Positions 1 to 64,000 of a stretch of DNA of 64,000 nucleotides are shown here, in pieces. Both the position numbers and the translations under genes were made by a program. The notes beneath the pieces were generated by a model, which worked only from the letters and a program-made list of their open reading frames with translations, had not been told where the DNA came from and searched no databases. This stretch comes from a virus (lineage: Duplodnaviria; Caudoviricetes). The stretch spans positions 2,312 to 66,311 of the IMG/VR virus record IMGVR_UViG_3300033068_001067; one strand, written 5' to 3'. Within the stretch, counting starts at the first letter, position 1, and each line of letters opens with the position of its first letter.

Positions 1-76
1 ACTCTTGTTTATGAGGGTTCTGATTGATTTTTTTGCCTGTCAAAGTAAGCATTGTTTACACTCAAAACTATAAAAT

Positions 77-289
77 ATGCCAATCACTAAAAAAATTACA
101 GCAATTGATGAAACCACTATTAGCGAATCTAATTGGTTGGAGTTAGAAATGTATATAAATGAAGAAGATAGATTGTATATCAATGTTGGTATTTTATCTG
201 AAATGCACTTTAATGGTAGCATTACTTTAAATAAAGAGGATGCAAAAGAGTTAGCTAATGAATTATTAAACCTTTTAAAAGACCTATAA
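77..289 (+). CDS. hypothetical phage protein (70 aa)
   Basis: ORF on the local coding strand; stop abuts the next start. Confidence 0.7.
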   Translation: MPITKKITAIDETTISESNWLELEMYINEEDRLYINVGILSEMHFNGSITLNKEDAKELANELLNLLKDL

Positions 290-291
290 GA

Positions 292-1119
292 ATGGCTTGG
301 ATTAAAATTGATAGAGGGATAATGGATAGTTATTGCTTTGCAAATGCAAATCATTTGAAAATTTGGATTTGGATGTTGTTAAAAGCTAATTACAAAAAAA
401 GCTATGCTAATTTAAAGATAGGGAAAGGGAGTACAACCGTTATGGTTGAAAGGGGGCAGCTTTTATTTGGTAGGATGAAAGCAGAAGAAGAACTTGGGAT
501 AGATGGTTCTATTGTTTATAGGGTACTACAAAGGTTTCAAGAACTTGGTCAAATAAAAATAGATTCGAGCAGCCAATATTCTATTATAACTATCTGTAAT
601 TATGATAGTTATCAAAGCGGCAATCAAGAAGAAGAACAACCAACGAGCAGCCAAAGAGCAAGCAAAGAACAACCAACGAGCAGCGAATGTATTACCGATG
701 TAATACCAGAGAACACATCTAAAGAAGTTCTAAAGAAGAATAAAGAAGATAAAGAAATAAATATAGCCTTTGATGCTTTTTGGGATTTGTATGAAAAGAA
801 AGTTGGCGATAAGGATAAATTAAAAAAGAAGTGGGGAGCATTAACGGATAAAGAGAGAGAATTAACAATGCTGCACATCCCGAAGTATAAACTTTCAGAA
901 CCCAATAAAAAGTTTAGGAAAGACCCATCTACCTATTTGAATAATAAGGCGTTTAATGACGAGATAATCGGGTTAGACGACCAACCACTAGCCAAACTAC
1001 CCGTTATAGCCGCAGATGGCGCTCAAAAAGAGTATTGGGAGATACATTATGGACACATGGCTAATTCAAAAGAAGAATTTATGGAACTTGTAGAAAAAGG
1101 AATAATTACAGACTTTTAA
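292..1119 (+). CDS. phage replication initiator / replisome organizer (lambda O-like layout)
   Basis: N-terminal MAWIKIDR...IWIWMLLKAN...RGQ...IITICNYDSYQ winged-helix region, low-complexity linker with DNA repeats, C-terminal FDAFWDLYEKK...DPSTYLN domain; directly upstream of primase-helicase. Confidence 0.8.
   Translation: MAWIKIDRGIMDSYCFANANHLKIWIWMLLKANYKKSYANLKIGKGSTTVMVERGQLLFGRMKAEEELGIDGSIVYRVLQRFQELGQIKIDSSSQYSIITICNYDSYQSGNQEEEQPTSSQRASKEQPTSSECITDVIPENTSKEVLKKNKEDKEINIAFDAFWDLYEKKVGDKDKLKKKWGALTDKERELTMLHIPKYKLSEPNKKFRKDPSTYLNNKAFNDEIIGLDDQPLAKLPVIAADGAQKEYWEIHYGHMANSKEEFMELVEKGIITDF
632..684. repeat. two 20-bp direct repeats (AAGAACAACCAACGAGCAGC), candidate iterons/origin
   Basis: Identical copies at 632-651 and 665-684 inside the initiator linker. 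Confidence 0.55.
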
Positions 1120-1135
1120 AAAATACGACACAAAA

Positions 1136-2980
1136 ATGTTTACGAACCTTAACGAACTGAAAAATCAAGCAAGCATTTATGATGTGGTAAACCGATATGT
1201 GAAATTGAAAAAGCATGGGGCGGGATATGTTGGTTCTTGTCCATTCCATAGTGAGAAAACCCCTTCATTCAATGTTTTTACAAAAACCAACCGATTTAAG
1301 TGTTTTGGGTGTGGTAAGTCGGGAGATGTTATCGAATTTGTTTCTTCGCATGATAATGTTGGTTTTATTGAAGCGGTAAAAAGGGTTGCTGAAATAGTTG
1401 GTTTCCCAATAGAAACCGAGAGTAAAACGATTGTAAGACCAATACCGAGACTAGAAAAACTATCAAAGGAGTTTTTAGACAATTTTGAAAATGTAAGAAA
1501 AATAAGCAACAACACGCTACTTAGGTTTAACATCACAGAAGCAACCGAGTGGATGCCCAAAGCCAAAAAAGAGATTAAGGTTATTTGCTTTAACTACATG
1601 AGAGACGGGGAAGTGGTAAACATAAAGTTTAGGGGTAAGAATAAGGATATGAAGTTGGCAAAAGACGCAGAACTTATTTTTTACAACATAGATGCTATTT
1701 CAGATACCGATGAATGTGTTATTGTGGAAGGTGAAATTGATTGTTTAAGCATGTATGAAGCAGGGGTGCATAATTGTGTAAGTGTGCCAAATGGGGCTAA
1801 TAACAACCTAAAATACATAGACAACTGTTACGATTACTTTGTTGGTAAAAAGAAAATAATTATTGCAGTTGATAACGATGAAGCTGGTAGAACCCTTAGA
1901 AATGAATTACTTTTTAGGTTTGGAATAGATAGGTGTTACCTTGTAGAATTTCCCGAAGATTGCAAAGATTCTAACGATGTTTTGATTAAGTACGGTAAAG
2001 AAAAACTATCAGAAATAGTTAAAGCGGCAAGCCCAATACCGCTAGAGGGTTTAGTACCCGAAAGAGAGAGAAGCGAAGAAATTTTTTCAATGCACAGGAA
2101 TGGGATGCCAAAGGGTACACCTGCGGGAATATTCGGATTAGACCACTACATAAGATTTGGCGAAGGATTAGTTACAATAATTACAGGCTCACCCGGAAGT
2201 GGGAAAAGCGAATTTTTAGATTACATTTTAGCTGGATTAGCCGTTAAAGAAGGTTGGCGGTTTGGTGTTTTTAGTTTTGAAAATCAGCCAACAAAAATAC
2301 ATGATGCAAAACTTTTAGAAAAGATTATAGGGAAAGCATTTGCCTACCGAAAGGATGCACAAAATAGAATTACAGAAAATCAAATAGCAGAAGTTTTACC
2401 CGAACTTTTTGATAAGTTTAAGTTGATGGATAAAACAAAGATTGATTTATCTTTTGAGGGGATATTGAATAAAGCAGAAGAATTAATTATGAAATTTGGG
2501 ATTAAAGGACTGGTGATTGACCCATACAACAAAATCCTACACAATATGCCAAGTGGTATGACGGAAACAAACTACATCAATACCTTTATGACAAGGCTAA
2601 CATCTTTTGCCCAAAAATGGAATATTCATATTTTTCTAGTCGCCCACCCTACAAAACTAATAACTGATAAAAACACCAAGAAGCAAGAAAGACCAACATT
2701 ATACAGTATAGCAGGGTCGGCTAACTTTTACAACCAAACTGATAATGGGTTTGTAGTGTACAGGGATAAAGAAACCAAAGTAGTAGATGTGTATGTAGAA
2801 AAAATAAGGTTTAGTGAGCAAGGGCAATTAGGGTTTGTTAGTTTCTATTTTGATACAATGACAAGACAATATAGCTATGCCACAAGCCTACACCCAATAA
2901 CAGCAGAAGGTAAGCTAGAAACAACAAAAGCCGCCTACACAGGAGATATTGAACTAAAAGATAACGAAATACCATTTTAA
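1136..2980 (+). CDS. primase-helicase (CHC2 zinc finger + TOPRIM + SF4/Twinkle-like helicase)
   Basis: CPFHSEKTPSF...KCFGC zinc finger; IVEGEIDCLS and IAVDNDEAG TOPRIM motifs; GSPGSGKS Walker A; LVIDPYN Walker B; LVAHP. Confidence 0.93.
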   Translation: MFTNLNELKNQASIYDVVNRYVKLKKHGAGYVGSCPFHSEKTPSFNVFTKTNRFKCFGCGKSGDVIEFVSSHDNVGFIEAVKRVAEIVGFPIETESKTIVRPIPRLEKLSKEFLDNFENVRKISNNTLLRFNITEATEWMPKAKKEIKVICFNYMRDGEVVNIKFRGKNKDMKLAKDAELIFYNIDAISDTDECVIVEGEIDCLSMYEAGVHNCVSVPNGANNNLKYIDNCYDYFVGKKKIIIAVDNDEAGRTLRNELLFRFGIDRCYLVEFPEDCKDSNDVLIKYGKEKLSEIVKAASPIPLEGLVPERERSEEIFSMHRNGMPKGTPAGIFGLDHYIRFGEGLVTIITGSPGSGKSEFLDYILAGLAVKEGWRFGVFSFENQPTKIHDAKLLEKIIGKAFAYRKDAQNRITENQIAEVLPELFDKFKLMDKTKIDLSFEGILNKAEELIMKFGIKGLVIDPYNKILHNMPSGMTETNYINTFMTRLTSFAQKWNIHIFLVAHPTKLITDKNTKKQERPTLYSIAGSANFYNQTDNGFVVYRDKETKVVDVYVEKIRFSEQGQLGFVSFYFDTMTRQYSYATSLHPITAEGKLETTKAAYTGDIELKDNEIPF

Positions 2981-2992
2981 AAACAAACAACC

Positions 2993-3340
2993 ATGAAACA
3001 GTTTACAAACGGCAACGGTACAGACAGGAATATTTACATAGATACAGATGAAGTAGGGTTTATTAATTTCTACTATGTAGATAACTACAAAAGAACAATG
3101 CAGTATGTACTTGATATGCAAGAAAGAGAAATACCAATAGAAGAAGATGATGCTGTACCACAACCCTTTTATTCAATTATGAAAGACTATTGGATTGCTG
3201 ATACAAGAGAAAGATTAGATAGAGAAGATAACTTTCATTATCACATGAAACAGAAAAATTGGTTTACCCAAGAAATGTACAATTACATAAACAAACAACT
3301 TAACGTAAAAGAGCCATGCCTAAATTCTATTCCAAGATAA
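2993..3340 (+). CDS. hypothetical protein
   Basis: ORF in tightly packed + strand block. Confidence 0.65.
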   Translation: MKQFTNGNGTDRNIYIDTDEVGFINFYYVDNYKRTMQYVLDMQEREIPIEEDDAVPQPFYSIMKDYWIADTRERLDREDNFHYHMKQKNWFTQEMYNYINKQLNVKEPCLNSIPR

Positions 3341-3528
3341 TGTTTCCTACTGATGGTAGTGAAGCTAAATTAGTAGAAGTTTTAACCCATGATGGGAGAG
3401 TAAAAATGAAAGAAGAAGTAGCTGTATATTCCTATGTGAAGTCAATTACTAAAATGGGGATGGAACTTAAAATATCACAATCTCAATTTGATAACTTTGT
3501 AAGGAATGGAATTTTAATCGAAATTTAA
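3316..3528 (+). CDS. hypothetical protein
   Basis: ORF overlapping the preceding stop. Confidence 0.6.
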   Translation: MPKFYSKIMFPTDGSEAKLVEVLTHDGRVKMKEEVAVYSYVKSITKMGMELKISQSQFDNFVRNGILIEI

Positions 3529-3560
3529 GGTGTTGTATGAGAAAGTGATTTTACCTTTGA

Positions 3561-3752
3561 ATGGAAATGATATATGCGGTAATTTCAAATAGAGAGGAAA
3601 AGATATACAAGGTAATAACACTTGTAGAAGCGAAAGAGTTTAACTTGTTTCCTTTTGATACTATTGTTCCTTTCTTTGAAAAAAAATATTGTGATTTGGA
3701 AGTGGGAGTTTTAAAAGTAAAAGGGTATCGAGAATTTAAAATACAAAACTAA
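3561..3752 (+). CDS. hypothetical protein
   Basis: ORF in packed block. Confidence 0.55.
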   Translation: MEMIYAVISNREEKIYKVITLVEAKEFNLFPFDTIVPFFEKKYCDLEVGVLKVKGYREFKIQN

Positions 3753-3755
3753 TTT

Positions 3756-3986
3756 ATGACAAAGAAGCAATGGAATAATATAACGGTTGGAACAAAGGTT
3801 TGGATGAAGCATAATGGGCTTGAATGGGTTGATGGCAAGTGCTTACCAAAAACCGTTTACTTGATAGGAGTAATAAAACGCATTAATTCAAACGGTAGTC
3901 AAGCATTAGTAGATTGGGGTAATAATGAAATTTGGTATGGTCGTTTATCCCTAGAGTTAATGGACAGTTTCCCAAATCAAATATAA
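3756..3986 (+). CDS. hypothetical protein (small beta-rich)
   Basis: ORF in packed block. Confidence 0.6.
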   Translation: MTKKQWNNITVGTKVWMKHNGLEWVDGKCLPKTVYLIGVIKRINSNGSQALVDWGNNEIWYGRLSLELMDSFPNQI

Positions 3987-4168
3987 TTTAACCAAAACCA
4001 ACTATTATGTTTCAAGCACTTTACATAGCTAAGAATGTACAAACCCGATTATTATTTTCTAAACCCAAAAAGAAATGCAAGACAAGGACAACGCACCGAT
4101 ATTTAATGGCGGTGAAGGCGCAGAAAGCGAACAAGAATTAGATTACCCTGATTTTCACGAGCATTTTT

Positions 4169-4477
4169 AACGTTTTGCGGATTTATAGATATGAGAAACA
4201 AAGCAAAAAAAATATTATTTAAAGAACTTGAAAAATCAGGGTGGCAATGGGCTATTTTTAGTGAAGATGAGCCAAACAAGAATAATGGCATAATAGAATG
4301 TGTGTTAGACGCAATGGAAAAATTTAAAAATTTGCAGACACAAACTGTTAGCAGCAACAAGGCGAAGTTGTTTTGCCGACTTCATTCAATGCGTAAAAAC
4401 TGCCGAGAATACCGAAACAATAAAAATAGCTGTAAAACTTGCCCACATTTTATAGAGGTAAAATAATTACCGCTAAC
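4169..4477 (-). mobile_element. degenerate attC/cassette relic outside the main array
   Basis: AACGTTTTGCGG at 4169-4180 is the reverse complement of the array arm CCGCAAAACGTT; GTTAGCAGCAA (4347) and TTACCGCTAAC (4467-4477) form a cassette-end pair. Confidence 0.55.
4191..4466 (+). CDS. hypothetical protein with Cys-rich C-terminus; reads through the relic attC box
   Basis: ORF; QTVSSN is encoded by the GTT box. Confidence 0.6.
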   Translation: MRNKAKKILFKELEKSGWQWAIFSEDEPNKNNGIIECVLDAMEKFKNLQTQTVSSNKAKLFCRLHSMRKNCREYRNNKNSCKTCPHFIEVK

Positions 4478-4523
4478 ACATTAATTACTTCGCATACTCA
4501 AATGGGCTTAAATATTCAGATTT

Positions 4524-4724
4524 ATGACAGAAGATAAAGTAAAAATAGTTGTTGATGAAATTGCATCTTGTGTGCAAAAACTTCAAGAATTAAACAAAAA
4601 ATATCCTAATACTATTCAAATTCACATGGGTAGTGCAAAAATGGGAGACGCTTTTTTATTTAATATTGATTTACTTAGGTTAATTAAACAAGTAGAAGAT
4701 GACAACAGAACAACAAGCGGATAG
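4524..4724 (+). CDS. hypothetical protein
   Basis: ORF in packed block. Confidence 0.6.
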   Translation: MTEDKVKIVVDEIASCVQKLQELNKKYPNTIQIHMGSAKMGDAFLFNIDLLRLIKQVEDDNRTTSG

Positions 4725-4932
4725 GCTACTAGATGAAATACGTTCCATTATTAAACGTGGGGTGTATGCTTTTAACCCTAAGTCTATCCATGCCAACTAC
4801 GAAACCAATTATGAAAAAGCAGTAAGAGATATGGCTATTTGGTATTGCCAAAAAATGAAACACATAACAGAACCATTTGAAGGAGATTATTGGTATGATG
4901 TGGAAACTGTAATCATTGAAAAAACTAAATAA
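4699..4932 (+). CDS. hypothetical protein
   Basis: MTTEQQA...YWYDV small-protein type; overlaps the previous ORF. Confidence 0.6.
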   Translation: MTTEQQADRLLDEIRSIIKRGVYAFNPKSIHANYETNYEKAVRDMAIWYCQKMKHITEPFEGDYWYDVETVIIEKTK

Positions 4933-4934
4933 TT

Positions 4935-5135
4935 ATGAGTGTAGATGCTTTAATTGAACAAAACAACAAACAAGCTAGACTTTATATGCAAGCATATAGC
5001 AAGTCGTTAGTAATTGATTTTATAAAGTGGAATACAAAAAGAACCGATGCAGAAGCAGAAGAACTTTTTGACCTTTTTAAAAAACAAAGGATGGAAGAAA
5101 TGAATTTAGAACTTAATAAAATAACAAAAAAATGA
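4935..5135 (+). CDS. hypothetical protein
   Basis: ORF in packed block. Confidence 0.6.
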   Translation: MSVDALIEQNNKQARLYMQAYSKSLVIDFIKWNTKRTDAEAEELFDLFKKQRMEEMNLELNKITKK

Positions 5136-5335
5136 GAAAGCTATTTGTTTTACTCCTACTTACTTCCGCTTTTATTTCTTGTACTACTCAAAGAAAACCA
5201 ATATACACCATAGAAAAATTTGTAGTAGAGAAATGTGATAAAGGTTATCCCGTTCTTAAAAAACTAAAAGTAGAAAAGCACCCACAAGTAGGAGATACTA
5301 TTTACAGACTAAAAAGAGTTGAACCAAGTTTTTAA
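5132..5335 (+). CDS. small putative lipoprotein
   Basis: MRK + hydrophobic stretch + FIS-C lipobox-like cleavage site. Confidence 0.65.
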   Translation: MRKLFVLLLLTSAFISCTTQRKPIYTIEKFVVEKCDKGYPVLKKLKVEKHPQVGDTIYRLKRVEPSF

Positions 5336-5350
5336 CCAAAACCATAAACA

Positions 5351-5632
5351 ATGAAACTAGACAAACCAAACAACCAAACAGCAGAAGTGCTTTATGAGTT
5401 ACTCAAAGCAAAACGAAGATTATCATTTGGGGATATTTATAATGCCACACATGCCATAAATCTCGGACAAAGGCTTGCGCATCTAAGAAGAAACGGGTTG
5501 CTTGTGCCTTGTTTAAGAATGAAAACCAAAAACAAACACAATAGACCTGTAACATACGGTACATGGAGTATAGCAGGTGAAAAAGAAAAAGCCATTGAAG
5601 TTTATAACAAGATAAACAAGCCTAAGAAATGA
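5351..5632 (+). CDS. winged helix-turn-helix DNA-binding protein
   Basis: LGQRLAHLRRNG recognition-helix pattern followed by a beta wing. Confidence 0.6.
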   Translation: MKLDKPNNQTAEVLYELLKAKRRLSFGDIYNATHAINLGQRLAHLRRNGLLVPCLRMKTKNKHNRPVTYGTWSIAGEKEKAIEVYNKINKPKK

Positions 5633-5970
5633 GTGAAAGTTTAACCAAAGGCTGCTACCATATAGCTATTGCAAAACAGTATCTTGAAGCATTCCATGTA
5701 GAGTGTAAACAAGAGGGTAAAAGACAAGCTGATTTGTGGGTTAAAAAAGTAGATTTTTTACTAAATGATGTATATTCAAGATTAACCCCAAAGGGTAGAG
5801 AGTTATTCCAATCTGAAATACTAAGGGGTGATACATTGTTTTTTGAGAACATATCTGAAATGATATTAAGACTAAGCCCCGACCAAAGAGAAGCACTAGA
5901 AGAAGTACTAACAGCCATGTCAAAAGGTGAAACAATAAAAGTTATACAAGATGGAGATACCAATTACTAA
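5629..5970 (+). CDS. hypothetical protein
   Basis: ORF; ATGA overlap with the previous gene. Confidence 0.65.
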   Translation: MSESLTKGCYHIAIAKQYLEAFHVECKQEGKRQADLWVKKVDFLLNDVYSRLTPKGRELFQSEILRGDTLFFENISEMILRLSPDQREALEEVLTAMSKGETIKVIQDGDTNY

Positions 5971-6385
5971 AGAAGAAATAGAACTATTAAAGGAAGAATT
6001 AAACAAAACATTTAGCCAAAGAAAAAGATTAGGTTCAATAGACTTTTACATGAACACTAATTTAATGGACACAAAAAAGTACAAAACAGCATACCAAAGA
6101 CAAGAGATATTGCGTAATTGGCAAAACGGAATAAGAGGGTTAATGGCGTCCTTCCACAAGTTCCATTATGTAATTAAAGACATTGAATTAATTGAAAAAA
6201 AGAGTCCATATAAACCCATAACCAACAGACCAATTAAAAAAAGAACACTAAACCCACACCCATTAAAACCAAAAAGAAAATACACAAAACCCGAACCAAT
6301 AAGAAGAAAAATAGAAGAACCAATCCCAAAAATAATCCGACCAAAAGGAGAATACTCAAACCAAAGACTGTATGATTATATTTAA
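5951..6385 (+). CDS. hypothetical basic protein
   Basis: ORF; K/R/P-rich C-terminus. Confidence 0.6.
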   Translation: MEIPITKEEIELLKEELNKTFSQRKRLGSIDFYMNTNLMDTKKYKTAYQRQEILRNWQNGIRGLMASFHKFHYVIKDIELIEKKSPYKPITNRPIKKRTLNPHPLKPKRKYTKPEPIRRKIEEPIPKIIRPKGEYSNQRLYDYI

Positions 6386-6402
6386 CCCTAAAACTTTTAA
6401 AA

Positions 6403-6642
6403 ATGGATAACGAAAAGCAAGCAACAACAATAGTTAGATTTAGAGAAGAACATCAAAGTTTTTTTGATTTTTTTGCAACAAAAGTAAATGTAGGCGAAGA
6501 TGAATACTATATGTTTCCTACTATCTATAAAAAATGGAAGAATTGTTTTTATGAACCTATATCAGTTGAAGATTTTAAAAAGATATTAGCTGAAAACAAA
6601 ATTGATTTAACTGAACAAATACTTGCAGACCAATGGAAGTAG
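6403..6642 (+). CDS. hypothetical protein
   Basis: ORF with A-rich leader. Confidence 0.6.
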   Translation: MDNEKQATTIVRFREEHQSFFDFFATKVNVGEDEYYMFPTIYKKWKNCFYEPISVEDFKKILAENKIDLTEQILADQWK

Positions 6643-6674
6643 TACTAATTATTTAAGCATAATTAATAAACCCA

Positions 6675-6682
6675 TAAATTTG
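6675..6682 (+). promoter_or_regulatory. Bacteroidota-type -7 promoter box (TAAATTTG)
   Basis: Matches TAnnTTTG, 17 nt upstream of the groES start. Confidence 0.5.
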
Positions 6683-6699
6683 TAACTTAAACTTAAAAC

Positions 6700-6996
6700 A
6701 TGGCATCAAACATTAAACCATTAAGAGGTAGGGTATTAATCAGACCCCTAAAAGAAGAAGAAAAGAAAACCGAAAGTGGCATTATCATTCCCGAAACATT
6801 CAAAGACAGCATGGTAAAGGGGGAAGTAGTCGCAATAGGTAGCGGTCATATCGCTATGGAAACAGGGGTAATTATCCCGCTTGAAGTAAAAGAAGGAGAC
6901 AAGGTACTGTATGGCAGGGGTGAAAGCAACGTAATAACAGTAGATGGCGAAGAACTATTAATGATGTTAGAGCATAACATAGATGCTGTAATTTAG
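6700..6996 (+). CDS. groES: co-chaperonin GroES (Cpn10)
   Basis: IKPLRGRVLI...KTESGIIIP...GEVVAIGSG...VKEGDKVLY signature. Confidence 0.93.
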   Translation: MASNIKPLRGRVLIRPLKEEEKKTESGIIIPETFKDSMVKGEVVAIGSGHIAMETGVIIPLEVKEGDKVLYGRGESNVITVDGEELLMMLEHNIDAVI

Positions 6997-7016
6997 TGTT
7001 TCTGTTTTTAAGGGTT

Positions 7017-7047
7017 AATGCAGTCAATTATTTGGCTGCATTTTTTA
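7017..7047 (+). terminator. rho-independent terminator
   Basis: AATGCAGTCAA/TTGGCTGCATT stem followed by a T run, downstream of groES. Confidence 0.6.
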
Positions 7048-7057
7048 TTTGCCGAAA

Positions 7058-7075
7058 TTAAAAAAACCTTAATTT
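7058..7075 (+). promoter_or_regulatory. late-promoter motif TTAAAAAAACCTTAATTT, copy 1
   Basis: Recurs at 36620 and 42688, each upstream of a virion gene block. Confidence 0.55.
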
Positions 7076-7084
7076 TACAAACGT

Positions 7085-7924
7085 ATGAGCCAAAATATCA
7101 AACCCATAAAGAAAGTTTTACTAACAATAGACAAAGCGTTAGAAGATGAAATTGCTTTAGGTGGCGGCATAAAGCTATACAAAGACCCTGCTTATAACCC
7201 CGAATGGAATGTAAGCGTAACGGGGAAGATAGCTGAAATACCAAGCAATAGCCCTATCCCTGTAAAGAAAGGGGATGAAGTTGCTTTTTCATACAAGGTA
7301 GTAGCCGAAACTACATTTAACGACAACGAAAAGCATGTATTCCATTCTATGACAGACGACCTAAACCCTAAGTTTAGAAAGTTTGCAAATGCTTTAGGAG
7401 AGTGGATTATAGTTAGGGCAATACCGGGCATCTTAACCCTAAGATGGATTGGAGTTTACAAAAACAAGTATGGAAAAGTAGTTACAGGGGTGGATGGTAC
7501 AGAACAAGATTTAAACAAGTTTCTTTCTCAATTTTCATTTCAGCAAACTGATAATGTTACCTACAACAACCTAATTAGGCACAATAATCAAACTTATTGG
7601 AAGGCTGATTACGACCAAATATTCGCCAAAAAAGTAAAAGGACATATCACATCAATCAGTAACAGAGTAATTTGCTTCCCCATTGATATTGATGTACCCG
7701 AAGAACAAAGGGTAATAAATGGCGTACACATACCCGATATGCTAATGAGTACAAGGTTACAAGACAGAGCAAGGGTATTAACAGGTGGGGCTTCTTACGG
7801 TATAAAGAAAGACGATATTGTTATCTTCAATCCAAAATACTTAGAAAAGTATGAATTGTGGGGAAGGGAATATTATGTAATTAAAGAAAACCGAATTGAA
7901 GCGATATGGCAGCAAGGAACATAA
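7085..7924 (+). CDS. protein with two GroES-like domains
   Basis: N-terminal IKPIKKVLL...GGGIKL...VKKGDEVAF; C-terminal SNRVIC...GVHIP...IKKDDIVIF...YYVIKENRIEA. Confidence 0.65.
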   Translation: MSQNIKPIKKVLLTIDKALEDEIALGGGIKLYKDPAYNPEWNVSVTGKIAEIPSNSPIPVKKGDEVAFSYKVVAETTFNDNEKHVFHSMTDDLNPKFRKFANALGEWIIVRAIPGILTLRWIGVYKNKYGKVVTGVDGTEQDLNKFLSQFSFQQTDNVTYNNLIRHNNQTYWKADYDQIFAKKVKGHITSISNRVICFPIDIDVPEEQRVINGVHIPDMLMSTRLQDRARVLTGGASYGIKKDDIVIFNPKYLEKYELWGREYYVIKENRIEAIWQQGT

Positions 7925-8550
7925 ATCAGATACATAACTTCATTTCCTTCATTATAAGGAAAGAACGAGGTGCTTTTATAACACCTGCGGAAATTGACAA
8001 TGCACTAGAAGCGGGTCAATTAGAAGTTATCGAGGATTATTTTAAGCTGTATGGCATGACACAGCAAATACACGATGCCCTAAACCCCGTTAAGGTATTT
8101 GCTTCAATTACAACCGATGCTAGTGGAGAAGTCAATTTTGGGACAAACCACTTACACTTATTACCACTAACTTATACGGTAGATGGTAGTACGATTAGTA
8201 GAATTAGGATTTTACAAGACAACGAATGGGTAGATGCCTTAACAAGCCAACTAAGACCCGCGACAAGAGAAACACCAATAGCAAGAACATTATCTACAAA
8301 GATGCAGATATACCCTGCGGGTGTTTATACGGTATTCATTTCATACATAAAAAGACCCGAAAAGCCAACTTTTGGATATACACAATCAGGTAGGACTATC
8401 ACTTATGACCCAACAAGCAGCACACAAATAGAATTAGGAGATGCCTATGTAGATAAGATTATTGCGAAAGCACTAGCTTATTTGGGTATCAATATGAACG
8501 AAAACGACATTATTCAATTCAGTAACATGCAAGACGCTAAAACATCATAA
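7906..8550 (+). CDS. virion structural protein, tail ring/adaptor-like
   Basis: IIRKERGAFITPAEID...QLE start resembles ring proteins of Bacteroidota podophages; position upstream of the muzzle-like gene. Confidence 0.55.
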   Translation: MAARNINQIHNFISFIIRKERGAFITPAEIDNALEAGQLEVIEDYFKLYGMTQQIHDALNPVKVFASITTDASGEVNFGTNHLHLLPLTYTVDGSTISRIRILQDNEWVDALTSQLRPATRETPIARTLSTKMQIYPAGVYTVFISYIKRPEKPTFGYTQSGRTITYDPTSSTQIELGDAYVDKIIAKALAYLGINMNENDIIQFSNMQDAKTS

Positions 8551-9191
8551 TGGCAACTAAATACTTTATAGCAGAACAAATCCTTTTTAGGTTAGCAGGT
8601 GGCGACCCATTGGTTACTACCCCTGTTGAAAGAGAAGATTTATATGCTGCTATCAACGATAAGGTAAATGCAATGTTAAAGGGGGAATACTTCGCTATGA
8701 CATTGGCACAAGGTGAAAGTTTACCCGAAAACTTATTGTTAGCAACCTATGATAATATAGCCGTTACTTCAAATAATGGTAGGTCAAAAGCTACGTTACC
8801 TGCTACCCCTATTTCTCTTCAAAGGAATATGGGAATATTTCAGATATACAATCCCGATTATCCCGATGCTTTATTCATCCCCCTAATGGCAGGGCAAAGG
8901 GCTTTATTGCAATCTCAAAAGTTGTTATCAGGGTTGTTTGGACAAATTTCATACGAACCCTATGGTATGCAAATAATATTTGACAGGGATTTAACCCTAT
9001 TAGGGATGGATACGGTAAGTATGAGATTGGTGGTATTTGAGATTTCACAATACAGCGTAACCGAAAGACTGCCAATACCAAGTGATTATGTAGAAAAGAT
9101 AATTAACGAATTGGTAGAAAGTTTTGGTTCAGTACCTTCAAAATCAGGTATTGTAGATAATTATACAGATAAAATGCCTAATACTCAATAA
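8550..9191 (+). CDS. virion structural protein, tail ring-like
   Basis: Size and position in the ring cluster. Confidence 0.5.
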   Translation: MATKYFIAEQILFRLAGGDPLVTTPVEREDLYAAINDKVNAMLKGEYFAMTLAQGESLPENLLLATYDNIAVTSNNGRSKATLPATPISLQRNMGIFQIYNPDYPDALFIPLMAGQRALLQSQKLLSGLFGQISYEPYGMQIIFDRDLTLLGMDTVSMRLVVFEISQYSVTERLPIPSDYVEKIINELVESFGSVPSKSGIVDNYTDKMPNTQ

Positions 9192-9193
9192 CA

Positions 9194-9964
9194 ATGGTTT
9201 ACAGTAGCCTAGATAGCATAGTTAGAAAGATATTACTAAAGCAGCGTAAAAGTTTGCATTGGTATATTGACTACATAGTAGCAGCCGCAGAGGTGCTAAA
9301 AGAACTAACTATTGACGACCTTTTGGTTATTAATACCAAACTAATAGCTACCAATTCTTACAATGCAATAGAACTACCCGATGATTATTTGGACTTTTGC
9401 AAGGTGGGAGTGCAAGTGGGGCAAATGGTAAAACCCTTAGTGCCAACAGACAAAATAAACCGACTTATAAAAAGAGATAGCAGTTTCAACCCAATTAAAT
9501 ATACCGATAGTGGCGACCAATCGGATGAAACACTTTATTACGGTATAGTTGCACCTTTCTACTACAATACAATTACCTACAATGAATACGGAGAAAATAC
9601 AGGTAGGTTATTTGGTTATGGTGCAGGGGTTGAAAATGATACATTTAAAGTAGTAAAAGAAAGAGGGCAAATACAGATTAACGAAAACTTAGTTACCGAT
9701 TTTGTTCTATTGGAATACATTTCAGATGGGCAAAGTGTAGATGCGGCAACCAAAATAGATGCTAATGCAGAAAGCACAATAACCGCATACATTGAGTGGC
9801 AAGCAAAAGAAAATTCAAGAACTTTTGGAGATGGGGAAAAAGAAAGAGCAAGACTACTTTACATAGGTCAAAGAAAGATTTTGAGAGCAAGGTTAAGTGA
9901 TGTAACTATCCCTAAATTAAAAAGAATAGTGCAACGTAATACTATTGGCGCACCAAAAAATTAA
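9194..9964 (+). CDS. virion structural protein, tail ring-like
   Basis: AIELPDDYLDF pattern; size and position. Confidence 0.5.
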   Translation: MVYSSLDSIVRKILLKQRKSLHWYIDYIVAAAEVLKELTIDDLLVINTKLIATNSYNAIELPDDYLDFCKVGVQVGQMVKPLVPTDKINRLIKRDSSFNPIKYTDSGDQSDETLYYGIVAPFYYNTITYNEYGENTGRLFGYGAGVENDTFKVVKERGQIQINENLVTDFVLLEYISDGQSVDAATKIDANAESTITAYIEWQAKENSRTFGDGEKERARLLYIGQRKILRARLSDVTIPKLKRIVQRNTIGAPKN

Positions 9965-9970
9965 TGCGAA

Positions 9971-12900
9971 GTGATTAATCAAAAAAAGATTTTTACAGGT
10001 GGTATGAACGGGGATGATTCACCAAAATTAGTTGGTGAAAATGAAACACTTAACGTAATGAACGCAAGGGTTTCAGTAAGTGAGTTTGGTAGAGATGGTA
10101 GGATAGAAAATGTACCCGGCACAACGCTAATTAATCAATCGGTATTCCCCCCTTATGGTACAAACCAAACAATAGGTAGTGCAGTAGATTATGCAAGAAA
10201 TAGGATTATTTACTTCCATTCAAATACAGTAGATGATAGTGGTATTTACTGCTTTGATATTGATAGTGGTATAACATACGCTGTACTTTATGATAGCCAA
10301 GTTATAGGGGGATTAGGTTTTGATAGAGACTTTAGAATTGATAGAAATGCAAGGGTTGTAGGTGACTTATTATATTGGTTAGATGAAGATAATCAGCCAA
10401 GAAGAATGAATATTGAAGCAGGTATTAAAATGAACCATGCTTCTTATGTTACAGATGTAGAGCCATACGATTACCCAATGGATTTTGAAGTCATTACGTT
10501 AATAAGAAAGCCCCCCGTATATCCATTAACCTATGAAAAACAAACAAACGTATCTGTAAATAGCAATCTTATTAAGAACAATGCGTTTAGATTTTGCTAT
10601 TATTTTTATTACAGAGATGGGGAAATTTCTACACTAAGCCCCCAAAGTTTGATTGCACCTTTTAATACAGTTGATGAAACCTTTAATCAAATAGAAATTA
10701 CAGTACCATTAGCAGAACTTATATCACAAGATGTTCAAAGTGTAAATTTAGTTGTATTGTATGCTAATGGAGAAAAGGCATTTACTGTAAAAACATGGGA
10801 TAAAAATAATGCTACTGATTTAGCTGAAATTAATGCTCACAATGCAGGGACAACTGCACTTAGTTTTTTATTTACAAATGATAGCGTTGGGGAAGCGTTG
10901 TCGGATGCGTATAGGGTAAAGCCATTTGATACAATCCCATTAACATCTAAAACATTAGAATACGCACAAAACAGGTTGTTTTTAGGCAATAATTTATTGG
11001 GGTATGATACCCCAACGATTAGTAGTTTGCAATTAACTGTACTTTCTGACACATCTGGCGGTAGTGGTACTGGTGCTTTTGTAAGTTTTTATGCTGATTA
11101 TTATTTATCAATTGATGGTGCGCCACAAACAGGACCGTTCACAAGTGGCAATTATACTGTTGTAGAATTAACATCTCCTGTTGTTGTTGGGTCAACAATA
11201 TATGCGGCAGGGTATTATTTTTTACTTCCCGTTCCTGACCCGCTACCGGCAAGTATTGACATTTCAACCTATATCTATATAGGTGCTGATGACGCATCTC
11301 TTTTGGCGTGGGTGGCGACATATGAATTATCTCCAATAAATGGGTATAATCCTAGTACTAAAAATGATACAGGTATAATTAATAGGTTTGGGAATACATC
11401 TGTTGCCATAACAGGTTCAGAAGTTATTTTATCTACGGTTTTAAAGTCAGATGCTGCTTATGAGGTAAGTATAGTTTTTTATGATGAATTTTTAAGAAGT
11501 TGTGGGGTAATTAAATTAAACAACAAAGTAACAACCCCCGATAGGGATTACGATACTGCTACATTTGATTATGCAATTCAATGGTCGCTAAGTAATTTTA
11601 ATGCTGTAAACGAAATACCCGATTGGGCTAAGTACTACTCAATAGTAGCTACAAAAAACTTTAGAACTAATTTTTTTATACAAGCAAGAGCAGGTAGTAT
11701 AGTGTATGCTACAAAAGATAGTGTAGGTGAATATGTGTTTACAAGCACAACTTACGCTTCTACTAATGCAGGTGTAGCATTAAAATTAGACAAACTAACA
11801 GGGTATGGCATAGGTTATACTTTTAGCGAAGGAGATGTTTGTAAGGTATATCTTAACGGCAGTTCAACTGTATATTCGTTATCTATTTTAGCACAAGATG
11901 GGGAGTGGATAGTGTGCGAATTAAAAAACTTAGGTAGTCTTGCGGCAGCACAAGCCTTTTTTGAAATTTATACACCTAAAATACAATCAGCAGATAGCGT
12001 TTATTACGAAATATCACAGATGTATTTAGTAGCCAATTATGGTACTGCTAGTAGGGCTTATACGACTTTATTAGGGCAAATAGTGGGGGATGTTTATTTG
12101 GTAGATAGAAACGATGGGTCGCTTTATAGAAACGAAGCCATGTCACCTAATGATACCTTGTGGCAATTTTGGTTTACAAGTTTTGGCAGACCTCAATTTA
12201 TAGACAGAATAGGGCAACAAAGAAAAACTACAAGTATAAAGTGGAGTAACACTTTCTTGCCAGGCACAATAACCAATGGATTAAGTTCCTTTGATGCTTT
12301 AGATGAAAAGATTTTGCCTATTGAAATGGGAGATTTGAACAAGTTACAATTAGCAGAAAAGGTAAGTGAAGAAGGTAAAATTATGTTGGCTATTTGCCGT
12401 CGAGAAACAGCATCGCTTTATTTAGGAGAGGTGCAATTAGTAGGTAGTAGTAGCAATGCTTTTGTAGCATCAAGCCCATCTGTAATAGGTACTATTAATA
12501 TTTTGCAAGGTAGTTTTGGTACAATAAACCCCGAAACGGTAGTAGAATATTTAGGACTTGTTTTTTGGGTGGATGCCTTAAACGGGGTGGTGGTACAATA
12601 TTCATCAAACGGATTATTCCCTGTAAGCCAATACAAACAAGCAAGGTTTTTTAAACGCTATTGCACTAACTACTTACAAGCAAACAACAACGATTTAGAC
12701 AACATAAACGGATTTCATCACATACCTGCGGGTATTGACCCGTTCCATAAAGAGTATTTAATTACCCTACCTGCATTAATTTATGAAAACTATGCAGAAG
12801 TATTACCAAGTTACGGGGGTATAGTGCCTGATTATGCTACATCAATTTTAAACAGATTTGACATTTACGATAAGTTAGGTAAAACAATGGCATTTTCATT

Positions 12901-13420
12901 CCAAGAAAACCATTGGGGTAGCAACTATGAGTTTATGCCCGAAATGATGGAATATTGCCAAAACATAATGTACGGATGGAGAAACGGTAATATGTACCAA
13001 TTTAATTCTAATACAACAAATTGGAATACGTTTTTTGGGGTTGAATATCCTGTACGAGTTTGTGTAGTAGGCAACCCACCACCAAGCGTAGTAAAAGATG
13101 TTTACGATATAGCCATTGAAGGTTCTAATGCCCCCGACTATACCGTACTTTATACCGAACTACCAAACGAACAAATATCAGACCTTATAGTAACGGATTA
13201 TACAAACCAAGAGAACATATTTTATGCAAGGTTTTTTAGAGATAGACTAAGCCCAAATGCAACAGGAACAGCAGCAGAAAGGCTATACAAAGGAGATGTT
13301 TTAAAGTCTATAACCCCTTACATAATGATGGAATTTCAGCAATACGATGGGCTTATATTTATTGATTTTGTGGATATAGGATATGCGTATAGTAGGGGGC
13401 AACTAAAAATTGCTGAATAA
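9971..13420 (+). CDS. tail stabilization/muzzle (nozzle) protein, P22 gp10/crAss muzzle-like
   Basis: 1149 aa, beta-rich; FTGGMNGDDS...LNVMNAR start and QNRLFLGN motif; follows the rings. Confidence 0.7.
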   Translation: MINQKKIFTGGMNGDDSPKLVGENETLNVMNARVSVSEFGRDGRIENVPGTTLINQSVFPPYGTNQTIGSAVDYARNRIIYFHSNTVDDSGIYCFDIDSGITYAVLYDSQVIGGLGFDRDFRIDRNARVVGDLLYWLDEDNQPRRMNIEAGIKMNHASYVTDVEPYDYPMDFEVITLIRKPPVYPLTYEKQTNVSVNSNLIKNNAFRFCYYFYYRDGEISTLSPQSLIAPFNTVDETFNQIEITVPLAELISQDVQSVNLVVLYANGEKAFTVKTWDKNNATDLAEINAHNAGTTALSFLFTNDSVGEALSDAYRVKPFDTIPLTSKTLEYAQNRLFLGNNLLGYDTPTISSLQLTVLSDTSGGSGTGAFVSFYADYYLSIDGAPQTGPFTSGNYTVVELTSPVVVGSTIYAAGYYFLLPVPDPLPASIDISTYIYIGADDASLLAWVATYELSPINGYNPSTKNDTGIINRFGNTSVAITGSEVILSTVLKSDAAYEVSIVFYDEFLRSCGVIKLNNKVTTPDRDYDTATFDYAIQWSLSNFNAVNEIPDWAKYYSIVATKNFRTNFFIQARAGSIVYATKDSVGEYVFTSTTYASTNAGVALKLDKLTGYGIGYTFSEGDVCKVYLNGSSTVYSLSILAQDGEWIVCELKNLGSLAAAQAFFEIYTPKIQSADSVYYEISQMYLVANYGTASRAYTTLLGQIVGDVYLVDRNDGSLYRNEAMSPNDTLWQFWFTSFGRPQFIDRIGQQRKTTSIKWSNTFLPGTITNGLSSFDALDEKILPIEMGDLNKLQLAEKVSEEGKIMLAICRRETASLYLGEVQLVGSSSNAFVASSPSVIGTINILQGSFGTINPETVVEYLGLVFWVDALNGVVVQYSSNGLFPVSQYKQARFFKRYCTNYLQANNNDLDNINGFHHIPAGIDPFHKEYLITLPALIYENYAEVLPSYGGIVPDYATSILNRFDIYDKLGKTMAFSFQENHWGSNYEFMPEMMEYCQNIMYGWRNGNMYQFNSNTTNWNTFFGVEYPVRVCVVGNPPPSVVKDVYDIAIEGSNAPDYTVLYTELPNEQISDLIVTDYTNQENIFYARFFRDRLSPNATGTAAERLYKGDVLKSITPYIMMEFQQYDGLIFIDFVDIGYAYSRGQLKIAE

Positions 13421-13445
13421 ATGTGAAACGTGGAATATTATTGTT

Positions 13446-13453
13446 TATTTTTG
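13446..13453 (+). promoter_or_regulatory. Bacteroidota-type -7 box (TATTTTTG)
   Basis: TAnnTTTG match upstream of the ejection-protein block. Confidence 0.35.
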
Positions 13454-13472
13454 ATACATAAAATTTAGAACT

Positions 13473-14273
13473 ATGCCACTACCAGCAGCAATAGGTTTAG
13501 GATTGGGTGCAGCAGCACAAATAGGCAAATTCTTTTCGGGGGTAAAACAAAACAAACTTGCGAATAAGATTAACCCTATTTACAAACCCTATGAAAAATC
13601 AATCTATGCCGATAAGCAATTAGGCATAGCCAATCAATTGTTTAATGGTAGAATGGCGGGGGCTGCAAACCAAGAACGAAACATTGCTACAAGCCAAGCA
13701 AATGCCACAAGCAACGTAAATAGAAATGCTACTGATGCAAGCCAAGCCTTAGCTTTAAATGCAGGGGTTCAAGGGCAAACCAATGATGCTTTTGCGGACT
13801 TACAAATGAGAGAATCACAGAACAAGTATGCTATGTTGGATAACCTTAATAGGGCTTATGGTGTAAACATAAATGAAGGTGATAAGGTTTACCAAGACCA
13901 AATGAATAAGTATCAGTTGGATATGCAAGCCAAAAACCAACTAAGAGATGCAGCCATGAAAAACAAATATAGCGCTATTGAAGGATTAGGCGGTTTAGCT
14001 GTTGAATCAGATAGGTTAGGCATTTTTAAGAAAAAGCCTACAACGGATAGTGTACAAGGTCAATCATTCACACCTAATTTTCAAACAATGCCAATGAGTA
14101 ATGCACCTTTGCTTTATCCAATTGGTAGCACACAACAAATGGCAGCCCCACAACCTTATCAACCTAATGTACCCTTGAACCCACAACAAGCGGCACAAAA
14201 TCCTTACGGTCAAGGTATGTATCCAATATTAGGCAATCAAGCTATTAACCCATTCACAGGCAGACCTTACTAA
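13473..14273 (+). CDS. putative ejected/cargo virion protein
   Basis: Gly/Ala hydrophobic N-terminus (AAIGLGLGAAAQ), Q/N/A-rich coiled region; follows the muzzle. Confidence 0.6.
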   Translation: MPLPAAIGLGLGAAAQIGKFFSGVKQNKLANKINPIYKPYEKSIYADKQLGIANQLFNGRMAGAANQERNIATSQANATSNVNRNATDASQALALNAGVQGQTNDAFADLQMRESQNKYAMLDNLNRAYGVNINEGDKVYQDQMNKYQLDMQAKNQLRDAAMKNKYSAIEGLGGLAVESDRLGIFKKKPTTDSVQGQSFTPNFQTMPMSNAPLLYPIGSTQQMAAPQPYQPNVPLNPQQAAQNPYGQGMYPILGNQAINPFTGRPY

Positions 14274-14288
14274 AAATTAAGATATACA

Positions 14289-16103
14289 ATGGCAACACCT
14301 TATTATGGCGATTATGGAGTAGTACTACCTAATAGTAGTGTTTCTTTGGGGGCATCCTTAGAAGGTGCAATAGACCAAAAAGAAAGACAGCAAGTAAGGG
14401 CTGATATAGCAGCAAAAGAAAAAAAAGCACAGGATGATGAAAACCTTGCTTTCATTAATACATTAGGGCTTGAAGATATTGGTAACAATACAGTAGATGT
14501 ATTAACCAACAATGAATTAGCCAAAGTAAGAAATCAATTACTTGAAAAGGCTACAAAAGGGGCTAGTGAAGTAGAATTAAAGTATGAAGCCCAAAAGTTA
14601 ATGCAGCCATTGATAGTAGGGCATACAGCCGCAAAAAATAAATTTAAACAACTTAATTCCAACATAGCAGAATTAGGCAAAACATATACAGGTGCTAACT
14701 TAGCAAAAGCAAGAGAAATAGCAACCGTTAATTTTCTAAAAGATTACATTGATATTGACCCAACAACCAATGCCCCCAAAGGGTTTAAAGACCCAACAGT
14801 AATACCCGATAAAGACTATACAAGTGAGTTGCTAACTTTTGATAACTTACCTAAATGGAATACTGAAACAGGGGCTTTGGGTTCTTACCTAAAAGGTTTA
14901 GGTAAAGCAAAACAAGGTGGTGATTTTTCATACACCGATAAAAGCGGTGGTGTAAACAAGTACGGTTTTGATGCAGAAGTTAGTCAATTTAGAGAACTAA
15001 CAACCGACCCCGAAACAGGCAGAGTAACGGGCATGAAGTTGAAGGAAGAAAACTTAGGTGGGCTAAAACTTTTGCCACAACAAGAATTTAATACAATGAT
15101 TGCAGACCCTAAAGCGAGGGCTGCTTTTGCCGTTCAATGGTCGCAAGAAAAAAACAGGTTACAGCAACAAGGTACTGAAATAACACCCGACATTGAAGGT
15201 ATTGCAATGCGTAAATTTGCCTATGACTTATTAGATAGAAGTGGTGGGGCTTTAGAAGAAACTTATTTTAAACCAAGAGAAATACAAAAAGCAGCCCCCG
15301 CCCCAAGAATAAATGTAAGCGTAAACACAGGCGACAGAGAGAAAAGCGTAGCAGCAATTACGAACCCCGATAGTTACGCTACTCTTTTAAGAAACCCATT
15401 AGGCAAAGTGCCAAATACAAACGTGTTAGGTATTAACGAAGCCTTTAGGGTAGCTAATGCAATAAATGCAGCAAATAAAGACTTACAAATTAAGCCTTTG
15501 TATTTGTTTGGGGTTGACACAAATGCGTTATCTGAATCTGAAAAAGCGGAGTATAAAAAAGTTGACCCTAAGATTGCACAAAACTTCAAAGAATTTGTAA
15601 CCATAATGGGCAACAAGTTTAACCTATCAGCATTTAAGGCTGCACCAAACGTAGCAGATAAAGCCCAAATATTAGCTAATGCTATTAACGCTTACAATAA
15701 AGAAAAGAATATTAACGAAGAACCATTTACAGCAGATGATTTAAGAAATGGCGCACCGTTATTGGTAACTGAAAAGGTTGAAGAAGCAGACCCTAAAACG
15801 GGGGCTATTACACCAAAGAAAATAACTAAGATTTTAAAACCGAACAGCGATAACTATAACAACACAATAGATGCAGGTGTAGTTAGTTATCAAAAGATGG
15901 CTAAAGATGCTAAATTACCAAGCACCAACTTTAATTTGAATGAAGTTATTGCAACAGCATCTCAAAGAAAAGCTAAAGGTGCAGCCCCTAAGAAAACGAG
16001 TAGTACATTTACGATTGAAATAGATGGCGCACAATACGAAGCAACCCAAGCCCAAATAGACCAACTAAAGAAAGATAAGCAACCTTTTAAAGTACTTAAA
16101 TAA
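14289..16103 (+). CDS. putative ejected/cargo virion protein (604 aa)
   Basis: Position in the cargo cluster; no catalytic motif recognised. Confidence 0.5.
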   Translation: MATPYYGDYGVVLPNSSVSLGASLEGAIDQKERQQVRADIAAKEKKAQDDENLAFINTLGLEDIGNNTVDVLTNNELAKVRNQLLEKATKGASEVELKYEAQKLMQPLIVGHTAAKNKFKQLNSNIAELGKTYTGANLAKAREIATVNFLKDYIDIDPTTNAPKGFKDPTVIPDKDYTSELLTFDNLPKWNTETGALGSYLKGLGKAKQGGDFSYTDKSGGVNKYGFDAEVSQFRELTTDPETGRVTGMKLKEENLGGLKLLPQQEFNTMIADPKARAAFAVQWSQEKNRLQQQGTEITPDIEGIAMRKFAYDLLDRSGGALEETYFKPREIQKAAPAPRINVSVNTGDREKSVAAITNPDSYATLLRNPLGKVPNTNVLGINEAFRVANAINAANKDLQIKPLYLFGVDTNALSESEKAEYKKVDPKIAQNFKEFVTIMGNKFNLSAFKAAPNVADKAQILANAINAYNKEKNINEEPFTADDLRNGAPLLVTEKVEEADPKTGAITPKKITKILKPNSDNYNNTIDAGVVSYQKMAKDAKLPSTNFNLNEVIATASQRKAKGAAPKKTSSTFTIEIDGAQYEATQAQIDQLKKDKQPFKVLK

Positions 16104-19100
16104 TGCCATTCGACCCTACTAAATACGGATTGAAGCCAAAAGAAAAGCAAACTTTTGACCCTAATAAGTATGGGTTAAAGGCTGTACAATCACAACAAGA
16201 AAGCGATATTGATATTTCAGCAGCTAAAAGCGTAGCTACATCAGTAGGGCAAACAGCTAAGACTGCTCAACAAACACAATCCGCTAATGAATTTCCATTA
16301 GTGTTTTCTAATAGACCTTCTTCTGCAAGCGGCGACCCAAGAAAGAAAAGCCCATTAAGCAAAGTAGTAGTAACCCCTAAAAAAGTACCTACTAAGGCTG
16401 AATTAGCAGAAGAACAAGCAGTTAAGGAATACGATAAGAAACAGTTTATAAAAGCACAAAAAGATTTTAATGAAACTTTTGGGAATGATTACAAAAGGGG
16501 GGATATTAGAAAATTAGAAGGTGTATTAGATGAAGAAAAGGCAACAGTAAAAGAAATAGCATCTAACTTAAAAACAGAAGCTATTGATAATTTTGTAAAA
16601 GCAAACGCTAAAAAAATAGGGATTAATCAAGTTGGGGATGAAGAATATTGGAAAAACTTTTATGCCGAAAAGTTAGAAAGTGGAGAATATGAAATAGGCA
16701 GAAGCGACAATAACAAACCTACATTATATCAAACACCAACAGCATTAGAAAAAACATCAAACTTTGTAAGTAACTTTATGAAGGGGGCTTCGCTATTAGT
16801 TAGTGAACCTATAAAAGCGGTTGGTGAAATAGCAAACTATTTAGATAGAAAAACATTTTCACCCGATGCTAAAATAGAGAATGACCCACTTTATCAATTG
16901 GGGAAATGGATTGAGGAGAAGGTTGCTTCACCAATGGAAGAAAAATATCCGCAACTTAAAAACGATTTTTGGACAGCAGATGTCCCAACGGGTTTTGGTC
17001 AAATCGCTAGTATGATGCTAACCGCCCCGAAAAGCGTAGTGCAACAAGGGGTGAAATTAATGAATAATGCTGCTACAAAATCAGTATTTAGAAACGTATT
17101 AGACGAAACAGCAAAACAAACTTTTTCAGCCCCTTCTATTTTAGGTACTTTAACTATGGCTTCGGGGGAGTATGAACAAGCCCAACAAGCAGCAGTAGAA
17201 GCAAGAAAGTATAGTAAGGATGAGTATATAGCATTAAAAAGCCAAAGTGGGGCTAACCTTGATGACCTAGAAGCAGAGTACGATTATCTAGTTTCAAAAA
17301 GCCCCGAAGATATAGGGATGGAATTGTTTTTAAAGACTATTCCAAGTGGTGCTATTGAAATGGTAACGGTTTCAAGACTATTTAAAAGGCTTAATGAAAG
17401 TACAAGAGGTAGTGTAGCCCAAACAATAAACAAGTTTGGTGTAGGGGGCTTTGAAGGTGGTGTAGAAGGTTTTGTACAAGAGAGTTTACAAACAGCCTAT
17501 TCAAATGCAACAGCCCAACAAACCTATGATAGAACAAGAGATATTTTAGAAGGTGTAGTTAGAAGTGGGGAAACAGGTGGATTTGTACAGGGTTTACTTA
17601 GTGCAATGATTAATGCTTTGGGTGGTAAGATGAAAGCAGCCGTAACCCCTAACCAAAAAGCTACAATACAAAAAGCAATAGATGAAGTAACTGAAACAAT
17701 AGACAACTACGAAGAAAATGTAAATGCTTTAGAGAAGCAAGTAAATAGCCCTAACGTATCGGTTCAAATGCCTACAACCCAACAGAAAGGTGTACAAGGC
17801 GTAACCGAAATAGGCAAACCATACTACGAAAAAGATGGAGTAGTAATAACCAAAAAAGAAGCAACTGATTTAATAAACAGTAACGATACTGAAAATTTAA
17901 CTATTGCATACGACCCCAAACTACAAACTAAATTAGAACAACAAGGGGGAGTAAGCAAAGGTGCGGAAAAGAAAACAGGGGCAAAGGTTATACTACCAAC
18001 TGCTATGCCCCCAAACCAAGTAGTAACAGTAGGTGAACCAAAACCCACAACCAATGCCCAAACCCAAGAAGAAGCCAACAAGCCTATCATCCAAACAAAT
18101 GAAGGAGGTACAGTCGTTGATGAATCTGTCGCCCCAAAAGAAGTTAGCCCTGCAAAAGAAGTCGTTGGAGAAACTGTACAACCAACAGAACAAGAAGTAA
18201 CTACACCTACTGTAAGTGGGGAAGGGGGTGGTGACATTAAAAGTGGCTTAAAAAGTACAGAAGGCAGCACATCAGAACAAAAAAGTTCTGATATTGGTGG
18301 GATGAAAGAAGTTGCTCTTAAAAAAATAGCCGATTTAGAGGATATAGCTGTGAAAACGCAAAGCGATTATTACAAAGAAAAAATTGCAGAAGAAAAAGAG
18401 CAATACTCTCAAAAGAAAAAATTTAATCAACCAGATAAATTAGAAGTCGGAGATGTAATTACAGATTATAATAATGGTCGTGGATTCGAGAATAGGGTTA
18501 TAAGAAAAGTAACTAAAAATAGTGATGGTTCTTATTCCGTAGTATGGCAGACTATTGGGAGAAATGCCACATACCAAACCGATTTTAATCAAAAAACAAT
18601 AGGGACAAGAACTATATGGTCAATGGGCGATACTAAAGCGTATAAAGAAACGCTACCCGAAATACCTTTAAATAAAAGAAAGGGATTTATAAAAGACCCA
18701 TTTGTAGAACAACCCAAATCAGAAACCCCAACCCCTACCCGACCTACTGTAAGTGGGGAAAGGAGTAGAGTAATAGCAAAACTAAAAAGCGATGGCTACG
18801 ATATAGGAGATGGGATTAAAATTAAGAGTGAAGGAGGTAACGATGGTGCGACAACAGTAACTCAATTCAGTTTTGAAAAAGACGGTAAAAAAATCGGGTA
18901 TTTACGAACAGTAGATGCAAAAAGGTTTTATAAAGATAGCAATAATTTCCCTTCTAATTATGATTATTATGTAGTAGATGATGGGATTAGAAATGCAGGT
19001 GTTGAAATATATGATGAAACTCTTAGAAAACAAGGTATCGGGACTAAGATGTATGAATCCGCACAAGAGTACTTACAAAAACAAAATCAAAATGCAAGGT

Positions 19101-22100
19101 TAATTTCATCAAGTCAGTATGGGCAAACAGAAGCATCTTATAAGTTATGGAAAAAGTTATATAGAGAAGGTAAGGCTGAAATAATTTACAAAGAACCCGA
19201 AAGTGGTAATCTAAAATACGGAGAAGATATAGGTAGAGATTATGGTCGTGGAGGTGGTGAACCAAATGGCGTTATATATGATGGTAATGTATATGCCCTA
19301 AAGCAAAAACAACAACCCAAATCACAAACCCCAACCCCTACACAAGAAAGCACTACAACAGTAGGGTTAAGCGAATATGAAAAAAGTGGTTCTAAAATAT
19401 TAAAAAATAATGGGGTAGATGGACTATCAGATTGGTTGGCTAATCAGCCTTTATTGGGTGGGTTTAATCAGATTAGGGGTATTGCCAATAAAGCAGGTAT
19501 TAAGTTCCCCCAAACTGAAAAAGATTTCGATATAGAAGTAAAGAAAGTTGGCGGGGTAGATGTGTATATGAAGCAATTGAAATTTTCTGATTTTTATAAT
19601 TATTTTATTGGCATATCAGATTATAGCCCAAGAGAATTTTATGAAAAAAAGAACACACAAATAGATACTGAAATATCAAAAATAAACGAGTGGAAGGATA
19701 ACCCACAAAAACATATTGATTTTGTATCTAAGCGAACAGGGTACAAAAAAGTAACCGAATCAAATAAAAATAAAATAGGCAATAGAGATTATTCTGATAA
19801 GATAGGTCAATACTATTTTAGCACAGGGGCATCTATCCAATTTAAAACAGCAAATGATTTAGTAAATGATTTTGTAAATAAAAGAGTTTCTGAATTACAG
19901 AAAACAAAAAAATCAGAAGATTTTATTAAATCAGAAGAATCAAAAGTTTCTAAAATAAAAGCCGAATTAAAAAGCGAAAGCACTACAACAGTAGATAAGG
20001 GGGGAGATAAAGTAGAACCCACAACAGAAACAACAAGTAGTGAGAAGATTGAACCAACAACTCAATCTAAAGAAGATACAGAACAAGCAATCGAAGTAGA
20101 AGAACAAAAAGAACTATCTTTACAAAACCAAACTGAAACAGATGAATCAGACACAGTACTTAAACGACTTCTCCCAACAGAAGAACAAGGAAGAAATACA
20201 AGCGGTGAAATTAATGCACTCGCAGCAACGTTCCTTTCAAGATTGCATGAACGAATTGAAAGCATTTACGGAAAAGATAGCGCAGAGAAAAACTCAATTG
20301 CTAATGAAGAAGAAAAGTATTTAGAAGATTTTGCTAAATCTTTAGATATATGGGTAGATGATGCCGATACCAAGTTTGGTGAATTTTTCGATAAAGGGCA
20401 AGAGCAATCAGTTTATATTGATGATACAAAAGGCAATGTAACTACGGTTACTAAATTAAATGATGGGTCTTTAAGCCCTAATTGGTTGACGTTTTTGGAT
20501 AGGCTTGCTATCCATAATACCTACTTCCCATCCACAGCATATACATTAAAAGGTTTTGGTAAAACTAAAGATGGCAGTTTTGTCGCTATTGTAGACCAGC
20601 CGTATATTAAACCCAACCCAACTACCGAAGAAAATGTAGTTGCTTATATGAAAGGCAGGGGCTTTGAATTGCTTTCAAAGTATGATGATTCTTTAATAGG
20701 TACGGTAGAAGAAAAACGTAGTTTCATAAATAAAGATACAGGTGTAATAGTTGAAGATTTGCACTTGAAAAATGTATTTGAAGATGAATCGGGTAATATG
20801 TTTGTCATAGACCCGGTAATATCATTAGACACACCCGAAAAAGGGTATGGTGGTACAAGAAAATCAACCAACAAAATAACCTCAATTACATCACAATCTA
20901 AAACTAAAGAATATGGCAAAGGGCAAAAAGAAGGGCGGCAAGAACTGCTAACCCAAGAACAACCAAAAGAAAGTGGTGATAAAAAGCCACTTTCACTTTC
21001 TGAAAGAGCAAGGTCAAAAGCCAAAGAAGTAAGAGAGAAAGGTTACAATGAAGCGTTTGGGCTACCTCATGTAAAACCAAAAATAGGGGATAGGATAGCA
21101 GGTTTTGGCGGGAAGTCATTAGATGAAGCTATTGCAAAAGCAATGGAACTATTTGCTGCTGCCTTAGACGGCACACAAGAAACTATTGAAGATATTAGGG
21201 CTGCTTTAGATAAAGGTTTAGAGCCACTATTGGACTACTACAAGAAAAACACCAAACGATTTGACGAAGAAAAAGTAAGAGATAGATTTATAAAAAACAT
21301 GGTTGAAGATGAAACCATAAGAGAACAATTAAAAGAAAAACCAAAAGAAAAGACCAAAGCAGAAAAGCAAATATCTGATGCAGAACATTTAGCGATTATA
21401 TCGGGAAACGGCAAGTTAGTAAGCGAAGAAAATTCAGATAAGATATACAAACAACTTACAGCCGAAACAAGCCAAGATGTAGAACAACAAACAGTAGATG
21501 GTTATATAAACCCTGCCGATTTAAAAACAATGCAACAACAAGCCGATGAAGATACTAAGGCACTAAAAGAAAGCATTGAAAAAGCAGAAACGCAAGGTAG
21601 AGATTGGGTAGATGTATTTTTGGATTCAACAGCCGAAAACTTCGCAGCAGTAGCAAGAGGCGGTGAATTAGTGATGCCTATTAACATGGTTAGGTTTATA
21701 GGTGTATCAAACAATATTGCAGCTATTTTAAGCCAACGTAAACAACAGGCATCAAACCAAGATGAAATAGTTTCTATTGATGCTAAGAGAAAGAAATTAC
21801 ACGACTTAATTAACGAAGGTAGTAGGGGTACTTCATTAGCATTAAACGCAAGAAGAAACCTAAGAAACCTATTCGAGTTGGCTACTACGGTAGATGTAGA
21901 TTTAAAGGTTGCAGCAACAGTACTACCACCCGATATGGTAAAAAAGGTTGATAATGTGGCGAAGGCAATAAGTGAGAAAATGACAGATGCGGAACTGAAC
22001 CAAGCAACAGCCGAAACAGATACCGATACAAAACCAAAGCCAACACCTAAAAAAGCAAAGGCTAAACCAACAAAGGTGAATAAAAGGTTTAGAGATTATT

Positions 22101-22168
22101 TGAAAAACGTAAAAATGCCCGATAACTTAGCTAATAAGATAAACGAACTAAAAGCAAAATGTAAGTAA
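16103..22168 (+). CDS. giant putative ejected polyvalent protein (2021 aa) with GNAT-like and protein-kinase-like modules
   Basis: LRKQGIGTKMY acetyl-CoA motif (~19020-19055); GQEQSVY, VTK, DLHLKNV and IDP kinase motifs (~20395-20815); Gly/Ala-rich hydrophobic segments. Confidence 0.7.
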   Translation: MPFDPTKYGLKPKEKQTFDPNKYGLKAVQSQQESDIDISAAKSVATSVGQTAKTAQQTQSANEFPLVFSNRPSSASGDPRKKSPLSKVVVTPKKVPTKAELAEEQAVKEYDKKQFIKAQKDFNETFGNDYKRGDIRKLEGVLDEEKATVKEIASNLKTEAIDNFVKANAKKIGINQVGDEEYWKNFYAEKLESGEYEIGRSDNNKPTLYQTPTALEKTSNFVSNFMKGASLLVSEPIKAVGEIANYLDRKTFSPDAKIENDPLYQLGKWIEEKVASPMEEKYPQLKNDFWTADVPTGFGQIASMMLTAPKSVVQQGVKLMNNAATKSVFRNVLDETAKQTFSAPSILGTLTMASGEYEQAQQAAVEARKYSKDEYIALKSQSGANLDDLEAEYDYLVSKSPEDIGMELFLKTIPSGAIEMVTVSRLFKRLNESTRGSVAQTINKFGVGGFEGGVEGFVQESLQTAYSNATAQQTYDRTRDILEGVVRSGETGGFVQGLLSAMINALGGKMKAAVTPNQKATIQKAIDEVTETIDNYEENVNALEKQVNSPNVSVQMPTTQQKGVQGVTEIGKPYYEKDGVVITKKEATDLINSNDTENLTIAYDPKLQTKLEQQGGVSKGAEKKTGAKVILPTAMPPNQVVTVGEPKPTTNAQTQEEANKPIIQTNEGGTVVDESVAPKEVSPAKEVVGETVQPTEQEVTTPTVSGEGGGDIKSGLKSTEGSTSEQKSSDIGGMKEVALKKIADLEDIAVKTQSDYYKEKIAEEKEQYSQKKKFNQPDKLEVGDVITDYNNGRGFENRVIRKVTKNSDGSYSVVWQTIGRNATYQTDFNQKTIGTRTIWSMGDTKAYKETLPEIPLNKRKGFIKDPFVEQPKSETPTPTRPTVSGERSRVIAKLKSDGYDIGDGIKIKSEGGNDGATTVTQFSFEKDGKKIGYLRTVDAKRFYKDSNNFPSNYDYYVVDDGIRNAGVEIYDETLRKQGIGTKMYESAQEYLQKQNQNARLISSSQYGQTEASYKLWKKLYREGKAEIIYKEPESGNLKYGEDIGRDYGRGGGEPNGVIYDGNVYALKQKQQPKSQTPTPTQESTTTVGLSEYEKSGSKILKNNGVDGLSDWLANQPLLGGFNQIRGIANKAGIKFPQTEKDFDIEVKKVGGVDVYMKQLKFSDFYNYFIGISDYSPREFYEKKNTQIDTEISKINEWKDNPQKHIDFVSKRTGYKKVTESNKNKIGNRDYSDKIGQYYFSTGASIQFKTANDLVNDFVNKRVSELQKTKKSEDFIKSEESKVSKIKAELKSESTTTVDKGGDKVEPTTETTSSEKIEPTTQSKEDTEQAIEVEEQKELSLQNQTETDESDTVLKRLLPTEEQGRNTSGEINALAATFLSRLHERIESIYGKDSAEKNSIANEEEKYLEDFAKSLDIWVDDADTKFGEFFDKGQEQSVYIDDTKGNVTTVTKLNDGSLSPNWLTFLDRLAIHNTYFPSTAYTLKGFGKTKDGSFVAIVDQPYIKPNPTTEENVVAYMKGRGFELLSKYDDSLIGTVEEKRSFINKDTGVIVEDLHLKNVFEDESGNMFVIDPVISLDTPEKGYGGTRKSTNKITSITSQSKTKEYGKGQKEGRQELLTQEQPKESGDKKPLSLSERARSKAKEVREKGYNEAFGLPHVKPKIGDRIAGFGGKSLDEAIAKAMELFAAALDGTQETIEDIRAALDKGLEPLLDYYKKNTKRFDEEKVRDRFIKNMVEDETIREQLKEKPKEKTKAEKQISDAEHLAIISGNGKLVSEENSDKIYKQLTAETSQDVEQQTVDGYINPADLKTMQQQADEDTKALKESIEKAETQGRDWVDVFLDSTAENFAAVARGGELVMPINMVRFIGVSNNIAAILSQRKQQASNQDEIVSIDAKRKKLHDLINEGSRGTSLALNARRNLRNLFELATTVDVDLKVAATVLPPDMVKKVDNVAKAISEKMTDAELNQATAETDTDTKPKPTPKKAKAKPTKVNKRFRDYLKNVKMPDNLANKINELKAKCK
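18205..19994. repeat. chained direct repeats bounding internal modules
   Basis: 19 bp at 18205/18742; 31 bp (1 mismatch) at 18708/19311; 19 bp at 19346/19976. Confidence 0.85.
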
Positions 22169-25100
22169 TGGCAATTAAAATAAACTGTTTACTAAGTAAC
22201 ACCCCTTACTATGAAGATATAAAAAGTGCTATTATGTACTTTGCTAATGAGATGTTGGATAACGACAAACAACCAACAGTACAAGCACTATACAATAAAG
22301 CAAGAAAAGGTGGTGTAGAAATTGATAAGAATAGTTTTGCCTATGCTTACAATCAAGCATTTGGGCAAGCCGATGATACAGCATTTTCGACAACGGATGA
22401 AGTGAACGAATGGGCTGGCGAAGAATACAAAAAACTACTCAAAGAAACAGTTGATGCAGCATTAGGCGAAGCCCCAAAACAGAAAGAAATAGGTTCTTTA
22501 TCTCCCGAACAATCGGTAGTAAAAACAATAGCCAAGTTGTTTTCTATGAATAGTACCGATGCAGCCCCCGCTACCAAAACAATAATGAGGGAGATGCAAG
22601 ATATTATGACTAAGTGGGCTAAGTCTAAAACTGAAAGTAAAAGCAAAGCGACACCTTCTATATTTGAAACACTTACTGATTTTTTCAACTTACAAGAAAA
22701 AGGATTTGAGACACTACAAGGCACTATCAACAACCTTGAAACACTACACTTTGAAATCAAAAAATCTATCCGTGAATTTGTAAAAGACTTAGATGCGGCC
22801 GCTACGGATAAAATGACAGAGATAGAAAAAGAACAGTTGATTGATAGCTATGACGAGTACACCAAAGAACTAATGAACTCCGTTTATGACATTGTTTTAT
22901 CTAAGGGTGAACAAGCAAGGTTACTAAATGAAATGCTAAAGCAAGAGGGATTAGTAATAGGTGACGGTAACTTCTTAGACAAAAACGGTAACATAAGTTG
23001 GAGTAAAGTAGGTGGTGAAAATGGCGACCCTAAATTAGTAAAGGCAAAAGTGAAAGAACTTTTAATGGATGGCGTAAAAGACGAACAAGGTAAAACCGTA
23101 AAATACAACGAACAACAAGCCACTCAATTAGCAGAATATTTTGAAAGGATTTACACTAAGAAACGAAACGATGTAATTGAGAACAGGATAAACAAAGCCA
23201 ATACACCTATTGCAAAAAATCCGAAAGCGGCAATTATTGCATCATTTATGGATTCATTAGAGTGGGGGCAACTTGTAGAACAATTTAAAATAGATGCTTT
23301 AAACAACAACAACGCAACAATAAGTGATTTGAAAGATAAGTTGGAAGAATACATTAACAACGACCCAATGCTTTCGGTATTGCCCGAATCTTATAAAAAA
23401 GAAGTGATTGATAAGTTTGAAAAAATAGCAACAGCAAAAGGGCAACCCAATAAAACCTTATTGAAAAACACAAAAGCAACTATCATTTCTTCATTCATTC
23501 AATCATTAGGTGAATTTAAAATATCAAGAAACGCAAAAGGAGATGATATAACCACAACAGATTGGAAGCGACTAATAAATAAGTTTAGAACCGATGCTTT
23601 AAATAACAACCAAGCAACCGTTAATGATTTAAGAACAAGATTAGCCGAATACATTAATAGCGACACAAAACTTTCAACGCTACCAAAAAGCTATATCAAT
23701 GAAGTTTTAACCCAATTTGAAAAAATAGCATTAGCAAAAATGAAAGGCAAAGCAGCTAAAAGAACTGCTATTGATAAGCTAATGAATTTTGCAGACTTAA
23801 ATAAAGGCAACGCTTTTAATGCAGAAACAAACGCTGCATTATTAGAAACTTTAGATATATCCGAGATAGACCAAGAAACATTAGTAAGGGTACAAGCATT
23901 GGCACAAGCCATGTCGCAACTTAATAAAGGTGGGCTATCCCCAACAAGTATGCAATATTTGCAAGACTTTATTCATTTTAATACCCAAAAATTAGTTACT
24001 AAGAATATTAGAAACAAGTCATTCTTAGCTTCGTTTTTAAATGCGATAGGGGCTAACTTAAAGGCTATTGCTACAAGTTTTCTTATTGCACCAATATCTA
24101 TTTCAGAAAACATAACAACATCATTAGGCACATCATTAGGGCAAACTGCGGCACTTGCTAAGAGAGGACAATTTGGTACACAATCAGTATTAGAATATTT
24201 CAGAGGATTTTTGACAGGGGCTTTTGATATTGGAGAAGCCAATATGGACTATGACAGAATTATTAGAAATACCCTACCATCATCCGATAGTTACAATATA
24301 GCTACATTTTTAAAAAGCTATGCTAATTTGTTCACAGAACCAAGTTGGCAAAAAGGTGGGGAAGCATTTTTACAAACTATTGGTAGCGTAGCAGCAGTAG
24401 TAAATAGTTTAGGGAAAGTAGTTCTTAATGCTTTTGATAATGCAGCAGTGAGTGCTATGTTTTACAAAGGTACAATGATAGGCTTGTACGATAATGTAGA
24501 AAAGTACTATGGGAAAGATGAAGCAATGAGAGTACTAAAAGGGGTCAAGGGCATGAAGAACAATCAAGTGGTACAAGATTACATTGATGCTAACTTACCT
24601 ACATTAATTGCTACGGTAGAACAAGGGTTAGGCAAAAAACTAAATGTTTTACAAAGAGCAAACATTAAAAGCGACCTAAAAAGAAAAGCTATTGAGATAG
24701 TATTGATGGATAGCAACTTGCCAAACATGACCGAAGATTTAGCTGCATTAATAGTAAACGATGCAATTATTTCGGGGATGAAAATGGCTAAGATATTTAA
24801 CGGTAAGCAAAACATGATACAAGAAGGTGTATTAGGTGCGCCAACTAATTCATTATATAAAGGGGCAGAAGCATTAAGGGCTGTACCAACTACACTTTAC
24901 GAAAGAGGGGAAAAGAATATTAAAGAAGGTAAAGTATTAAAAGGCAGTACAATACAATTAGCGGGTGATTATTCTTCATTCTTTAGTGGGCTATTTGCTT
25001 ATGGTATTTCAAGGTTTTTAGTGTTAGGTAAAACAGCAATACCCGGAGTTGGGTTAATGGATTACTATGGTACAAGGTCAGCACTAAAAGACTTAGAAGC

Positions 25101-25848
25101 AAAAAACCCATTACTAAAATCAAAGGATGCAGCACAAAGACAAAACATAGATGCTACCGAAAGACAAAAATACGATGCAGCAAAACAACAATCAGAACAA
25201 ATACTTATTAGACAGTTAGGTGGTTTTGTTTTATTGGCAGCGATGGTAGCATTAAAAGCAGTAAAGCCACCCGAAGAAGATGAAAACTATTGGGATAAAA
25301 TATTTGATAGGTTAATGGAAACAAGAGAGGGTAGAAAGATAGTTAGAAGGCTGCTTACTATCCCTATGAGTGCTATTGAATATGGCGAAAAAGTAAAAGA
25401 ACAAAGCGAAAATTATTACGGCAGTAAAAGTGAAAATTACAGAGAAGCAGAGAAGATAGCATTGGAGTATTTAGAAAATACAGTAACCCAAGACAATAGC
25501 CAATCTTTGCCAATTGAAATAATAAGTGCAATGAAGTATGCTAAGTCTGGACAAAAATCAGAAGCAGCACAAAGGGCTTTTATGAATAAACTTTTCCCAA
25601 GCTATGACATTAACTTTGATGAAAAGATAACCAAAACCATGAACACCTTAAATGGTGTAATAAGCGGGGATTTACAAATGAACAAACTAAACGAAGAAAC
25701 CCAAAAAGAAATATACCGAGCAATAAACACAGGTGAAGGATTTTATTGGTTTGCTAATGAATGGTTAAGATTAGGTTTATTTGAAAGTGCAACAAGAAGA
25801 AAAGAAAAAGGTATATTAGATAACAGGTTCGCAGAACCTAAAAAATAA
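22168..25848 (+). CDS. large putative ejected/cargo virion protein (1226 aa) with internal duplication
   Basis: Helical; repeated DALNNN.AT..DL...L.EYIN.D..LS.LP.SY..EV...FEKIA.AK unit; Gly/Ala hydrophobic segments. Confidence 0.55.
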   Translation: MAIKINCLLSNTPYYEDIKSAIMYFANEMLDNDKQPTVQALYNKARKGGVEIDKNSFAYAYNQAFGQADDTAFSTTDEVNEWAGEEYKKLLKETVDAALGEAPKQKEIGSLSPEQSVVKTIAKLFSMNSTDAAPATKTIMREMQDIMTKWAKSKTESKSKATPSIFETLTDFFNLQEKGFETLQGTINNLETLHFEIKKSIREFVKDLDAAATDKMTEIEKEQLIDSYDEYTKELMNSVYDIVLSKGEQARLLNEMLKQEGLVIGDGNFLDKNGNISWSKVGGENGDPKLVKAKVKELLMDGVKDEQGKTVKYNEQQATQLAEYFERIYTKKRNDVIENRINKANTPIAKNPKAAIIASFMDSLEWGQLVEQFKIDALNNNNATISDLKDKLEEYINNDPMLSVLPESYKKEVIDKFEKIATAKGQPNKTLLKNTKATIISSFIQSLGEFKISRNAKGDDITTTDWKRLINKFRTDALNNNQATVNDLRTRLAEYINSDTKLSTLPKSYINEVLTQFEKIALAKMKGKAAKRTAIDKLMNFADLNKGNAFNAETNAALLETLDISEIDQETLVRVQALAQAMSQLNKGGLSPTSMQYLQDFIHFNTQKLVTKNIRNKSFLASFLNAIGANLKAIATSFLIAPISISENITTSLGTSLGQTAALAKRGQFGTQSVLEYFRGFLTGAFDIGEANMDYDRIIRNTLPSSDSYNIATFLKSYANLFTEPSWQKGGEAFLQTIGSVAAVVNSLGKVVLNAFDNAAVSAMFYKGTMIGLYDNVEKYYGKDEAMRVLKGVKGMKNNQVVQDYIDANLPTLIATVEQGLGKKLNVLQRANIKSDLKRKAIEIVLMDSNLPNMTEDLAALIVNDAIISGMKMAKIFNGKQNMIQEGVLGAPTNSLYKGAEALRAVPTTLYERGEKNIKEGKVLKGSTIQLAGDYSSFFSGLFAYGISRFLVLGKTAIPGVGLMDYYGTRSALKDLEAKNPLLKSKDAAQRQNIDATERQKYDAAKQQSEQILIRQLGGFVLLAAMVALKAVKPPEEDENYWDKIFDRLMETREGRKIVRRLLTIPMSAIEYGEKVKEQSENYYGSKSENYREAEKIALEYLENTVTQDNSQSLPIEIISAMKYAKSGQKSEAAQRAFMNKLFPSYDINFDEKITKTMNTLNGVISGDLQMNKLNEETQKEIYRAINTGEGFYWFANEWLRLGLFESATRRKEKGILDNRFAEPKK

Positions 25849-25854
25849 ACATTT

Positions 25855-26175
25855 ATGGATTTAGAGAAACAACTAGAATATCTAAAAAGCAAAGTACAGT
25901 TGTACGAACAGAACGGTGCAGCTAAATTATTCTATGCCCTAAATAGAAAGGCTAATGAAATGGCTGATTTGTTAAACAAAACAAACCTAACCACACTTAC
26001 ACTTGAAGACCCAAAAGATAAAACTTTTGAAAGATTAAAAGTAATTTGGAATGACAGTTCAAGCATTGCAGTAGCAATTAAAGATTTGGGCATGTCGGCA
26101 GGGGTAACGGGTGATGAAGACAGGGATATTTCTAAAAAACCATTTGTTGATACAATCGCAGAAACAAGGAGGTAA
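25855..26175 (+). CDS. hypothetical protein, possible terminase small subunit
   Basis: Position upstream of terL only. Confidence 0.4.
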   Translation: MDLEKQLEYLKSKVQLYEQNGAAKLFYALNRKANEMADLLNKTNLTTLTLEDPKDKTFERLKVIWNDSSSIAVAIKDLGMSAGVTGDEDRDISKKPFVDTIAETRR

Positions 26176-26176
26176 C

Positions 26177-26731
26177 ATGGAAGTTTGGAAAGATATACAA
26201 AACTATGAAGGCTTATATCAAGTTTCTAATCTTGGTAGAATAAAAGCATTAGCTAAAACTTATAGAACGGGTGAATATTATGGAGAAAGGTATCAACCCG
26301 AAAAAATAATAAAGCCATTTAGTAATTACAGATACTTATGCGTAGATTTAAATAAAAATGCAGTAAGCAAAAAACATAGAGTACATAGAATAGTTGCTAT
26401 TACTTTTTTAGAAAACCCCAATAATTTAAGTGAAGTCAATCACATAAATGGTGATAAATTTGATAATAGAGCCGAAAACTTAGAGTGGTGTACTAGAAGC
26501 CATAACCAATTACATGCGTACAGTATTGGGCTGCAAAAAGTAAAACATGGTGCTGAATTAACATGGTCTAAACGAGTTGTAGATACTAATACTAACGTAA
26601 TTTATGAAACAATATCAGAAGCCGCTACATCTTGCAATGTTAGTGTAGCTTCTTTATCGAGATACTTAAATGGGGTAAGGCAAAATAAAACATCAATGAG
26701 ATTTTATGACGAAACACATTTACGGGGTTGA
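26177..26731 (+). CDS. NUMOD4-HNH homing endonuclease
   Basis: EVWKDIQNYEGLYQVSNLGRIK (NUMOD4); VHRIVA...VNHINGDKFDNRAENLEWCT (HNH). Start moved to MEVW. Confidence 0.9.
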   Translation: MEVWKDIQNYEGLYQVSNLGRIKALAKTYRTGEYYGERYQPEKIIKPFSNYRYLCVDLNKNAVSKKHRVHRIVAITFLENPNNLSEVNHINGDKFDNRAENLEWCTRSHNQLHAYSIGLQKVKHGAELTWSKRVVDTNTNVIYETISEAATSCNVSVASLSRYLNGVRQNKTSMRFYDETHLRG

Positions 26732-28739
26732 TGTTAAAATACCCGAATTAAAAGATGGTGAATATATAGAAGATTGGGGGTATCCCGATACCCCTTCAAT
26801 GCAGTTTTGGAGACGTATAGAACTGCCATCTTTCTTTTCTAAAGTAGATTTTGATTCAGACGGGAATGCACTTTTATCATACGAACAAAGAGAATATGCG
26901 CAAGAACAAGTAAGAAGATGCAAGATTGGGTTTACTTTTTATAATAACGGGACACCTGTTTACATACCGGGCAAGTACTACTTTTATTTAAACTTTTGGA
27001 AACTAGAAGATGATGTTTACCCTGATTTTAGGATGGCGGATAGAGACTATTTTTTGTTTTTAGACCATTGGGAAAAGGTATCATGGTGCTTAGGGCTTAT
27101 TAGAGGTAAGAGAAGAAGGCTTGGGGCAACATCACAAGCAGCATCTAATCTTATTTATGAATGTATTTTTTATAAAAATAGCATTTGCGGTTTAACTTCA
27201 AAATCCCAAATAGACGCTAAATCAGCCTTTACAAACATGGTGGCGTTTGGGTATAGACAATTACCAGTATTCTTAAAACCAAAACAGTTAAATAATAAGG
27301 ATAGCGTAACAGAACTTGTATTTAGGAACAAATCAATGACCGTTAAAAACGGCATGGGGAGTGTTATTGATACAGACACGGGGCATAGGTCTAAATTAGA
27401 TTATAGGTCGCCAACACTAAATGCGTACGATTCAGGAAGGTGTTCCCGACTACTGATTGACGAAGGAGGGAAGTTCCCGAAAGAAGTACCGTTCTCTACA
27501 TTTATATCTATTGTGTCAAAAACATTAGTTCAAGGTATAAAAAGAGTGGGTTTTATGGAATGCCCTTCTACTACTAATGCTATGACATCGGGTGGTGGAG
27601 AATTTAAGAATGTTTGGGATGCGGCAGACCATGTAAAAAATGAAAGAACTCCTAACAGATTAGTTAGGTATATGACCCCCGCTTATGATGGGTATTTAGG
27701 TTTTATTGACAAATACGGTAATAGTGTTATAGACCCGCCAAATGAAGAACAGTATAAGTATTTGGTAGAAAACTTTGTTGGGATAGGCGACCTTACAGAA
27801 GAAGATGTAAAATTAGGTGCTAGACAGTATCTAATAAATAAAAGAAAGCAATTAGAGGGGTCGCTTTTGGAAGAAGAAATAAGGATGAACCCATTTGATG
27901 AAAATGAGATGTTCAAAAGTGCAATAGGGGGTGGGCATTTTGATAATATATTTTTAGGAGAACTTTACACATCAGCTAGTGTAATGGAGAAAGAAGTATT
28001 AGAGTACGGTATTTTTTCATGGGAGAATAACGAACCTTTTACAAAAGCAATATGGCATACAACAAGTAAAGAAGCAGGTAGATGGGTTAAGCCAAAAGAC
28101 TTTAAGTTCCCCGAAAATGAAACAGTAAAATGGGTAGGTAATCATGCAAAACCACAAAATGTAATACAGTTTATTAGCGCATGTGACCCATTCCAAAATG
28201 ATATTGTAGAATCGGGTAAAGGTTCGTTAGCTAGTTCTGCTGTTTTGAATAGAGCAGAGAATGGCACTAATGATGAGATTTACGACAAGATGTTTGTATT
28301 GAAATACTTGTACCGACCTGCAACGGCAGCAATGTTTCACATGGATATGGCATTACAATGTTTTGCATTTGGGTGTAGGTTATTACCCGAAGCTAAAATG
28401 GATGGCGGGTTGCGGAAGTTTTTTATAGATAATTGGTTAGAACCATTTTTAATTAGGCTACCCGATAAATCAAATTATGGTATAGACCCGAATGAGGATA
28501 ATAAGACCATAATGATTAACATTTGGGAACAATATATTTTAACCGAAGGTAGAAAAGGCAAATTAATATACCCATCTTTGATAGACCAACTAATGCGATT
28601 TGATAGACACAATACAGAGAAATTTGACGAAGTGATGGGATGCGGATGGACATTGGTTGCGGATTATTACAATAAAGCAAACTTTAGAAAAAAGACAGAC
28701 AGCATTGATATAACCCATTACTTTAAACGTACAGCATGA
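26706..28739 (+). CDS. terL: terminase large subunit
   Basis: GKRRRLGAT Walker A-like motif; LLIDEGGK Walker B; acidic C-terminal nuclease motifs (ACDPF, KFDEVM). Confidence 0.88.
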   Translation: MTKHIYGVDVKIPELKDGEYIEDWGYPDTPSMQFWRRIELPSFFSKVDFDSDGNALLSYEQREYAQEQVRRCKIGFTFYNNGTPVYIPGKYYFYLNFWKLEDDVYPDFRMADRDYFLFLDHWEKVSWCLGLIRGKRRRLGATSQAASNLIYECIFYKNSICGLTSKSQIDAKSAFTNMVAFGYRQLPVFLKPKQLNNKDSVTELVFRNKSMTVKNGMGSVIDTDTGHRSKLDYRSPTLNAYDSGRCSRLLIDEGGKFPKEVPFSTFISIVSKTLVQGIKRVGFMECPSTTNAMTSGGGEFKNVWDAADHVKNERTPNRLVRYMTPAYDGYLGFIDKYGNSVIDPPNEEQYKYLVENFVGIGDLTEEDVKLGARQYLINKRKQLEGSLLEEEIRMNPFDENEMFKSAIGGGHFDNIFLGELYTSASVMEKEVLEYGIFSWENNEPFTKAIWHTTSKEAGRWVKPKDFKFPENETVKWVGNHAKPQNVIQFISACDPFQNDIVESGKGSLASSAVLNRAENGTNDEIYDKMFVLKYLYRPATAAMFHMDMALQCFAFGCRLLPEAKMDGGLRKFFIDNWLEPFLIRLPDKSNYGIDPNEDNKTIMINIWEQYILTEGRKGKLIYPSLIDQLMRFDRHNTEKFDEVMGCGWTLVADYYNKANFRKKTDSIDITHYFKRTA

Positions 28740-29374
28740 GTTGGACTTCATTTTTTGATAGGATATTTGTAGTTAATTTACCCACAAGAAATGATAGGTT
28801 ATTAGCTACAATGAATGAGTTAAATAAGTTTAATATACCCTTTAGTTTAGTAGAAGCAATAAGCCATGATAAAGGTGCAGAAGGATTAAAAATAACCATG
28901 CTAAAACTATTTAATGAATGTATTAATGCAGGGTATAAAAACATATTAGTGTTTGAAGATGATGTAGAATTTGTATCGGATAAAGTAAATGAAACAATGG
29001 ATTTAGCCGTACAACAACTACCCGAAAATTACCATATTCTTTATTTAGGATGCCAACCTACACATGGTTATCCAAGATTTTATTCAGATAATTTACTCCC
29101 CGTAACAGGGGCTTTTGCCACACATGCTTGTGGATATAGTTTGTTAGCAATGAAAAGTTTAGTAGCTTTGGACATGCAAGCCCCAATAGATAACTTTATA
29201 GTTAGGGTGCTGCAACCCGAAAACAAGTGCTATCAAACATACCCGTTCCTTGCATCTCAAAGAGAAGGATTTAGTGATATTGGTAAAGCGGAGATTAGTT
29301 GGAAACCTTTTTTAGAAGTAAGGCACAAACAGAAAATAGCCGAGATGAAACAAAAAGGAAGATTTAACCATTGA
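28736..29374 (+). CDS. glycosyltransferase family 25-like
   Basis: IFVVNLPTRNDRL...ILVFEDDVEF...ATHAC. Confidence 0.75.
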   Translation: MSWTSFFDRIFVVNLPTRNDRLLATMNELNKFNIPFSLVEAISHDKGAEGLKITMLKLFNECINAGYKNILVFEDDVEFVSDKVNETMDLAVQQLPENYHILYLGCQPTHGYPRFYSDNLLPVTGAFATHACGYSLLAMKSLVALDMQAPIDNFIVRVLQPENKCYQTYPFLASQREGFSDIGKAEISWKPFLEVRHKQKIAEMKQKGRFNH

Positions 29375-29375
29375 T

Positions 29376-30074
29376 ATGAACCAAATATCCATCTGCACGC
29401 CTACATTTAACCGTACAAGTTTGCTTATTGATAGTTTTAAGCAAGTGTATGACGATGAGAGAATAGGCGAAATTATTATCGTTGATGATTGTAGCGATTT
29501 AGCTATCTACAACCTAGTGGGTGAAATACTATCCCACTACCCCAAAGTAAAATACTTTAGAAACGAACAGAACAAAGACTGCTATAAAAATAAATGCGAG
29601 ACGGTAAAGAAAGCATCTAATGAATATGTCATTCTTTTTGACAGCGACAACGAACTAACTACCGATTACATAGATGTTATCTATAACCAAACATGGAGTG
29701 ATGATGTAATTTTACAACCAACTTTCGCAAAGCCTTTATTTGATTTTAGAAAATATGCAGGGCTTTATATCCACAAAAATAATGTAGCAGAATACATAGG
29801 CAAACCAATGTTTGACACAGCTTTAAACGCTTGCAATTACTTTATCAATAGAGATAAATACCTACAAACATTTGACGACACAATAGACCCCGTAACTGCT
29901 GATAGTATTTACTTCAACTACTGTTGGTTAAAAAACAACAACATCATACACTTCGTAAAAAACTTAGAATATAGCCACAGGGTTCATGATGGCAGCCACT
30001 ACAAAAACAATGTAGCAAGAACACCAAATGGATTTTATGAAAGCATTATTAACAATCTAAAGCAATTAAAATGA
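29376..30074 (+). CDS. glycosyltransferase family 2 (GT-A)
   Basis: ISICTPTFNR...IIIVDDCS...VILFDSDN DxD motif. Confidence 0.85.
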   Translation: MNQISICTPTFNRTSLLIDSFKQVYDDERIGEIIIVDDCSDLAIYNLVGEILSHYPKVKYFRNEQNKDCYKNKCETVKKASNEYVILFDSDNELTTDYIDVIYNQTWSDDVILQPTFAKPLFDFRKYAGLYIHKNNVAEYIGKPMFDTALNACNYFINRDKYLQTFDDTIDPVTADSIYFNYCWLKNNNIIHFVKNLEYSHRVHDGSHYKNNVARTPNGFYESIINNLKQLK

Positions 30075-30760
30075 AATCAAAGCCTAAAATATCTAAAGAA
30101 TGCAAATGCGGTAATGTGTTTCATGTTCTTCCTTACAGAGAAGGGACAGCTTTTTATTGTAGTGCAAGGTGTAGACAAATTTATAGGGAGTATAAACCTA
30201 ATAGAGGGTCATTTAAGAGTGGGGCTGTCGAATATAAAAGAAGTAGAGCTAACGTACCTATAGTTTGCGGCATATACAAAATAACAAACCCTAATGGGGC
30301 TGTTTATATAGGCGGCTCACGGACTATTTACAGAAGATGGTTAAGGCATAGGGAAGCAAGAAAGAAAATAAAAATACATTTATCAATAAAGCAGTTCGGG
30401 TGGAAGGCACATGAATTTAAAATAATTCATGAACTACCAAAAGATGTAGATAACGATACACTAATAAGATATGAGCAACTTTACATGGACTTATATAGAG
30501 ATTGTGGCAGCAATATGTTAAACGTAAAGGATGCCGGCAGTAAAGCCAAATTCCCACAAGAATCAAAATCTTTAATGAAAGAATCTAATAAAAAGAAGTA
30601 TGCAGTTAAATACAATGGCAATGTGATTGAATTTATAGGGCTAAAACAGTTTTGTATAGATAACAATATTGCAGAAAAAAGCTTTTCAGATTTGATACAT
30701 GCGAATGGTCATTATCGCTCAAAAAATTATTATAAAGGTTATTCAAGATTAAACGATTAA
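30071..30760 (+). CDS. GIY-YIG homing endonuclease with N-terminal Cys zinc-finger
   Basis: CKCG...YCSARC; CGIYKITN...VYIGGS...R...E...N. Confidence 0.85.
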   Translation: MKSKPKISKECKCGNVFHVLPYREGTAFYCSARCRQIYREYKPNRGSFKSGAVEYKRSRANVPIVCGIYKITNPNGAVYIGGSRTIYRRWLRHREARKKIKIHLSIKQFGWKAHEFKIIHELPKDVDNDTLIRYEQLYMDLYRDCGSNMLNVKDAGSKAKFPQESKSLMKESNKKKYAVKYNGNVIEFIGLKQFCIDNNIAEKSFSDLIHANGHYRSKNYYKGYSRLND

Positions 30761-30764
30761 AACT

Positions 30765-31763
30765 ATGAAAAAAGCACTTGTATTAGGCGGGACAGGGACA
30801 ATTGGTCATCAGCTTTGCAGACGACTTAAATCAGAAGGTTTTTGGGTAAGGTGTGTTGATAGAAAACGCAATGAATATTCGGATACGGTATGTGATGAAT
30901 TGGTTATAGGCGATTTAAGGGATGCAGATTTTGTAAGCAAAGTAATGATTTCCCCTAGCCAAAAATCAATAAACGATAAAGTTAATTCCTTTGATGAAGT
31001 GTACGCATTAATGGCTGAAATGGGCGGGGCTAATTATGTATTTACAAAAGATAATGATGCTGAAATAATACACAATTCAGCATTGATGAATTTAAACGTT
31101 TGCAATTATGCGTCATTGATGCAAGTTAAAAAAATATTTTTTTCATCAAGTGCTTGTTGTTATAGTGAAAGTTTGCAAATGACGACAGATAATGCAGGGC
31201 TAAAAGAATCGGGGGCTTGGGTAGGTGGTAAGCCAGACAGCGTGTATGGGATAGAAAAATTATTTTCAGAACAAGTATATGATTCATTTAGAAGGAACAA
31301 AGGTTTAAATATAAGAGTAGCAAGATTCCATAATATTTTTTCAGAAGAAGGCTGTTGGAATAACGGCAGAGAAAAATTCCCTGCCGCTTGTTGTAGAAAA
31401 GTAGCGGAAGCCGCAGATGGGGAAGAAATAGAAATTATGGGGGATGGGTTGCAAACAAGGTCGTTTCTTTATTGTCAAGAAGCATTAGATGGGATAAGAA
31501 AATTAATGGATTCTGATTATCAATATCCAATTAATATAGGTAGTGATGAAATGATAAGTATTAACGACCTTGCTAAAATGGTTATTGAAATAAGTGGTAA
31601 AAAACTTACAATAAAAAATATAGAAAGCAATGCAGTTGGCGTAAGGGGCAGAAACAGTGACAACACTTTGATAAAAGAAGTATTAGGATGGTCGCCAACT
31701 CAACCGCTAAAAGTAGGTATGGAGAAATTGTATAAATGGGTAAAATCACAAACCAATCCTTAA
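30765..31763 (+). CDS. NAD-dependent epimerase, GDP-mannose 3,5-epimerase-like
   Basis: GGTGTIG Rossmann motif; YGIEK (YxxxK); GREKFPAACCRKVA; GDGLQTRSF; GVRGRNSDN. Confidence 0.85.
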   Translation: MKKALVLGGTGTIGHQLCRRLKSEGFWVRCVDRKRNEYSDTVCDELVIGDLRDADFVSKVMISPSQKSINDKVNSFDEVYALMAEMGGANYVFTKDNDAEIIHNSALMNLNVCNYASLMQVKKIFFSSSACCYSESLQMTTDNAGLKESGAWVGGKPDSVYGIEKLFSEQVYDSFRRNKGLNIRVARFHNIFSEEGCWNNGREKFPAACCRKVAEAADGEEIEIMGDGLQTRSFLYCQEALDGIRKLMDSDYQYPINIGSDEMISINDLAKMVIEISGKKLTIKNIESNAVGVRGRNSDNTLIKEVLGWSPTQPLKVGMEKLYKWVKSQTNP

Positions 31764-31765
31764 TT

Positions 31766-32389
31766 ATGGATAAAGCAGTAATAAAGGGCAAGGGAGATGT
31801 CGTTTTAAAATCTGGAGTTACAATAAATGAGTATGTAAAAGTGCATAGGTGGATTTCAAAAATGAAAGGGAAAGCATATAAGTGTGAAAATCAAAATTGT
31901 GATGGTTTGAGTGTTAATTATCATCATTCTTTAAAAAAAGGTAAAAGGTACGAAAAGGATGTAGAGAATTTTTGGATGTTATGTGTTAAGTGCCATAAAA
32001 AATATGATTGGAAAGACGAGTTTGCTAATCATGTAAGAGGCATGAAATTAAGCGATGAGACAAAAGCTAAACTTGCAGCAGCGAATTTAGGCAAAAAGGC
32101 TTCCGATGAAACTAAGCGCAAATTGTCGGAACGGTTTAGTGGTAGTAATAATCCTATGTACGGAGTTAGTATTTCTGGCGAAAAAAGCGCTTGGTGGGGT
32201 AGAAAGCACACTGAAAATTCAAAAATAAAGCAAGCAATTTCTTCAGCAAAAGTTTCAGAAGAAGTAGTTATCGAAATTCGTAGATTGGTAGACAGTGGTG
32301 TTCGACAAAAAGAAGTTGCAAAACAAGTTGGGCTAAGTAGGGCTAGTATTTGCAGAATTGTAAACAAAAAACGATATAAACAATGGTAG
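31766..32389 (+). CDS. HNH endonuclease with NUMOD3 and C-terminal HTH
   Basis: CENQNC...MLCVKCHKKYD; KLSDETKAKL and GRKHTENSK NUMOD3 repeats; VRQKEVAKQVG HTH. Confidence 0.8.
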   Translation: MDKAVIKGKGDVVLKSGVTINEYVKVHRWISKMKGKAYKCENQNCDGLSVNYHHSLKKGKRYEKDVENFWMLCVKCHKKYDWKDEFANHVRGMKLSDETKAKLAAANLGKKASDETKRKLSERFSGSNNPMYGVSISGEKSAWWGRKHTENSKIKQAISSAKVSEEVVIEIRRLVDSGVRQKEVAKQVGLSRASICRIVNKKRYKQW

Positions 32390-33144
32390 GGACAAGATTT
32401 TATGGGCGAATGGGCAATGTATTTTTCCAAGCGGCTCACTGCATAGCGTTTGCTCTAAGGAACAACGAAGATTTTTCTATGCCAAATAGAACAACAAATC
32501 CATTTTGGAATCCTTTGTACTTAGGTCACTTAGTTCATCCTAATTATATTCAAGGACGTGAAGATGTGCTTATTAACGAAAACGGGCATCAGTGGCAACC
32601 AATAGAGTACAAAGAAGAATGGAGAGGTAAACAAGTTGTATTAAATGGCTACTGGCAGTCCGAAAAATACTTCCTTGAATACAGAGACGAAATACTTTAC
32701 CTATTCCAATTCCCAAAAGAGCAATACGAAACCATATCTCTACATGCAAGGTTCGGTGATTATTTAACCGTACAAATGAATGGTAAAAAAAAGCATGTAA
32801 TAGTAGATGAAAGATACATACTTGAAGCGATTGAATTAGTGAAAAATAAAACAGGGATAAGTAACGTAAAAGTATTTTCAGACGACATACCACTATTTAA
32901 AGAAAAGTTTGCACATTTATATAACTTTGAATACAGCACTAATAAAAGCGAAGAAGCAGATATGAGAGAAATGAGTTGCTGTCATAGTTTTATAAATTCG
33001 AGCAGCACGTTTAGCTGGTGGTCTGCGTGGTTAAGTAGGAATCCCGACAAGGTTATAGTAACGCAAAAACATTGGTTTCACCCCGATGGGTGGATGGGGT
33101 TAGACACAAGCGATATTGTCCCTAATAGTTGGATAAAATTATAA
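32383..33144 (+). CDS. alpha-1,2-fucosyltransferase-like glycosyltransferase (GT11)
   Basis: GRMGNVFFQ; GYWQSEKYF; LHARFGDY; INSSSTFSWWSAWL. Confidence 0.88.
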   Translation: MVGTRFYGRMGNVFFQAAHCIAFALRNNEDFSMPNRTTNPFWNPLYLGHLVHPNYIQGREDVLINENGHQWQPIEYKEEWRGKQVVLNGYWQSEKYFLEYRDEILYLFQFPKEQYETISLHARFGDYLTVQMNGKKKHVIVDERYILEAIELVKNKTGISNVKVFSDDIPLFKEKFAHLYNFEYSTNKSEEADMREMSCCHSFINSSSTFSWWSAWLSRNPDKVIVTQKHWFHPDGWMGLDTSDIVPNSWIKL

Positions 33145-33145
33145 T

Positions 33146-33763
33146 ATGAATAAAAAAACAATAGCAGAAGTAGGCATACCCGATTCGATGTTTGATTTTA
33201 AAAAGTTTTATCAATGGGTAGCACAACAAATGCCTAATGATTGTAAGATAGCAGAAGTAGGAGTAGCAGACGGGGCATCAGCATTATACCTATGCCATGA
33301 GTTATACAAGTTAGGTAAGACGTTTAAATTATACATGGTGGATGATATGGACTACGGGAAGTATGAGCAGATGAAAAGTATCTATCAGAATATTATAGCA
33401 ACAGGTTTTGGCGAAGAAACAGAAGTTGTACCTTACCCTTCATTGGTTGCTGCGGATATGTTTAATGATGGTTATTTTGATTGTGTTTTTCTCGACAGTT
33501 CCCACACATATCCCGAAACAAAATTTGAGATACTAAAGTGGTATCCTAAAGTGAAAGATGAAGGATTTTTAGCAGGGCATGATTACAATAGTTTAGAAGT
33601 TAAAATGTCAGTAGAAGATACGATACCAACTTACTTTACTAGAGAACCAATTAATGACCAAATATTCAAAGCAGAAAAAGTATTGCAAATAGAAAATACC
33701 GAAAAAGGGTATGGTGTTTTTTGGTTACAAAAACAATGGTACTTAAAACTATTAAACCAATAA
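33146..33763 (+). CDS. class I SAM-dependent methyltransferase (Methyltransf_24-like)
   Basis: IAEVGVADGAS; VFLDSSHTY; LAGHDY. Confidence 0.85.
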   Translation: MNKKTIAEVGIPDSMFDFKKFYQWVAQQMPNDCKIAEVGVADGASALYLCHELYKLGKTFKLYMVDDMDYGKYEQMKSIYQNIIATGFGEETEVVPYPSLVAADMFNDGYFDCVFLDSSHTYPETKFEILKWYPKVKDEGFLAGHDYNSLEVKMSVEDTIPTYFTREPINDQIFKAEKVLQIENTEKGYGVFWLQKQWYLKLLNQ

Positions 33764-33766
33764 GTT

Positions 33767-34447
33767 ATGCTATTAAAATTTTCGGATTTAGTTAAGAAGT
33801 ACAACATGAATATAAAAGGAGTTGTACAAGTTGGTTGTCATTGGGCGGAAGAACATGAATATTATTTATCAGAGGGTATAAATAAGTTCGTTTATGTAGA
33901 GCCATGTAAAGAAGCGTTCCAAAAAACAATAGATAAATTCTTCACTAAAGAAGAACAAATAAACATTGAAAAAATTAATGGGATACCATTTGTTGCCAAA
34001 AGTGATAATAGTATTATTTGTTACAATTGTGCTTGTGGTGAAGAACGTAGAAATGATGTTATGTATGTTTCACACAACAATCAAGGGCAATCAAATAGTT
34101 TATTAAAGCCCGAAAAACACTTGCAGCAACACCCCGAAATTATTTTTAATGATGCGGAATCGGTAATAGTTACCAAACTAGATTATTTAGACTTTGACAA
34201 AAGCGAGTACAATTTATTGGTTACAGATTGTCAAGGATACGATGGGCATGTAATGTTAGGAGCATTAGAAACACTAACTAACATTGACTACATATGTATG
34301 GAAGTAAATAAAGATAATGTTTATGAAAAAAACATGCTTATAGATGAAGTAGATAAATTGCTTTTTGATTTTAAAAGAGTAGAAACAGAATGGGTAGGAG
34401 ACTGGGGCGATGCGATTTTTGTATCAAAAAGATTACTACATTTGTAG
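33767..34447 (+). CDS. FkbM-family methyltransferase
   Basis: VQVGCH...VEP...CACG...LLVTDCQGYDGHVMLGA...EV. Confidence 0.85.
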   Translation: MLLKFSDLVKKYNMNIKGVVQVGCHWAEEHEYYLSEGINKFVYVEPCKEAFQKTIDKFFTKEEQINIEKINGIPFVAKSDNSIICYNCACGEERRNDVMYVSHNNQGQSNSLLKPEKHLQQHPEIIFNDAESVIVTKLDYLDFDKSEYNLLVTDCQGYDGHVMLGALETLTNIDYICMEVNKDNVYEKNMLIDEVDKLLFDFKRVETEWVGDWGDAIFVSKRLLHL

Positions 34448-34559
34448 TGCTTATCAATTTTAGTTTAATGAAATTATCATTTCAAAACCCTGTAAACAAG
34501 TGCAATCTATACCTAAAAGCTAAGATTGATAAGCCACTTGTTTGCAGGTTTTTGTTTTT

Positions 34560-35282
34560 ATGAATAAGGTAGATGCTAAAAATTTAGAAACATATTTGCA
34601 AAGAATACCGTTTCTTAGACAATCTTTATCAAAACAAGACTTAGATGATTTAGATGAAAAACATGAATTATCAATGTCGTTAGATATTAATAATTTAGAT
34701 GGGGAAATATGGGTAGAATTTAAAAACACTAATGGTTTATATAGCATTAGTAATTTTGGTAGAATAAAAAGGAATAAAATACCACAAACAATAGGTAGTA
34801 GGAAGCGAATAAATACAGGTGTCCCAGAGAAAATATTAAGAAGAACAACAAGAAAAGGGTATTTATACTGCATGATTTCTGTTTTAAATAAAAGAAAAAC
34901 ATTTAGGATTCATCGTGAAGTGGCTATTCATTTTATTGAGAACCCCCAAAACCTTCCAATGATAAACCATAAGAATGGGATTAGGCATGATAATAGGCTT
35001 GATAATTTAGAATGGTGTAATAATAGTCATAACCAAGTCCAATCTTTTTTAAAAAACGGCAGGGTTCATCATAGACCATTATTAGGGAAAACGGGGTATG
35101 CTTGTTTTAATTCAAAAACAGTTTGCCAATTTACGAAAGATGGGGAATACATAAGAGAGTGGGGGTCTGCTTCGGAAGCTAGTAGGCAGTTGAATATTTT
35201 TAGTTCAAGTATATCTTTTTGTTGTATTGGTAGATACAAAACGGCTGGGGGGTTTATTTGGAAATATAAATCAGACTTATGA
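34560..35282 (+). CDS. NUMOD4-HNH-NUMOD1 homing endonuclease
   Basis: GEIWVEF...YSISNFGRIK; IHREVA...INHKNGIRHDNRLDNLEWC; VCQFTKDGEYIREW. Confidence 0.88.
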   Translation: MNKVDAKNLETYLQRIPFLRQSLSKQDLDDLDEKHELSMSLDINNLDGEIWVEFKNTNGLYSISNFGRIKRNKIPQTIGSRKRINTGVPEKILRRTTRKGYLYCMISVLNKRKTFRIHREVAIHFIENPQNLPMINHKNGIRHDNRLDNLEWCNNSHNQVQSFLKNGRVHHRPLLGKTGYACFNSKTVCQFTKDGEYIREWGSASEASRQLNIFSSSISFCCIGRYKTAGGFIWKYKSDL

Positions 35283-36082
35283 TAAACGTACCAAAACAAT
35301 TCCGACCACACATCAATACAGACTATCCAAAGAATAATAAATTAATCTTTGAGGAATGGTTTGCACAACAGCCGTTACCTAAAACAGAAAGGGAGTATTT
35401 ACCTATCTTTTGGACTTCGTTTTATGTATGTAACAATTATGGGAATAATAAAAAAGCATTATACGACTTACAAGCATATATTGATACGTTGGATAAGACG
35501 AAAAAGTATGCGACAATAATACAGTACGATGATAGTATTTTGAATGATGTAAGTGGGTTGGATTTATTAAGGTTTGAAATGAGCAAAACAACGGGTTATT
35601 CGCTACCATTACTTTGTATGCCACACCCTTACAAGTACGATTTAAAAAGGGAGATATTTGCAAACTTCATAGGTAGCATGACACACCCAATTAGAAACCA
35701 TGCTAATGGGATGCCTAGTGATTGCTATGTTTCATTTAAGCCACATACGATTGAAAAGTTTACAGAGATATTAAGTAGGTCAATATTCACATTGTGTTTT
35801 CGGGGGTACGGTGCAAATAGTTTTAGGATAGCAGAAGCAGTACAGTATGGAAGCATACCCGTTTACATTTCAGATGAATTTGTTTTTGGGCATCACATGA
35901 ACTTTGAAGATTTTGGAGTAGTAATTAAAAGCGAAGATGCACATAGGATAAATGAAATACTAAGAGCCATACCGCTAATAGATATTGTAACGAAACAAGA
36001 TAATTTAGCAAAGGCTTATGAAAAGTACTTTACCTATCAATCCAACTACGAACTAATACTAAAAGCACTCGATGAAACTTAA
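35279..36082 (+). CDS. exostosin-like glycosyltransferase (GT47)
   Basis: SIFTLCFRGYGANSFRIAEAVQYGSIPVYISD. Confidence 0.8.
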   Translation: MINVPKQFRPHINTDYPKNNKLIFEEWFAQQPLPKTEREYLPIFWTSFYVCNNYGNNKKALYDLQAYIDTLDKTKKYATIIQYDDSILNDVSGLDLLRFEMSKTTGYSLPLLCMPHPYKYDLKREIFANFIGSMTHPIRNHANGMPSDCYVSFKPHTIEKFTEILSRSIFTLCFRGYGANSFRIAEAVQYGSIPVYISDEFVFGHHMNFEDFGVVIKSEDAHRINEILRAIPLIDIVTKQDNLAKAYEKYFTYQSNYELILKALDET

Positions 36083-36623
36083 TATTATTCATGGAAAACA
36101 AAGTAAGCGACTGCCAATATTATACAAAGAGTTATCAGAACAAGAGATAACCGATTTTGAGATATGGCAAGGGGTACATGATAGCAATTCAGTAGTACGT
36201 TCCATAAACCTATCTCACAAACAAATAGTACAAAACGCAAAAGATTTAGGGCTGCAAAAAGTTTGCATAGCGGAAGATGATATAATGTTCCTTCACCCAC
36301 AAGGGTATCAATATTTTTTAGAAAACGAACCCCAAACATACGATATGTACTTAGGGGGTATTTACTTAGGGGATATAAGAAAAGATTACACAGTAGAATA
36401 CTTTACAGGGATGCACCTATACATCATTCACGAACTATTCTATGATACATTTTTAAGCCTACCCGAACATGAACATATAGACAGGGCTTTATCGGGATTA
36501 GGGCTGTACAAAGTATGCAATAAGTTTGTAGCCATGCAGCATAATGGTGTTTCTTCAAACACAGGCAAACATGAAGTTTACGATAAATTTCTAAATAACA
36601 GACAAGTTTTTAATGGTTATTAA
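36072..36623 (+). CDS. glycosyltransferase family 25-like
   Basis: SINLSHKQIV...VCIAEDDIMF...YLGG...GMHLY. Confidence 0.65.
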   Translation: MKLNIIHGKQSKRLPILYKELSEQEITDFEIWQGVHDSNSVVRSINLSHKQIVQNAKDLGLQKVCIAEDDIMFLHPQGYQYFLENEPQTYDMYLGGIYLGDIRKDYTVEYFTGMHLYIIHELFYDTFLSLPEHEHIDRALSGLGLYKVCNKFVAMQHNGVSSNTGKHEVYDKFLNNRQVFNGY

Positions 36624-36637
36624 AAAAACCTTAATTT
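36620..36637 (+). promoter_or_regulatory. late-promoter motif, copy 2
   Basis: Identical to 7058-7075; upstream of the portal gene. Confidence 0.55.
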
Positions 36638-36679
36638 CGTAGAGACTTTAATGTAATTTTAATCCCAAAATCTAAAGAC

Positions 36680-39067
36680 TTGGATAGCCAAACCAATTAC
36701 CCACCGCATAATATAGACCCTAGAAATAAGGGCTTCGCTTGGATTTTACAATACATCAAAGCAGCATGGACAGATAGTCAAGGTTACTTAGCAGGTAAAT
36801 CTTTGTTCTTTGGGCAAAGCAAATACGATGAAATCCGACAATATGCTATGGGTAAGCAAAGCATAAACAAGTACAAAAAGATTTTATTAGCGGATGAAAC
36901 AGACGACAAATCTTGGTTAAGTATTAGTTGGGATGTACCTTCTTTCCTTACAAAATTTAGAGAAATAGCAATAGCTAAACTTAATCAAAAGCAATTTGAT
37001 TTACAAGCCTATGCAGTTGACCCCTTAGCAAGAAGCGAAGAAGATGCTAAGTTTAACGAAATGAAGGTTAAGGTTTTAATGAGAGAACAAGCATTGGCAA
37101 TGCAAAGCGAGTTGGCAGACACCCCCGTATTAGCACCAACACAAGGCGAACCAGAAGATATGGAACAGTTGCTTATGCAAAAAGAATTTGGCTATAAGCA
37201 TGTAATGGGTATGGAAGCGGAGTTGGGTATTCAATTGGTTTTTGGACAAAATAACATAGAAGAAAAGAGAAAGCGAACTATTGAAAACCAAGTAGATTAT
37301 GGCATTGGCGGGTACACTACATGGATTGACCATAATGGCAACACTAAGTTTAGAGAATTGAACCCTAGAAATCTAGTGCTATCCTACTGCGAAAAGAACG
37401 ACTTTTCGGACTTAGTACATTGGGGTGAAGCAATAGAACTCCCCGTAGTAGATTTAGTGCCATACTTCGATAAAAAGCAGATGGATGATATTTGTGTTAA
37501 TGTAGCAGGTAAGTGGGGCAATCCTAGTACTTATAGAGCAGCACAAGGGGCAACAAACCCCGATTGGAGTAGATTTAAGGTATTAGTATTAGACTTTAAA
37601 TTCCTATCATGGAACGAAACGGTTTACAAAGACGAAGTAGATGGTAGGGGTAATACAAGGTTTGGAAAAACAAACTATGACGACAAGAAATACCTATCAG
37701 TTAATAAAAACGGGTTACTTGCAGAATACACAATGCCTACCGATGTAGAAACTACAAGTGGTGGTAGCCCAACAGCAAAATACATTTCTACCAACGTAAA
37801 GGTAGTTTACAAAGGCAAATGGCTAATTGGTACAGATTTAATGTACGATTGGGGTTTGCAAGAAAACATGTCAAGAAAGTCAAGCACATGGACTGATACC
37901 AACTTAGATATTCAGTTGTATGCTTGGAACTTTAATCAAATGCAATTTACAGGTATTACCGAAAGGCTAATCCCTTTTGAAGATAAAGCATGTTTGGCTT
38001 GGTTTAGGTTACAGAACATGGCAAACCGATTAATCCCTTACTTAATTAATATTGACTTAACGACAATAGAAAGTACAGGTTTTGGTAAAGGTGGTGCAAA
38101 CATGAAACCTGCCGAATTGATTGACTTCGTTTTTAGCACTTTTGTTGTGCCTTACCGTTCTACTGATTTACTAAGTAGCAACCCCAACTACAAACCCGTA
38201 ACAATTGAAGCAACAGGGCAACTAGCAGCCTTTGGGCAACTTTATGAGGAACTAGCCCACACCATTGAGATGATGCGTCAAGTTACAGGTCTAAATGAAG
38301 CTACTGATGCAAGTACGGTAAATGCTAAAACCTTAAATGGTGCAACACAAGCCATGATGGAAAGCACTAACAATGCTTTGTACTTAGTATCAAATGCTGA
38401 CAAACAATTAATGGTAAGATTGGCAGATAGTATAGTTACCAAAATACAAATAGCAGTAGGATTAGGTAAGGTAGAAGGCTACGCAAAAGCACTTGGTAGT
38501 GATACAGTAAATTTCATCAAAATAAACCCCGATATTTCTTTGTATGAGTTAGGTATTTTCATTGAAGATGCACCTACCCAACAACAAAGAGAAATGCTAT
38601 GGCAAGATATTAGCATCAAAGAATCACAAGGGCTATTAAGTATTGAAGATAAGGTAATGATAATGTCGGTTCGCAACTTGAAGCAAGCCGCAATGATGTT
38701 GGCATACAAGATTAAAAAGCGTAAAGAAGAACAGCAACAATTTGAACTACAAAAAATACAAGAGAATAATCAAGGGCAACAGCAAATGCTAATGACTGCG
38801 GAACAAATGAAGCAGCAAACTTTACAGATGCAAGCCCAATTAGATATTCAAAGAATAACCACAGAAAAGCAATGGGAATTTGAGATAGAGAAGATGAAGA
38901 AAATGATGGATTTTGAAGGTGAAACCGTACAAGCAGACGCAAGAACAATAGGGCATCAAATACAAGCAGATGCCAAAGTTTATGCAAGTCAAATAGCGGC
39001 AGAAGGTGGGCTAATAAAACAACAAATACAAAACGAAAAACCACAACCTAAGTCAAAAAGTAAATAA
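36680..39067 (+). CDS. portal protein
   Basis: 795 aa; YAMGKQSINKYK...ISWDVP...QLDAYAVDP-like start, MRQVTGLNEATDAS, Q-rich barrel-like C-terminus; precedes scaffold and capsid genes. Confidence 0.8.
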   Translation: MDSQTNYPPHNIDPRNKGFAWILQYIKAAWTDSQGYLAGKSLFFGQSKYDEIRQYAMGKQSINKYKKILLADETDDKSWLSISWDVPSFLTKFREIAIAKLNQKQFDLQAYAVDPLARSEEDAKFNEMKVKVLMREQALAMQSELADTPVLAPTQGEPEDMEQLLMQKEFGYKHVMGMEAELGIQLVFGQNNIEEKRKRTIENQVDYGIGGYTTWIDHNGNTKFRELNPRNLVLSYCEKNDFSDLVHWGEAIELPVVDLVPYFDKKQMDDICVNVAGKWGNPSTYRAAQGATNPDWSRFKVLVLDFKFLSWNETVYKDEVDGRGNTRFGKTNYDDKKYLSVNKNGLLAEYTMPTDVETTSGGSPTAKYISTNVKVVYKGKWLIGTDLMYDWGLQENMSRKSSTWTDTNLDIQLYAWNFNQMQFTGITERLIPFEDKACLAWFRLQNMANRLIPYLINIDLTTIESTGFGKGGANMKPAELIDFVFSTFVVPYRSTDLLSSNPNYKPVTIEATGQLAAFGQLYEELAHTIEMMRQVTGLNEATDASTVNAKTLNGATQAMMESTNNALYLVSNADKQLMVRLADSIVTKIQIAVGLGKVEGYAKALGSDTVNFIKINPDISLYELGIFIEDAPTQQQREMLWQDISIKESQGLLSIEDKVMIMSVRNLKQAAMMLAYKIKKRKEEQQQFELQKIQENNQGQQQMLMTAEQMKQQTLQMQAQLDIQRITTEKQWEFEIEKMKKMMDFEGETVQADARTIGHQIQADAKVYASQIAAEGGLIKQQIQNEKPQPKSKSK

Positions 39068-39102
39068 TTTAAGGTGTTTTTAATTTTTTAATCAGTTTTT
39101 AA

Positions 39103-39110
39103 TACATTTG
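39103..39110 (+). promoter_or_regulatory. Bacteroidota-type -7 box (TACATTTG)
   Basis: TAnnTTTG match upstream of the scaffold gene. Confidence 0.5.
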
Positions 39111-39129
39111 TTTAACCAAAAATAATTTT

Positions 39130-40296
39130 ATGTCAGAAACTATCCAAGTAAGGCAAACCACTTATTCTAATTTAGCGGCACAAAATGAAACCGAAACGCC
39201 AATAGAAACAACAGCCGTTGCACAAGAACAAGCAGCAACTACTGATGATAAATTAGGAGTGGTAGAAGTACCCGAAGTGATAGCAGAAACACAGACACAA
39301 GAACAAGCAGCCGAAACAACCACTACCGAAACAGAAACACAAGAAGATAACGAAGCAAGTGTAAGTTTCAACTATGAAGATTTCGGCACACAAGAACAAG
39401 CACAACCCGAACAGCAAGCACAGCCACAACAAGTTTCTTTAAAAGAACTTATTAAAAAAGCAAGTGCGGATGAAGTAAAAGAGTTATTAAAAGAAGTAGG
39501 TATTGAAGATTTTGCTTTAGAATTAAATGAGCATATCAAAAAAGGTGGTAAGCCGATTGATTACTTAAATGCAAAAGCAATAGATTGGGATGTAGTACCC
39601 GATACTGATATGGTTAAGGATAACTTGAAAAAAGAGTTCCCCAACTTAACAGAACAAGAAATAACAAAGCTGTACAACAAAAAATATAACCAATCAGACC
39701 TTGCGGATGAAGACGAAAAAGAAGATGGGTTATTGATGTTGAAAGCAGATGCTTACAAATTAAGACAACAAAAGAAGGCTGAACAAGCCCAATTTAAAAT
39801 AGCTGATGGTAAGGTGTTACAACAAGAGGTTACAGCATCCGACCCATTATCACAACAACAAGCCGAGCAACAAAGAAAACAATACGAAGCAGTCGTTGAT
39901 TTCTTTAAAAACCATGAAGCCACAAAAGCCGTAACAGAAAGCAAGAGAGTTGCTATTGATTTAGGCGAAAATGGCACATTTAATTTCAAGTTGGAGAAGC
40001 CCGAAATATTGCTAAATGCAGTACTCGATGCTAACACTTGGGCAAGAATCACAGCCGCAAATCCGGGAGAGCCTGATGCGTCTAAACTACAACCCGATGT
40101 AAAAAAACTGCAAAGATTAGTTCTTGCAGCCATCAACCCCAACTATGAAAAGGACTTGGTAAATTATGGTAAATCATTAGGTAAGAAAAGTTTTATAAAG
40201 GAACAGCAAAATGCACAAAGACCTTTAGGACAATCTGCCAATCAATCAACAGATAAGCCTTCGTTTGCAATTGGAGTTGGCGGTAGGTACAACTAA
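39130..40296 (+). CDS. capsid scaffolding protein (putative)
   Basis: Acidic E/Q/T-rich N-terminus; located between portal and MCP. Confidence 0.7.
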   Translation: MSETIQVRQTTYSNLAAQNETETPIETTAVAQEQAATTDDKLGVVEVPEVIAETQTQEQAAETTTTETETQEDNEASVSFNYEDFGTQEQAQPEQQAQPQQVSLKELIKKASADEVKELLKEVGIEDFALELNEHIKKGGKPIDYLNAKAIDWDVVPDTDMVKDNLKKEFPNLTEQEITKLYNKKYNQSDLADEDEKEDGLLMLKADAYKLRQQKKAEQAQFKIADGKVLQQEVTASDPLSQQQAEQQRKQYEAVVDFFKNHEATKAVTESKRVAIDLGENGTFNFKLEKPEILLNAVLDANTWARITAANPGEPDASKLQPDVKKLQRLVLAAINPNYEKDLVNYGKSLGKKSFIKEQQNAQRPLGQSANQSTDKPSFAIGVGGRYN

Positions 40297-40323
40297 TTCC
40301 AAACAAATAAAAACTTAAAAAAA

Positions 40324-41664
40324 ATGGCTAATATAGGTGTAATTAATAAATCGTACGTTTCTGCCCTAGACCCATTGTTAGATACAAGGGAGATTAATAA
40401 CTTGGTAACTGATATTCAGAATGAAGATGAGTTGACCGATATTATGAATATGGCAGACAGAAAGATGCCGACAAAGCAACCTTTCTACAATACTTATGTA
40501 AACGAAACAATTTTCAAATTGGTAGTAGTTTCAAGTGGTAGTGGTAGTGGCACAACCGAAGTTACTTTGGTATTAACAGCCGCTACATCAGGTTACACAA
40601 GAGAGAATGACACAATCTTGTTTGTAAACGGTAACACAGGTATTGTGACAAGTGTAAGCACTTCATCTGGCGTTGACACAATCGTAGTTGAATCTGTATC
40701 AGGTGCAAACTTGACTTTCTCTAATTCAGACCAGCTTTCTAACTACGCTATGGCAGTAGGTGAAAAATCTGATACTCCCGATAACTTGCGTTACGGTGTT
40801 ACAAGATACTTCAACAAAATTCAAATCTTCCGTGAGACTTCTAAAATTACTGATATTCAAGGTGCTTCTACCATTGAAATTACAGTAGGCGGTCAAAACA
40901 AGTGGACTTACAAAGACTACTACGACAAAAGAATTAAGTTGAAGGGTAATATCAATGCTGCTATTTGGGCAAGCGATATGTCTGCTACTTCTTTTAGTGA
41001 CAGCAACCCAATCTTAACAGACCCTAACATCATTGCAAATGGTGGTGGTGGCGGTGCTATCCAAACTACAAGAGGTATCAACAAGTATGTAGAACTTTAT
41101 GGTACAACTTTAGTAAACGGTTCTTTAGGTACTTACCAAAAAGCAAACTTAGATGATGCCCTAGATAACCTTACTGCTGTTCGTGCGCCAAAAGACTACT
41201 TAGTAGTTGGTAGCAACAAAGCAATCGGTACTACTGACACTTACTACAAGAACTTAGGTTCTGCGGGTGTAACATCTGTACGTTTGGTAGTTGATGGTAA
41301 AGAATTGGATATGAGTGTTGAAAAAGTTAGCTATCGTGGCTTTACTTTACATTACTCTGTAATGCCAATCTTAGACCACCCAACTTTGTTCGGTACAACT
41401 GACATTACTAAATCACTTTACTACTTACCTTACAACAACAAGGTAAAGGTGTACGGTGGTGGTACAGAAGCAGCAATGAGAATGCGTTACTATCCAAAGC
41501 AAACCATTTATGGTAATGATATGATTGGAGAAATCTACACAGGTGCTAATGCCCCTGTAAATCCTAACGGTTCTGGCATGTTTGCTGGTTGCGATTGGAT
41601 TACATATCAAGGCTTGGAAGTATTAGGTGCGCAGCACTTATTGAAGCAGAAAGTAATTTCTTAA
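40324..41664 (+). CDS. major capsid protein
   Basis: 446 aa after the scaffold; highly biased codon usage; YFNKIQIFRETSKIT pattern; followed by a terminator. Confidence 0.8.
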   Translation: MANIGVINKSYVSALDPLLDTREINNLVTDIQNEDELTDIMNMADRKMPTKQPFYNTYVNETIFKLVVVSSGSGSGTTEVTLVLTAATSGYTRENDTILFVNGNTGIVTSVSTSSGVDTIVVESVSGANLTFSNSDQLSNYAMAVGEKSDTPDNLRYGVTRYFNKIQIFRETSKITDIQGASTIEITVGGQNKWTYKDYYDKRIKLKGNINAAIWASDMSATSFSDSNPILTDPNIIANGGGGGAIQTTRGINKYVELYGTTLVNGSLGTYQKANLDDALDNLTAVRAPKDYLVVGSNKAIGTTDTYYKNLGSAGVTSVRLVVDGKELDMSVEKVSYRGFTLHYSVMPILDHPTLFGTTDITKSLYYLPYNNKVKVYGGGTEAAMRMRYYPKQTIYGNDMIGEIYTGANAPVNPNGSGMFAGCDWITYQGLEVLGAQHLLKQKVIS

Positions 41665-41680
41665 TTCAAAAAAACCATAG

Positions 41681-41710
41681 TGGGATAGGTGTAAAAGCCT
41701 ATCCCATTTA
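41681..41710 (+). terminator. terminator hairpin after MCP
   Basis: TGGGATAGG/CCTATCCCA stem. Confidence 0.6.
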
Positions 41711-41733
41711 TTCCATAATCAAAAACAAAAAGT

Positions 41734-42636
41734 ATGAAACAAGTAGGTAATTACAACAACGTATCCAAAGAGTTGATGAAAAAGATTCCCGTATTGAAAC
41801 CGGGAGAAGAAGCAGTTTTTGAAATGCTGCATGGTGTTAAAAATCCTGACCCCGACCCCGAAGAAAAACGCAAGAACCCTGTACTTTTTGGTAAACGTCA
41901 AATACCTACTATTGATAGAATTTTTGACCCTTATGCCAATGAAGGCAAAGGTGACTATGTAGATATTATTGTAGCTGAAAGTTGGATTAAAGGCGAACCA
42001 ACCCGTTCAAGAATGTTTGTTCCGGGATTTGGGTTGCAACAATTTCAAGGTAAATTTTCATTGTTTGGAGGTAAAGTTGAAGATGCAGAATTGTATGAAT
42101 TTTTAATGCTTACCAATACTAACCAAGATAACGAACATAGAGACAAATCAATTGAGCCTTTATTTAAAGTGGTGAACACAAGCAAGCAAGTTGCAGCTAT
42201 TAGTAATGAGTTGGGTATTTTGAGAAAAGCACTAAACTTAGCTGCTGAAATTACAACAGAAAAATGTGAACTTATTTTAAGGTCATTGAATAAACCTATT
42301 TCAGACGACCCGAATAAAAATACACTAGCGATACAAGAGATTGCTAGAAAACAACCTGACGTATTTTTGGATATTTACAACAACCCTAGAACCGAAAAGA
42401 AAGCACTATTAAAAGAAGCTATTGAGTTGGGTGTTATTGTACACCAAGCGGCAACAGGTAAGGTAATGTTTAACAACAACCTAATTACAATGGTTAATAC
42501 AGGCACAGGTGCAGACGTACTTAATGCCTTAGTTGATTGGTTTGATACTGCCGCAAATGGGCAAGATGTTTTGGATAGTATAATTAAAAAACTAGATAAA
42601 ACAAAGAAGAAAAAAGCTGAACCCGTTGAAGCCTAA
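41734..42636 (+). CDS. hypothetical virion-associated protein (300 aa)
   Basis: Follows MCP; strong ORF. Confidence 0.55.
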   Translation: MKQVGNYNNVSKELMKKIPVLKPGEEAVFEMLHGVKNPDPDPEEKRKNPVLFGKRQIPTIDRIFDPYANEGKGDYVDIIVAESWIKGEPTRSRMFVPGFGLQQFQGKFSLFGGKVEDAELYEFLMLTNTNQDNEHRDKSIEPLFKVVNTSKQVAAISNELGILRKALNLAAEITTEKCELILRSLNKPISDDPNKNTLAIQEIARKQPDVFLDIYNNPRTEKKALLKEAIELGVIVHQAATGKVMFNNNLITMVNTGTGADVLNALVDWFDTAANGQDVLDSIIKKLDKTKKKKAEPVEA

Positions 42637-42650
42637 TAATAAAAGAAAAT

Positions 42651-42677
42651 TACCCGATTTATTCGGGTATTTTTTTT
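42651..42677 (+). terminator. rho-independent terminator
   Basis: TACCCGA/TCGGGTA stem + T8. Confidence 0.75.
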
Positions 42678-42687
42678 GATTTACCAA

Positions 42688-42707
42688 TTAAAAAACCCTT
42701 AATTTTG
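42688..42707 (+). promoter_or_regulatory. late-promoter motif, copy 3 (overlaps TAATTTTG)
   Basis: 17/18 match to copies 1 and 2. Confidence 0.55.
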
Positions 42708-42721
42708 GTAAACTTATTAAA

Positions 42722-43246
42722 ATGGCATTAACTCCTAATTTTTCAGCAACCCAAACTTTAGGTAGCCCATCTATTATAACCCTTACAGACACAAGTACAG
42801 GTACAGATGTTTTAGTTACACAAAGGAGAGTTTATTTAGCAAAAGCAGATGGTACATACATAGTACCCGAAGGTACAACTACCGATTATGTAGTTTGGGA
42901 TGATTTCCCCGCTACCACTTCCATAGATATTGATTGTTTAGATAAAGATTATGCGTTGAATGTTACAGTTCAATGGCTAAATGTAGGTAATGGTGTTTTA
43001 TACACAAAAACTACATTGGTATTAGTTACTTTATATAATGAAACATTTGCATTTAGTTTAGTTCAAGGGCAGCGTTCTAATCCGTTGTTAATGTCAAATG
43101 TAAATTATCGCTTTAACCAAAGTACATTAAGAGTAGAAATAGACAACGCTACAACAGCCGTAAACACATGGGGCGATATAGATGCTGCTCAATCTTGTTT
43201 AGATAGAGCAAGAGAAATTAGTGATAACATACAAAACTTTTTCTAA
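42722..43246 (+). CDS. virion structural protein (PKD/Ig-like start)
   Basis: TPNFSATQ...ITLTDTSTG pattern. Confidence 0.5.
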   Translation: MALTPNFSATQTLGSPSIITLTDTSTGTDVLVTQRRVYLAKADGTYIVPEGTTTDYVVWDDFPATTSIDIDCLDKDYALNVTVQWLNVGNGVLYTKTTLVLVTLYNETFAFSLVQGQRSNPLLMSNVNYRFNQSTLRVEIDNATTAVNTWGDIDAAQSCLDRAREISDNIQNFF

Positions 43247-43776
43247 TGTCATTAAGTGTTGCAGATAAAATATCAGTAGCTAAAGTTAGTCAAGTTTTGG
43301 CTGCGCAAGATATTGCCACAAGCTATCTTAGATTAGGCTTTATAGATACTGATTTACCAAGAAAACTTTATGATGTAAGAAAATCAGTAGAGTGGTTGTA
43401 TGACTTAGCCCCTTCTAATGCAGATTTAACAGGGAGTTCTAATTTCATGTATTCCCTTTGTGGTAGGTATCAAGCAAAAGCACAAGCAATTATAAATGCG
43501 GGTGGTGGGGGAATACCCGTAACCCCTGTTGTTTTAGTGACAGAACCTATACAATTTGTAGTAGGTAGTGGCGCACAATATGTGCCTAATAACGGGGATA
43601 GCGAATACAACAACCCCGAACTAGCAGGTAATAATAACTATTTAATAGCAAGTAATAGTGATGGCGGTTATTTAGTTGAAGGTACAAACTTTGATTACTT
43701 AACATCAGGTGGGTTTGAGTTATTGAATGGCAGAACCTTTTTTACAGGGGAGATTTTTACGTTATTCTTTTACTAA
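43246..43776 (+). CDS. structural protein; C-terminal domain paralogous to 43792..44034
   Basis: PIQFVVG...YLVEGTNF...GGFELL...FTL. Confidence 0.5.
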   Translation: MSLSVADKISVAKVSQVLAAQDIATSYLRLGFIDTDLPRKLYDVRKSVEWLYDLAPSNADLTGSSNFMYSLCGRYQAKAQAIINAGGGGIPVTPVVLVTEPIQFVVGSGAQYVPNNGDSEYNNPELAGNNNYLIASNSDGGYLVEGTNFDYLTSGGFELLNGRTFFTGEIFTLFFY

Positions 43777-43791
43777 AAAACATTTTTTACA

Positions 43792-44034
43792 ATGTGTAAA
43801 TGTAGAAAGCCAATTCAGTTTACAGTAGGTGCTTTAAATGCACCTGTTAATGGTCAAAGTGGGTATAGTAATAGTAGTTTGGAGTGGTTTAGAGACTACT
43901 TAGTATTTGATGCAAGTAAGGGAAGATACCTAATAGAAGGTCAAGATTTTATATATGAAGTAACGGGTGGGTTCTCATTTTTAGGTGGGAGAGTTTTTGC
44001 AACAGCCGAAGAATTTACATTGATACCTTTTTAA
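43792..44034 (+). CDS. small structural protein, paralog of the preceding C-terminal domain
   Basis: PIQFTVG...YLIEGQDF...GGFSFL...FTL. Confidence 0.55.
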   Translation: MCKCRKPIQFTVGALNAPVNGQSGYSNSSLEWFRDYLVFDASKGRYLIEGQDFIYEVTGGFSFLGGRVFATAEEFTLIPF

Positions 44035-44047
44035 TAATATATACTCT

Positions 44048-46288
44048 ATGAAACGTATTTTATTTTTAGCTTTCTTACTCATTAGTGTGGTAGGGTTGTC
44101 GCAACCTTATGTAAATTTTGGTAGCCCTTATGGTAATAATATGGCTGCTGTAAATGCTTATAGGGCTTTCCAAGTACCTAGAGGAACAGACACTACAACC
44201 AATGTAAGACCCGATACAGTAGGTATGCTTTTCTTTAAAACTACTGATGAAACATTTTGGTTAAGGGTAAAAGCCAATAATGCAGGGGTTAATAAGTGGA
44301 CACAAATTACCACAACAGGTACTCCCTTTGTACAAACATGGCAAGCAACATTAAACGTAACCAATGGTAATGTACTTACTCAAAATAATACGGTTCAAGG
44401 GGGTAATTACGCATGGGTTTTTGATAGTGCTTTAAGTTATAGAGTTAATCAATATAGAACAGTTAGTGGGGATTTATACTCTAGTTATTTAAGTTTGAAT
44501 ACGGGGTCGGTTACACTAAACTCCGCAAGGTCGGGGAGTGTAAATACTTCTTCTAATATTATAATGTCAGGTGGTAGTATTGTCAATACTGCTACGTCTG
44601 CTTATGCTGTAAACTCCCCTATATTTAGATGGCAAAGTGCAACAGCAGGGGCTATTACAGATAGCTTTTTGATGATTAATGGGGCAACAGGTAATTTTGG
44701 GTATCTTAATACAAGCAACTTTGTCCCTTCTACTCGAACAGTAAATGGGTTAGCCCTTTCATCAAACATTAATTTAGGGCTAAAACGTACCACAGATGTA
44801 GATGCCTATACAGACTTAGTAGGTACTGATATGCTTTATGTAACCCCAACATACGGTACAGAAGCCTACATAAGATACAATAATAACGTAGCAATGCCAA
44901 CAGGTAATGCTAGTTCTATTCAAATGGGTAACTTTAGAAGTGGGAAAGACTTATTTACTCAATACGGGGGAAAAACAATATTCTTAAACGGGGATAGTTT
45001 AGGGGTAAACAATAGTAGGTTTTATTTCCCTGCAACGGGTGGAGTTTTAGCAACAAGTGCAGACTTAGCTAACGAAACCCTTGCTACTGTTACGGGGAGG
45101 GGGAATAGTACGGATAGTATTATAAAAGTTGGTGGGGTGAAGTTGTTTGATATAGCAAATAATACTTATACAACAATACAAGCTAATGATGACCAAATAC
45201 AAATTATTGGCATTGGCGGGTCAAATAGTACTAAATCATTGGTCTTTAATAATACTGCTACATCTTTGCAGTATGATTTCCCTATTATATCAGGCATAAT
45301 CCCATTATCCGTCAACTCCCAAACAGCAAATTCATCAGGTGCAATTACGCTAACAGCCGCAAACGTAGGGGCATTGGGTACAGCCGACTCCCTCACATCC
45401 ATCCGCAGCAACTTCACAAGCATAGGTAGGGCGTATAAGATTGCGGATAGCCTTGCAACAGGCTTTCTAAGGCTTACAGGCGGCACACTAACAGGTGCTT
45501 TAACAGGCACAACAGCATCCTTTACAGGTGCAATCAATAGCAACACATTAACAGCATCAAGAATCCCATACATAGGCACAAACGGGGCTTTGCGTACTAA
45601 CTCACTATTGGCTTACGATAGCGCAACAGGTCGTATTTTAGTAGGCACTACATCAAGTAGAAACGTTGGCGGTGCGGCTCGTTTGTTCCAAATTGAAGGA
45701 ACGGCAAGCAACCCACCGGGTATTAGCATTGTGCGAAATTCAGCCGATGCAGGTGGCCCCGTTGCATACTTAGGCAAAAGCCGTAACGCTGCAATAGGTG
45801 GTAATACCATCGTTCAGAACGGTGATGTGTTAGGCATCTTTGGCTTTGTAGGTAGTGACGGTAGCAACCTTGACAACTTTGGGGCTTCGATTGTTGCAGT
45901 CGTAAACGGTACACCTGCAAGTGGTTTTATTCCGGCTCAATTGGATTTCCGTACAACTTCAAGCGGTTCAACGCCTACAACGAGAATGACTATTACATCA
46001 CAAGGCAGTATCGATATTTGGGGTACTACAACAACAGCAGGTACAACAGGCGCGGTTACAATCAATAAGCCAACGGGTACAGTAAACTTTGCGGCAGGTG
46101 CAACAGCAATAACAGTTACCAATAGTTTAGTTACAACAGGCTCATACGTTTTTGCAACAATTAGAACAAATGATGCAACGGCTCTAATTAAAAATGTTGT
46201 CCCTGCTTCGGGTAGCTTTACTATTAATCTAAATGCAGCCGCAACAGCAGAAACATCAGTTGCATTTTATGTAATCAATCCGTTGTAA
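44048..46288 (+). CDS. tail fibre/spike-like beta protein with apparent Sec signal peptide
   Basis: MKRILFLAFLLISVVGLS-Q start; T/S/G/N-rich; VPSTRTVNG, LRLTGGTLTGAL and TRMTITSQG fibre-type motifs. Confidence 0.65.
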   Translation: MKRILFLAFLLISVVGLSQPYVNFGSPYGNNMAAVNAYRAFQVPRGTDTTTNVRPDTVGMLFFKTTDETFWLRVKANNAGVNKWTQITTTGTPFVQTWQATLNVTNGNVLTQNNTVQGGNYAWVFDSALSYRVNQYRTVSGDLYSSYLSLNTGSVTLNSARSGSVNTSSNIIMSGGSIVNTATSAYAVNSPIFRWQSATAGAITDSFLMINGATGNFGYLNTSNFVPSTRTVNGLALSSNINLGLKRTTDVDAYTDLVGTDMLYVTPTYGTEAYIRYNNNVAMPTGNASSIQMGNFRSGKDLFTQYGGKTIFLNGDSLGVNNSRFYFPATGGVLATSADLANETLATVTGRGNSTDSIIKVGGVKLFDIANNTYTTIQANDDQIQIIGIGGSNSTKSLVFNNTATSLQYDFPIISGIIPLSVNSQTANSSGAITLTAANVGALGTADSLTSIRSNFTSIGRAYKIADSLATGFLRLTGGTLTGALTGTTASFTGAINSNTLTASRIPYIGTNGALRTNSLLAYDSATGRILVGTTSSRNVGGAARLFQIEGTASNPPGISIVRNSADAGGPVAYLGKSRNAAIGGNTIVQNGDVLGIFGFVGSDGSNLDNFGASIVAVVNGTPASGFIPAQLDFRTTSSGSTPTTRMTITSQGSIDIWGTTTTAGTTGAVTINKPTGTVNFAAGATAITVTNSLVTTGSYVFATIRTNDATALIKNVVPASGSFTINLNAAATAETSVAFYVINPL

Positions 46289-46327
46289 TAGGTAAATAAT
46301 TTTTGTAATGAATAAACTAAATTTAAT

Positions 46328-46426
46328 ATGAAAAAAGTATTTAGCTTTATTAAAAAGCATCCCGAAACATTGTTAATAGTAGTATTGGCATTAGCAGCAT
46401 TATTGTTAATTAATAGCTTTGCGTAA
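46328..46426 (+). CDS. 32-aa membrane peptide (not in the ORF track)
   Basis: MKKVFSFIKKHPETLLIVVLALAALLLINSFA; abuts the next start. Confidence 0.5.
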   Translation: MKKVFSFIKKHPETLLIVVLALAALLLINSFA

Positions 46427-46428
46427 CC

Positions 46429-46620
46429 ATGAAAGACCGAATAATAGATTTTCTTTTAGCTAGTAGCGGTTGTTTCGCAGGTATTCAAGTTATACCCGAC
46501 GAACCTATTTTTAAAGGAGTAAAATATATCATTGGTTTTATCGTAGCGGTTGCAGTCTCTATTTTGCTAATTAAAATAAAAGAGAAAAAAGGTGCAACAA
46601 GAAAATCCGATACTTTATGA
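46429..46620 (+). CDS. small membrane protein (lysis cassette)
   Basis: Two hydrophobic segments, basic C-terminus. Confidence 0.55.
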   Translation: MKDRIIDFLLASSGCFAGIQVIPDEPIFKGVKYIIGFIVAVAVSILLIKIKEKKGATRKSDTL

Positions 46621-46722
46621 TGTTTTTTCATTTATTTATTACATAGAAGTTACTGTTGGTTTTTGGCTATTAAAAGAAATTGTTATTCGTGATTATAAAA
46701 ACTATAAAAAACAGAAAGGTAA

Positions 46723-47313
46723 ATGAATGCAGAAGAACTAATCACCGCTTTAGTAGCAGGATTAGTAGTAGCTTTCAGAAAGGATGCAACAGCATGGTGG
46801 CAGAAACGGAAAAGAAAAATACTATTAACAACACTTTCAGACACGGGAATGATATATGCTAAAGTGTTCAACTATATTTTGGATGATGAAAGAACAGGAA
46901 TTGAACGGTTCATATTGTTTGAAGCAAAGGATAGTGGCAGAAAGATTACACCGCTTACACCTGTTTATGTTACGGCTATACTAGAAGATTATAGAAAGCC
47001 GTTTAAAAGTTCTTTAGACGATATACAGAATTGGCGAACTGATAGACCCTACACCGAAATGTTAGTGGAATTGATAGCTAATGAGTACATCAATGTAGAT
47101 GTGGCATCAATGCCCGAAAGCAAGTTAAAGAACTTGTATATTTCGGCAGGGGTAAAAAGTTGTAAAATTGTTTACCTTCATGGAACGGATACACATTTGT
47201 GGTACTGCTCACTAGCATCTAGTAAGGAAATAGATTTTACGAATAACTATACAGCTACTAAGGTGGAAACAGCAACCAACAGATTAAAAGATATAATACT
47301 TAAATATTTATAA
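46723..47313 (+). CDS. single-pass membrane protein with soluble domain; possible T4-T-like holin
   Basis: N-terminal TM + basic patch + ~160-aa domain, in the lysis cassette. Confidence 0.4.
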   Translation: MNAEELITALVAGLVVAFRKDATAWWQKRKRKILLTTLSDTGMIYAKVFNYILDDERTGIERFILFEAKDSGRKITPLTPVYVTAILEDYRKPFKSSLDDIQNWRTDRPYTEMLVELIANEYINVDVASMPESKLKNLYISAGVKSCKIVYLHGTDTHLWYCSLASSKEIDFTNNYTATKVETATNRLKDIILKYL

Positions 47314-47314
47314 T

Positions 47315-47557
47315 ATGGCAAAAAGTAAATTAGGCAGGTTCAATTGGCGTGACTTGCTGCATACGTTTATTATCACATTCCTTTCATCTAGTTTGACAGG
47401 CTTAACGCAGTTGTTAGATAGTGGCAATTTACCTACCTTAGCTGATATGAAAGTACATGCAGTTATAGGGCTAACAGCCGGGTTAAGCTATATGCTGAAA
47501 GTGTTGCTTGAGAATAGCAACGGGCAATTTATGAAGGGTGAAAAGCCGACAACATGA
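47315..47557 (+). CDS. holin
   Basis: 80 aa, two TM helices, charged termini, upstream of the lysin. Confidence 0.65.
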   Translation: MAKSKLGRFNWRDLLHTFIITFLSSSLTGLTQLLDSGNLPTLADMKVHAVIGLTAGLSYMLKVLLENSNGQFMKGEKPTT

Positions 47558-48135
47558 TAGCCCTAACCCTATTAGCAATCGGTGTGATAGCGTTGGTATT
47601 CCAAATACTACCCTTCGACCATAAGTACATCGCGAAACAAGGCAAACATAGTTTTGCCCCTCGAAGGATAGGCTTAGACTTCCGCAAGGCATGGCAGGTG
47701 CATGTTAGCTTTGACCCAAGTTGTAAGTACGATATAGGGGATGACCAGACGGATATAAACAAACTTTTCGGAGTAACATACATTACATGGCAATCGCTAG
47801 TGTGGTGCATTCGTAACAGAAAGCCGTTGCATCACTATAACAGTTGGCGTTTAGGGTGGCATTACAGCCCCGAAATTGATAAGGTAGTGTTGCACTACTA
47901 TTGCTATGTTAAAGGGCAAAGATACCCCGCAAGATTAGCTAGTGTAAGGCGTATGCAGACCATTAAGGTAGTCATTGAGAAATACAAACTTGGGGTGTTT
48001 TTTACTTGTGGTGAGCTGGGTACTCCATTGACTATTGAAGCTACTTTTAAAGGGTTGCCATTGAAGTTAGGTGGGTATTTCGGGGGTAACAGAACTGCAC
48101 CACAACACATTGAGTATTATCTAAAAATAAAATAA
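47554..48135 (+). CDS. hypothetical membrane-anchored beta-sandwich protein
   Basis: N-terminal hydrophobic anchor; DINKLFG...NSWRLGW motif. Confidence 0.5.
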   Translation: MIALTLLAIGVIALVFQILPFDHKYIAKQGKHSFAPRRIGLDFRKAWQVHVSFDPSCKYDIGDDQTDINKLFGVTYITWQSLVWCIRNRKPLHHYNSWRLGWHYSPEIDKVVLHYYCYVKGQRYPARLASVRRMQTIKVVIEKYKLGVFFTCGELGTPLTIEATFKGLPLKLGGYFGGNRTAPQHIEYYLKIK

Positions 48136-48824
48136 TGAAATCCAATTTAAAAGACATAGCCATAGTAGCATTATTAGTAGTGGTTGCATTACTGTTACTT
48201 ACTAAGGGTTGTGGTAAAAAGCAAGTAGTAAAAGACACTTTATTACAGCATAAAGTAGATAGTTTTAAATCAGAATCTCAAAAAAAGAAAGACACTATCC
48301 TTGCTTTAAAAATAGACAAGGGGCAATATGAACACAAGATAGACAGCTTAAAATCTAAGTTAGAACAAGTAATAGCCAAAAGAAAGATAGTGTACATAAC
48401 CCTACCTTCAAAGCAAGATGCAGTAGCTAAATTGAATATCCCACAATTAGAAGTAGCATTAGCCAAAACATTCAATACTGATACGGTTAAAGCCCAAGAC
48501 ACAGCAGTAAGAATACTACCCACCACAGCCCGATTAACCCTAAATATGGTAGATAGTTTCCATGCAGTAAAGAACGAAAACAAACTATATAAAGATGGTG
48601 AAAGCTACTACCTACAAGTTCAAATGTGGCAAGACAGTACCATACAAGGGCAATATGCAGAATTAGAAACTTATGACCGATTAGTAACTACCCAAGAAGC
48701 AACCATAAAAGCATTAGAAAAACAACGTGAAGCAGAGAAGAAATTACTCCGAAAACAAAAACGTAAAACATTTTTCACCCAACTATTAGTTTTAGGACTA
48801 ATAGGATTTGCTGTAACCAAATAA
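48135..48824 (+). CDS. spanin-like coiled-coil lipoprotein/membrane protein
   Basis: Hydrophobic N-terminus ending KG-C, coiled coil, C-terminal TM; next to the endolysin. Confidence 0.55.
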   Translation: MKSNLKDIAIVALLVVVALLLLTKGCGKKQVVKDTLLQHKVDSFKSESQKKKDTILALKIDKGQYEHKIDSLKSKLEQVIAKRKIVYITLPSKQDAVAKLNIPQLEVALAKTFNTDTVKAQDTAVRILPTTARLTLNMVDSFHAVKNENKLYKDGESYYLQVQMWQDSTIQGQYAELETYDRLVTTQEATIKALEKQREAEKKLLRKQKRKTFFTQLLVLGLIGFAVTK

Positions 48825-48833
48825 TAATCTACT

Positions 48834-49262
48834 ATGGATTTACTATTAAAAAGAACGACTAAGACAGATAAAAGTACTATTGGTGAATTGTACATCAACG
48901 GTACATTTGAGTGCTATATTTTAGAAGATGTTGATAGGGGTTTATCTTCATCAATGCCTTTGGCTGAACTTCAAAAAAAGAAAGTGTATGCCAAAACAGC
49001 AATCCCAACAGGTAAGTATGAAATAGTAATTAGTTTCTCAAATCGCTTCAAAAAACTATTACCATTAGTTGCTAACGTACCCGCTTACGAAGGCATAAGA
49101 ATACATGCAGGTAACACAGCAGAACATACAGAAGGCTGTTTATTGCCCGGCACAAGTAAAGCCGCAAACTTTGTTGGGAATAGCAGAACTGCCTTCAATA
49201 ACTTATTCAAGAAAATACAGACAGCAGTTAAAAAAGAAAAGGTGTTTATTGAGATAGTTTAA
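48834..49262 (+). CDS. putative endolysin, DUF5675 family
   Basis: STIGELYING...TAIPTGKY...GIRIHAGNT...TEGCLLPG. Confidence 0.8.
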   Translation: MDLLLKRTTKTDKSTIGELYINGTFECYILEDVDRGLSSSMPLAELQKKKVYAKTAIPTGKYEIVISFSNRFKKLLPLVANVPAYEGIRIHAGNTAEHTEGCLLPGTSKAANFVGNSRTAFNNLFKKIQTAVKKEKVFIEIV

Positions 49263-49794
49263 GCGATACCAATTCCAACTTGCTTCTATACTCAATCAAT
49301 AATTCTCGCAAATCCGATACAGATAGCTTATTTATGGAGTGTGCCATTTCATCAACATACTCTAATGCTTCGGGGTGTTCTTTTTTTAGTCTATCCCTAA
49401 ATATTTCGGGGTGGGTCTCATGTTTTGAATTACATTTTGGGCATTGCACCCTCACTCCACCTTCATAATATCTGCTACCCATATCAGCCCTACTCCCTAC
49501 ATGCCCACATTGAGATTGCTTCCAATTCATAACTTCATCACAGGTATAACAACTAACTTCCCCCCTATTATTAGCATACTTAATTCTGATGTATTTTGAA
49601 AAAACTGCATCCAATTCATCCCTTAAATTAGCCCAACTTTCATCTGAAAAATCTCGTTCCATTCTCTTATCCGAAACCCTTTTAATAGGCTTATACCCTT
49701 TACTTGCACACATCTTGCATCTTCCCTTAGAGAAAGCGAAATCGTAATGCCCACAAGCTAACTGACGCTTCTTAGGTTTTATTGTTGAGTTCAT
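49246..49794 (-). CDS. ninG: NinG/Rap-like recombination endonuclease
   Basis: LDAVFSKYIR...CYTC...QCGH...QCPKCN. Confidence 0.8.
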   Translation of the reverse strand: MNSTIKPKKRQLACGHYDFAFSKGRCKMCASKGYKPIKRVSDKRMERDFSDESWANLRDELDAVFSKYIRIKYANNRGEVSCYTCDEVMNWKQSQCGHVGSRADMGSRYYEGGVRVQCPKCNSKHETHPEIFRDRLKKEHPEALEYVDEMAHSINKLSVSDLRELLIEYRSKLELVSLKLSQ

Positions 49795-50621
49795 AAACGG
49801 ATTTGATTAAGTGGTGACGGAGTTCTGCTGATTAAATTATGTGAAATGTGGGTATAAATTCGGGTCGTATTTAAGTTTTGATGACCGCATAGCTTTTGAA
49901 TTATTGAAATATCAGTTCCTTGTTCTAAAAGATGTGTCATAGTACAATGCCTAATTAAATGGGTATATACTCTTTTATTGATTTTTGCTTTCTCCGCTAG
50001 TTGCTTAATAACTTGACCTACACTTCTTTCTGAATATTGTAATTCATCCTTCCACCCATTTAGTACATACACTTTACTTTTATACTCCTTCCAATAATCT
50101 TCAAGCAATCCGATAACGGAACTACTTAGCATGACTTGCCTATCTCTTTTCCCCTTAGCTTGAATTACATTAATAATCATCCTACTTCTATCAATGTGTT
50201 CCCACTTCAAATTAATCAATTCTGAAACTCGCAAGCCGCAAGAATAAAGCAACCCTAAAATTACTCGATGTTTTTTATTGTCGCAAACATCAAACATTCT
50301 TTGTATCTCCCCAACTGATAAAACTATGGGTAATTTGTTCTCTTTTCGAGCATATTGAATGTATTTAAACTTTTGCTTTTGATTCATGCAAATGTCATAG
50401 AACTTTTTAATTGCACTATGGTAATTCCTTTGAGTATTAACCGTTGAAAATTTACACAAGAAATCTTTAATATCTTGTTCATTGATATTCTTTGGGTGGT
50501 CTTTATCCACTTTTGAGAAAAATACATCAATACATGAAGCATAATTATCAATAGTATTTTGACAGTAATTTCTACGTTTCATTTCTTGAATGAATCTACC
50601 CTTATGTTTACATATATTCAT
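49791..50621 (-). CDS. tyrosine recombinase (SAM-like N-domain + catalytic domain) adjacent to the cassette array
   Basis: LPIVLS; GLRVSE (R); AKGKRDR (K); HLIRH (HxxR); CGH (H); IYTH (Y); C-terminal SPL; no IntI-type ALERKY insertion. Confidence 0.93.
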   Translation of the reverse strand: MNICKHKGRFIQEMKRRNYCQNTIDNYASCIDVFFSKVDKDHPKNINEQDIKDFLCKFSTVNTQRNYHSAIKKFYDICMNQKQKFKYIQYARKENKLPIVLSVGEIQRMFDVCDNKKHRVILGLLYSCGLRVSELINLKWEHIDRSRMIINVIQAKGKRDRQVMLSSSVIGLLEDYWKEYKSKVYVLNGWKDELQYSERSVGQVIKQLAEKAKINKRVYTHLIRHCTMTHLLEQGTDISIIQKLCGHQNLNTTRIYTHISHNLISRTPSPLNQIRL

Positions 50622-51243
50622 AGTTTATAAATTTTAGTTTTTTTGGTTGGTTCATAACTTCTTTATAAAAGCACTTCAACGCAACTATGTGGGCATTCCT
50701 CGTATTTTTGTTTTTTATTAGTCCTATGTAATGCCTAATTTCATTTTGATTAATTTCTTTTGGCGACTTTTTTTTACCTTCAAATTCAGAAATAAACCTT
50801 TTAATGTATGAAATAAAATTTCTTTTGCTATTCTTTGAGTAAGAACTTTTCTCAAGGCAAAAACGAAATTTTGCTATGTAAATAGAGTTTTTCTTTACTC
50901 TGTAATAATTATTACCCCCACCTCCTAAATTCCCATTTAGTAAATTACTTATGCCTAATTTACTTATCCATTCCTTTTCTTTAAAACTTGCTTGTTCGGT
51001 TGGTACAGTTTCTAATACTTCAATTATGGGGAGTAACCCAACTATTGCTAATTCACGTATCCATAAATTTTTCTTTGAGTTAGTGCTATTTCTTTTTGAT
51101 ATATGTAAATAAAGCCTTTGCTTTATTGGCAAATACGTCTTGCCTATATACCTTATTGATTTAGTCAACGGGCATGAAAGCGAATAAATATAGGTTGTAG
51201 TTATATTCTGAATTAAATTAACTAACCGTTCAGAAGTAGGCAT
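50608..51243 (-). CDS. GIY-YIG nuclease fused to an integrase N-terminal (SAM-like) domain
   Basis: YIYSL...IRYIGKT...R...E...N; C-terminal half aligns by eye with residues ~5-90 of the neighbouring recombinase. Confidence 0.8.
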   Translation of the reverse strand: MPTSERLVNLIQNITTTYIYSLSCPLTKSIRYIGKTYLPIKQRLYLHISKRNSTNSKKNLWIRELAIVGLLPIIEVLETVPTEQASFKEKEWISKLGISNLLNGNLGGGGNNYYRVKKNSIYIAKFRFCLEKSSYSKNSKRNFISYIKRFISEFEGKKKSPKEINQNEIRHYIGLIKNKNTRNAHIVALKCFYKEVMNQPKKLKFINYEYM

Positions 51244-51272
51244 AGTAAATTATTGGTTTTGAATTAATTAAA

Positions 51273-51301
51273 TAACGTGCGGGACATATTTTATGTTAAA
51301 T
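51273..51301 (+). other. candidate attI-like primary site (first GTT at 51295)
   Basis: Recombinase-proximal GTT with no attC hairpin before it; ACATA/TATGT mini-palindrome. Confidence 0.35.
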
Positions 51302-51340
51302 CGAAAGCCCTCCACAAAAGCCATCCCTTCGCTTTCGATT

Positions 51341-51434
51341 TAACGAGTAGGATTTTTTCCGTTTACGAAAGCCCTTCGGGCCTTCGTTTAACAATGGATT
51401 TTATCCATTGAAACGGAAAAAATCCTACTCGTTA
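51341..51434. repeat. attC-like site 0: perfect 24-bp inverted repeat with two internal hairpins
   Basis: TAACGAGTAGGATTTTTTCCGTTT / AAACGGAAAAAATCCTACTCGTTA. Confidence 0.8.
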
Positions 51435-51443
51435 CCTGCAAGG

Positions 51444-51686
51444 CTAACTGCATCGGTTAGCGACAGCCTTCCAACAATTACAATCACTACACATTTCATT
51501 TCTATTTTCAGTTTGACAAAATTTCAAATCCACAGTTAAGTAAATTAATTCCTTTGTCAATTCGTGGTATTTTTCGTAGGCTCTTTTGATTTCCATATTC
51601 TTAAAATCAACTAATGGAAAATCTGTTTTTAGTTTCTCAATTTTACTTTCTATCGTTTTAAGCCTTCTTTTTTTCTTTTGTAACAT
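51444..51686 (-). CDS. cassette 1 cargo: hypothetical protein
   Basis: Single ORF between GTT 51431 and AAC 51729. Confidence 0.65.
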   Translation of the reverse strand: MLQKKKRRLKTIESKIEKLKTDFPLVDFKNMEIKRAYEKYHELTKELIYLTVDLKFCQTENRNEMCSDCNCWKAVANRCS

Positions 51687-51724
51687 CGTTTTTAAATTAA
51701 GTTCCTACTGATAAACCGCCCAGC

Positions 51725-51817
51725 AGGTAACAGCGGTTTGGCAAAAGCCGCCATAAACATTCTGCAAACTTTAAACTTTTCGTTAGGCAGCCTTCGCCAA
51801 GCCGCAAAACGTTAGGT
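51725..51817 (+). repeat. attC-like site 1
   Basis: AAC-A-GCGGTTTGGC...GCCAAGCCGC-AAAAC-GTT. Confidence 0.88.
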
Positions 51818-51835
51818 GCAATGCCAGCGGACACC

Positions 51836-52549
51836 CTAAAACATTCGGAGTTGGCTGACAAAATCTTTAAAACGCTTTTCTTGTGCTTCATAATAATCTT
51901 TATCTATTTCAAATCCAGTAAAATCAAACCCACCTTTATTACAGGCAATTCTACTGCTACCACTTCCAACGTGAGTATCTAAAATCAAATCACCTTCTTT
52001 GGCATAATTTGATAATAACCAATCATACAATGCCACAGGCTTTTGAGTTGGGTGTATTCTTTGCTCTTTGTCTTTCATATTGTGTTGCAACATTCCGTGC
52101 CAAGTAATATTTACAAAGTCTATTTTTTGCAACCAACTCAACCAAGCAAGTTCGCCAGTGCTATAAGTTGGCATTGTTACGTTTTTATGCCAATAAAGCA
52201 TACCGCCAACTAATCCAAAGAAATTTGCACCCCACACTATTTGTTTTTTAGATACTCTTTTTAACTCATTAAAATAATCTTCGTTTGGCGTTTCGTTATC
52301 CCAATTTGTTTTTTTATAGGTATTAATTTTAGCCAAAGAAGTTTTTTCGTGCCTATCACTATTTTTGCCATTGTTTTTAATATCGGCATTTATGCCATAA
52401 GGCGGGTCAACTATTGCAAGGTCAAAGTAATTATCAGAAAAGCGTTTTAAACCCTCTACACAATCCTCATTATACACCACAGAAGGCACTGCACCTAACA
52501 CGGTATTGGCAAAATTGCCGTTCTGTTTTTCAATTAAACTTTCGTCCAT
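51836..52549 (-). CDS. cassette 2 cargo: orphan N4-C/N6-A DNA methyltransferase (beta class)
   Basis: DLAIVDPPYG motif IV; HPTQKP; LDTHVGSGSS motif I; start lies inside attC2. Confidence 0.92.
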   Translation of the reverse strand: MDESLIEKQNGNFANTVLGAVPSVVYNEDCVEGLKRFSDNYFDLAIVDPPYGINADIKNNGKNSDRHEKTSLAKINTYKKTNWDNETPNEDYFNELKRVSKKQIVWGANFFGLVGGMLYWHKNVTMPTYSTGELAWLSWLQKIDFVNITWHGMLQHNMKDKEQRIHPTQKPVALYDWLLSNYAKEGDLILDTHVGSGSSRIACNKGGFDFTGFEIDKDYYEAQEKRFKDFVSQLRMF

Positions 52550-52616
52550 AATTTCAACTTTTGTTTTTCAATTTAGCTTTCGGTTCGGCAATTTCGCCAA
52601 TACCCATACGTTGTGT
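52493..52616 (+). repeat. attC-like site 2
   Basis: AAC-AC-GGTATTGGCAAAATTGCCG...CGGCAATTTCGCCAATACC-CATAC-GTT. Confidence 0.88.
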
Positions 52617-52625
52617 GCAAGGCTT

Positions 52626-52859
52626 CTACTCGACAATCCCTAAACTGTCAATGTACTTCTTGGCATAATCGCAACACATTTTGACAGAGCCTTGTTTATC
52701 ATCTTTAAAATCATAGGCAACTTCATCTATTGCTTTATGAATTTCAGCGTGTAACTCACACATTGCTTTTAAGTTTTCAAGAATGTTATAATCTTTTGAA
52801 GCGTCACCTTTTGGACGAATATCGCCAATCAACTTTTTAACTACATCATAATTTGTCAT
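52626..52859 (-). CDS. cassette 3 cargo: hypothetical protein
   Basis: ORF within cassette; start set at MTNY. Confidence 0.65.
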   Translation of the reverse strand: MTNYDVVKKLIGDIRPKGDASKDYNILENLKAMCELHAEIHKAIDEVAYDFKDDKQGSVKMCCDYAKKYIDSLGIVE

Positions 52860-52882
52860 CTTTCTAATTTTGCCCGCCCTGC

Positions 52883-53014
52883 ACACAACAAAAGGTTTTG
52901 CGTTATGTGGGCGTAATGTTATAGGCTCATCATTTTATCTCAAATCAACACAGTATGTATGTGGGCAGACGAGCCTTGAATACCCACACAAACGCAAAGC
53001 CTTGAACGTTAGCG
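52883..53014 (+). repeat. attC-like site 3
   Basis: AAC-AA-AAGGTTTTGCGTT...AACGCAAAGCCTT-GAAC-GTT. Confidence 0.85.
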
Positions 53015-53248
53015 GTCAGTACTACCAGTATTCAAGTTCAACAGTCTTTGACCAAGTTTTTTATGGTTCTCCCATTCTTCATCTGACAAATTACTTAAAC
53101 AGTCAGGCTTTTCACCTTGTATGGTTTTTAGTATTGACAATTCAGTTTCATTGTTAAGCTCTTTTAACATTGAATGTGACTTATCTAAAACCATATCATT
53201 TAAGGTATTTAGATTGTCAAATGCGGAGTGATACTTTTTGTCTTGCAT
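53009..53248 (-). CDS. cassette 4 cargo: hypothetical protein
   Basis: ORF whose TAA stop overlaps the GTT box. Confidence 0.65.
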   Translation of the reverse strand: MQDKKYHSAFDNLNTLNDMVLDKSHSMLKELNNETELSILKTIQGEKPDCLSNLSDEEWENHKKLGQRLLNLNTGSTDR

Positions 53249-53297
53249 AATTGTATATTTTAATTTTAATGTTTCTATTTTTTTACTCGTGCCGAAC

Positions 53298-53409
53298 CGC
53301 TAACAAACGGTTTGGCAAAATACGGGGTGAAGTGCAGAGTCGAACGATTATAAAGCCAAGCATAAGTAACAGTCATTGCCCGTACTTCGCCAAGCCGCAA
53401 ACGTTGGCT
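53298..53409 (+). repeat. attC-like site 4
   Basis: AAC-AAA-CGGTTTGGCAAAATACGGG...CCCGTACTTCGCCAAGCCG-CAAAC-GTT. Confidence 0.88.
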
Positions 53410-53415
53410 GCAATA

Positions 53416-53637
53416 CTACAACTTTTCAATTTCGGCTTTGACTTCTATCCAAAAAGTTAAGCGTTGTTCCTCAAAAGGACTTGACGCATCGCAATCGTTT
53501 ATCAATTCATGAACTGTCATTAAAGCACATTGTTTTGACATTTCAAATCCTTCGCCTCTTAATCTTACATTTTCAAACGATATTATTTTATCGTTTATTT
53601 TTTTAAGTAATTCTACAGCTTTTGCTTGCGGTGACAT
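53416..53637 (-). CDS. cassette 5 cargo: hypothetical protein (MSPQAKAVEL...FWIEVKAEIEKL type)
   Basis: ORF within cassette; start set at MSPQ. Confidence 0.7.
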   Translation of the reverse strand: MSPQAKAVELLKKINDKIISFENVRLRGEGFEMSKQCALMTVHELINDCDASSPFEEQRLTFWIEVKAEIEKL

Positions 53638-53677
53638 ATTTTTTATTTTGACAGTTACTAATCTTTTACCGTACAGC

Positions 53678-53774
53678 AGCCAACAAAAGTATTGCTGCAA
53701 GTAGGGCTTGACCAGCATTGCTCAACAGTAGTTTTCCAAATTCCCTACCTGACAGCAATACTCGGTCGTTAGCT
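53678..53774 (+). repeat. attC-like site 5
   Basis: AAC-AAA-AGTATTGCTG...CAGCAATACT-CGGTC-GTT. Confidence 0.88.
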
Positions 53775-53960
53775 GCTACTATTACCAGCCTTTACAGTTT
53801 CGGAATTAACAAGTATAAGTGTTAAGTCTAACGATTCAATATATCTTGTTTTTACCTTGCCCCTTCTTATCCAGTTGCTTAAAACTTGCCTTGATATATT
53901 TTTCTGCTTAGTGTATTGCCACATGGTAGCCCATTTGTCAGTATCAATTTTAACTACCAT
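53769..53960 (-). CDS. cassette 6 cargo A: small HTH (excisionase-like) protein
   Basis: QYTKQKNISRQVLSNWIRRGKV HTH pattern; stop overlaps the GTT box. Confidence 0.6.
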   Translation of the reverse strand: MVVKIDTDKWATMWQYTKQKNISRQVLSNWIRRGKVKTRYIESLDLTLILVNSETVKAGNSSS

Positions 53961-54078
53961 TTTTTATGTTTTAGATTAAATATTTCATCTTGTGATTCAC
54001 GAATATTGCCCATAAGTTGAATTATCAGCCATAATAAAAAACAATTTACAATTAATGAAATAATAAGTATTGTAATCA

Positions 54079-54309
54079 TTATAAGTATTTTACAAGTTTT
54101 AATTCTCCGTTTATTTCTTTTACCCACTCATAACCATCAACATTTTCGTCTTTCCATGTTTTAGCGTTTACCATGAAGTATAAACCTTCTTCATTCTGAT
54201 TTTTCACAAGATTTATCACTTTACCACGCTGACCATGTAGTTTGTAAGCAACTGCACTATTTACTTCGTTTACTTTTTCTACTTTGTAATTGTTGATTTG
54301 CTGTGTCAT
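54079..54309 (-). CDS. cassette 6 cargo B: hypothetical protein
   Basis: ORF directly downstream of a promoter. Confidence 0.65.
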   Translation of the reverse strand: MTQQINNYKVEKVNEVNSAVAYKLHGQRGKVINLVKNQNEEGLYFMVNAKTWKDENVDGYEWVKEINGELKLVKYL

Positions 54310-54325
54310 AATTTGAATGTTTATG

Positions 54326-54356
54326 CAAATATAATATTGTTTACATTGCAAACAAA
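54326..54356 (-). promoter_or_regulatory. Bacteroidota-type promoter inside cassette 6 (TTTG-N19-TATATTTG)
   Basis: Minus-strand -33 box at 54353-54356 and -7 box at 54326-54333. Confidence 0.6.
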
Positions 54357-54389
54357 ATATTTTTAAACTTTTTTATTGCACATAGCAGC

Positions 54390-54485
54390 AGCTAACATCG
54401 TATTGGCAAAACAAGGGCTTGACAAATAAATCCAAGCACCAGTTTTTCAAATTCCCTTGCTTCGCCAATACGTCCAACGTTAGGT
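54390..54485 (+). repeat. attC-like site 6
   Basis: AAC-AT-CGTATTGGCAAAACAAGGG...CCCTTGCTTCGCCAATACG-TCCAAC-GTT. Confidence 0.88.
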
Positions 54486-54491
54486 GCAATG

Positions 54492-54740
54492 CTAAAGACC
54501 GTTAATCAATTTCATTATCGTTTGACGACCTTCTTCTTTAGCTTTTTTAATATCCTCAATAGTTTTGTCTTGAATATCAAAAACGTTTTTGTTTGCTACA
54601 TAACCATCACCTGCTTGTGGTAAATGGTCGTGGCATATCCATTTGAACTCTCTACACGTTTTTTCACGTTCATCGTAGTATTCGTCTAACTTAGTCAAAG
54701 CTAAATTCAGAATGTCTTTTTCTTTATTCGTAAGTTTCAT
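54492..54740 (-). CDS. cassette 7 cargo: hypothetical protein
   Basis: ORF within cassette; start set at MKLT. Confidence 0.65.
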   Translation of the reverse strand: MKLTNKEKDILNLALTKLDEYYDEREKTCREFKWICHDHLPQAGDGYVANKNVFDIQDKTIEDIKKAKEEGRQTIMKLINGL

Positions 54741-54767
54741 ATTTTTAAAATTAGGGAGAAGCACTGC

Positions 54768-54899
54768 ACCTAACAAGGTATTGCCAAAAGCAGGACATTC
54801 TCGGTTAATTAATCATTTGTACTTCTATGGGGCATTTGTGCAAGGTTTAGACTTTTTGCTTCTAAATCCCTGCCTTCGGCAATACCCGAACCGTTATGC
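54768..54899 (+). repeat. attC-like site 7
   Basis: AAC-AA-GGTATTGCCAAAAGCAGG...CCTGCCTTCGGCAATACC-CGAACC-GTT. Confidence 0.88.
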
Positions 54900-54911
54900 C
54901 TCATTGCTACC

Positions 54912-55232
54912 TTACTGCTCCGAAACAGGTTTTTTGCCAAGCATATTCATCACTATACTTGATTTGTTTGGATAGTTCTTAGCAAGGTGAAAAAAGAATT
55001 GGTCAATATTTACACCTTCTTCTATTCTACATTTTGAAAGCACATCATATAAATTAGTAGTTACATTTCTCCCATCAACATCGGGGTAAATACAAGTAGT
55101 GCAAAAATCAAAATCTGCATACTGAAATTCTGCAAACATTGGTATTTGTTCGGCTTTACATATCTCTATGATTTTTGCCATTAGTGGAGCAATTTGCTCA
55201 TCGTAAATCTGTTCTTTATTTTTCATTTTCAA
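54912..55232 (-). CDS. cassette 8 cargo: conserved phage hypothetical protein
   Basis: NKEQIYDEQIAPLMAKIIEICK...IPM start; fills the cassette. Confidence 0.7.
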   Translation of the reverse strand: MKMKNKEQIYDEQIAPLMAKIIEICKAEQIPMFAEFQYADFDFCTTCIYPDVDGRNVTTNLYDVLSKCRIEEGVNIDQFFFHLAKNYPNKSSIVMNMLGKKPVSEQ

Positions 55233-55264
55233 ATTAATTTAATCGTTAATAAACCGCAACGAAG

Positions 55265-55350
55265 GCATAACAGCGTATAAAGTAAACCGCCAATACCTAC
55301 CCACGAAGCCAACGCAATTGTCGGCTTCCCTTATACGCAAACCGTTAGGC
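55265..55350 (+). repeat. attC-like site 8
   Basis: AAC-A-GCGTATAA...TTATACGC-AAACC-GTT. Confidence 0.82.
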
Positions 55351-55356
55351 GATATG

Positions 55357-56046
55357 CTAAAACAACCGCACTTGCGAAACGAAATCATCGTATCTTTTGC
55401 ACGATTTATTAAAATATTCTTCGTCAATTTCACAACCAACAAAATTTAGTTTATACTTATTAGCAGAAATCCTTGAACTTCCAGAACCTAAATGTGTATC
55501 TAAAACCTTTGAGCCTTCTTCTAATTTTGAATAATCAAAACAAAAATCATATAATTCAATAGGTTTTTGGGTTGGGTGAAACCTTTTTAAATCAGTGCTT
55601 TGTTTTCGTATTATCTTACTTGGTTTGTCAAATGACGTCCATACTAATTCACAAGCAGAAAAAGTAGGCATAGATTGTACTTTGTCCCAGCAAATGAAAC
55701 CTCTTGTATTTGGTAAATATTCTAAAAAGTAATTAGCCCCAAAAATAATTTGGTCTTTTGAAACTCTAAATAATTCTAACCAATACTCTTCTTGCGGTAA
55801 AATATCCCACTTTGAACTATCTCTATAAAGTGTTGCAAAAGGACTGTTTTTATGTTTGCCACCTCTTTCAGTTAGTTTTTCGCCCAATCCATAAGGCGGG
55901 TCGCAAATTGCTAAATCAAAGTATTTATCGGGGTAATGTTTCATAAGTTGAATATTATCCATTAAATAAACCTCCGAAGAAGCACAATCGCCTAACACGT
56001 GTTTGGAGCAATGCGGGGATTTGTCTTTAATTTTATTATCAGTCAT
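55357..56046 (-). CDS. cassette 9 cargo: second orphan N4-C/N6-A DNA methyltransferase (beta class)
   Basis: DLAICDPPYG; HPTQKP; LDTHLGSGSS; start lies inside attC9. Confidence 0.92.
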   Translation of the reverse strand: MTDNKIKDKSPHCSKHVLGDCASSEVYLMDNIQLMKHYPDKYFDLAICDPPYGLGEKLTERGGKHKNSPFATLYRDSSKWDILPQEEYWLELFRVSKDQIIFGANYFLEYLPNTRGFICWDKVQSMPTFSACELVWTSFDKPSKIIRKQSTDLKRFHPTQKPIELYDFCFDYSKLEEGSKVLDTHLGSGSSRISANKYKLNFVGCEIDEEYFNKSCKRYDDFVSQVRLF

Positions 56047-56123
56047 TGTTTTTAAGTTTAGTTTTTAATTGAAAAATTGGTGCATTTTTAGCCCGCACTG
56101 CACCAAGCACGAGAACGTTGGCT
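55990..56123 (+). repeat. attC-like site 9
   Basis: AAC-A-CGTGTTTGGAGCAATGCGGG...CCCGCACTGCACCAAGCACG-AGAAC-GTT. Confidence 0.88.
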
Positions 56124-56124
56124 G

Positions 56125-56379
56125 CTATACTACAACCCCATTCATTTTAAGTTCCGCCCTTAAACGTATTAATTCACGATTGACTTTAAGCAGTTCTTGC
56201 TCATATTCATTACGCTGAATTTTGACACGTTTACACTCTTTTTTTATTTCTTCATTAACGCCATTGGAAAATTCAACCATTACTTCCATTACTTTTTTTT
56301 CGCCAAATTCACCATAAGCGGAAAATCCTTCTTCGTTGTAAAAAACACCCCATCTTTTTAAGAAATTTAATGCACTCAT
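56125..56379 (-). CDS. cassette 10 cargo: hypothetical coiled-coil protein
   Basis: ORF fills the cassette. Confidence 0.65.
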   Translation of the reverse strand: MSALNFLKRWGVFYNEEGFSAYGEFGEKKVMEVMVEFSNGVNEEIKKECKRVKIQRNEYEQELLKVNRELIRLRAELKMNGVVV

Positions 56380-56421
56380 ATTTTATATTTTGATATTTTA
56401 AAATTTATCTTACCGTACAGC

Positions 56422-56508
56422 AGCCAACAATGTGTTTTACGCAAGGGCGGACACAGTACGCAGGTTGAAATTGCTTTATTGCCCCTGCGTAAAGCACCAC
56501 CGTTAGCC
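56422..56508 (+). repeat. attC-like site 10
   Basis: AAC-AAT-GTGTTTTACGCAAGGGC...GCCCCTGCGTAAAGCAC-CACC-GTT. Confidence 0.88.
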
Positions 56509-56514
56509 GTAATG

Positions 56515-57138
56515 CTATGATACACCACGAGCAAAATCTATTGCCATTTGTTTTGCATCTTCAATAGTTTTAGCAACCCATTTTCCTTTACCCCATTTCG
56601 TAGGATATTCAGAAAATACACCACTTATTTGACCTCTCATTTTTTCGTTTGGAGTTTTATCATCATAAGTATAACGTACCCAAACCCCTAATTTACCATC
56701 TTGTTCACCTTCTTCGGCAACAGGATTTAATTTATGTGTTTCATCCATATCTGTATCACCCAAAAATCGCAAACAATCTTCTAAAAATTCTTCTTTGTTG
56801 GATGGCTCATAATGGCAATGCCCTTTCTTACATTCACTTCCTATACCAAAGCCAAATATTGCTCTATGAGACCAACCGTACCACTTTTGTTCTATCGGGT
56901 TAAACCCTATACAACTTGTTGTTGGTTCGCCATATCCATCTTGTATTTGTTCAGTAATACCTCTTTTAAATAAAAACTCTAAGTTTTTTTCTGAACCTAC
57001 TCTACCTAAATAAGAACCATCTACTTTTGAGTAGTATATTTTACCTGCATCATCAGGTATAGTTGAATCACCAATTATTGCAATTGAGTTTATAAACTGT
57101 TGCAATTTTTTAGACACTTGTTTTTTTGTTTTAAACAT
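56515..57138 (-). CDS. cassette 11 cargo: conserved phage hypothetical protein (207 aa)
   Basis: GFNPIEQKWYGWSHRAIFGFGIG...AKTIEDAKQMAIDFARGVS. Confidence 0.75.
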   Translation of the reverse strand: MFKTKKQVSKKLQQFINSIAIIGDSTIPDDAGKIYYSKVDGSYLGRVGSEKNLEFLFKRGITEQIQDGYGEPTTSCIGFNPIEQKWYGWSHRAIFGFGIGSECKKGHCHYEPSNKEEFLEDCLRFLGDTDMDETHKLNPVAEEGEQDGKLGVWVRYTYDDKTPNEKMRGQISGVFSEYPTKWGKGKWVAKTIEDAKQMAIDFARGVS

Positions 57139-57181
57139 ATACTTTGATTTTTAAATGATTTTGAATTTTATAAAGCACTAC

Positions 57182-57236
57182 GGCTAACAGCGGTTTGGCG
57201 ACATTAAAACGACCGCCAAGCCGCAAAACGTTGAGC
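57182..57236 (+). repeat. attC-like site 11 (terminal, shortest)
   Basis: Arms identical to site 1: TAACAGCGGTTTGGC / CGCCAAGCCGCAAAACGTT. Confidence 0.9.
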
Positions 57237-57253
57237 AATATTCTTAACGATAG

Positions 57254-57469
57254 CTAATCCCATATTGCACTAAATTTATCCCAGCCTGTGTAGTTCTCTT
57301 TTGGTTCTTTAAATCCGTATTGCTTCATGGTTTCAGACTTGTCTTTTGAGTTTTGAGCATCTTTTATGGCATTGTGATAGTTTGTTTCAGCTACCCAAAT
57401 TAAACCAATAGTTAATATGGCAAAGAATATACATAAGCCTTGTACAAATAGTTTTAGTAGTTGTTTCAT
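57254..57469 (-). CDS. small membrane protein
   Basis: One N-terminal TM helix. Confidence 0.65.
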   Translation of the reverse strand: MKQLLKLFVQGLCIFFAILTIGLIWVAETNYHNAIKDAQNSKDKSETMKQYGFKEPKENYTGWDKFSAIWD

Positions 57470-57475
57470 GGTTGA

Positions 57476-57781
57476 TTAAGATAAATTGTTGGTTAATTGT
57501 AACGCATGGGCGGTGCTTAGTTTTTGCACCCTTTCTAGCCTATCAAAGCAGTCATAGTACCATTGCATTATACGGGAGTGAATCTTACTATACCGTTCTA
57601 TTCTTTTAGTGAAATCACTCTCTCTGTATATCAATTTAATGGTAGCGAAAGGGTCTTTTGTTGCATGGTATAGATTAAGGTCGCTAACTGCTTCGTCCTG
57701 CCTATTCTTAGCCCTTATTGCTAAATCTAGTATATCAATACATCTTTCATGTAGCTTTAACTGTGCGGTTTCTCTGCCCAT
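57476..57781 (-). CDS. hypothetical early protein
   Basis: ORF; start set at MGRE after the AAAGACAAAATG leader. Confidence 0.6.
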   Translation of the reverse strand: MGRETAQLKLHERCIDILDLAIRAKNRQDEAVSDLNLYHATKDPFATIKLIYRESDFTKRIERYSKIHSRIMQWYYDCFDRLERVQKLSTAHALQLTNNLS

Positions 57782-57935
57782 TTTGTCTTTGGTTTTTTTG
57801 GTTACGAAAATATAAGATAAAGAACTGCAATAAACGCTAACCATCCCACTATTTCATGCAGCCAATTATTCATTCTAGGGTCGTTATCGGGGGCATTGTA
57901 TCTGTCTATTTGGTCTGAAATTACTTTTGCCATAA

Positions 57936-58184
57936 TTAGTAGCTTTTTGAATTGTTAAGAAAGTTTTTGCTCTTATCGGGGTTAAGTCCTTTTAGTGTTC
58001 TTGTATGTGCTGAAATTAGCGGTAAATTGATAGGGTACTGTTCATCCATTTCTTGGTCGGTAAGCATTTTGCCATCGGGCAATATCCATACATTCACCCC
58101 ATTCATAGGTACTCCACTACTGTTTATTCTTAGCATCTTATTGTGGCAATACTCGGAGTAGGTTAAGGTTGTCTTTCTTGTCAT
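57936..58184 (-). CDS. hypothetical early protein
   Basis: ORF with AAAGACAATG leader. Confidence 0.6.
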   Translation of the reverse strand: MTRKTTLTYSEYCHNKMLRINSSGVPMNGVNVWILPDGKMLTDQEMDEQYPINLPLISAHTRTLKGLNPDKSKNFLNNSKSY

Positions 58185-58196
58185 TGTCTTTGGTTT

Positions 58197-58385
58197 TTAA
58201 CGTGCTAAATGTTGTTGCCAATAGTTGTTTTGCTTTTCATCAATCTTTTTTGTAAGGTGGTATATTTTACGGTCTGCATCCCTTTCTGTAACCTTGTCTC
58301 CGGTTTCTATTGCCTGTTGTAGCTTTCTTTGTAGGGCTGCTCTCTGAAATACCCACTTGCTTAGTTCTCCCGTTTTTGATTGCAT
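58197..58385 (-). CDS. hypothetical early protein
   Basis: ORF; start set at MQSK. Confidence 0.55.
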   Translation of the reverse strand: MQSKTGELSKWVFQRAALQRKLQQAIETGDKVTERDADRKIYHLTKKIDEKQNNYWQQHLAR

Positions 58386-58440
58386 AAAATTAGTTTTTGT
58401 GGTTAAATAATCAATCAACTTTTAAACTTTTAATCAGATT

Positions 58441-58632
58441 TTAAGTATCAACTAAAATGAAAATTTTGTTTTTGCTTTTCATATAATCGAATGGTGGATG
58501 CCCTGCAATACCCTTTTCATACTTTTTAATTAGCCTGTATTTGTACTGCAAACTACATGGGAATCCACTTCGATTAAGATGTACATAATCTTCTATCGGT
58601 ATTACTTTTCTTTCTTTTACTTCGTTACTCAT
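58441..58632 (-). CDS. small basic protein, possibly DNA-binding
   Basis: ORF with AAAGACAATG leader. Confidence 0.55.
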   Translation of the reverse strand: MSNEVKERKVIPIEDYVHLNRSGFPCSLQYKYRLIKKYEKGIAGHPPFDYMKSKNKIFILVDT

Positions 58633-58770
58633 TGTCTTTTCTTTGGTGGGTTTAAAATATATTCTGTTGCTGTTCTTATTCCATTCCAATCAAGGGCTAT
58701 CCAATACCATGCTTTGCACCAATAGCCGTCTTTACCGAAATGGATAAAAGGAAGTTTGATTTTCATAGCT

Positions 58771-58989
58771 TTATTGGTTAAAATTGTAGGTTCTTGAGTA
58801 TTGCAGTACGGGGTTTGCGAATGTGCCTACTTCCCACATTATTGTATTTTTATCAATATCAATCTTACCTGTGTGTTGGTCGTTTTCTATACCCCACTTC
58901 TCAATAAATGCCTTTGCTTTATTAATGCTTTTAAAGGTATGCTTTGCCCCTGTCTTAGCTTCTTTAACTGTATGGATGTACTTTGCCAT
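58771..58989 (-). CDS. hypothetical early protein
   Basis: ORF with AAAGACAATG leader. Confidence 0.6.
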   Translation of the reverse strand: MAKYIHTVKEAKTGAKHTFKSINKAKAFIEKWGIENDQHTGKIDIDKNTIMWEVGTFANPVLQYSRTYNFNQ

Positions 58990-59009
58990 TGTCTTTGTCG
59001 TTTTATGGG

Positions 59010-59381
59010 TTAATTAATAGGGGATAATACTATCCCATTTTCTTTTGAATATGGTCTATTATCTTTTTTTATCGGTCTTGGTTCTTTTGCGTTTATATCA
59101 AAATACACATTCCCTTCCCCGTACATCTCTTTGTATTTTTGGAATTGCTGCAACTCTTTTTCATTAAGTACTTTAACTTCTTTTTCTTGGCAGTTTATTT
59201 GATAGCCGTAGGGGGTCATTGTGTTGGTTCTAATCCCTATCCATCCCTTATCAGTACAACCTGTTGTGAATGGGTGTGTTGCTTCTCCTATAACTCCATT
59301 TAAGCAGCTATCGTTTCTGTCTTTAATGTTTACAATAGCAACAATGCTATTTACATCTATGTTAGTTTGCCCTGCTTTCAT
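59010..59381 (-). CDS. hypothetical early protein
   Basis: ORF in early block. Confidence 0.6.
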   Translation of the reverse strand: MKAGQTNIDVNSIVAIVNIKDRNDSCLNGVIGEATHPFTTGCTDKGWIGIRTNTMTPYGYQINCQEKEVKVLNEKELQQFQKYKEMYGEGNVYFDINAKEPRPIKKDNRPYSKENGIVLSPIN

Positions 59382-59417
59382 TTTTTTATTGTTTTAATTG
59401 TTAAGTTAATAAAGGGG

Positions 59418-59636
59418 TTAATTAATTATTCCCATTTCAGCATCTTGCAATTCTGCTATTTTTGCTAAGTCTTCACTTAATTGGCTATAATCCCCCTCAA
59501 CTGAATTAATTAGCAATTGTAATGCTTCAACTTTACTACTATGTTTTGTATAGTCATTGTAAAGCATTTCTTCAAATATATCTAAGTTATCAATATTGAA
59601 GTTTTCTAGTAATTGTTGTGCTGTTTTTTTTGTCAT
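59418..59636 (-). CDS. hypothetical acidic early protein
   Basis: ORF; leader shared with the next gene. Confidence 0.6.
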   Translation of the reverse strand: MTKKTAQQLLENFNIDNLDIFEEMLYNDYTKHSSKVEALQLLINSVEGDYSQLSEDLAKIAELQDAEMGIIN

Positions 59637-59922
59637 TGTCTTTTAGTTTAATTGGTTAAGAGTAAGAAAGTTCAAAATCTCCACTATATTCATTCGGTGT
59701 AAAATCTTCCAATTCTATACCATTTACATGATGCTGAAAATCGTTGATGCAAGTTAATAAAGCCATTTTTTGACAATCATTTGCCCATGCCCCTTTAGTT
59801 GGCATTAATTCTAGTACTTTCTCAATATCTTGAGATAAAGCAGTTAATTTGTCTTTTACCTGCTCAAATTGTCTTTGCTGTGCTGTTTTGTTTGCCATTG
59901 TTTTTTAGTTTAATTGGTTAAG
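59617..59922. repeat. 44-bp direct repeat (41/44) covering leader and first codons of two adjacent genes
   Basis: Copies at 59617-59660 and 59879-59922. Confidence 0.8.
59656..59898 (-). CDS. hypothetical early protein
   Basis: ORF bounded by the 44-bp repeat. Confidence 0.6.
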   Translation of the reverse strand: MANKTAQQRQFEQVKDKLTALSQDIEKVLELMPTKGAWANDCQKMALLTCINDFQHHVNGIELEDFTPNEYSGDFELSYS

Positions 59923-59936
59923 GTTATTTAGTGTTG

Positions 59937-60185
59937 TTAGTTAATTAAAGTGCCTTTATGCTCTTTGCCGTCTTTGTCTCTTACTGTTACCCATGTAATA
60001 GTTTCAGTACCATTAATGCCATTAGATAAGTCAATAGATATGTTTTGGGTGCTTACTCCTATTACTTCACCTGTTACTTCTGAATAATCAGATTTTTTAA
60101 TGGTGGCTATTGTCTTTTCTTCATCTTCAAGCAATTTACTTACTGCTTTATCAAATTCATAGAACGAGTAATTCTCTTGTCTCAT
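59937..60185 (-). CDS. hypothetical early protein
   Basis: ORF in early block. Confidence 0.6.
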   Translation of the reverse strand: MRQENYSFYEFDKAVSKLLEDEEKTIATIKKSDYSEVTGEVIGVSTQNISIDLSNGINGTETITWVTVRDKDGKEHKGTLIN

Positions 60186-60206
60186 TTTTTTTGTTTTAGT
60201 GGGTGG

Positions 60207-60512
60207 TTAAATGTTTTGTGGGTTATGGCTTAAAATGACTTTATCCCCCCAATATGCCAACATCCCATTTTCATGTATATGTGGCTCGTGTACTTCAACC
60301 TTACCCCTTGTTTCGCTGTATTTGTTCCAATTGCCTACGGTTGTAAGTTCTTTGTATTTGCTTACTTCTCTTTCAAATTCATTATAGGCTGTTTTTAAGC
60401 CTTCTTTACCTGCATAAACAGTAGTTACGCTTCTAAGGCTTTCCCATTTTTTTAAACGCTTATTGTAAGCATTTACATAAGAAACTAATTGATAAATTTT
60501 AACTGCTTTCAT
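60207..60512 (-). CDS. hypothetical early protein
   Basis: ORF downstream of a promoter. Confidence 0.6.
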   Translation of the reverse strand: MKAVKIYQLVSYVNAYNKRLKKWESLRSVTTVYAGKEGLKTAYNEFEREVSKYKELTTVGNWNKYSETRGKVEVHEPHIHENGMLAYWGDKVILSHNPQNI

Positions 60513-60549
60513 TGTATTTTGTTTTTAGTGGTTAAATGTTTTTGTCTTA

Positions 60550-60598
60550 CAAATGTAGTTTAGATATTCAACTTTTAAACTTAAATTTAGCTTAAAAT
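60550..60598 (-). promoter_or_regulatory. early promoter (TACATTTG) with AACTTTTAAACTT upstream motif
   Basis: -7 box at 60550-60557; motif shared with 58415, 61829 and 63954. Confidence 0.6.
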
Positions 60599-60784
60599 AT
60601 TGTACAAATTAAATTCTAGCTTTCGGATATTGAACTTTCTTTTGTCGGGGTTACGTTCAAACTGTCTAAATTCTAAGGGAGAAATAACCTGCATCAAAAA
60701 AGTATCTGTATCAAATTTACCCACTTTTGCCCCGTCTTTAAAAACATAGGTCAATTCTCCGCTTATTTGTATTGTGTAGGTCAT
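60587..60784 (-). CDS. hypothetical early protein
   Basis: ORF in early block. Confidence 0.55.
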   Translation of the reverse strand: MTYTIQISGELTYVFKDGAKVGKFDTDTFLMQVISPLEFRQFERNPDKRKFNIRKLEFNLYNILS

Positions 60785-61071
60785 AGTTTAACAAATTTGT
60801 CAAACCCTATAAACTTTCTATGTGTAACTGTCTCACCTTCTTTTAAATGGTAAAATTGCCCACTACTAACATTTATTCGCTTTTTAGTATTTAGCTTTAT
60901 TTCTGCTCCTGTATGGGCTGCAATATAAAAACCATTTACTTCGCTACCGTCTGCAATTTCATCATTTTGCCCTTCAAAAATTAAATGGTATTTACTGCCA
61001 TCTAACGAAGTATATAAACGGCATGTATAGCCTGTTTCTACGTCTGTATATGTTCTTTGTGTTGGTTGCAT
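60781..61071 (-). CDS. hypothetical early protein
   Basis: ORF in early block. Confidence 0.6.
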   Translation of the reverse strand: MQPTQRTYTDVETGYTCRLYTSLDGSKYHLIFEGQNDEIADGSEVNGFYIAAHTGAEIKLNTKKRINVSSGQFYHLKEGETVTHRKFIGFDKFVKL

Positions 61072-61083
61072 GAGTAGTTGTTT

Positions 61084-61488
61084 TTATTGAGTGATTTTAT
61101 AGGTAGGGTTTTTACTGGTTGAATTACTGTAATAGTCGGGGTTGATACTATGTAGCAGTTCGTGTGCTTCTCCTAACCATTGTGCTTCTTTGTCTCTTTG
61201 CTCTTTGGTTAATCCATCCTCCGTTAATCTCTTTACACATTTCATAAGGTCAAAAACCATTTGCATAAGGCTTGGGGCTGCTGCTATTAATACTGCATTT
61301 GCTTGCTGTTCTTCTGTTAATGTATTTTGCAAAGGTCTTGTTTCAATTTTGCATATCGTCTTAGTAGTGTGGTAAAATGCGTTTTCTGCATCTGTTGGCT
61401 GTTTGTTTATACTACTATAATAAAATGCTTCTATCTGTCCCATTAATGGACTTACTTTCCATTGTCCTTGTGTGTGCTTAGTTTTCAT
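61084..61488 (-). CDS. conserved phage hypothetical protein (HT.G.W...ANA.LIAAAP family)
   Basis: KHTQGQWKV...QQANAVLIAAAPSLM. Confidence 0.7.
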   Translation of the reverse strand: MKTKHTQGQWKVSPLMGQIEAFYYSSINKQPTDAENAFYHTTKTICKIETRPLQNTLTEEQQANAVLIAAAPSLMQMVFDLMKCVKRLTEDGLTKEQRDKEAQWLGEAHELLHSINPDYYSNSTSKNPTYKITQ

Positions 61489-61526
61489 GTGTCTTTAGTT
61501 TTAGATTGATTAAATAAGTTAGTGTA

Positions 61527-61549
61527 GAAAAACAACCTTACGGGGTTGT
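61527..61549 (-). terminator. possible minus-strand terminator
   Basis: ACAACC/GGTTGT stem with an A run on the + side. Confidence 0.4.
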
Positions 61550-61562
61550 AGCGGGGGGTTGA

Positions 61563-61787
61563 TTAAAGTAAATGTTTGTAACTGTTTATTAAGTCGTTAA
61601 ATTGGTTCTGAAATTCAATGTGGGTATCAATATCAATATTTCTGCCTACTTCGTTATATCCTCCTAACAAACTATATAAGGCTTTAATTTGTAGCATGTT
61701 ATCCCTACCATTTGCGAACTTGTCATGTTCTAAGGAAATAGTAGTAACTGTCTTTTTAATGTCTAGTTTTTTTGCATGTGCTAACAT
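61563..61787 (-). CDS. hypothetical early protein
   Basis: ORF downstream of the repeated promoter motif. Confidence 0.55.
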   Translation of the reverse strand: MLAHAKKLDIKKTVTTISLEHDKFANGRDNMLQIKALYSLLGGYNEVGRNIDIDTHIEFQNQFNDLINSYKHLL

Positions 61788-61828
61788 AGCTTATGTTTTT
61801 TGGTTAAATGATAATGTAAAGATAAGTT

Positions 61829-61865
61829 ACTTTTAAACTTTTAAACCTTAAAATAGGCTTAAATT
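61829..61865 (-). promoter_or_regulatory. 37-bp early regulatory repeat
   Basis: 36/37 identical to 63954-63990. Confidence 0.7.
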
Positions 61866-62039
61866 TTATGCCTTAAATTTCTTAGGATGCCATGCACCAC
61901 AACCGTTTTTTGTTTTTGTGCCTATCATTTTCGGACTGCATCCAAACATAGAGGAAAGCAAACCAAAAAATACAACTAGCAAAATAAGTTTTTCGTAAAT
62001 ACTCAAATGTAAAGTACATGGTTTTTGTCTCTTTGTCAT
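61866..62039 (-). CDS. 57-aa putative lipoprotein (not in the ORF track)
   Basis: Hand translation: MTKRQKP...LILLVVFFGLLSSMFG-CSPKMIGTKTKNGCGAWHPKKFKA. Confidence 0.55.
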   Translation of the reverse strand: MTKRQKPCTLHLSIYEKLILLVVFFGLLSSMFGCSPKMIGTKTKNGCGAWHPKKFKA

Positions 62040-62061
62040 TGGTTTATGTTTTATAGGTGGG

Positions 62062-62298
62062 TTAATTTAATAGTGTAGTGTAGCAGGTTGATAAATGTTT
62101 TTTGGCTTGTTTTTCGGTTGCAAACAATACAGTTTGATAAGCGATATACCCGTCTTTATATTCAAACCTTATTACACTTTCATAGCCTATTATACCCGTC
62201 TCATATACTGAATCGGTCTTTTTTAGTTCGGGGTGAAAGTTTAAAAGTTCTGTTCGTGGGTTAATATATCCGGAAATTGCACAATAATTTGTAGTCAT
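62062..62298 (-). CDS. hypothetical early protein
   Basis: ORF in early block. Confidence 0.55.
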   Translation of the reverse strand: MTTNYCAISGYINPRTELLNFHPELKKTDSVYETGIIGYESVIRFEYKDGYIAYQTVLFATEKQAKKHLSTCYTTLLN

Positions 62299-62552
62299 AT
62301 AGAAAGGTTTAAATAGTGGGTTAAATTATTGCAATTAATTTTGTAGATACTATTTGAAGTAGTGCTTTTTTTGCCCTGCATCCCAACAAATAAACTGCTT
62401 CATCTTCATTTCGTGCCTTTACTTCTGTTTGTCTTGCGTCGTTAGTATATGTTACCAAAAATCTATAAGTTTTCATTTTTTTAAGTTTTAGGAGTAGAAA
62501 AAAATACGGGTTTATAAGGGTGTCCCGTTCCCTTTGCTTGGGGGTTAAATGC

Positions 62553-63215
62553 TTATGCCCATAATTTGCGGGCTGTCTTTATCTTGTCTTCAATCTCATT
62601 AACTGCCTTTTTTGCATAAGTTAGGCTAAATGAGTGCTCTCTTTTTTCGGGATGGTCTTTAAACATTTGGTGTTTGGCTTTTGCTTCTTCTAAAAGGTGT
62701 TCGTAATAGTCCAAACTTTCAGGCATTGACAAGTTAATGTCGTTTGCTTTTCTTGCCCAATATTCGGCTTTACTTTCGTGTGCTGCTGCCTTTTCGCTCA
62801 TTTCTACACTTTTCCCCATCCTGTCCCAATTACGGTCTATTAATGCTCTGTGTCTTCTTTCTGAATGATGACCGATTTTTATAGGCTCCCCCATGCTTAA
62901 AAATTCTCTCCCTTCTTGCGATGCTTCATAATATTGTGTGCTTTTTCTTTCAGCACTTGCAGCCCATTGGCTTAATCTTTCGGCTCTTGCTTTTGCTCTC
63001 TCTTGCATATTATAACCGTCTGCCCTAATTATTGAATAGTAGTTTTTACCGTTCCTTTGAGCTACTAAATTAAATACAATAACTTCATGAGATTTGCCGT
63101 ATTTGGTGCAAATGGTTGTTTCTTCGCCTTTCTCGTATGTGTTTTCTGTTTCCATTACAAATACATTCGGGCAATATTTAGTGTATTTGTTTTCTGCTGT
63201 GTTTTGTGTGTTCAT
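62553..63215 (-). CDS. DUF3560-family protein
   Basis: RAERLSQWA...GEPIKIGHHSERRHRALIDR; start set at MNTQ. Confidence 0.8.
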   Translation of the reverse strand: MNTQNTAENKYTKYCPNVFVMETENTYEKGEETTICTKYGKSHEVIVFNLVAQRNGKNYYSIIRADGYNMQERAKARAERLSQWAASAERKSTQYYEASQEGREFLSMGEPIKIGHHSERRHRALIDRNWDRMGKSVEMSEKAAAHESKAEYWARKANDINLSMPESLDYYEHLLEEAKAKHQMFKDHPEKREHSFSLTYAKKAVNEIEDKIKTARKLWA

Positions 63216-63235
63216 GTGTTTAGTTTTAATGGTTA

Positions 63236-63637
63236 TTAATAAACTGGTGTTTTTGCGTTTTCTTTTTGGAATACCTTCCAAACTTCTTTTGCTGTGTATC
63301 CTCCGCCTAATGCTTTTAATGCGTCTGTAATATCATGAGTATAAAAGCATTCATGATTGTGTAATTCATACGCTATTGCTTCGTATCTCATTTTTTTACT
63401 TGCTTGGGTCTGTGCCTTATACTCTTTGTTTATCTGTTTCATGCCTTTTAAAAATTCATCTACCTTGCTTTTTGGCATGTATCCACCTGCGCCAATACTT
63501 ACATATTTGTCACCTTCTTTTAGTGGGGTTTTATTTTTTTCAAACTGCTCATTTGAGAAGGCAAAAAATACACCTGTATTTTTTAAAAGGCTATCAACTT
63601 TTTGCTGTTTTTCGTTTCTAAATTGTTGTAAAGTCAT
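63236..63637 (-). CDS. conserved phage hypothetical protein
   Basis: FFAFSNEQFE...IGAGGY...YELHNHEC. Confidence 0.7.
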   Translation of the reverse strand: MTLQQFRNEKQQKVDSLLKNTGVFFAFSNEQFEKNKTPLKEGDKYVSIGAGGYMPKSKVDEFLKGMKQINKEYKAQTQASKKMRYEAIAYELHNHECFYTHDITDALKALGGGYTAKEVWKVFQKENAKTPVY

Positions 63638-63664
63638 TGTATTAAATTTTAAAAGGTTAAATAA

Positions 63665-63895
63665 CTAATAGTTAAAATCTCTTTTCAATTGCGAACCTTC
63701 AAACATTTGGTCTAATGCCTTACGGCTTAATTTTTGGGGTTTATTATCCCAAAAATGGTATATTTTAAAATAACCTGCATGAGTGCCTAAATTTGCACAA
63801 ACATTATTTAGCTCATCAATATTACAAAATGCTTGATGCCCTGTACTTGTGATAACTTGATACACTCGTAAGTTGTTGTTAATTGTCGTTGTCAT
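63665..63895 (-). CDS. hypothetical early protein
   Basis: First ORF downstream of the terminal promoter. Confidence 0.6.
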   Translation of the reverse strand: MTTTINNNLRVYQVITSTGHQAFCNIDELNNVCANLGTHAGYFKIYHFWDNKPQKLSRKALDQMFEGSQLKRDFNY

Positions 63896-63931
63896 AAAAT
63901 AAAAGTTTGGTTAAATGATAAAATGATAGAA

Positions 63932-63990
63932 CAAAGATAAGTATATATATTCAACTTTTAAACTTTTAAACCTTAAAATATGCTTAAATT
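63932..63990 (-). promoter_or_regulatory. early promoter (TATCTTTG) with 37-bp upstream repeat
   Basis: -7 box at 63932-63939; repeat at 63954-63990. Confidence 0.65.
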
Positions 63991-64000
63991 TACCTTAAAA

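Follow-up and report, generated by a model that had tools for sequence, protein, structure and literature searches.

Clusters of attC sites (CALINs) have already been reported in phages, for example in Polaribacter phage P12002L (Qi et al. 2023, PMC9892861). A site of the P12002L methylase CALIN was recombined by IntI1 into attI1, on the bottom strand only. The phages in that study had 2-3 sites each, with no phage-encoded recombinase and no attI, and the sites were treated as pieces of bacterial integrons. The integron integrase VchIntIA has a dedicated insert with which it reads the extrahelical bases of attC in its folded form. CTX phage integrates in an XerCD-dependent manner via a folded single-stranded attP. 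The PeSL (promoter-early stem-loop) modules of T4-type phages are structured repeats associated with gene shuffling; their exchange is thought to be homologous and to need no dedicated recombinase. The analysis presented here indicates that a 66-kb tailed phage probably carries an integron-like gene-cassette platform, with cassettes bounded by folded-DNA sites and a small recombinase of its own adjacent to them. Recombination activity is inferred and has not been measured.

The window, the 64-kb stretch of phage DNA that was analysed, is split between 51.3 and 57.2 kb into units by 11 hairpin sites of one family and one odd site (S1). The order on the plus strand is recombinase (pointing left), GIY-YIG/core-binding ORF, attI-like junction and 12 cassettes. 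Every ORF of the array is on the minus strand of the window, the gene-sense strand, and so reads towards the recombinase, which is the last gene in the direction of transcription. Each cassette starts with the TT after the G of one site and ends with the G of its own hairpin. The recombinase side comprises the following features (the slash in G/TT marks the inferred crossover point):

49791..50621, minus strand: tyrosine recombinase of the Xer/IntI group, 276 aa (Pfam Phage_integrase and SAM_4)
50608..51243, minus strand: 211-aa ORF between recombinase and array (Pfam SAM_4 at residues 126-200; motifs from translation)
51277..51297, minus strand: attI-like junction (gene-sense strand AAC/ATAAAATATGT; plus strand ...ACATATTTTAT-G/TT)
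51295..51344, minus strand: gene-less unit, 50 nt, inverted repeat I9, with 14-nt complementary ends GTTAAATCGAAAGC ... GCTTTCGATTTAAC

The recombinase has the catalytic residues R131, K156, H221-x-x-R224, H247 and Y256, which are invariant across six aligned sequences (alignment A3). XerA is its best profile match, but all Xer profile scores fall below the curated cut-offs (200 bits against a cut-off of 220 for NCBIfam XerA_Arch). The match to TIGR02249 is split into two stretches, and the closest solved structures are VchIntIA (2A3V) and XerA. The IntI-specific insert of about 40 residues is absent, the alignment skipping IntI4 residues 175-245. The enzyme is therefore Xer/IntI-like but of a different lineage from IntI, and is not an IntI; there are no recombination data, and its activity is inferred. 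Its phage family is large (>3000 clusters at E <= 1e-30) and uniform in length.

The 211-aa ORF overlaps the recombinase start by 14 nt. Its N-terminus has a GIY-YIG-like motif set, YIY...YIGKT...R..H...N...IEVLE, read directly in the translation, and its C-terminus is a copy of the integrase SAM-like (core-binding) domain (residues 126-200). A homologue occupies the same position in two other loci, L339 and L340. The ORF may encode an accessory factor, or it may be a homing-type nuclease gene that was inserted here.

The sites that bound the cassettes are:

51342..51433, minus strand: S1, atypical branched perfect palindrome (fold -40 kcal/mol, z = -13)
51729..51813, minus strand: S2, 85 nt (covariance model R1, 76 bits)
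52497..52612, minus strand: S3, 116 nt (R1, 89 bits)
52887..53010, minus strand: S4, 124 nt (R1, 87.7 bits)
53302..53405, minus strand: S5, 104 nt (R1, 74.4 bits)
53682..53770, minus strand: S6, 89 nt (R1, 66.9 bits)
54394..54481, minus strand: S7, 88 nt (R1, 91.1 bits)
54772..54895, minus strand: S8, 124 nt (R1, 96.3 bits)
55269..55346, minus strand: S9, 78 nt (R1, 55.5 bits)
55994..56119, minus strand: S10, 126 nt (R1, 94.1 bits)
56426..56504, minus strand: S11, 79 nt (R1, 44.2 bits)
57186..57232, minus strand: S12, 47 nt, distal end of the array (R1, 43.9 bits)

S2-S12 (47-126 nt) share one architecture: along the minus strand, 5'-X6-AACG is followed by a bulge of 3-5 nt, a stem, a loop of variable length, a stem and TGTT-Y6-3'. 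S1 instead has a perfect 24-bp stem with two inner hairpins, lacks the bulge and does not match R1. The GTT flank of S1, GTTACCTGC, pairs with GCAGGTAAC before S2, as in the rest of the chain, and the gene-less unit together with S1 is inferred to be an empty first cassette. A scan with the covariance model built from the sites found no others in the 64-kb window; beyond it, the model matched sites in viral loci and in Chitinophagaceae genomes. Covariation was seen in 13 of 19 pairs in the training set. Among 78 sites of the same family outside that set, from loci fetched via the recombinase, 94.7% of cells were paired compared to 68.6% in shuffles, the covariation score was 0.589 compared to 0.129, and 75 sites had two G.T pairs on the gene-sense strand. 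A caveat is that the alignment behind these pair counts was fitted to the model. The minus strand is the better fold in 9 of 11 sites, and by a strand-symmetric criterion G.T outnumbers A.C by 499 to 214. There are no T-tracts at the sites, and neither promoters nor terminators are enriched there. Individual sites recur elsewhere: an 88% identical copy of S2 is present in uncultured phage LR756502 (642 kb), unitigs 99% identical to S3 occur in fish, river and wastewater metagenomes, and the S3 type forms a 33-copy cluster of hairpins of about 118 nt that precede diverse methylase genes.

Every unit has complementary ends. The 9-mer after site n (GTT+6) is the exact reverse complement of the 9-mer before site n+1 (6+AAC) in 11 of 11 successive pairs, whereas the two flanks of a single hairpin in the window show no such match to each other. 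In other viral loci, a 6/6 own-end match was found in 91 of 139 units, compared to 5 of 257 for flanks of the same hairpin and about 1% for random pairs; in loci fetched via the recombinase, 72 of 112 units met the own-end rule.

The cassettes carry the following ORFs:

51444..51686, minus strand: 80 aa, unknown function
51836..52549, minus strand: N6/N4 DNA methyltransferase (Pfam PF01555, E = 3e-16)
52626..52886, minus strand: 86 aa, unknown function (sole match a weak, sub-threshold one to ArdA)
53009..53248, minus strand: 79 aa, unknown function; its stop TAA lies within the TAAC core
53416..53718, minus strand: unknown function, matching phrog_21441; its real start is likely an internal ATG near 53638
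53769..54312, minus strand: S6-S7 unit, two or three small ORFs (63, 57 and 77 aa)
54492..54740, minus strand: 82 aa, unknown function
54912..55232, minus strand: about 105 aa, unknown function, matching phrog_20111
55357..56046, minus strand: second N6/N4 DNA methyltransferase (Pfam PF01555, E = 5e-14)
56125..56379, minus strand: 84 aa, unknown function
56515..57138, minus strand: Tad6, type I Thoeris defence inhibitor (Pfam PF25188, E = 9e-42)

The recognisable cargo, as inferred from sequence alone, is counter-defence, consisting of the two DNA methylases and Tad6; the function of the remaining ORFs is unknown. The two methylase ORFs begin within hairpin loops, the S3 loop containing an in-frame ATG and the S10 loop the start codon of the second enzyme. 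A cassette of locus L266 is 86% identical in nucleotides to the first methylase cassette, compared to 68% for the recombinases of L266 and the window. Contigs from wastewater run X7 that are about 99% identical to the Tad6 cassette extend only over 56501-57189, from the G/TT of S11 to the AAC of S12. Metagenome contigs diverge from the window immediately after GTT or immediately before CTAAC.

The anatomy given in the original prediction held, subject to some corrections. All 12 GTT positions that it listed fall on the G of a GTT closing an AAC...GTT imperfect palindrome, and the complementarity that it claimed for the ends of each unit is exact. An intact tyrosine recombinase does face the array, but the 211-aa ORF intervenes. 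The claim of two ORFs in cassette 6 held only in part, since that unit has two or three, and the description of the ORFs was amended to place all of them on the minus strand, reading towards the recombinase.

The recombinase, the attI-like motif and the array are linked across many phages. The attI-like junction is a non-hairpin motif lying about 52 nt before the recombinase start codon in relatives. About 20 of them carry the motif AAC/(A/T)WWNWATATGTA at a distance of 50-54 or 68 nt upstream of the recombinase start codon, immediately after the last unit, which ends X6-AAC before the conserved ...ATATGTA. In the window this motif lies 51 nt upstream of the start codon of the 211-aa ORF, and in L339 it lies 50 nt upstream of the homologue of that ORF. 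Across 79 viral loci with recombinase relatives, 164 sites lie upstream on the same strand, compared to 8 upstream on the opposite strand, 10 downstream on the same strand and 16 downstream on the opposite strand, an approximately 20-fold enrichment upstream on one strand. An upstream site is present in 51 of the 62 loci with enough upstream DNA. The family to which the array belongs spans >100 viral contigs, and the system is widespread among viral contigs encoding recombinase relatives.

Cassettes have been reshuffled between relatives. In L294 and L292, attI and recombinase are 98.75% identical and the backbone 83-85% identical; four common cassettes are 97.7-100% identical but in a different order. 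The shared blocks begin at the TAAC of a hairpin and end at the AAC(G) that follows the downstream ORF, placing the breakpoints in a 4-5 nt TAAC(G) core. The L294 order can be derived from that of L292 by re-inserting two cassettes and adding a new one, all at attI. A given hairpin type is associated much more often with the downstream than with the upstream ORF (74 vs 16, and 12 vs 1). Two cases, Tad6 in X7 and L041 compared to L119, retain the cassette core but neither flanking hairpin, contrary to what would be expected if hairpin and ORF always moved together; recombination on both strands or both sides may possibly account for them. At least four viral genomes rated complete (99-100%) have such arrays without any PF00589 gene, so that the enzyme is not required to maintain an array.

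The same site family is present in bacteria. A Chitinophagaceae genome has a 54-site, 52-kb chromosomal array adjoining a 407-aa Xer/IntI-like recombinase, and R1 matches occur in 32 of 61 sampled Chitinophagaceae genomes. In these chromosomal arrays the ORFs are on the strand opposite to the site orientation, such that the folding strand is antisense to the genes; therefore, the G.T strand follows the geometry of site and recombinase, not the mRNA. Since cargo orientation is opposite in phage and bacterial arrays, the phage cassettes were not simply lifted from host arrays.

In the mechanism proposed for the phage platform, each site would fold, on the minus (gene-sense) strand, as a bulged hairpin that AACG/TGTT closes. 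A cut by the Xer/IntI-related recombinase in the conserved AAC (G/TT on the other strand) would release a circle of the hairpin and its downstream ORF. This circle would then integrate again, either at the attI-like junction next to the recombinase gene or at a different hairpin. The recombinase as catalyst, folded single-stranded DNA as substrate and circles as intermediate are only inferred, as is servicing in trans of the arrays of recombinase-less phages. The assembled contigs, which were the only material compared with the stretch, showed neither an excision joint nor a circle of this phage. Such a platform would let phages trade counter-defence genes.

One alternative is that the hairpins are portable homology patches, within which co-infecting phages swap cassettes by general homologous recombination, and that the tyrosine recombinase serves lysogeny, dimer resolution or another function. 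A homologous-exchange model has reportedly been put forward for the promoter-stem-loop modules found in T4-type phages. Hairpins from unrelated contigs and metagenomes share 85-99% identity and so offer homology, and both the arrays of complete phage genomes without a tyrosine recombinase and the cores lacking conserved adjacent hairpins fit this view. However, the breakpoints fall in the 4-5 nt core and are not scattered within hairpins. Left unexplained are the exact complementarity of each unit's two ends and the recombinase-side cassette, whose terminal AAC abuts a motif that is not a hairpin and lies at a constant distance of 52 nt. The one-strand enrichment of sites upstream of the recombinase also argues against homology patches, which are considered unlikely.

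It also seems improbable that the array is passive or host-serviced cargo, with sites recognised by recombinases of Chitinophagaceae-type chromosomal arrays and a phage enzyme that is unneeded and maybe inactive. The Chitinophagaceae array with its adjoining recombinase, the frequency of R1 matches in that family and the many phage arrays without an enzyme favor this explanation. Against it, the phage enzyme family is large and uniform in length with invariant catalytic residues, the enzyme is tightly coupled to the attI-like motif and arrays, and phage and bacterial cargo orientations are opposite. A role of the hairpins as RNA elements between early genes (in termination or processing, or as translational leaders), with an incidental DNA cassette pattern, is very unlikely: in the phage, the strand that folds better is the sense strand, which is transcribed, and G.U-type pairs are conserved, and two methylase ORFs start inside loops, but the folding strand is antisense to genes in bacterial arrays, T-tracts are absent, terminators are not enriched, and the complementary ends, attI junction and cassette re-ordering remain unexplained.

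The integron logic put forward in the original prediction is supported. Every architectural element testable with the tools used is present: folded AAC/GTT sites, complementary own ends and an attI-like junction next to a tyrosine recombinase from the Xer/IntI group, with identical cassettes in different order and breakpoints at the conserved core in relatives. Identical gene order and content in related phages would have counted against it; phages whose recombinase is 76-77% identical to that of the window have zero cassettes in common with it. The reading is qualified in that the enzyme is not IntI, the cargo is inverted, phage attC clusters are already on record and activity is inferred.

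Among known systems, PeSL modules resemble the array as short structured repeats that separate small early genes in a hyperplastic part of a phage genome. The array differs in its fixed-core breakpoints, complementary unit ends and linked recombinase and attI-like site, and promoter and terminator signals are not enriched. Like XerC/D, XerA and XerH, the phage recombinase is compact and of Xer size, and Xer enzymes provide a precedent for a folded single strand as substrate. Unlike in Xer systems, the sites are not dif-like but form multi-site arrays bounding gene cassettes, and the scores are below Xer cut-offs.

The attC clusters of PMC9892861 are partial prior art. The sites of P12002L, a phage of Bacteroidota, share the architecture and flank methylase genes, and IntegronFinder rules would also class the window array as integrase-less. 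However, the window array has 12 cassettes with its own enzyme and junction, and belongs to a family spread over many viral contigs. No paper on such a phage recombinase, attI-like site or inverted cargo was found in the literature searched.

Integrons are the nearest relatives in organization, and sedentary chromosomal integrons with homogeneous attC sites are the closest comparison. Both have sites that are imperfect palindromes, with variable loops and a core resembling RYYYAAC / GTTRRRY, cassettes with complementary own ends, crossover in a G/TT core (inferred in the phage), an insertion junction beside the recombinase gene and cassette order that varies between relatives. The folding strand and the recombinase gene are on one strand, as in the classical layout. 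In contrast to integrons, the phage recombinase has no IntI-specific insert, and the strand is marked by a 3-5 nt bulge and two G.T pairs instead of two or three single extrahelical bases. The phage ORFs read towards attI and the recombinase, and therefore each hairpin lies 5' of its ORF. Finally, the carrier is a phage, and the recognisable cargo is counter-defence instead of resistance or defence genes.

The window covers almost the whole of a viral genome assembled as a single contig of 66,311 bp, which encodes a large terminase, portal, tail fibre and primase-helicase. A minus-strand gene block extends from 49.2 to ~63.6 kb and ends, in reading order, with twelve short units, a 211-aa ORF, a recombinase and a NinG/Rap-like gene.

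Features at the end of the minus-strand gene block
49246-49794, minus strand, NinG/Rap junction-specific endonuclease gene, overlapping the recombinase stop codon
49791-50621, minus strand, tyrosine recombinase of 276 aa
50608-51243, minus strand, 211-aa ORF, overlapping the recombinase start by 14 nt
51.3-57.2 kb, array of units bounded by twelve hairpin sites (S1-S12)

A NinG/Rap family gene also follows the recombinase in the comparison contig L341, and in Polaribacter phage P12002L one is situated immediately past the methylase cassettes. NinG/Rap was rejected as a conserved recombinase partner: it occurs in 0 of 79 recombinase loci by tblastn and is present only in L341 and beside the P12002L cassettes.

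The original prediction had placed a GTT at the end of each of the twelve hairpins and had claimed that the two ends of each unit are complementary. Both claims held. Every G so placed closes an AAC...GTT imperfect palindrome, and the GTT plus six nucleotides after one site is the exact reverse complement of the six nucleotides plus AAC before the next site in 11 of 11 cases. The flanks of a single hairpin in the window show no such match to each other. The array thereby meets the integron test of cassettes bounded at G/TT with complementary ends of their own. It also passes the test of attC-type sites, imperfect palindromes in which an R''/R' core (RYYYAAC...GTTRRRY) is combined with a variable loop and an L-box stem. 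A single architecture is common to sites S2-S12, whose lengths range from 47 to 126 nt. On the minus strand it consists of X6-AACG, a bulge of 3-5 nt, a stem broken by a segment of the GAAG/TTTT type, a variable loop, a return stem and TGTT-Y6. S1 (51342-51433) is atypical, with a perfect 24-bp stem and two inner hairpins. Single-base bulges of the classical attC kind were not seen in the sites. In place of classical extrahelical bases, which mark the recombined strand, the sites have a bulge of 3-5 nt following AACG and two G.T pairs that are nearly invariant; these may or may not have an equivalent role. Several cassette ORFs stop at a TAA within the conserved CTAAC core (window 53009-53011 and 53769-53771); such genes therefore extend to the very end of their cassettes. 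A scan of 51.0-57.5 kb with Rfam, which has no attC model, returned only spurious, sub-threshold miRNA matches to the S1 palindrome. The alternative that the hairpins are classical terminators was rejected, as promoter and terminator scan counts are at or below shuffle expectation.

Comparative data support folding of the sites. A covariance model, R1, was trained on 11 window sites and 2 sites of one relative, and a search of the window with R1 revealed no additional site copies. RNAalifold identified compensatory changes in 13 of 19 pairs. A second set comprised 78 sites from loci fetched by their recombinase, none of which was used to train R1, with the caveat that fitting to the model produced their alignment. 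Paired cells make up 94.7% of this set, compared to 68.6% for shuffles and 34-46% for slid controls. Covariation scores 0.589 versus 0.129 in shuffles, and two G.T pairs are found in 75 of 78 sites. The minus strand is the better folder in 9 of 11 window sites. Strand preference was assessed with a strand-symmetric criterion in which G.T and A.C are treated alike and orientation is set solely by the side of the bulge; this superseded an earlier strand-symmetric detector (>=10 Watson-Crick pairs) that was too loose, yielding 2736 hits. G.T outnumbered A.C by 499 to 214, and the closing pair was G/T in 221 of 298 sites and A/C in 11. The G.T excess and the closing-pair bias indicate that one strand is under selection to fold.

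An attI-like junction is present beside the array. In the loci of ~20 relatives, the last unit ends with X6-AAC at 50-54 nt (68 nt in one subgroup) before the recombinase start codon, and a conserved (A/T)WWNWATATGTA motif follows directly. Different cassettes abut the motif in different loci. In the window the junction reads AAC followed by ATAAAATATGT (plus-strand 51284-51297) and is located 51 nt before the ATG of the 211-aa ORF, not of the recombinase. Likewise, L339, a locus whose recombinase is 77% identical, encodes a homologue of the 211-aa ORF and has the motif 50 nt before that ORF. The integron test of an attI site beside the integrase gene is met, with insertion at this site inferred from comparison and not observed. 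Between the junction and the first gene-bearing cassette of the window is a gene-less unit of 50 nt with 14-nt complementary ends, followed by the S1 hairpin. This unit and S1 are read together as an empty cassette.

The 211-aa ORF combines a GIY-YIG-like N-terminus with a second copy of the SAM-like domain found at the N-terminus of the recombinase. The homologue in L339 is at 9373-10026, and L340 has one in the same place. The GIY-YIG ORF was rejected as a general component, since it is found only in the window and L339/L340 and in no other fetched locus. Separately, the recombinase start region (window 50605-50630), which on the gene-sense strand reads AAC followed by TATGAATATATGTAAAC, has ATATGTAAAC in common with the attI-like motif found in L292, L311 and other relatives. 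This start region could represent a second junction or an ancestral one, or simply coding sequence that is conserved (MNI...).

Variable cassette content and order between close relatives, a further test of an integron, is met by L292 and L294, two loci from different samples. Over the 1122 nt of attI and recombinase, the two loci have 98.75% identity, and over the backbone downstream they have 83-85%. Four cassettes are 97.7-100% identical, in a different order.

Cassette order in two related loci
L292: A, E, D, B, x, C, attI
L294: A ... B ... C, D, E, F, attI

The blocks in common start at the TAAC of a hairpin and end at the AAC(G) after the downstream ORF, and the sequence outside is unrelated. 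In L294, cassette C adjoins another hairpin, in place of the attI motif that it adjoins in L292. From the block limits, the mobile unit is a hairpin with its downstream ORF, and crossover occurs in the conserved core. It can be inferred that L294 would arise from L292 by excision of D and then E, re-insertion of each at attI, and addition of a new cassette F. Hairpin clusters agree with this mobile unit: in one cluster, the genes downstream of the same hairpin type are homologous in 74 pairs and the genes upstream in 16, and the corresponding figures for a second cluster are 12 and 1. Nucleotide clustering of 139 cassette cores from pattern-fetched loci gave only 4 related pairs, too few to assign the hairpin that travels with an ORF; the L292/L294 comparison resolves this question. 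Two cases of a cassette core conserved without either neighboring hairpin weaken the reading.

Identical content in relatives would have refuted the original prediction of a phage-encoded, integron-like cassette system. This was not the case, as L339 and L341, whose recombinases are 76-77% identical to that of the window, have no cassette in common with it. The observation is confirmed and the integron-like interpretation is supported. The first methylase cassette of the window is 86% identical to one in the comparison locus L266, and the recombinase genes of the two are 68% identical. Contigs from a wastewater metagenome run are ~99% identical to the cassette encoding Tad6, a Thoeris inhibitor, from 56501 to 57189 only, which corresponds to the G/TT of S11 to the AAC of S12; the cassette neighboring Tad6 is absent from this run. 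Loose ends of contigs diverge right after GTT (51814, 56119) or right before CTAAC (54770, 55992, 52488). Logan contigs of the source run break at S2, S3, S8, S10 and S12, and bins with those hairpins have ~two to four times the depth of unique parts, indicating similar hairpins in other genomes of the same sample. High-depth unitigs (105-114 nt) that match S3 with 99% identity are found in metagenomes of fish, river and wastewater. No excision joint or circle of the window phage was detected in assembled Logan contigs of the source run and three other metagenomes; the joints flagged in Logan contigs are hairpins of other elements.

Similar arrays are linked to relatives of the recombinase in other viruses. 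A degenerate pattern of one hairpin arm retrieved 120 viral contigs, in which R1 identified ~200 sites in arrays of up to 10. The ends of a unit match at 6 of 6 positions in 91 of 139 viral units, compared to 5 of 257 for flanks of the same hairpin. In the reciprocal test, starting from the recombinase, relatives were encoded in 139 viral contigs, 79 of which were fetched. These 79 loci contain 164 sites upstream on the same strand, versus 8 upstream on the opposite strand, 10 downstream on the same strand and 16 downstream on the opposite strand. At least one upstream site is present in 51 of the 62 loci with enough upstream DNA. A search of ten array-bearing viral records found no tyrosine recombinase in 8, including at least four rated complete, and complete viral genomes that keep arrays without a tyrosine recombinase weaken the reading. 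Arrays and recombinase genes are very often at contig ends (e.g., L013, L041, L071, L094, L262, L264 and L278), and most recombinase-carrying contigs measure 1-3 kb. Assemblies of metagenomes appear to break within arrays, which are therefore probably under-counted. A single S2-like site (88% identical; L125 15038-15134) is present in LR756502.1, a 642-kb uncultured phage, with no second site within 30 kb.

The recombinase contains an integrase catalytic domain and a SAM-like N-terminal domain according to Pfam, and six relatives retain the catalytic R, K, HxxR, H and Y without variation. The family is large, with >3000 clusters at E <= 1e-30. Of the best 120 hits listed, almost all are 275-277 aa and, where named, they are named XerD. 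The top NCBIfam profile is XerA_Arch (200 bits; cut-off 220), with XerD at 170 versus 330 and XerC at 159 versus 335. The integron-integrase model TIGR02249 scores 166 bits versus a cut-off of 265 and matches in two pieces. VchIntIA (2A3V) and XerA are the closest solved structures, with equal scores. The VchIntIA alignment skips IntI4 residues 175-245, where the recombinase has just 28 residues; the IntI-specific insert is therefore absent. The integron test of an IntI-clade integrase with the additional domain (I2 helix region) is not met, and an enzyme without the domain that IntI uses on folded sites weakens the integron reading. That the window recombinase is the catalyst at the window sites is inferred; direct proof is lacking and no chemistry was measured.

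The cargo of the window comprises two N6/N4 DNA methylases, Tad6, which inhibits type I Thoeris, and small ORFs without known function in eight of the 11 gene-bearing cassettes. Among 100 cassette ORFs of other viral arrays are 18 N6/N4 methylases, 3 C5 methylases and one each of Dam, a TET-associated glycosyltransferase and Tad3. All window cassette ORFs read towards the recombinase, and the longer ORF is on the folding strand of the site in 123 of 139 phage units. Integron cassettes have ORFs directed away from attI and an attC site at the 3' side of each ORF; the phage array fails this test. One hairpin type of ~118 nt (window 52497-52612 and 55994-56119) has 33 copies in viral loci, with 85-99% identity between contigs, and the methylases downstream of it are just 26-55% identical to each other. 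It has an in-frame ATG in the loop and a GTG that overlaps the crossover core (CC GTG/TTA GG), and may supply a start codon and leader peptide. At the distal edge of the L341 cassette array are two IS605 OrfB/TnpB-like genes (1-581 and 4558-5607).

The pattern and R1 detect arrays in Bacteroidota genomes as well. The genome-wide pattern scan gave 120 bacterial hits, mostly chance single matches; real sites were confined to contigs of Bacteroidota and a few that had been binned under different names. R1 matches are present in 32 of 61 sampled Chitinophagaceae genomes. Array loci of this family (L336-L338, from G011:C6:1-58000; L208, L210 and L141) have sites of ~135 and ~200 nt, and their arrays adjoin the 3' end of a gene for an Xer/IntI-like recombinase of ~400 aa. 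A Chitinophagaceae contig of 4.16 Mb has 54 sites, all on one strand, between 265 and 52,169; this 52-kb array begins at the contig end. The sites end ~420 nt from the 3' end of a gene encoding a 407-aa recombinase, and the last unit ends at GCCGATAAC, ~140 nt from the gene. The 407-aa enzyme is Xer/IntI-like, lacks the IntI insert and has a 125-residue N-terminal extension. Complementary unit ends are the rule in Chitinophagaceae arrays also. In 20 of 20 gene-bearing units, the ORFs are encoded antisense to the orientation of the sites, whereas in phages they are on the same strand (123 of 139). The folding strand thus tracks site geometry and not mRNA, which argues that it serves a DNA-level function. 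The chromosomal counterpart points to Chitinophagaceae as the likely host group, with related Bacteroidota of freshwater as further candidates. A description of the large Chitinophagaceae arrays was not found in the literature searched.

Integrons are viewed as a bacterial invention dependent on a single specialised integrase clade, whose IntI domain is thought necessary to read folded sites, and Bacteroidota were thought to be nearly integron-free. In the IntegronFinder 2.0 survey, the sole complete integron in Bacteroidetes is that of Salinibacter. The nearest published account (Qi et al. 2023, PMC9892861) reports integrase-less attC clusters in 17 phage genomes, with methylase cassettes noted, and a site of Polaribacter phage P12002L that was detected by HattCI and Infernal and recombined by IntI1. 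By eye, the P12002L intergenic hairpins have the same AACG-bulge-stem...TGTT form and complementary unit ends. R1 gives only one marginal hit on P12002L despite the same architecture, indicating that R1 is tuned to one sub-family. No paper in the full-text literature searched describes a phage-encoded recombinase linked to such arrays, or an attI-like site, inverted cargo or counter-defence content.

A bolder reading, towards which the evidence leans without settling the matter, is that Bacteroidota phages operate an integron analogue of their own. In it, a compact Xer-like recombinase that lacks the IntI domain would capture and reshuffle hairpin-tagged cassettes at an attI-like site. The platform would stock counter-defence genes (methylases, Thoeris inhibitors), as a mirror image of bacterial defence-gene integrons. 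The site family, and hence possibly the cassettes, would be common to the very large, apparently undescribed arrays of Chitinophagaceae chromosomes. Such a platform offers a concrete mechanism for the fast turnover of phage counter-defence genes, with the hairpin as a sequence tag for mining unknown anti-defence genes. It opens the testable questions of the minimum protein needed to recombine folded DNA sites and of whether the integron mechanism arose more than once, or from such Xer-like enzymes. The Chitinophagaceae counterpart suggests that Bacteroidota possess their own version of the integron.

Among known systems, the CALIN, defined by two or more attC-type sites with no IntI gene near, is met by the window, which has 12 sites and no protein with the IntI insert. 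This label overlooks the adjacent Xer-like recombinase. The phage array is not an integron in the strict sense, as it fails two defining features, an IntI-clade integrase and ORFs that point away from attI. A Xer recombinase at dif is not supported, since neither a score above the family cut-off nor a single dif-like site is found and the sites form hairpin arrays. The phage array has the same cassette logic as integrons, here in a virus and linked to an enzyme without the hallmark domain of IntI.

Follow-up and report, generated by a model that had tools for sequence, protein, structure and literature searches.

A probable phage-borne integron-like platform with an IntI/XerA-clade recombinase that lacks the I2 insertion

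The 64,000-nt window, i.e., the whole stretch of DNA analysed here (positions 2,312-66,311 of IMG/VR record IMGVR_UViG_3300033068_001067, Caudoviricetes), probably carries a phage-borne integron-like platform at 49791-57232, in which an IntI/XerA-clade recombinase without the I2 insertion putatively acts on the neighbouring cassette array. Sequence comparison establishes the anatomy of this locus, the cassette boundaries, the reuse of cassettes in other phages, the association of recombinase and array, and the absence of I2.

Organization of the platform

Reading along the + strand, a leftward recombinase gene is followed by an accessory ORF, an attI-like site and 12 cassettes of the formula TTRRRY - cargo - RYYYAAC - hairpin - G (Table 1). 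Recombinase, attI-like site and cassette array stand side by side as in an integron, and this layout is conserved across 10 phage loci as well as bacterial relatives.

Table 1. Features of the platform (window coordinates; spacers of each site, after AAC/before GTT, in brackets)
49791-50621, - strand: tyrosine recombinase, 276 aa, IntI/XerA-like, without I2 insertion (profiles, alignment, AlphaFold, tree)
50608-51243, - strand: accessory ORF, 211 aa; its C-terminal part duplicates the N-terminal SAM-like domain of the integrase
51270-51297: attI-like junction; motif ACATATTTTAT at 51284-51294, then GTT at 51295-51297
51296-51433, + strand: ORF-less first cassette, ending in site 0 (51342-51433), a symmetric hairpin (2/2)
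51729-51813, + strand: attC-like site 1 (1/5); closes the cassette of ORF 51444-51686 (- strand)
51836-52549, - strand: cargo, N6/N4 DNA methyltransferase 1; start codon inside the loop of site 2
52497-52612, + strand: attC-like site 2 (2/5); moves with methyltransferase 1 as unit 51811-52612
52887-53010, + strand: attC-like site 3 (2/4); cargo ORF 52626-52886 (- strand)
53302-53405, + strand: attC-like site 4 (3/5); cargo ORF 53009-53248 (- strand)
53682-53770, + strand: attC-like site 5 (3/5); cargo ORF 53416-53718 (- strand)
54394-54481, + strand: attC-like site 6 (2/6); cassette of three small ORFs, 53769-54351 (- strand)
54772-54895, + strand: attC-like site 7 (2/6); cargo ORF 54492-54776 (- strand)
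55269-55346, + strand: attC-like site 8 (1/5); cargo ORF 54912-55232 (- strand)
55357-56046, - strand: cargo, N6/N4 DNA methyltransferase 2; start inside the loop of site 9
55994-56119, + strand: attC-like site 9 (1/5); found by scan and covariance model
56426-56504, + strand: attC-like site 10 (3/4); cargo ORF 56125-56379 (- strand)
56515-57138, - strand: cargo, Tad6-family Thoeris inhibitor (Pfam PF25188, E 9e-42)
57186-57232, + strand: attC-like site 11 (1/5, 47 nt); distal end of the array

The cassettes are chained: over ~10 nt, the R' box of a site and the R'' box of the following one are reverse complements, in the window as well as in phage loci L004-L010. Site 0, which is unmatched by our site model R2, joins the chain through its R' box GTTACCTGC, complementary to R'' of site 1. 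For the R' box of site 11, GTTGAGCAATA, no complementary partner was found further on. Phage cargo is antisense at 124 of 125 sites; compared with canonical cassettes the cargo is turned round, so that the attC stands on the 5' side of its ORF.

At the proximal end, the sequence to the right of the junction differs from cassette to cassette and complements the R box of the following site. In recombinase sense the junction reads [variable ..YTAAC]|ATAAAATATGT and lies ~50 nt upstream of the recombinase or the accessory ORF. The ATAAAATATGT motif is present in the window, L005, L008-L011, and L019, where its variable flank matches the adjacent site, and analogous junctions were seen in 7 of 9 bacterial loci. 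Alternatively, the attI-like motif could be the recombinase promoter. The junction at 51284-51297 and the symmetric twelfth site (51342-51433) had been overlooked in the original prediction.

Association of the recombinase with arrays in phages and bacteria

In all 10 phage loci whose recombinase is at least 56% identical to that of the window, the array lies upstream on the opposite strand, and every phage homologue found has the same site array and an attI-like junction beside it. The genes on the other flank of the recombinase vary between these loci (DnaB, tail fibres, NinG/lysis). Equally short recombinases, 31-41% identical, adjoin the same site type in chromosomes of Bacteroidota and Firmicutes (Sediminibacterium, Algoriphagus, Desulfitobacterium, Fusibacter, and others), with 3-11 sites just downstream. 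These bacterial proteins also have no IntI insertion, the 3' spacer exceeds the 5' spacer in 42 of 42 measured sites, and here the cargo ORF lies before its attC, directed away from attI. No canonical IntI was found in the genomes of the array-linked bacterial relatives, and no site at E<1e-3 was found beside any of 35 Xer-like loci. Since phage homologues and bacterial relatives share it, the pairing of a missing I2 with asymmetric spacers and no extrahelical bases is clade-wide.

CALINs in virulent phages have been described as having no integrase (Qi et al., 2023; PMC9892861). They share with our locus the clusters of attC-type sites between phage genes and the N6_N4 methyltransferase cargo, but differ from it in that the array here is accompanied in cis by a cognate-looking recombinase and an attI-like junction. 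The array might still be a CALIN moved by another enzyme, either a recombinase of the host or a canonical IntI in trans; the phage recombinase would then serve a different purpose, for example lysogenic integration or dimer resolution, and would adjoin the array by chance. Thirteen array-bearing phage records contain no recombinase homologue, 5 of them at least 98% complete, so arrays persist without the enzyme and may be serviced in trans. Polaribacter phage P12002L likewise carries weak sites of the same type (2/5 spacers, antisense to genes) and no recombinase, and in published work IntI1 recombined one of its sites. We nevertheless consider this explanation unlikely, given that adjacency, orientation and junction recur in 10 of 10 recombinase-bearing phage loci despite differing flank genes, that the short bacterial relatives are likewise array-linked in genomes without canonical IntI, and that the variable half of the junction matches the neighbouring cassette.

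Hairpin sites and cassette boundaries

A scan for AAC, a nt, a 9-bp arm ... arm, b nt, GTT (a and b being the spacers) recovered 11 + strand sites with 1-3 nt after AAC and 4-6 nt before GTT, a list identical to the 11 asymmetric spacers originally reported. A covariance model built from the sites matches only 51.7-57.2 kb within the 64-kb window. Pairing is far above chance (97.6% paired cells vs 30-41% with partners slid), and double changes in 14 of 15 variable pairs indicate strong stem covariation. Among 123 distinct sites in phage and bacterial loci, all but one (122) have the longer spacer on the 3' side. The spacer-proximal stems are contiguous over 8-13 bp with no single-base bulge, which bears out the earlier statement that the arms pair without an obvious single extrahelical base; a second internal loop (AAAA/TTC) occurs in many of the sites.

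The sites resemble attC in being imperfect hairpins with R''/R' boxes carrying AAC/GTT and a boundary at G|TT. By blastn, the right end of the methyltransferase-1 unit (51811-52612) is at 52612 in at least 14 loci, and its left end falls at 51806-51811 in at least 12 loci with differing downstream neighbours. This methyltransferase cassette was found again in more than 12 other phages, where homology stops at the two GTTs, and a 132-nt site overlapping the methyltransferase start occurs in more than 13 loci. In metagenome contigs divergence begins directly 3' of GTT at 51814, 56119, and 56505. These comparisons show that G|TT on the + strand marks the cassette ends.

PeSL (promoter-early stem-loop) cassettes of T4-type phages have stem-loops that flank shuffled early or accessory genes; PeSLs are not known to carry a recombinase of their own, an AAC/GTT core or chain-complementary ends. 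The hairpins of the window might similarly serve in regulation at the RNA or DNA level (as terminators, mRNA stabilisers, or PeSL-like elements) instead of recombination, with genes shuffled by homologous recombination between the repeats. The sites do lie between early genes, start codons fall inside some loops, and unitigs of the source sample break at the sites because these are repeated. We regard such a role as very improbable: there is no T-run after the stems, terminator-like and promoter-like matches are at background level, and no Rfam family matches the hairpins. Moreover, AAC/GTT is invariant, the R boxes are chain-complementary, homology stops exactly at G|TT, and an IntI-clade tyrosine recombinase and a junction site accompany the arrays.

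Recombinase without the I2 insertion

The recombinase ORF contains DRQVMLSSSVIGLLEDYWKEYKSKVYVLNGWKDELQYSERSV, matching the protein segment quoted in the original prediction. R131, K156, H221, R224, H247, and Y256 are invariant across 45 aligned relatives, giving the complete R-K-H-R-H-Y set. Two separate segments align to VchIntIA (PDB 2a3v), residues 14-171 with its residues 13-175 and residues 199-273 with 245-319, so that 27 residues stand in place of IntI's 69; the ~40 missing aa are the IntI-specific I2 region. TIGR02249 (IntI model), used as a stand-in for IntegronFinder's intI_Cterm profile, is matched at profile positions 7-179 and 239-314 of 315, leaving 180-238 unmatched, and scores 166.1 bits with a cutoff of 265. 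NF011946 scores 86.4 bits (cutoff 435), also below the level of an IntI. The top-scoring family model is NF040815 (XerA) at 200.3 bits, under its cutoff of 220. The AlphaFold model (pLDDT 88.7) shows residues 181-197 as a loop that contains short beta bridges and links helices 167-180 and 198-211; no extra helix is present at the I2 position. VchIntIA is the best PDB sequence match and XerA (5hxy) the best structural match. Because the insertion is absent and the score falls below the cutoff, the recombinase is not a canonical IntI. The predicted absence of I2 is thus confirmed by the VchIntIA alignment, the TIGR02249 gap and the AlphaFold loop, and the opposite result, a canonical IntI score with the insertion in place, did not occur (166 vs 265 bits).

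The tree places the window protein, its phage homologues, the short bacterial recombinases, canonical IntI and XerA-like proteins in one clade (100/100), and a 100/100 branch divides the window protein from E. coli XerC/D and Bacteroidota Xer-like proteins. Canonical IntI is a nested subclade (100/99) among insertion-less proteins, with an insertion-less sister pair (98/89). A phylogeny with IntI and XerC/D, suggested with the original prediction, therefore groups the recombinase with the IntI clade, outside the canonical IntI subclade. Of the proposal that the system is independent or early-branching, the branching outside canonical IntI stands; the system is not independent of integrons, because its protein shares the 100/100 clade with canonical IntI. 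The branching order inside the IntI/XerA clade is poorly resolved in this deep tree, with weak inner nodes (63/90, 59/53) and canonical IntI sampled from Gammaproteobacteria only.

VchIntIA being the best PDB sequence match, one might suspect an ordinary integron whose IntI only appears short through mis-annotation or a frameshift, but this is ruled out by the internal position of the alignment gap, the family length (more than 120 protein clusters, all 263-304 aa and almost all 274-278 aa), the TIGR02249 profile, the loop in the AlphaFold model, the placement outside the canonical IntI clade, and the failure of canonical attCs to match the site model.

Proposed mechanism

We infer that the recombinase acts on these sites, that folded ssDNA is its substrate and that the bulge is the recognition feature. 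The recombinase, with its catalytic residues intact, most likely both releases cassettes, through recombination of site x site, and inserts them at the attI-like site. By analogy to IntI, cleavage would fall on the - strand (5'-RYYYAA|C), where 4-6 nt separate the C from the stem. The cleaved arm would have a central region of 5-7 nt, normal for tyrosine recombinases, and the opposite arm one of 1-3 nt; this fixed asymmetric internal loop, not extrahelical bases docked on I2, may mark strand and orientation. Of 113 sites, 87 fold more stably as the - strand. At one position of the stem, 44 of 123 sites have T.G on the + strand, equivalent to C.A on the - strand, and this wobble favours + strand pairing in 36% of sites, which conflicts with the proposed - strand cleavage. 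All of the cargo (two DNA methyltransferases, Tad6 anti-Thoeris, and small ORFs) runs in the direction of the recombinase and is transcribed together with the phage early genes, an orientation opposite to that of bacterial cassettes. With such a platform the phage could exchange anti-defence genes with other phages and perhaps with the arrays of hosts.

Relation to known integrons and wider meaning

The platform shares with canonical integrons (class 1, Vibrio) a tyrosine recombinase, an attI-type junction and a cassette array, as well as RYYYAAC...GTTRRRY imperfect hairpins, a crossover at G|TT and complementary R boxes within a cassette. It differs in having no I2 and no extrahelical bases. 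Canonical attCs have extrahelical bases opposite the cleaved AAC and a near-symmetric unpaired spacer of ~5/5-6 nt, whereas the spacers here are 1-3/4-6 nt with the longer side on the opposite arm, an arm asymmetry of opposite polarity to the canonical extrahelical bases. With model R2, Vibrio attCs score at most 16 bits and class 1 attCs at most 9 bits, compared with 45-95 bits for the sites described here. XerA, XerC, and XerD are similar in length, two-domain fold and lack of I2, but the recombinase here adjoins cassette arrays and not a dif context. Cury et al. (2016; PMC4889954) noted recombinases lacking intI_Cterm that co-localised with fewer than 3 attC sites and dismissed them as not IntI; four of these were placed between IntI and Xer. 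Our recombinase falls in the same category, but its clade is coherent and has 3-12 sites and attI-like junctions. We found no earlier description of an I2-less recombinase paired with asymmetric sites in the literature searched.

In the integron field IntI is defined by its extra domain, and the I2 helix is viewed as essential to integron integrases and credited with the shift to single-strand hairpin recombination. CALINs are commoner and wider spread than complete integrons, and their origin is unexplained. Here a coherent I2-less clade has full platforms, with attI-like junctions, 3-12 sites and cassettes reused between genomes, and the site geometry changes in step with the missing helix. 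We tentatively suggest that I2 may not be needed for integron-type capture, and that short IntI-like recombinases with asymmetric-spacer attCs might form an overlooked, widespread class in Bacteroidota, Firmicutes and their phages, which could explain many CALINs and why integrons have been reported as absent from Firmicutes; canonical IntI would then be a derived branch within it, and phages would shuffle anti-defence genes against host arrays. If the enzymes are active on the sites, the origin of integrons becomes testable with living "pre-I2" or "I2-free" systems, integron detection needs a second integrase and attC model, phages have a device of their own for capturing cassettes with counter-defence genes (methyltransferases, Tad6), and the compact structure-specific recombinase/site pair is usable as a tool.

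Accessory ORF

The N-terminal half of the accessory ORF has no Pfam or PHROG matches and looks GIY-YIG-like by eye only. This ORF shares 14 nt with the start of the recombinase gene and occurs in L008 as well.

Recombinase Without the IntI Insertion

The best reading of this region is a phage-borne integron variant, putative in its activity, strand use, and bulge reading, that lacks I2, the extra helix region specific to IntI. The source record is 66.3 kb with an estimated completeness of 92%, of which the window covers 64 kb at a GC content of ~35%. Structural and lysis genes occupy the plus strand up to ~49 kb, and small early-type genes run on the minus strand from there to the end. The features near the recombinase are:

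49791–50621, minus strand: recombinase, 276 aa, with Pfam Phage_integrase and SAM-like N-terminal domains
50608–51243, minus strand: accessory ORF, overlapping the recombinase start
51284–51297: attI-like junction, window version ACATATTTTAT↓GTT
51342–51433: twelfth site, symmetric (2/2), between the junction and site 1

The original prediction held that this recombinase lacks the IntI insertion, and three results bear it out. When it was aligned with VchIntIA, the canonical Vibrio integron integrase (PDB 2a3v), IntI residues 176–244 were skipped and replaced by just 27 residues; the integron integrase profile TIGR02249 matches in two stretches and leaves profile positions 180–238 without a match; and the predicted fold (AlphaFold, 45 relatives, pLDDT 88.7) has a loop at residues 181–197, the extra helix being absent. 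An earlier model from 12 close sequences was poor (pLDDT 62), and the rerun used 45 sequences. The top structural matches of the modelled protein are XerA (5hxy) and VchIntIA. The recombinase scores under all curated NCBIfam cutoffs (XerA_Arch 200/220, XerD 170/330, TIGR02249 166/265), and all six catalytic residues (R, K, H, R, H, and Y) are invariant among the aligned relatives. More than 120 protein clusters (at least 70% identity) are all 263–304 aa long, nearly all 274–278 aa; the short form is thus the family norm.

The C-terminal 90 aa of the accessory ORF duplicate the SAM-like N-domain of the recombinase (Pfam SAM_4, E 4e-8). Neither Pfam nor PHROG gave a match for its N-terminal half, and PHROGs assign the ORF no function; a GIY-YIG-like motif in that half was seen by eye only. 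A homologue stands at the equivalent position in the related phage locus L008 (9373–10026) and is absent from L009–L011.

Hairpin Sites With Asymmetric Spacers

Eleven sites had been described with asymmetric spacers, and a scan for AAC, spacer, arm ... arm, spacer, GTT recovered exactly the same spacer pairs (nt after AAC/nt before GTT). A permissive AAC...GTT hairpin scan was rejected as background (141 hits on the plus and 122 on the minus strand vs. 72–135 in shuffles), and sites were thereafter taken from zero-mismatch scan matches and the covariance model only. Two MAFFT alignments (A1, A2) had stems in shifted registers, and the model was rebuilt on an in-register subset. The covariance models (R1, then R2) place sites solely at 51.7–57.2 kb of the window. 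Stem pairing is 97.6%, compared with 30–41% with slid partners, and 14 out of 15 variable stem pairs show compensatory changes. An Rfam search of the sites gave no family match; the T-run of a terminator is absent, and promoter-like and terminator-like motifs are not in excess.

Published canonical attC sites have a 5–6 nt spacer per arm and 2–3 extrahelical bases opposite the cleaved bottom-strand AAC arm. The control attC aadA2 accordingly had 5/6 spacers and extra bases on the top-strand AAC arm, and a Vibrio control site behaved alike, whereas the sites of the phage arrays have no extrahelical bases; canonical attCs reach at most 16 bits with R2. According to the mapped cassette boundaries, AA↓C at the crossover is carried by the minus strand, whose AAC arm bears the long spacer, so that the presumed cleaved arm would keep a 5–7 nt central region, with the other arm shortened. 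The minus-strand fold is more stable in 87 out of 113 sites (which are not independent of one another); against this strand choice, 36% of sites have a T.G pair at one position of the stem, which speaks for the plus strand.

The loop of site 5 (53718–53726) contains a sequence, TTGCTCAAC, that is exactly complementary to the orphan R' box (the box at the GTT end) GTTGAGCAA of the distal site 11; the chance expectation for matches of this type in the window is about 0.5. Site 2 (52493–52606) occurs near-identically (1 mismatch) and at high depth in fish, viral, and wastewater metagenome contigs that come from separate studies. In the source sample, unitigs are interrupted at the hairpin sites.

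Junction, Cassette Boundaries, and Cargo

Each site's R' box (such as GTTAGGTGC) matches, as its reverse complement, the R'' box that the following site carries at the AAC end (GCACCTAAC); this chain of complementarity extends along the entire array and recurs in related loci. Just upstream of the recombinase, or of the accessory ORF where there is one, related phages have a motif in common, which reads in the recombinase sense (variable ..YTAAC)↓ATAAAATATGT; its variable half complements the R'' box of the neighbouring site, which is the signature of an attI-type junction. The first mini-cassette in the window (51295–51433) is ORF-less and consists of a perfect 14-bp inverted repeat followed by the symmetric (2/2) long hairpin site, which is not matched by R2 and is unlike sites 1–11.

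Homologues of methyltransferase 1 were found at 80 IMG/VR loci. When the window segment 51300–53100 was compared by blastn, homology began at 51806–51811 (site 1 GTT) in no fewer than 12 loci and stopped at 52612 (site 2 GTT) in no fewer than 14, and the site downstream of the methyltransferase varied from locus to locus. These limits at two GTTs define the mobile unit as TTRRRY, ORF (antisense on the plus strand), whole hairpin, and G. As in integrons, the boundaries therefore fall at G↓TT; the phage cassette differs in having its attC 5' of its own ORF. Boundaries at the AAC end of the sites, giving ORF and then attC in canonical style, were rejected because the homology blocks stop at GTTs and the attI-like junction, too, is a GTT-type one. 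Metagenome contigs diverge immediately past the GTTs at 51814, 56119, and 56505. The contigs compared with the window were fragmentary; the candidate joints have short sides (≤35 nt, most <30) at 90% likeness and may stem from other arrays, so they were not counted as excision events. Fish, river, and wastewater runs gave small shares, which come from sites or cassettes in common rather than from this phage.

Among the methyltransferase and Tad6 homologue loci (L012–L098), R2 finds 125 sites, all in methyltransferase loci, with as many as 11 in 8 kb; all but one (124) run antisense to the methyltransferase gene. Cargo in the window comprises two N6_N4 methyltransferases and a Tad6 Thoeris inhibitor. 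Both methyltransferase ORFs begin inside their own attC loop (start regions 52489–52549 and 55986–56046). In each, GTG↓TTA stands in frame precisely at the R box, and only the two sites linked to them have AAC followed by AC. Dam, DNA_methylase, DSPc, and YopX occur in arrays of related phages, and a gene weakly matching Acb2/Tad1 lies near one of these arrays. Eight of the small-ORF cassettes have no homologues in other loci by blastn, and PHROGs give no function for the small cargo ORFs. Tad6 homologues in other phages (L012–L016; at most 81% DNA identity; window counterpart 56508–57232) share the ORF only, not the flanking site, and their loci contain no R2 sites, while site 11 is 98% identical to a site of an unrelated array (L074, 2571–2618). 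This suggests that the Tad6 cassette may have been assembled recently from a gene plus a site.

Arrays With and Without a Recombinase in Phages

In all phage loci retrieved via the recombinase (L004–L006, L008–L011, L019, and L101) the sites lie upstream of it on the opposite strand, as in the window, and they keep this position despite differing genes on the recombinase's far side. Thirteen array-bearing records found via the methyltransferase have no recombinase, and 5 of these are at least 98% complete (positive controls included). A recombinase homologue was sought across the whole records L036, L060, L086, L090, L098, L079, L058, and others, and none was found; the recombinase-less records include some estimated to be 98–100% complete and hold up to 11 sites per 8 kb. 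The arrays thus behave in many phages like CALINs, attC clusters without an integrase. Polaribacter phage P12002L has been reported as a phage CALIN (Qi et al., 2023; PMC9892861), and it carries weak sites of the same type, with 2/5 spacers, and no recombinase. Its hairpins (29248–32288 and 37305–39252) are on the opposite strand to the methyltransferase genes, with the same polarity as in the window.

Array-Linked Recombinases in Bacterial Chromosomes

A scan of species-representative genomes returned one close relative of the recombinase (56% identity, phage-like contig L101) and many at 31–41% identity. R2-type sites at E<1e-3 were present in 15 relative loci: L101 and 14 bacterial loci, including Sediminibacterium, Flavisolibacter, Algoriphagus, Cnuella, Ohtaekwangia, Desulfitobacterium, and Fusibacter; none of 35 Xer-like loci scanned with R2 had sites at this threshold. 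Ten chromosomal loci, L107 (Desulfitobacterium sp. Sab5), L123 (Fusibacter sp. 3D3), L125 (Sediminibacterium), L120 (Algoriphagus), L128, L110, L131, L137, L127, and L132, have 3–11 asymmetric-spacer hairpin sites per array, and all 42 measured bacterial sites show the asymmetry seen in the phage. The bacterial array-linked recombinases are also without the insertion and score under the IntI cutoff. No canonical IntI was found in their genomes, and a search for it in 201 genomes around G001, which sampled a small-genome phylum, gave nothing useful.

In a maximum-likelihood tree of 58 sequences, with IntI1, IntI2, and two Vibrio proteins as the canonical IntI sample, one clade unites canonical IntI with the phage family, the array-linked short recombinases, and archaeal XerA-like proteins; a 100/100 split sets it apart from XerC/D of E. 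coli and the Xer-like proteins of Bacteroidota. Within this clade, canonical IntI is a nested group (100/99) whose sister is an insertion-less pair (98/89). The phage family is monophyletic (100/100) and weakly joined (63/90) to the array-linked group of bacteria. The proposal of an independent or early-branching ssDNA-hairpin system is supported in part: the recombinase does fall outside canonical IntI, but it is not independent, since it shares the IntI clade. In the literature, I2 is held to underlie ssDNA recombination, Xer proteins have no I2, and IntI is defined by the additional domain; domain-less recombinases near attC sites were dismissed, and no complete integrons were reported in Firmicutes (Cury et al., 2016; PMC4889954). 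Our literature search, of incomplete coverage, returned no account of attC arrays paired with I2-less recombinases, nor of complete platforms of this kind encoded by phages. On the best reading, the phage variant belongs to a wider, unrecognised class.

The bacterial sites lie directly downstream of the recombinase, on the same strand in all but one locus, in contrast to L101, where they are upstream and on the opposite strand. In 7 out of 9 bacterial loci the complement of the first site's R'' box is found 110–560 nt past the recombinase stop, behind a CATA-ATTT-like motif. Unlike the phage arrays, the bacterial arrays have the ORF before the site, which is the canonical integron polarity, and their cargo consists of typical accessory genes (Mrr, MerT-HMA, kinase, acyltransferase, and AAA_15/21 ATPases). 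Fusibacter has several recombinase copies.

Follow-up and report, generated by a model that had tools for sequence, protein, structure and literature searches.

In phages, cassette arrays are places at which accessory genes such as methyltransferases are exchanged. One such array raises the question addressed here: what is a gene that joins a GIY-YIG nuclease to a DNA-binding domain of recombinase type doing between the array and a tyrosine recombinase, and where did that DNA-binding domain come from? The DNA analyzed, hereafter called the window, is a stretch of 64,000 nucleotides from a Caudoviricetes virus (IMG/VR record IMGVR_UViG_3300033068_001067, positions 2,312 to 66,311).

Results

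The fusion gene is an open reading frame of 211 aa with an ATG start (positions 50608..51243, minus strand), and its location between the hairpin array and the recombinase, described in an earlier note on this DNA, was borne out. It encodes, in order, a relic of a recombinase start, a GIY-YIG nuclease domain, a linker, and a recombinase-type core-binding (CB) domain. The adjoining recombinase is an intact small Xer/IntI-like tyrosine recombinase of 276 aa (49791..50621, minus strand) whose 5' end is occupied by the nuclease gene. It matches PF00589 (E 7e-35) and PF13495 in Pfam, scores 200 bits against the XerA/integron integrase model NF040815, which is under the cut-off of 220, and has more than 100 homologues in viral contigs. 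The two frames share 14 nt (50608..50621, minus strand), exactly as previously reported, and the fusion codons Y-E-Y-M-stop in this overlap include the recombinase ATG AAT. The same junction is present in the related phage locus L001 and in the remnant found in L002. A NinG/Rap-like junction endonuclease gene comes after the recombinase.

The nuclease domain (residues 16-104; 50932..51198, minus strand) was recognized from the PF01541 matches of homologues, from fold, and from conservation. The window protein itself gives no PF01541 match in Pfam, even at E<=1, so the GIY-YIG label given to it earlier holds by kinship and fold but not by its own Pfam score. Two homologues with the same architecture, P0003 and P0005, match PF01541 at E 1.2e-6, and profile A1 of the fusion family reaches PF01541-positive, NUMOD-bearing GIY-YIG proteins at ~1e-19. 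The closest proteins sharing the nuclease half only (E ~1e-19 to 1e-24) bear NUMOD1 or NUMOD3, the classical homing-endonuclease tails. No GIY-YIG structure emerged when PDB sequences were searched with the N-domain profile. An AlphaFold model of the fusion (pLDDT 82 overall, pTM 0.50) places the nuclease domain at high confidence (pLDDT ~85-94), with strands 16-23, 30-36, and 73-81 and the helices in between forming the fold of the I-TevI catalytic domain. Foldseek matched the model to that domain (1ln0 and 1mk0, prob 1.00, target-normalised TM 0.72-0.73), further fold matches were to UvrC and PD-T4-3, and those in BFVD were to phage "intron-associated" or GIY-YIG endonucleases.

The expected motifs are recognizable as IY(S) at residues 19-21 and YIG at 32-34. 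Across 19 members at 32-53% identity, G34, T36, W61, E89, and N103 are invariant and Y32, R43, and H47 nearly so. Candidate catalytic residues are Y20, Y32, R43, H47, E89, and N103, and the corresponding residues of I-TevI are Y6, Y17, R27, H31, E75, and N90; the Tyr, Tyr, Arg, His, Glu, Asn spacing is similar, and the two sets are presumably equivalent. The module probably belongs to the I-TevI/Seg-like clade, and it is predicted to be an active nuclease.

A Gly-rich flexible linker follows (residues 105-118; 50890..50931, minus strand), seen in pLDDT and alignment and carrying an invariant GGGG (the GG.G columns are invariant in the 19 members). Residues 106-114 fall below a pLDDT of 50, and the pTM of 0.50 is what would be expected for two independent domains. 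The modelled order is nuclease, flexible linker, DNA-binding domain.

The C-terminal half is a four-helix CB (SAM-like) domain of the tyrosine-recombinase type (residues 119-208; 50620..50889, minus strand), as judged by PF13495, profiles, and fold. Residues 126-200 match PF13495 (Phage_int_SAM_4) at E 3.8e-8 and 34.1 bits, against a cut-off of 27, and an HMM built from the N domains of this recombinase family raises the score of the window domain from the 34 bits obtained with Pfam to 65.6; the CB domains of the fusions score 50-79 bits on it. By sequence profile, the domain resembles those of XerA (5hxy, E 1.6e-4) and the integron integrase IntI4 (VchIntIA; 2a3v, E 4.4e-3), and its fold superposes on theirs with an rmsd of 1.4-1.8 A over 83-92 columns, XerA being the nearer at 1.4 A. 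The earlier note had suggested checking the folds of both halves, and Foldseek matched each, the first to 1ln0 and the second to XerA. Unlike XerA and VchIntIA, the fusion has no catalytic domain after its CB domain: Pfam found no PF00589 domain with its R-K-H-R-H/W-Y residues, and the frame ends at the CB/catalytic boundary, so the protein cannot recombine DNA. Pfam likewise found no NUMOD or HTH match, the tail being filled by PF13495. Longer, three-domain forms were not found by search, which is weak evidence, and when the C-terminal domain alone was the query, every hit was a fusion.

Where this domain came from is a separate matter. The earlier note had read it as a copy of the N domain of the adjacent recombinase. 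The match is real (fusion residues 130-208 against recombinase residues 14-90, 33% identity over 79 aa, E 4e-11), but at that identity the domain is a paralogue drawn from the recombinase family and not a copy of its neighbor. An HMM of the fusion C domain scores other recombinase subclades at up to 82 bits vs 46 bits for the neighbor, and the CB domains of all 19 fusions form one clade (SH-aLRT 99), separated from the window recombinase's own subclade by a split with a support of 97. The tree came from a quick search on 115 columns with no outgroup, and the branch leading to the fusion clade is long. A recent tandem copy was rejected on the identity, the single clade, and the higher scores of other subclades. 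The phylogeny instead groups the fusion domains together inside the range of variation of this phage recombinase family, as would follow from an old capture.

The other end of the gene resembles a recombinase start. Fusion codons 1-13 (MPTSERLVNLIQN; 51205..51243, minus strand), which now supply the start codon and an N-terminal extension, match in register recombinase codons 1-13 of relatives that carry no homing endonuclease gene (HEG-less relatives) and are a relic of a recombinase gene's 5' end. The best match is 28/39 nt (L015), compared with a maximum of 24 among 5000 random 39-mers (mean 15.9, sd 2.2). Upstream of the L001 fusion the same comparison gives 19/36 nt, inside the control range, and no such relic is discernible there.

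Beyond the relic, at the end of the array, lies a palindromic conserved head motif (TTAACATAAAATATGT on the minus strand; 51284..51299), a candidate recombinase-type site. The pattern AAC-N3-7-TAT[GA]T precedes the recombinase ATG in 59/65 distinct HEG-less loci, and in 49 of the 59 its AAC falls in the -55..-51 bin (shuffled sequences gave 4). In the window, 54 nt separate this AAC from the fusion ATG, which is the usual spacing to the recombinase ATG in HEG-less phages; here, in L001, and in L088, the motif stands upstream of the fusion ATG instead of the recombinase ATG. Elsewhere in the window the motif is not significantly enriched (7 matches vs 3.8 expected; at least 7 in 14/100 shuffles). 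Directly upstream of it is the hairpin-rich terminal site of the cassette array (51302..51434, no strand assigned; inverted repeat I1), which is 76% identical to positions 3-119 of L034, where that sequence directly precedes the recombinase. The leader upstream of the fusion is homologous to the recombinase leader of L034. The possibility that the gene is itself an array cassette was rejected: it has no flanking AAC...GTT hairpin sites, and it is located within the recombinase 5' end.

The fusion is rare. Roughly 15 billion proteins contain ~19 with this architecture; the window protein has five close homologues that share it, with ~14 further clusters at 50% identity, and genomic context covers four members of the family. 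The gene was found only in the window, L001, and the phage record L088, with a remnant in L002; within IMG/VR, the full fusion occurs only in the window genome and L088, and apart from L088 the fusion profiles A1, A6, and A9 picked up no additional full-length fusion in viral contigs. A scan of genome contigs for the fusion returned only a recombinase-type N domain, in the Flavobacterium MAG L090. Among 80 recombinase loci from viral contigs none has a GIY-YIG domain; 53 of these loci are distinct and have 700 nt or more of upstream DNA, and the fusion gene is present in 0/53, although all retain arrays and recombinase. Even within the subclade of the window recombinase it is present in L001 and absent in L009, L010, L017, L023, and L054.

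Some copies are degenerate or independent of the recombinase. L002 keeps only the last 42 fusion codons and a truncated recombinase, P0018 has lost the Arg/His helix through an internal deletion, and the L088 record has a fusion without any recombinase. The fusions of the window and L001 share 53% identity, compared with 76% for their recombinases, indicating that the fusion diverges faster. Syntenic relatives differ in having or lacking the gene at one site, and decayed copies exist. These data do not bear out the co-occurrence with arrays in related phages that the earlier note had proposed as a check: the gene is at none of the 53 loci and occurs once without a recombinase. Its suggestion of an accessory factor acting at att sites was to be abandoned if the fusion were absent from most related arrays and did not bind att sites, and the gene is absent from 53/53 loci with at least 700 nt of upstream DNA. 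Its fallback, a one-off duplication scar, is contradicted by ~19 diverged members that keep both domains and the catalytic-type residues, and by a CB domain that forms a single old clade.

Discussion

Almost all related phages lack the fusion, and it is located in the recombinase start, so the gene most likely parasitizes the locus as a mobile element and does no work for the cassette system; the data give no support to a core accessory role. We lean toward a free-standing homing endonuclease of the I-TevI/Seg-like GIY-YIG type with a new DNA-binding module, of which the activity and the homing would both be predicted properties. A homing endonuclease that had captured a DNA-binding domain was among the earlier proposals, and the nuclease kinship, the layout, the sporadic distribution, and the decay all fit it; we infer the nuclease activity, the target site, and homing itself.

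Such an element could have arisen when a NUMOD or helix-turn-helix tail was swapped for a CB domain captured long ago from small Xer/IntI-like recombinases, which would serve the cassette arrays of Flavobacterium-type phages. The gene lies within a duplicated recombinase 5' end, where it uses the recombinase leader, start-codon position, and first 13 codons. The 14-nt overlap at its end restores an intact recombinase start, which should leave the recombinase functional, and translation of the two genes is probably coupled. During co-infection, the CB domain may bind a recombinase-type site near the array head or in the recombinase 5' region of an HEG-less phage, and the tethered GIY-YIG domain would then cut close to the bound site. 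Repair from the HEG-carrying genome would copy the gene, and probably neighboring cassettes too, into the recipient.

Known systems offer partial parallels. Like I-TevI and I-BmoI, the fusion begins with a GIY-YIG domain (~90-100 aa) that a flexible linker joins to a C-terminal DNA-binding module. Unlike them, it is not intron-encoded, has no zinc finger, and ends in a tyrosine-recombinase CB domain instead of a NUMOD or helix-turn-helix; its linker of ~14 aa is much shorter than that of I-TevI, so the distance of the cut from the bound site would be constrained. The Seg genes of T4 resemble it in being free-standing, in or beside a conserved phage gene, sporadic among syntenic relatives, and harmless to an intact host gene. 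Seg proteins, however, have NUMOD-type tails and their genes lie between genes, whereas the fusion reads on in frame from 13 initial codons of its host gene, and one of its domains derives from that gene's family.

Several observations speak against homing, among them the missing Pfam GIY-YIG match of the window protein and the short linker. The head motif is intact in HEG-carrying genomes, which would create a self-immunity problem if the motif were the target. Conservation of the CB domain equals or exceeds that of the nuclease domain, and the fusion gene is tightly coupled to the recombinase; a cooperative role would account for both observations as well. An optional accessory nuclease of the cassette system, which we regard as unlikely, would use its CB domain to bring the GIY-YIG domain to the recombinase's sites (folded hairpins or the head site), possibly inside the recombinase-DNA complex, where nicks or cuts would stimulate cassette excision, capture, or exchange or process junction intermediates. 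Consistent with this, the CB domain is a strongly conserved paralogue specific to this recombinase family, the gene lies at the array head beside the conserved motif, its overlap with the recombinase start implies co-expression, and a gene for a junction endonuclease of the NinG/Rap type follows. A contributor to cassette movement would nevertheless have to be dispensable at all 53 distinct loci with enough upstream DNA, where arrays and recombinase are kept, and would have to account for a phage record with a fusion and no recombinase (L088), for decayed copies, and for a nuclease module of the homing-endonuclease type.

It is rather unlikely that the recombinase-derived head aims the nuclease at the recombinase's own sites so that its cuts at the array head drive wholesale exchange of neighboring cassettes between co-infecting phages; the target might be folded hairpins or a mixed complex that includes the recombinase.

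We consider it quite improbable that the protein serves in competition between phages, cutting the array sites of co-infecting relatives and degrading rivals with no requirement for self-copying. Related phages have many recombinase-type sites per genome, which a CB-derived module would recognize, and one report places free-standing phage nucleases at the boundaries of genetic exchange between phages (PMC10448857). The carrier genome has the same kind of sites, however, so an exclusion nuclease would need self-protection, none of which is evident, and homing better accounts for the constant location at the recombinase start. Much of this reading overlaps with the homing endonuclease in any case, since marker exclusion is a by-product of homing.

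Very improbable is a non-catalytic regulator or decaying remnant, in which the CB domain would occupy recombinase sites and repress or modulate recombination or its own promoter while the GIY-YIG half is vestigial: the window domain is too diverged for Pfam, P0018 lacks the Arg/His helix, and I-TevI is an autorepressor at an operator resembling its own homing site, but members at 32-53% identity have kept Y32, R43, H47, E89, and N103 with few or no exceptions, and the nuclease domain is modelled at a pLDDT of ~85-94.

Also comparable are the "unorthodox" GIY-YIG proteins of the HEase cluster, which have no NUMODs and bear other domains (Dunin-Horkawicz et al. 2006, PMC1564403), as does the fusion. 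The term "integrase" does not occur in that survey, and its single mention of "recombinase" concerns HNH nucleases in general. Full-text literature searches returned no paper combining GIY-YIG with a core-binding domain.

Homing endonucleases are modular, and to our knowledge only a few module types (NUMOD, helix-turn-helix, AP2, and zinc fingers) serve as their DNA-binding tails. The tail described here is a tyrosine-recombinase CB domain, and the family that supplied it is that of the gene at whose locus the element sits. If our reading is correct, it would represent a new natural way of targeting a GIY-YIG nuclease, a selfish element that has recruited its host gene's own DNA-recognition module, and a candidate cause of recombination at phage array heads. 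The binding site of the nuclease's head domain may also reveal the site recognized by the phage recombinase. Should the cuts indeed promote wholesale cassette exchange, the selfish nuclease and the cassette recombinase would together form one diversification machine.

Domain architecture of the fusion

The fusion ORF (50608..51243, minus strand; ATG start, 211 open codons) overlaps by 14 nt the next gene, which encodes a 276-aa tyrosine recombinase (49791..50621, minus strand; PF00589, E 7e-35; PF13495, E 6e-12). This in turn is followed, with a 4-nt overlap, by a gene for a NinG/Rap-like junction-specific endonuclease (49246-49794, minus strand; PF05766, E 4e-7; phrog_5034, E 6e-18). Fusion residues 126-200 match PF13495 (Phage_int_SAM_4) at E 3.8e-8, which exceeds the curated cut-off, and residues 130-208 are 33% identical to recombinase residues 14-90 (BLASTP, E 4e-11). 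The coordinates, overlap, and domain similarity reported in an earlier note on this DNA are therefore correct. Because the catalytic domain is missing, the fusion is not a recombinase.

The fusion protein itself had no match to PF01541 at E≤1, and PHROGs and NCBIfam gave nothing significant for its N-terminal half. The two-domain layout recurs in five metagenomic homologues (49-53% identity across 91-100% of the length), two of which match PF01541 (E 1.2e-6). A search of 1.84 billion cluster representatives with a six-sequence fusion profile brought up, beyond the fusions, thousands of proteins that aligned to profile positions ~1-110 only. The nearest of these nuclease-half-only proteins (E 1e-19 to 1e-24) carry PF01541 plus NUMOD1 or NUMOD3, tails that are classical for homing endonucleases of the I-TevI/Seg type. 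In an AlphaFold model of the fusion (mean pLDDT 82, residues 106-114 below 50), residues 16-96 form a three-stranded sheet with flanking helices, and the pTM of 0.50 indicates that the two domains are predicted to be placed independently. A Foldseek check of both halves, which the earlier note had proposed, matched the sheet region to the I-TevI catalytic domain 1ln0 (target-normalised TM 0.73), the nuclease half further to the UvrC GIY-YIG domain and the GIY-YIG restriction enzyme PD-T4-3, and the C-terminal half to XerA (rmsd 1.4 Å) and VchIntIA. The top named fold matches in BFVD were phage GIY-YIG or intron-associated endonucleases. The GIY-YIG label first given to the N-terminal half is thus borne out by the PF01541 matches of its homologues, its NUMOD-bearing profile relatives, and its fold, in place of a PF01541 match of its own.

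In an alignment of 19 fusions, G34, T36, W61, E89, I93, N103, and the GG.G columns do not vary, Y32, K35, R43, and H47 hardly vary, and wherever the region of the first motif is present its IY is retained. By inferred residue equivalence, the spacing Y20-Y32-R43-H47-E89-N103 parallels the I-TevI series Y6-Y17-R27-H31-E75-N90. Judged from its sequence, the nuclease is probably active.

Origin of the core-binding domain

In a collection built from ~15 billion proteins, ~14 clusters at 50% identity span both domains at E<1e-30; the fusion family is real, diverged, and rare. A longer form combining nuclease, core-binding (CB), and catalytic domains was looked for and none was found, which is weak evidence. 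When the N-domains of 63 related recombinases from phages were made into an HMM, the fusion C-domains scored 50-79 bits against it, including 65.6 for the window protein, which scores 34 bits on the generic Pfam model (PF13495). Pairs of N-domains inside the recombinase family are 31-97% identical (median 46%), and the C-domains of the six closest fusions are 31-42% identical to their best-matching recombinase N-domains.

A CB-domain tree from a quick maximum-likelihood search (115 columns, a long fusion branch, and no outgroup) groups all 19 fusion domains in one clade (SH-aLRT 99), and a 97-supported split separates this clade from the subclade of the window recombinase. Recombinases from other subclades also score higher on the fusion C-domain HMM (82 bits for locus L040 and 76 bits for L005) than does the adjacent recombinase (46 bits). 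The clade, the split, and these scores point to a single, old capture of the CB domain from the recombinase family, and a recent copy of the neighbour's N-domain is rejected on these results and on the 33% identity. The earlier note had taken the C-terminal half for a copy of the recombinase N-domain; the similarity holds, but its derivation from the adjacent gene does not, given the separate, old clade.

Distribution among related loci

A recombinase profile gave 102 matches (50-75% identity), of which 80 viral-contig loci were retrieved, and three more loci were added. The GIY-YIG half had no match among six-frame ORFs of at least 40 aa from the retrieved recombinase loci, and every retrieved recombinase matched the fusion C-domain HMM solely through its own N-domain. 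Room enough for the gene, meaning 700 nt or more ahead of the recombinase start, is present in 53 of 66 distinct loci, and the gene is absent from L009, L010, L017, L023, and L054, which belong to the window recombinase's own subclade. IMG/VR was scanned three more times with fusion profiles, over records other than the window's own, and a full fusion turned up in L088 only.

Most family members are without genomic context, which is known for four: the window, L001, L002, and L088. L001, a 1.5-kb metagenome contig, carries the fusion and then an overlapping recombinase; compared with the window, the recombinases are 76% identical and the fusions 53%. L002 (635-905) retains the fusion's last 42 codons and a recombinase cut off after ~43 residues, and its sequence is that of a decayed locus. 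A NinG-like gene comes directly next in L002, as in the window, which is not so in L003. L088 is a 75,207-base viral record with terminal repeats. Its 189-aa fusion (5992-6561) lies where a hairpin-site array ends, and nowhere in the record was a recombinase of the same family found. The metagenomic homologue P0018 (176 aa) has a 24-residue deletion that removes the nuclease helix with R43 and H47, and from its sequence is probably an inactivated copy; P0021, P0027, and P0047 look like truncated or frame-shifted fragments. A recombinase-type N-domain match was also seen in L090 (6001-6237), a 452-kb contig of a MAG assigned to Flavobacterium sp. (NZ_JBKBOL010000002.1). The match may come from a related recombinase of a prophage or host chromosome, which gives a hint of the host range.

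Placement of the fusion gene

The array end carries a partly palindromic head motif, usually TAAC-ATA-NNN-TAT-GTA. As AAC-N3-7-TAT(G/A)T, it precedes the recombinase ATG in 59 of 65 distinct related loci without the fusion (HEG-less loci), versus ~4 loci when upstream sequences are shuffled. Across L003-L087 it lies ~50-56 nt upstream of that ATG, with the AAC in the -55..-51 bin in 49 of the 59 motif-bearing loci; it may serve the recombinase gene as an operator or be the recombination site at the array end. The window copy (51284-51299) instead has its AAC 54 nt ahead of the fusion ATG, not the recombinase ATG, and the fusion ATG is 89 nt downstream of the motif in L001 and 81 nt in L088. 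A short relic ORF in L088 begins ~55 nt after the AAC, the canonical position. Two more exact AACATA-NNN-TATGT copies (36335-36349 and 61783-61797) occur far from the array, and the head-motif count in the window (7 versus 3.8 expected) is not above chance.

Upstream of the head motif is the terminal hairpin site (51302-51418), which, together with the leader to the fusion ATG, is homologous to the region directly ahead of the L034 recombinase. Over its first 39 nt, MPTSERLVNLIQN, the fusion ORF can be aligned in register to codons 1-13 of the recombinase genes in HEG-less relatives (e.g., MNISEH..NFIQE), at best at 28/39 positions; 5000 random 39-mers from the same strand reached a maximum of 24 (mean 15.9, SD 2.2). 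A similar relic in L001 lacks statistical support (19/36). At the fusion 3' end, the Y-E-Y-M-stop codons hold the ATG AAT of the intact recombinase gene, a junction kept in L001 and L002. Head-motif spacing, leader homology, codon relic, and 3' junction together place the fusion gene inside a duplicated recombinase 5' end, where it has taken over the native leader and start while restoring an intact start to the recombinase.

Proposed function

The best-supported reading, and one we consider probable, makes the fusion a GIY-YIG homing endonuclease of the free-standing type whose DNA-binding module is new. The earlier note had offered a homing endonuclease with a captured DNA-binding domain as one option, and the sporadic distribution, decayed copies, and NUMOD-type nuclease relatives favor it; a homing-endonuclease life cycle predicts scattered occurrence at a single site, copies in decay, and a gene that diverges faster than the one beside it, as seen here. 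The note's other option, an accessory role at att sites, is disfavored by the absence of the gene from the 53 distinct related loci with room for it, a distribution that the note had named in advance as counting against the idea. That the fusion serves the cassette system as an optional accessory nuclease would fit its tight coupling to the recombinase, but is unlikely given the sporadic distribution and the presence of the fusion in L088, whose record has no such recombinase. Exclusion of related phages, a role that overlaps largely with homing, is less likely still. The conservation of catalytic-type residues makes a non-catalytic regulator or remnant the least credible explanation.

As a homing endonuclease, the fusion would act by analogy with I-TevI and Seg proteins, although no NUMOD or helix-turn-helix tail like theirs is present. 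Its C-terminal domain would dock onto DNA and the nuclease attached to it would cleave close by, the linker of ~14 residues giving short reach only. Since the recombinase family of this very locus supplied the binding module, a recombinase-type site is the likely target, one that in HEG-less phages would lie close to the recombinase 5' end or to the array head. If the head motif were that target, self-immunity would call for an explanation, as genomes that carry the HEG keep this motif intact. Free-standing homing endonucleases often cleave well away from their insertion point, and the fusion junction therefore does not fix the cleavage site.

A 2006 survey of the superfamily describes NUMOD-bearing "orthodox" and assorted "unorthodox" homing endonucleases; the word "integrase" is absent from it, and "recombinase" appears a single time, where HNH nucleases are spoken of in general terms (PMC1564403). 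No paper combining GIY-YIG with "core-binding domain" was found by full-text search, and GIY-YIG with "SAM-like" and "integrase" returned a gut-virome study and a GmrSD analysis, whose titles concern other subjects.
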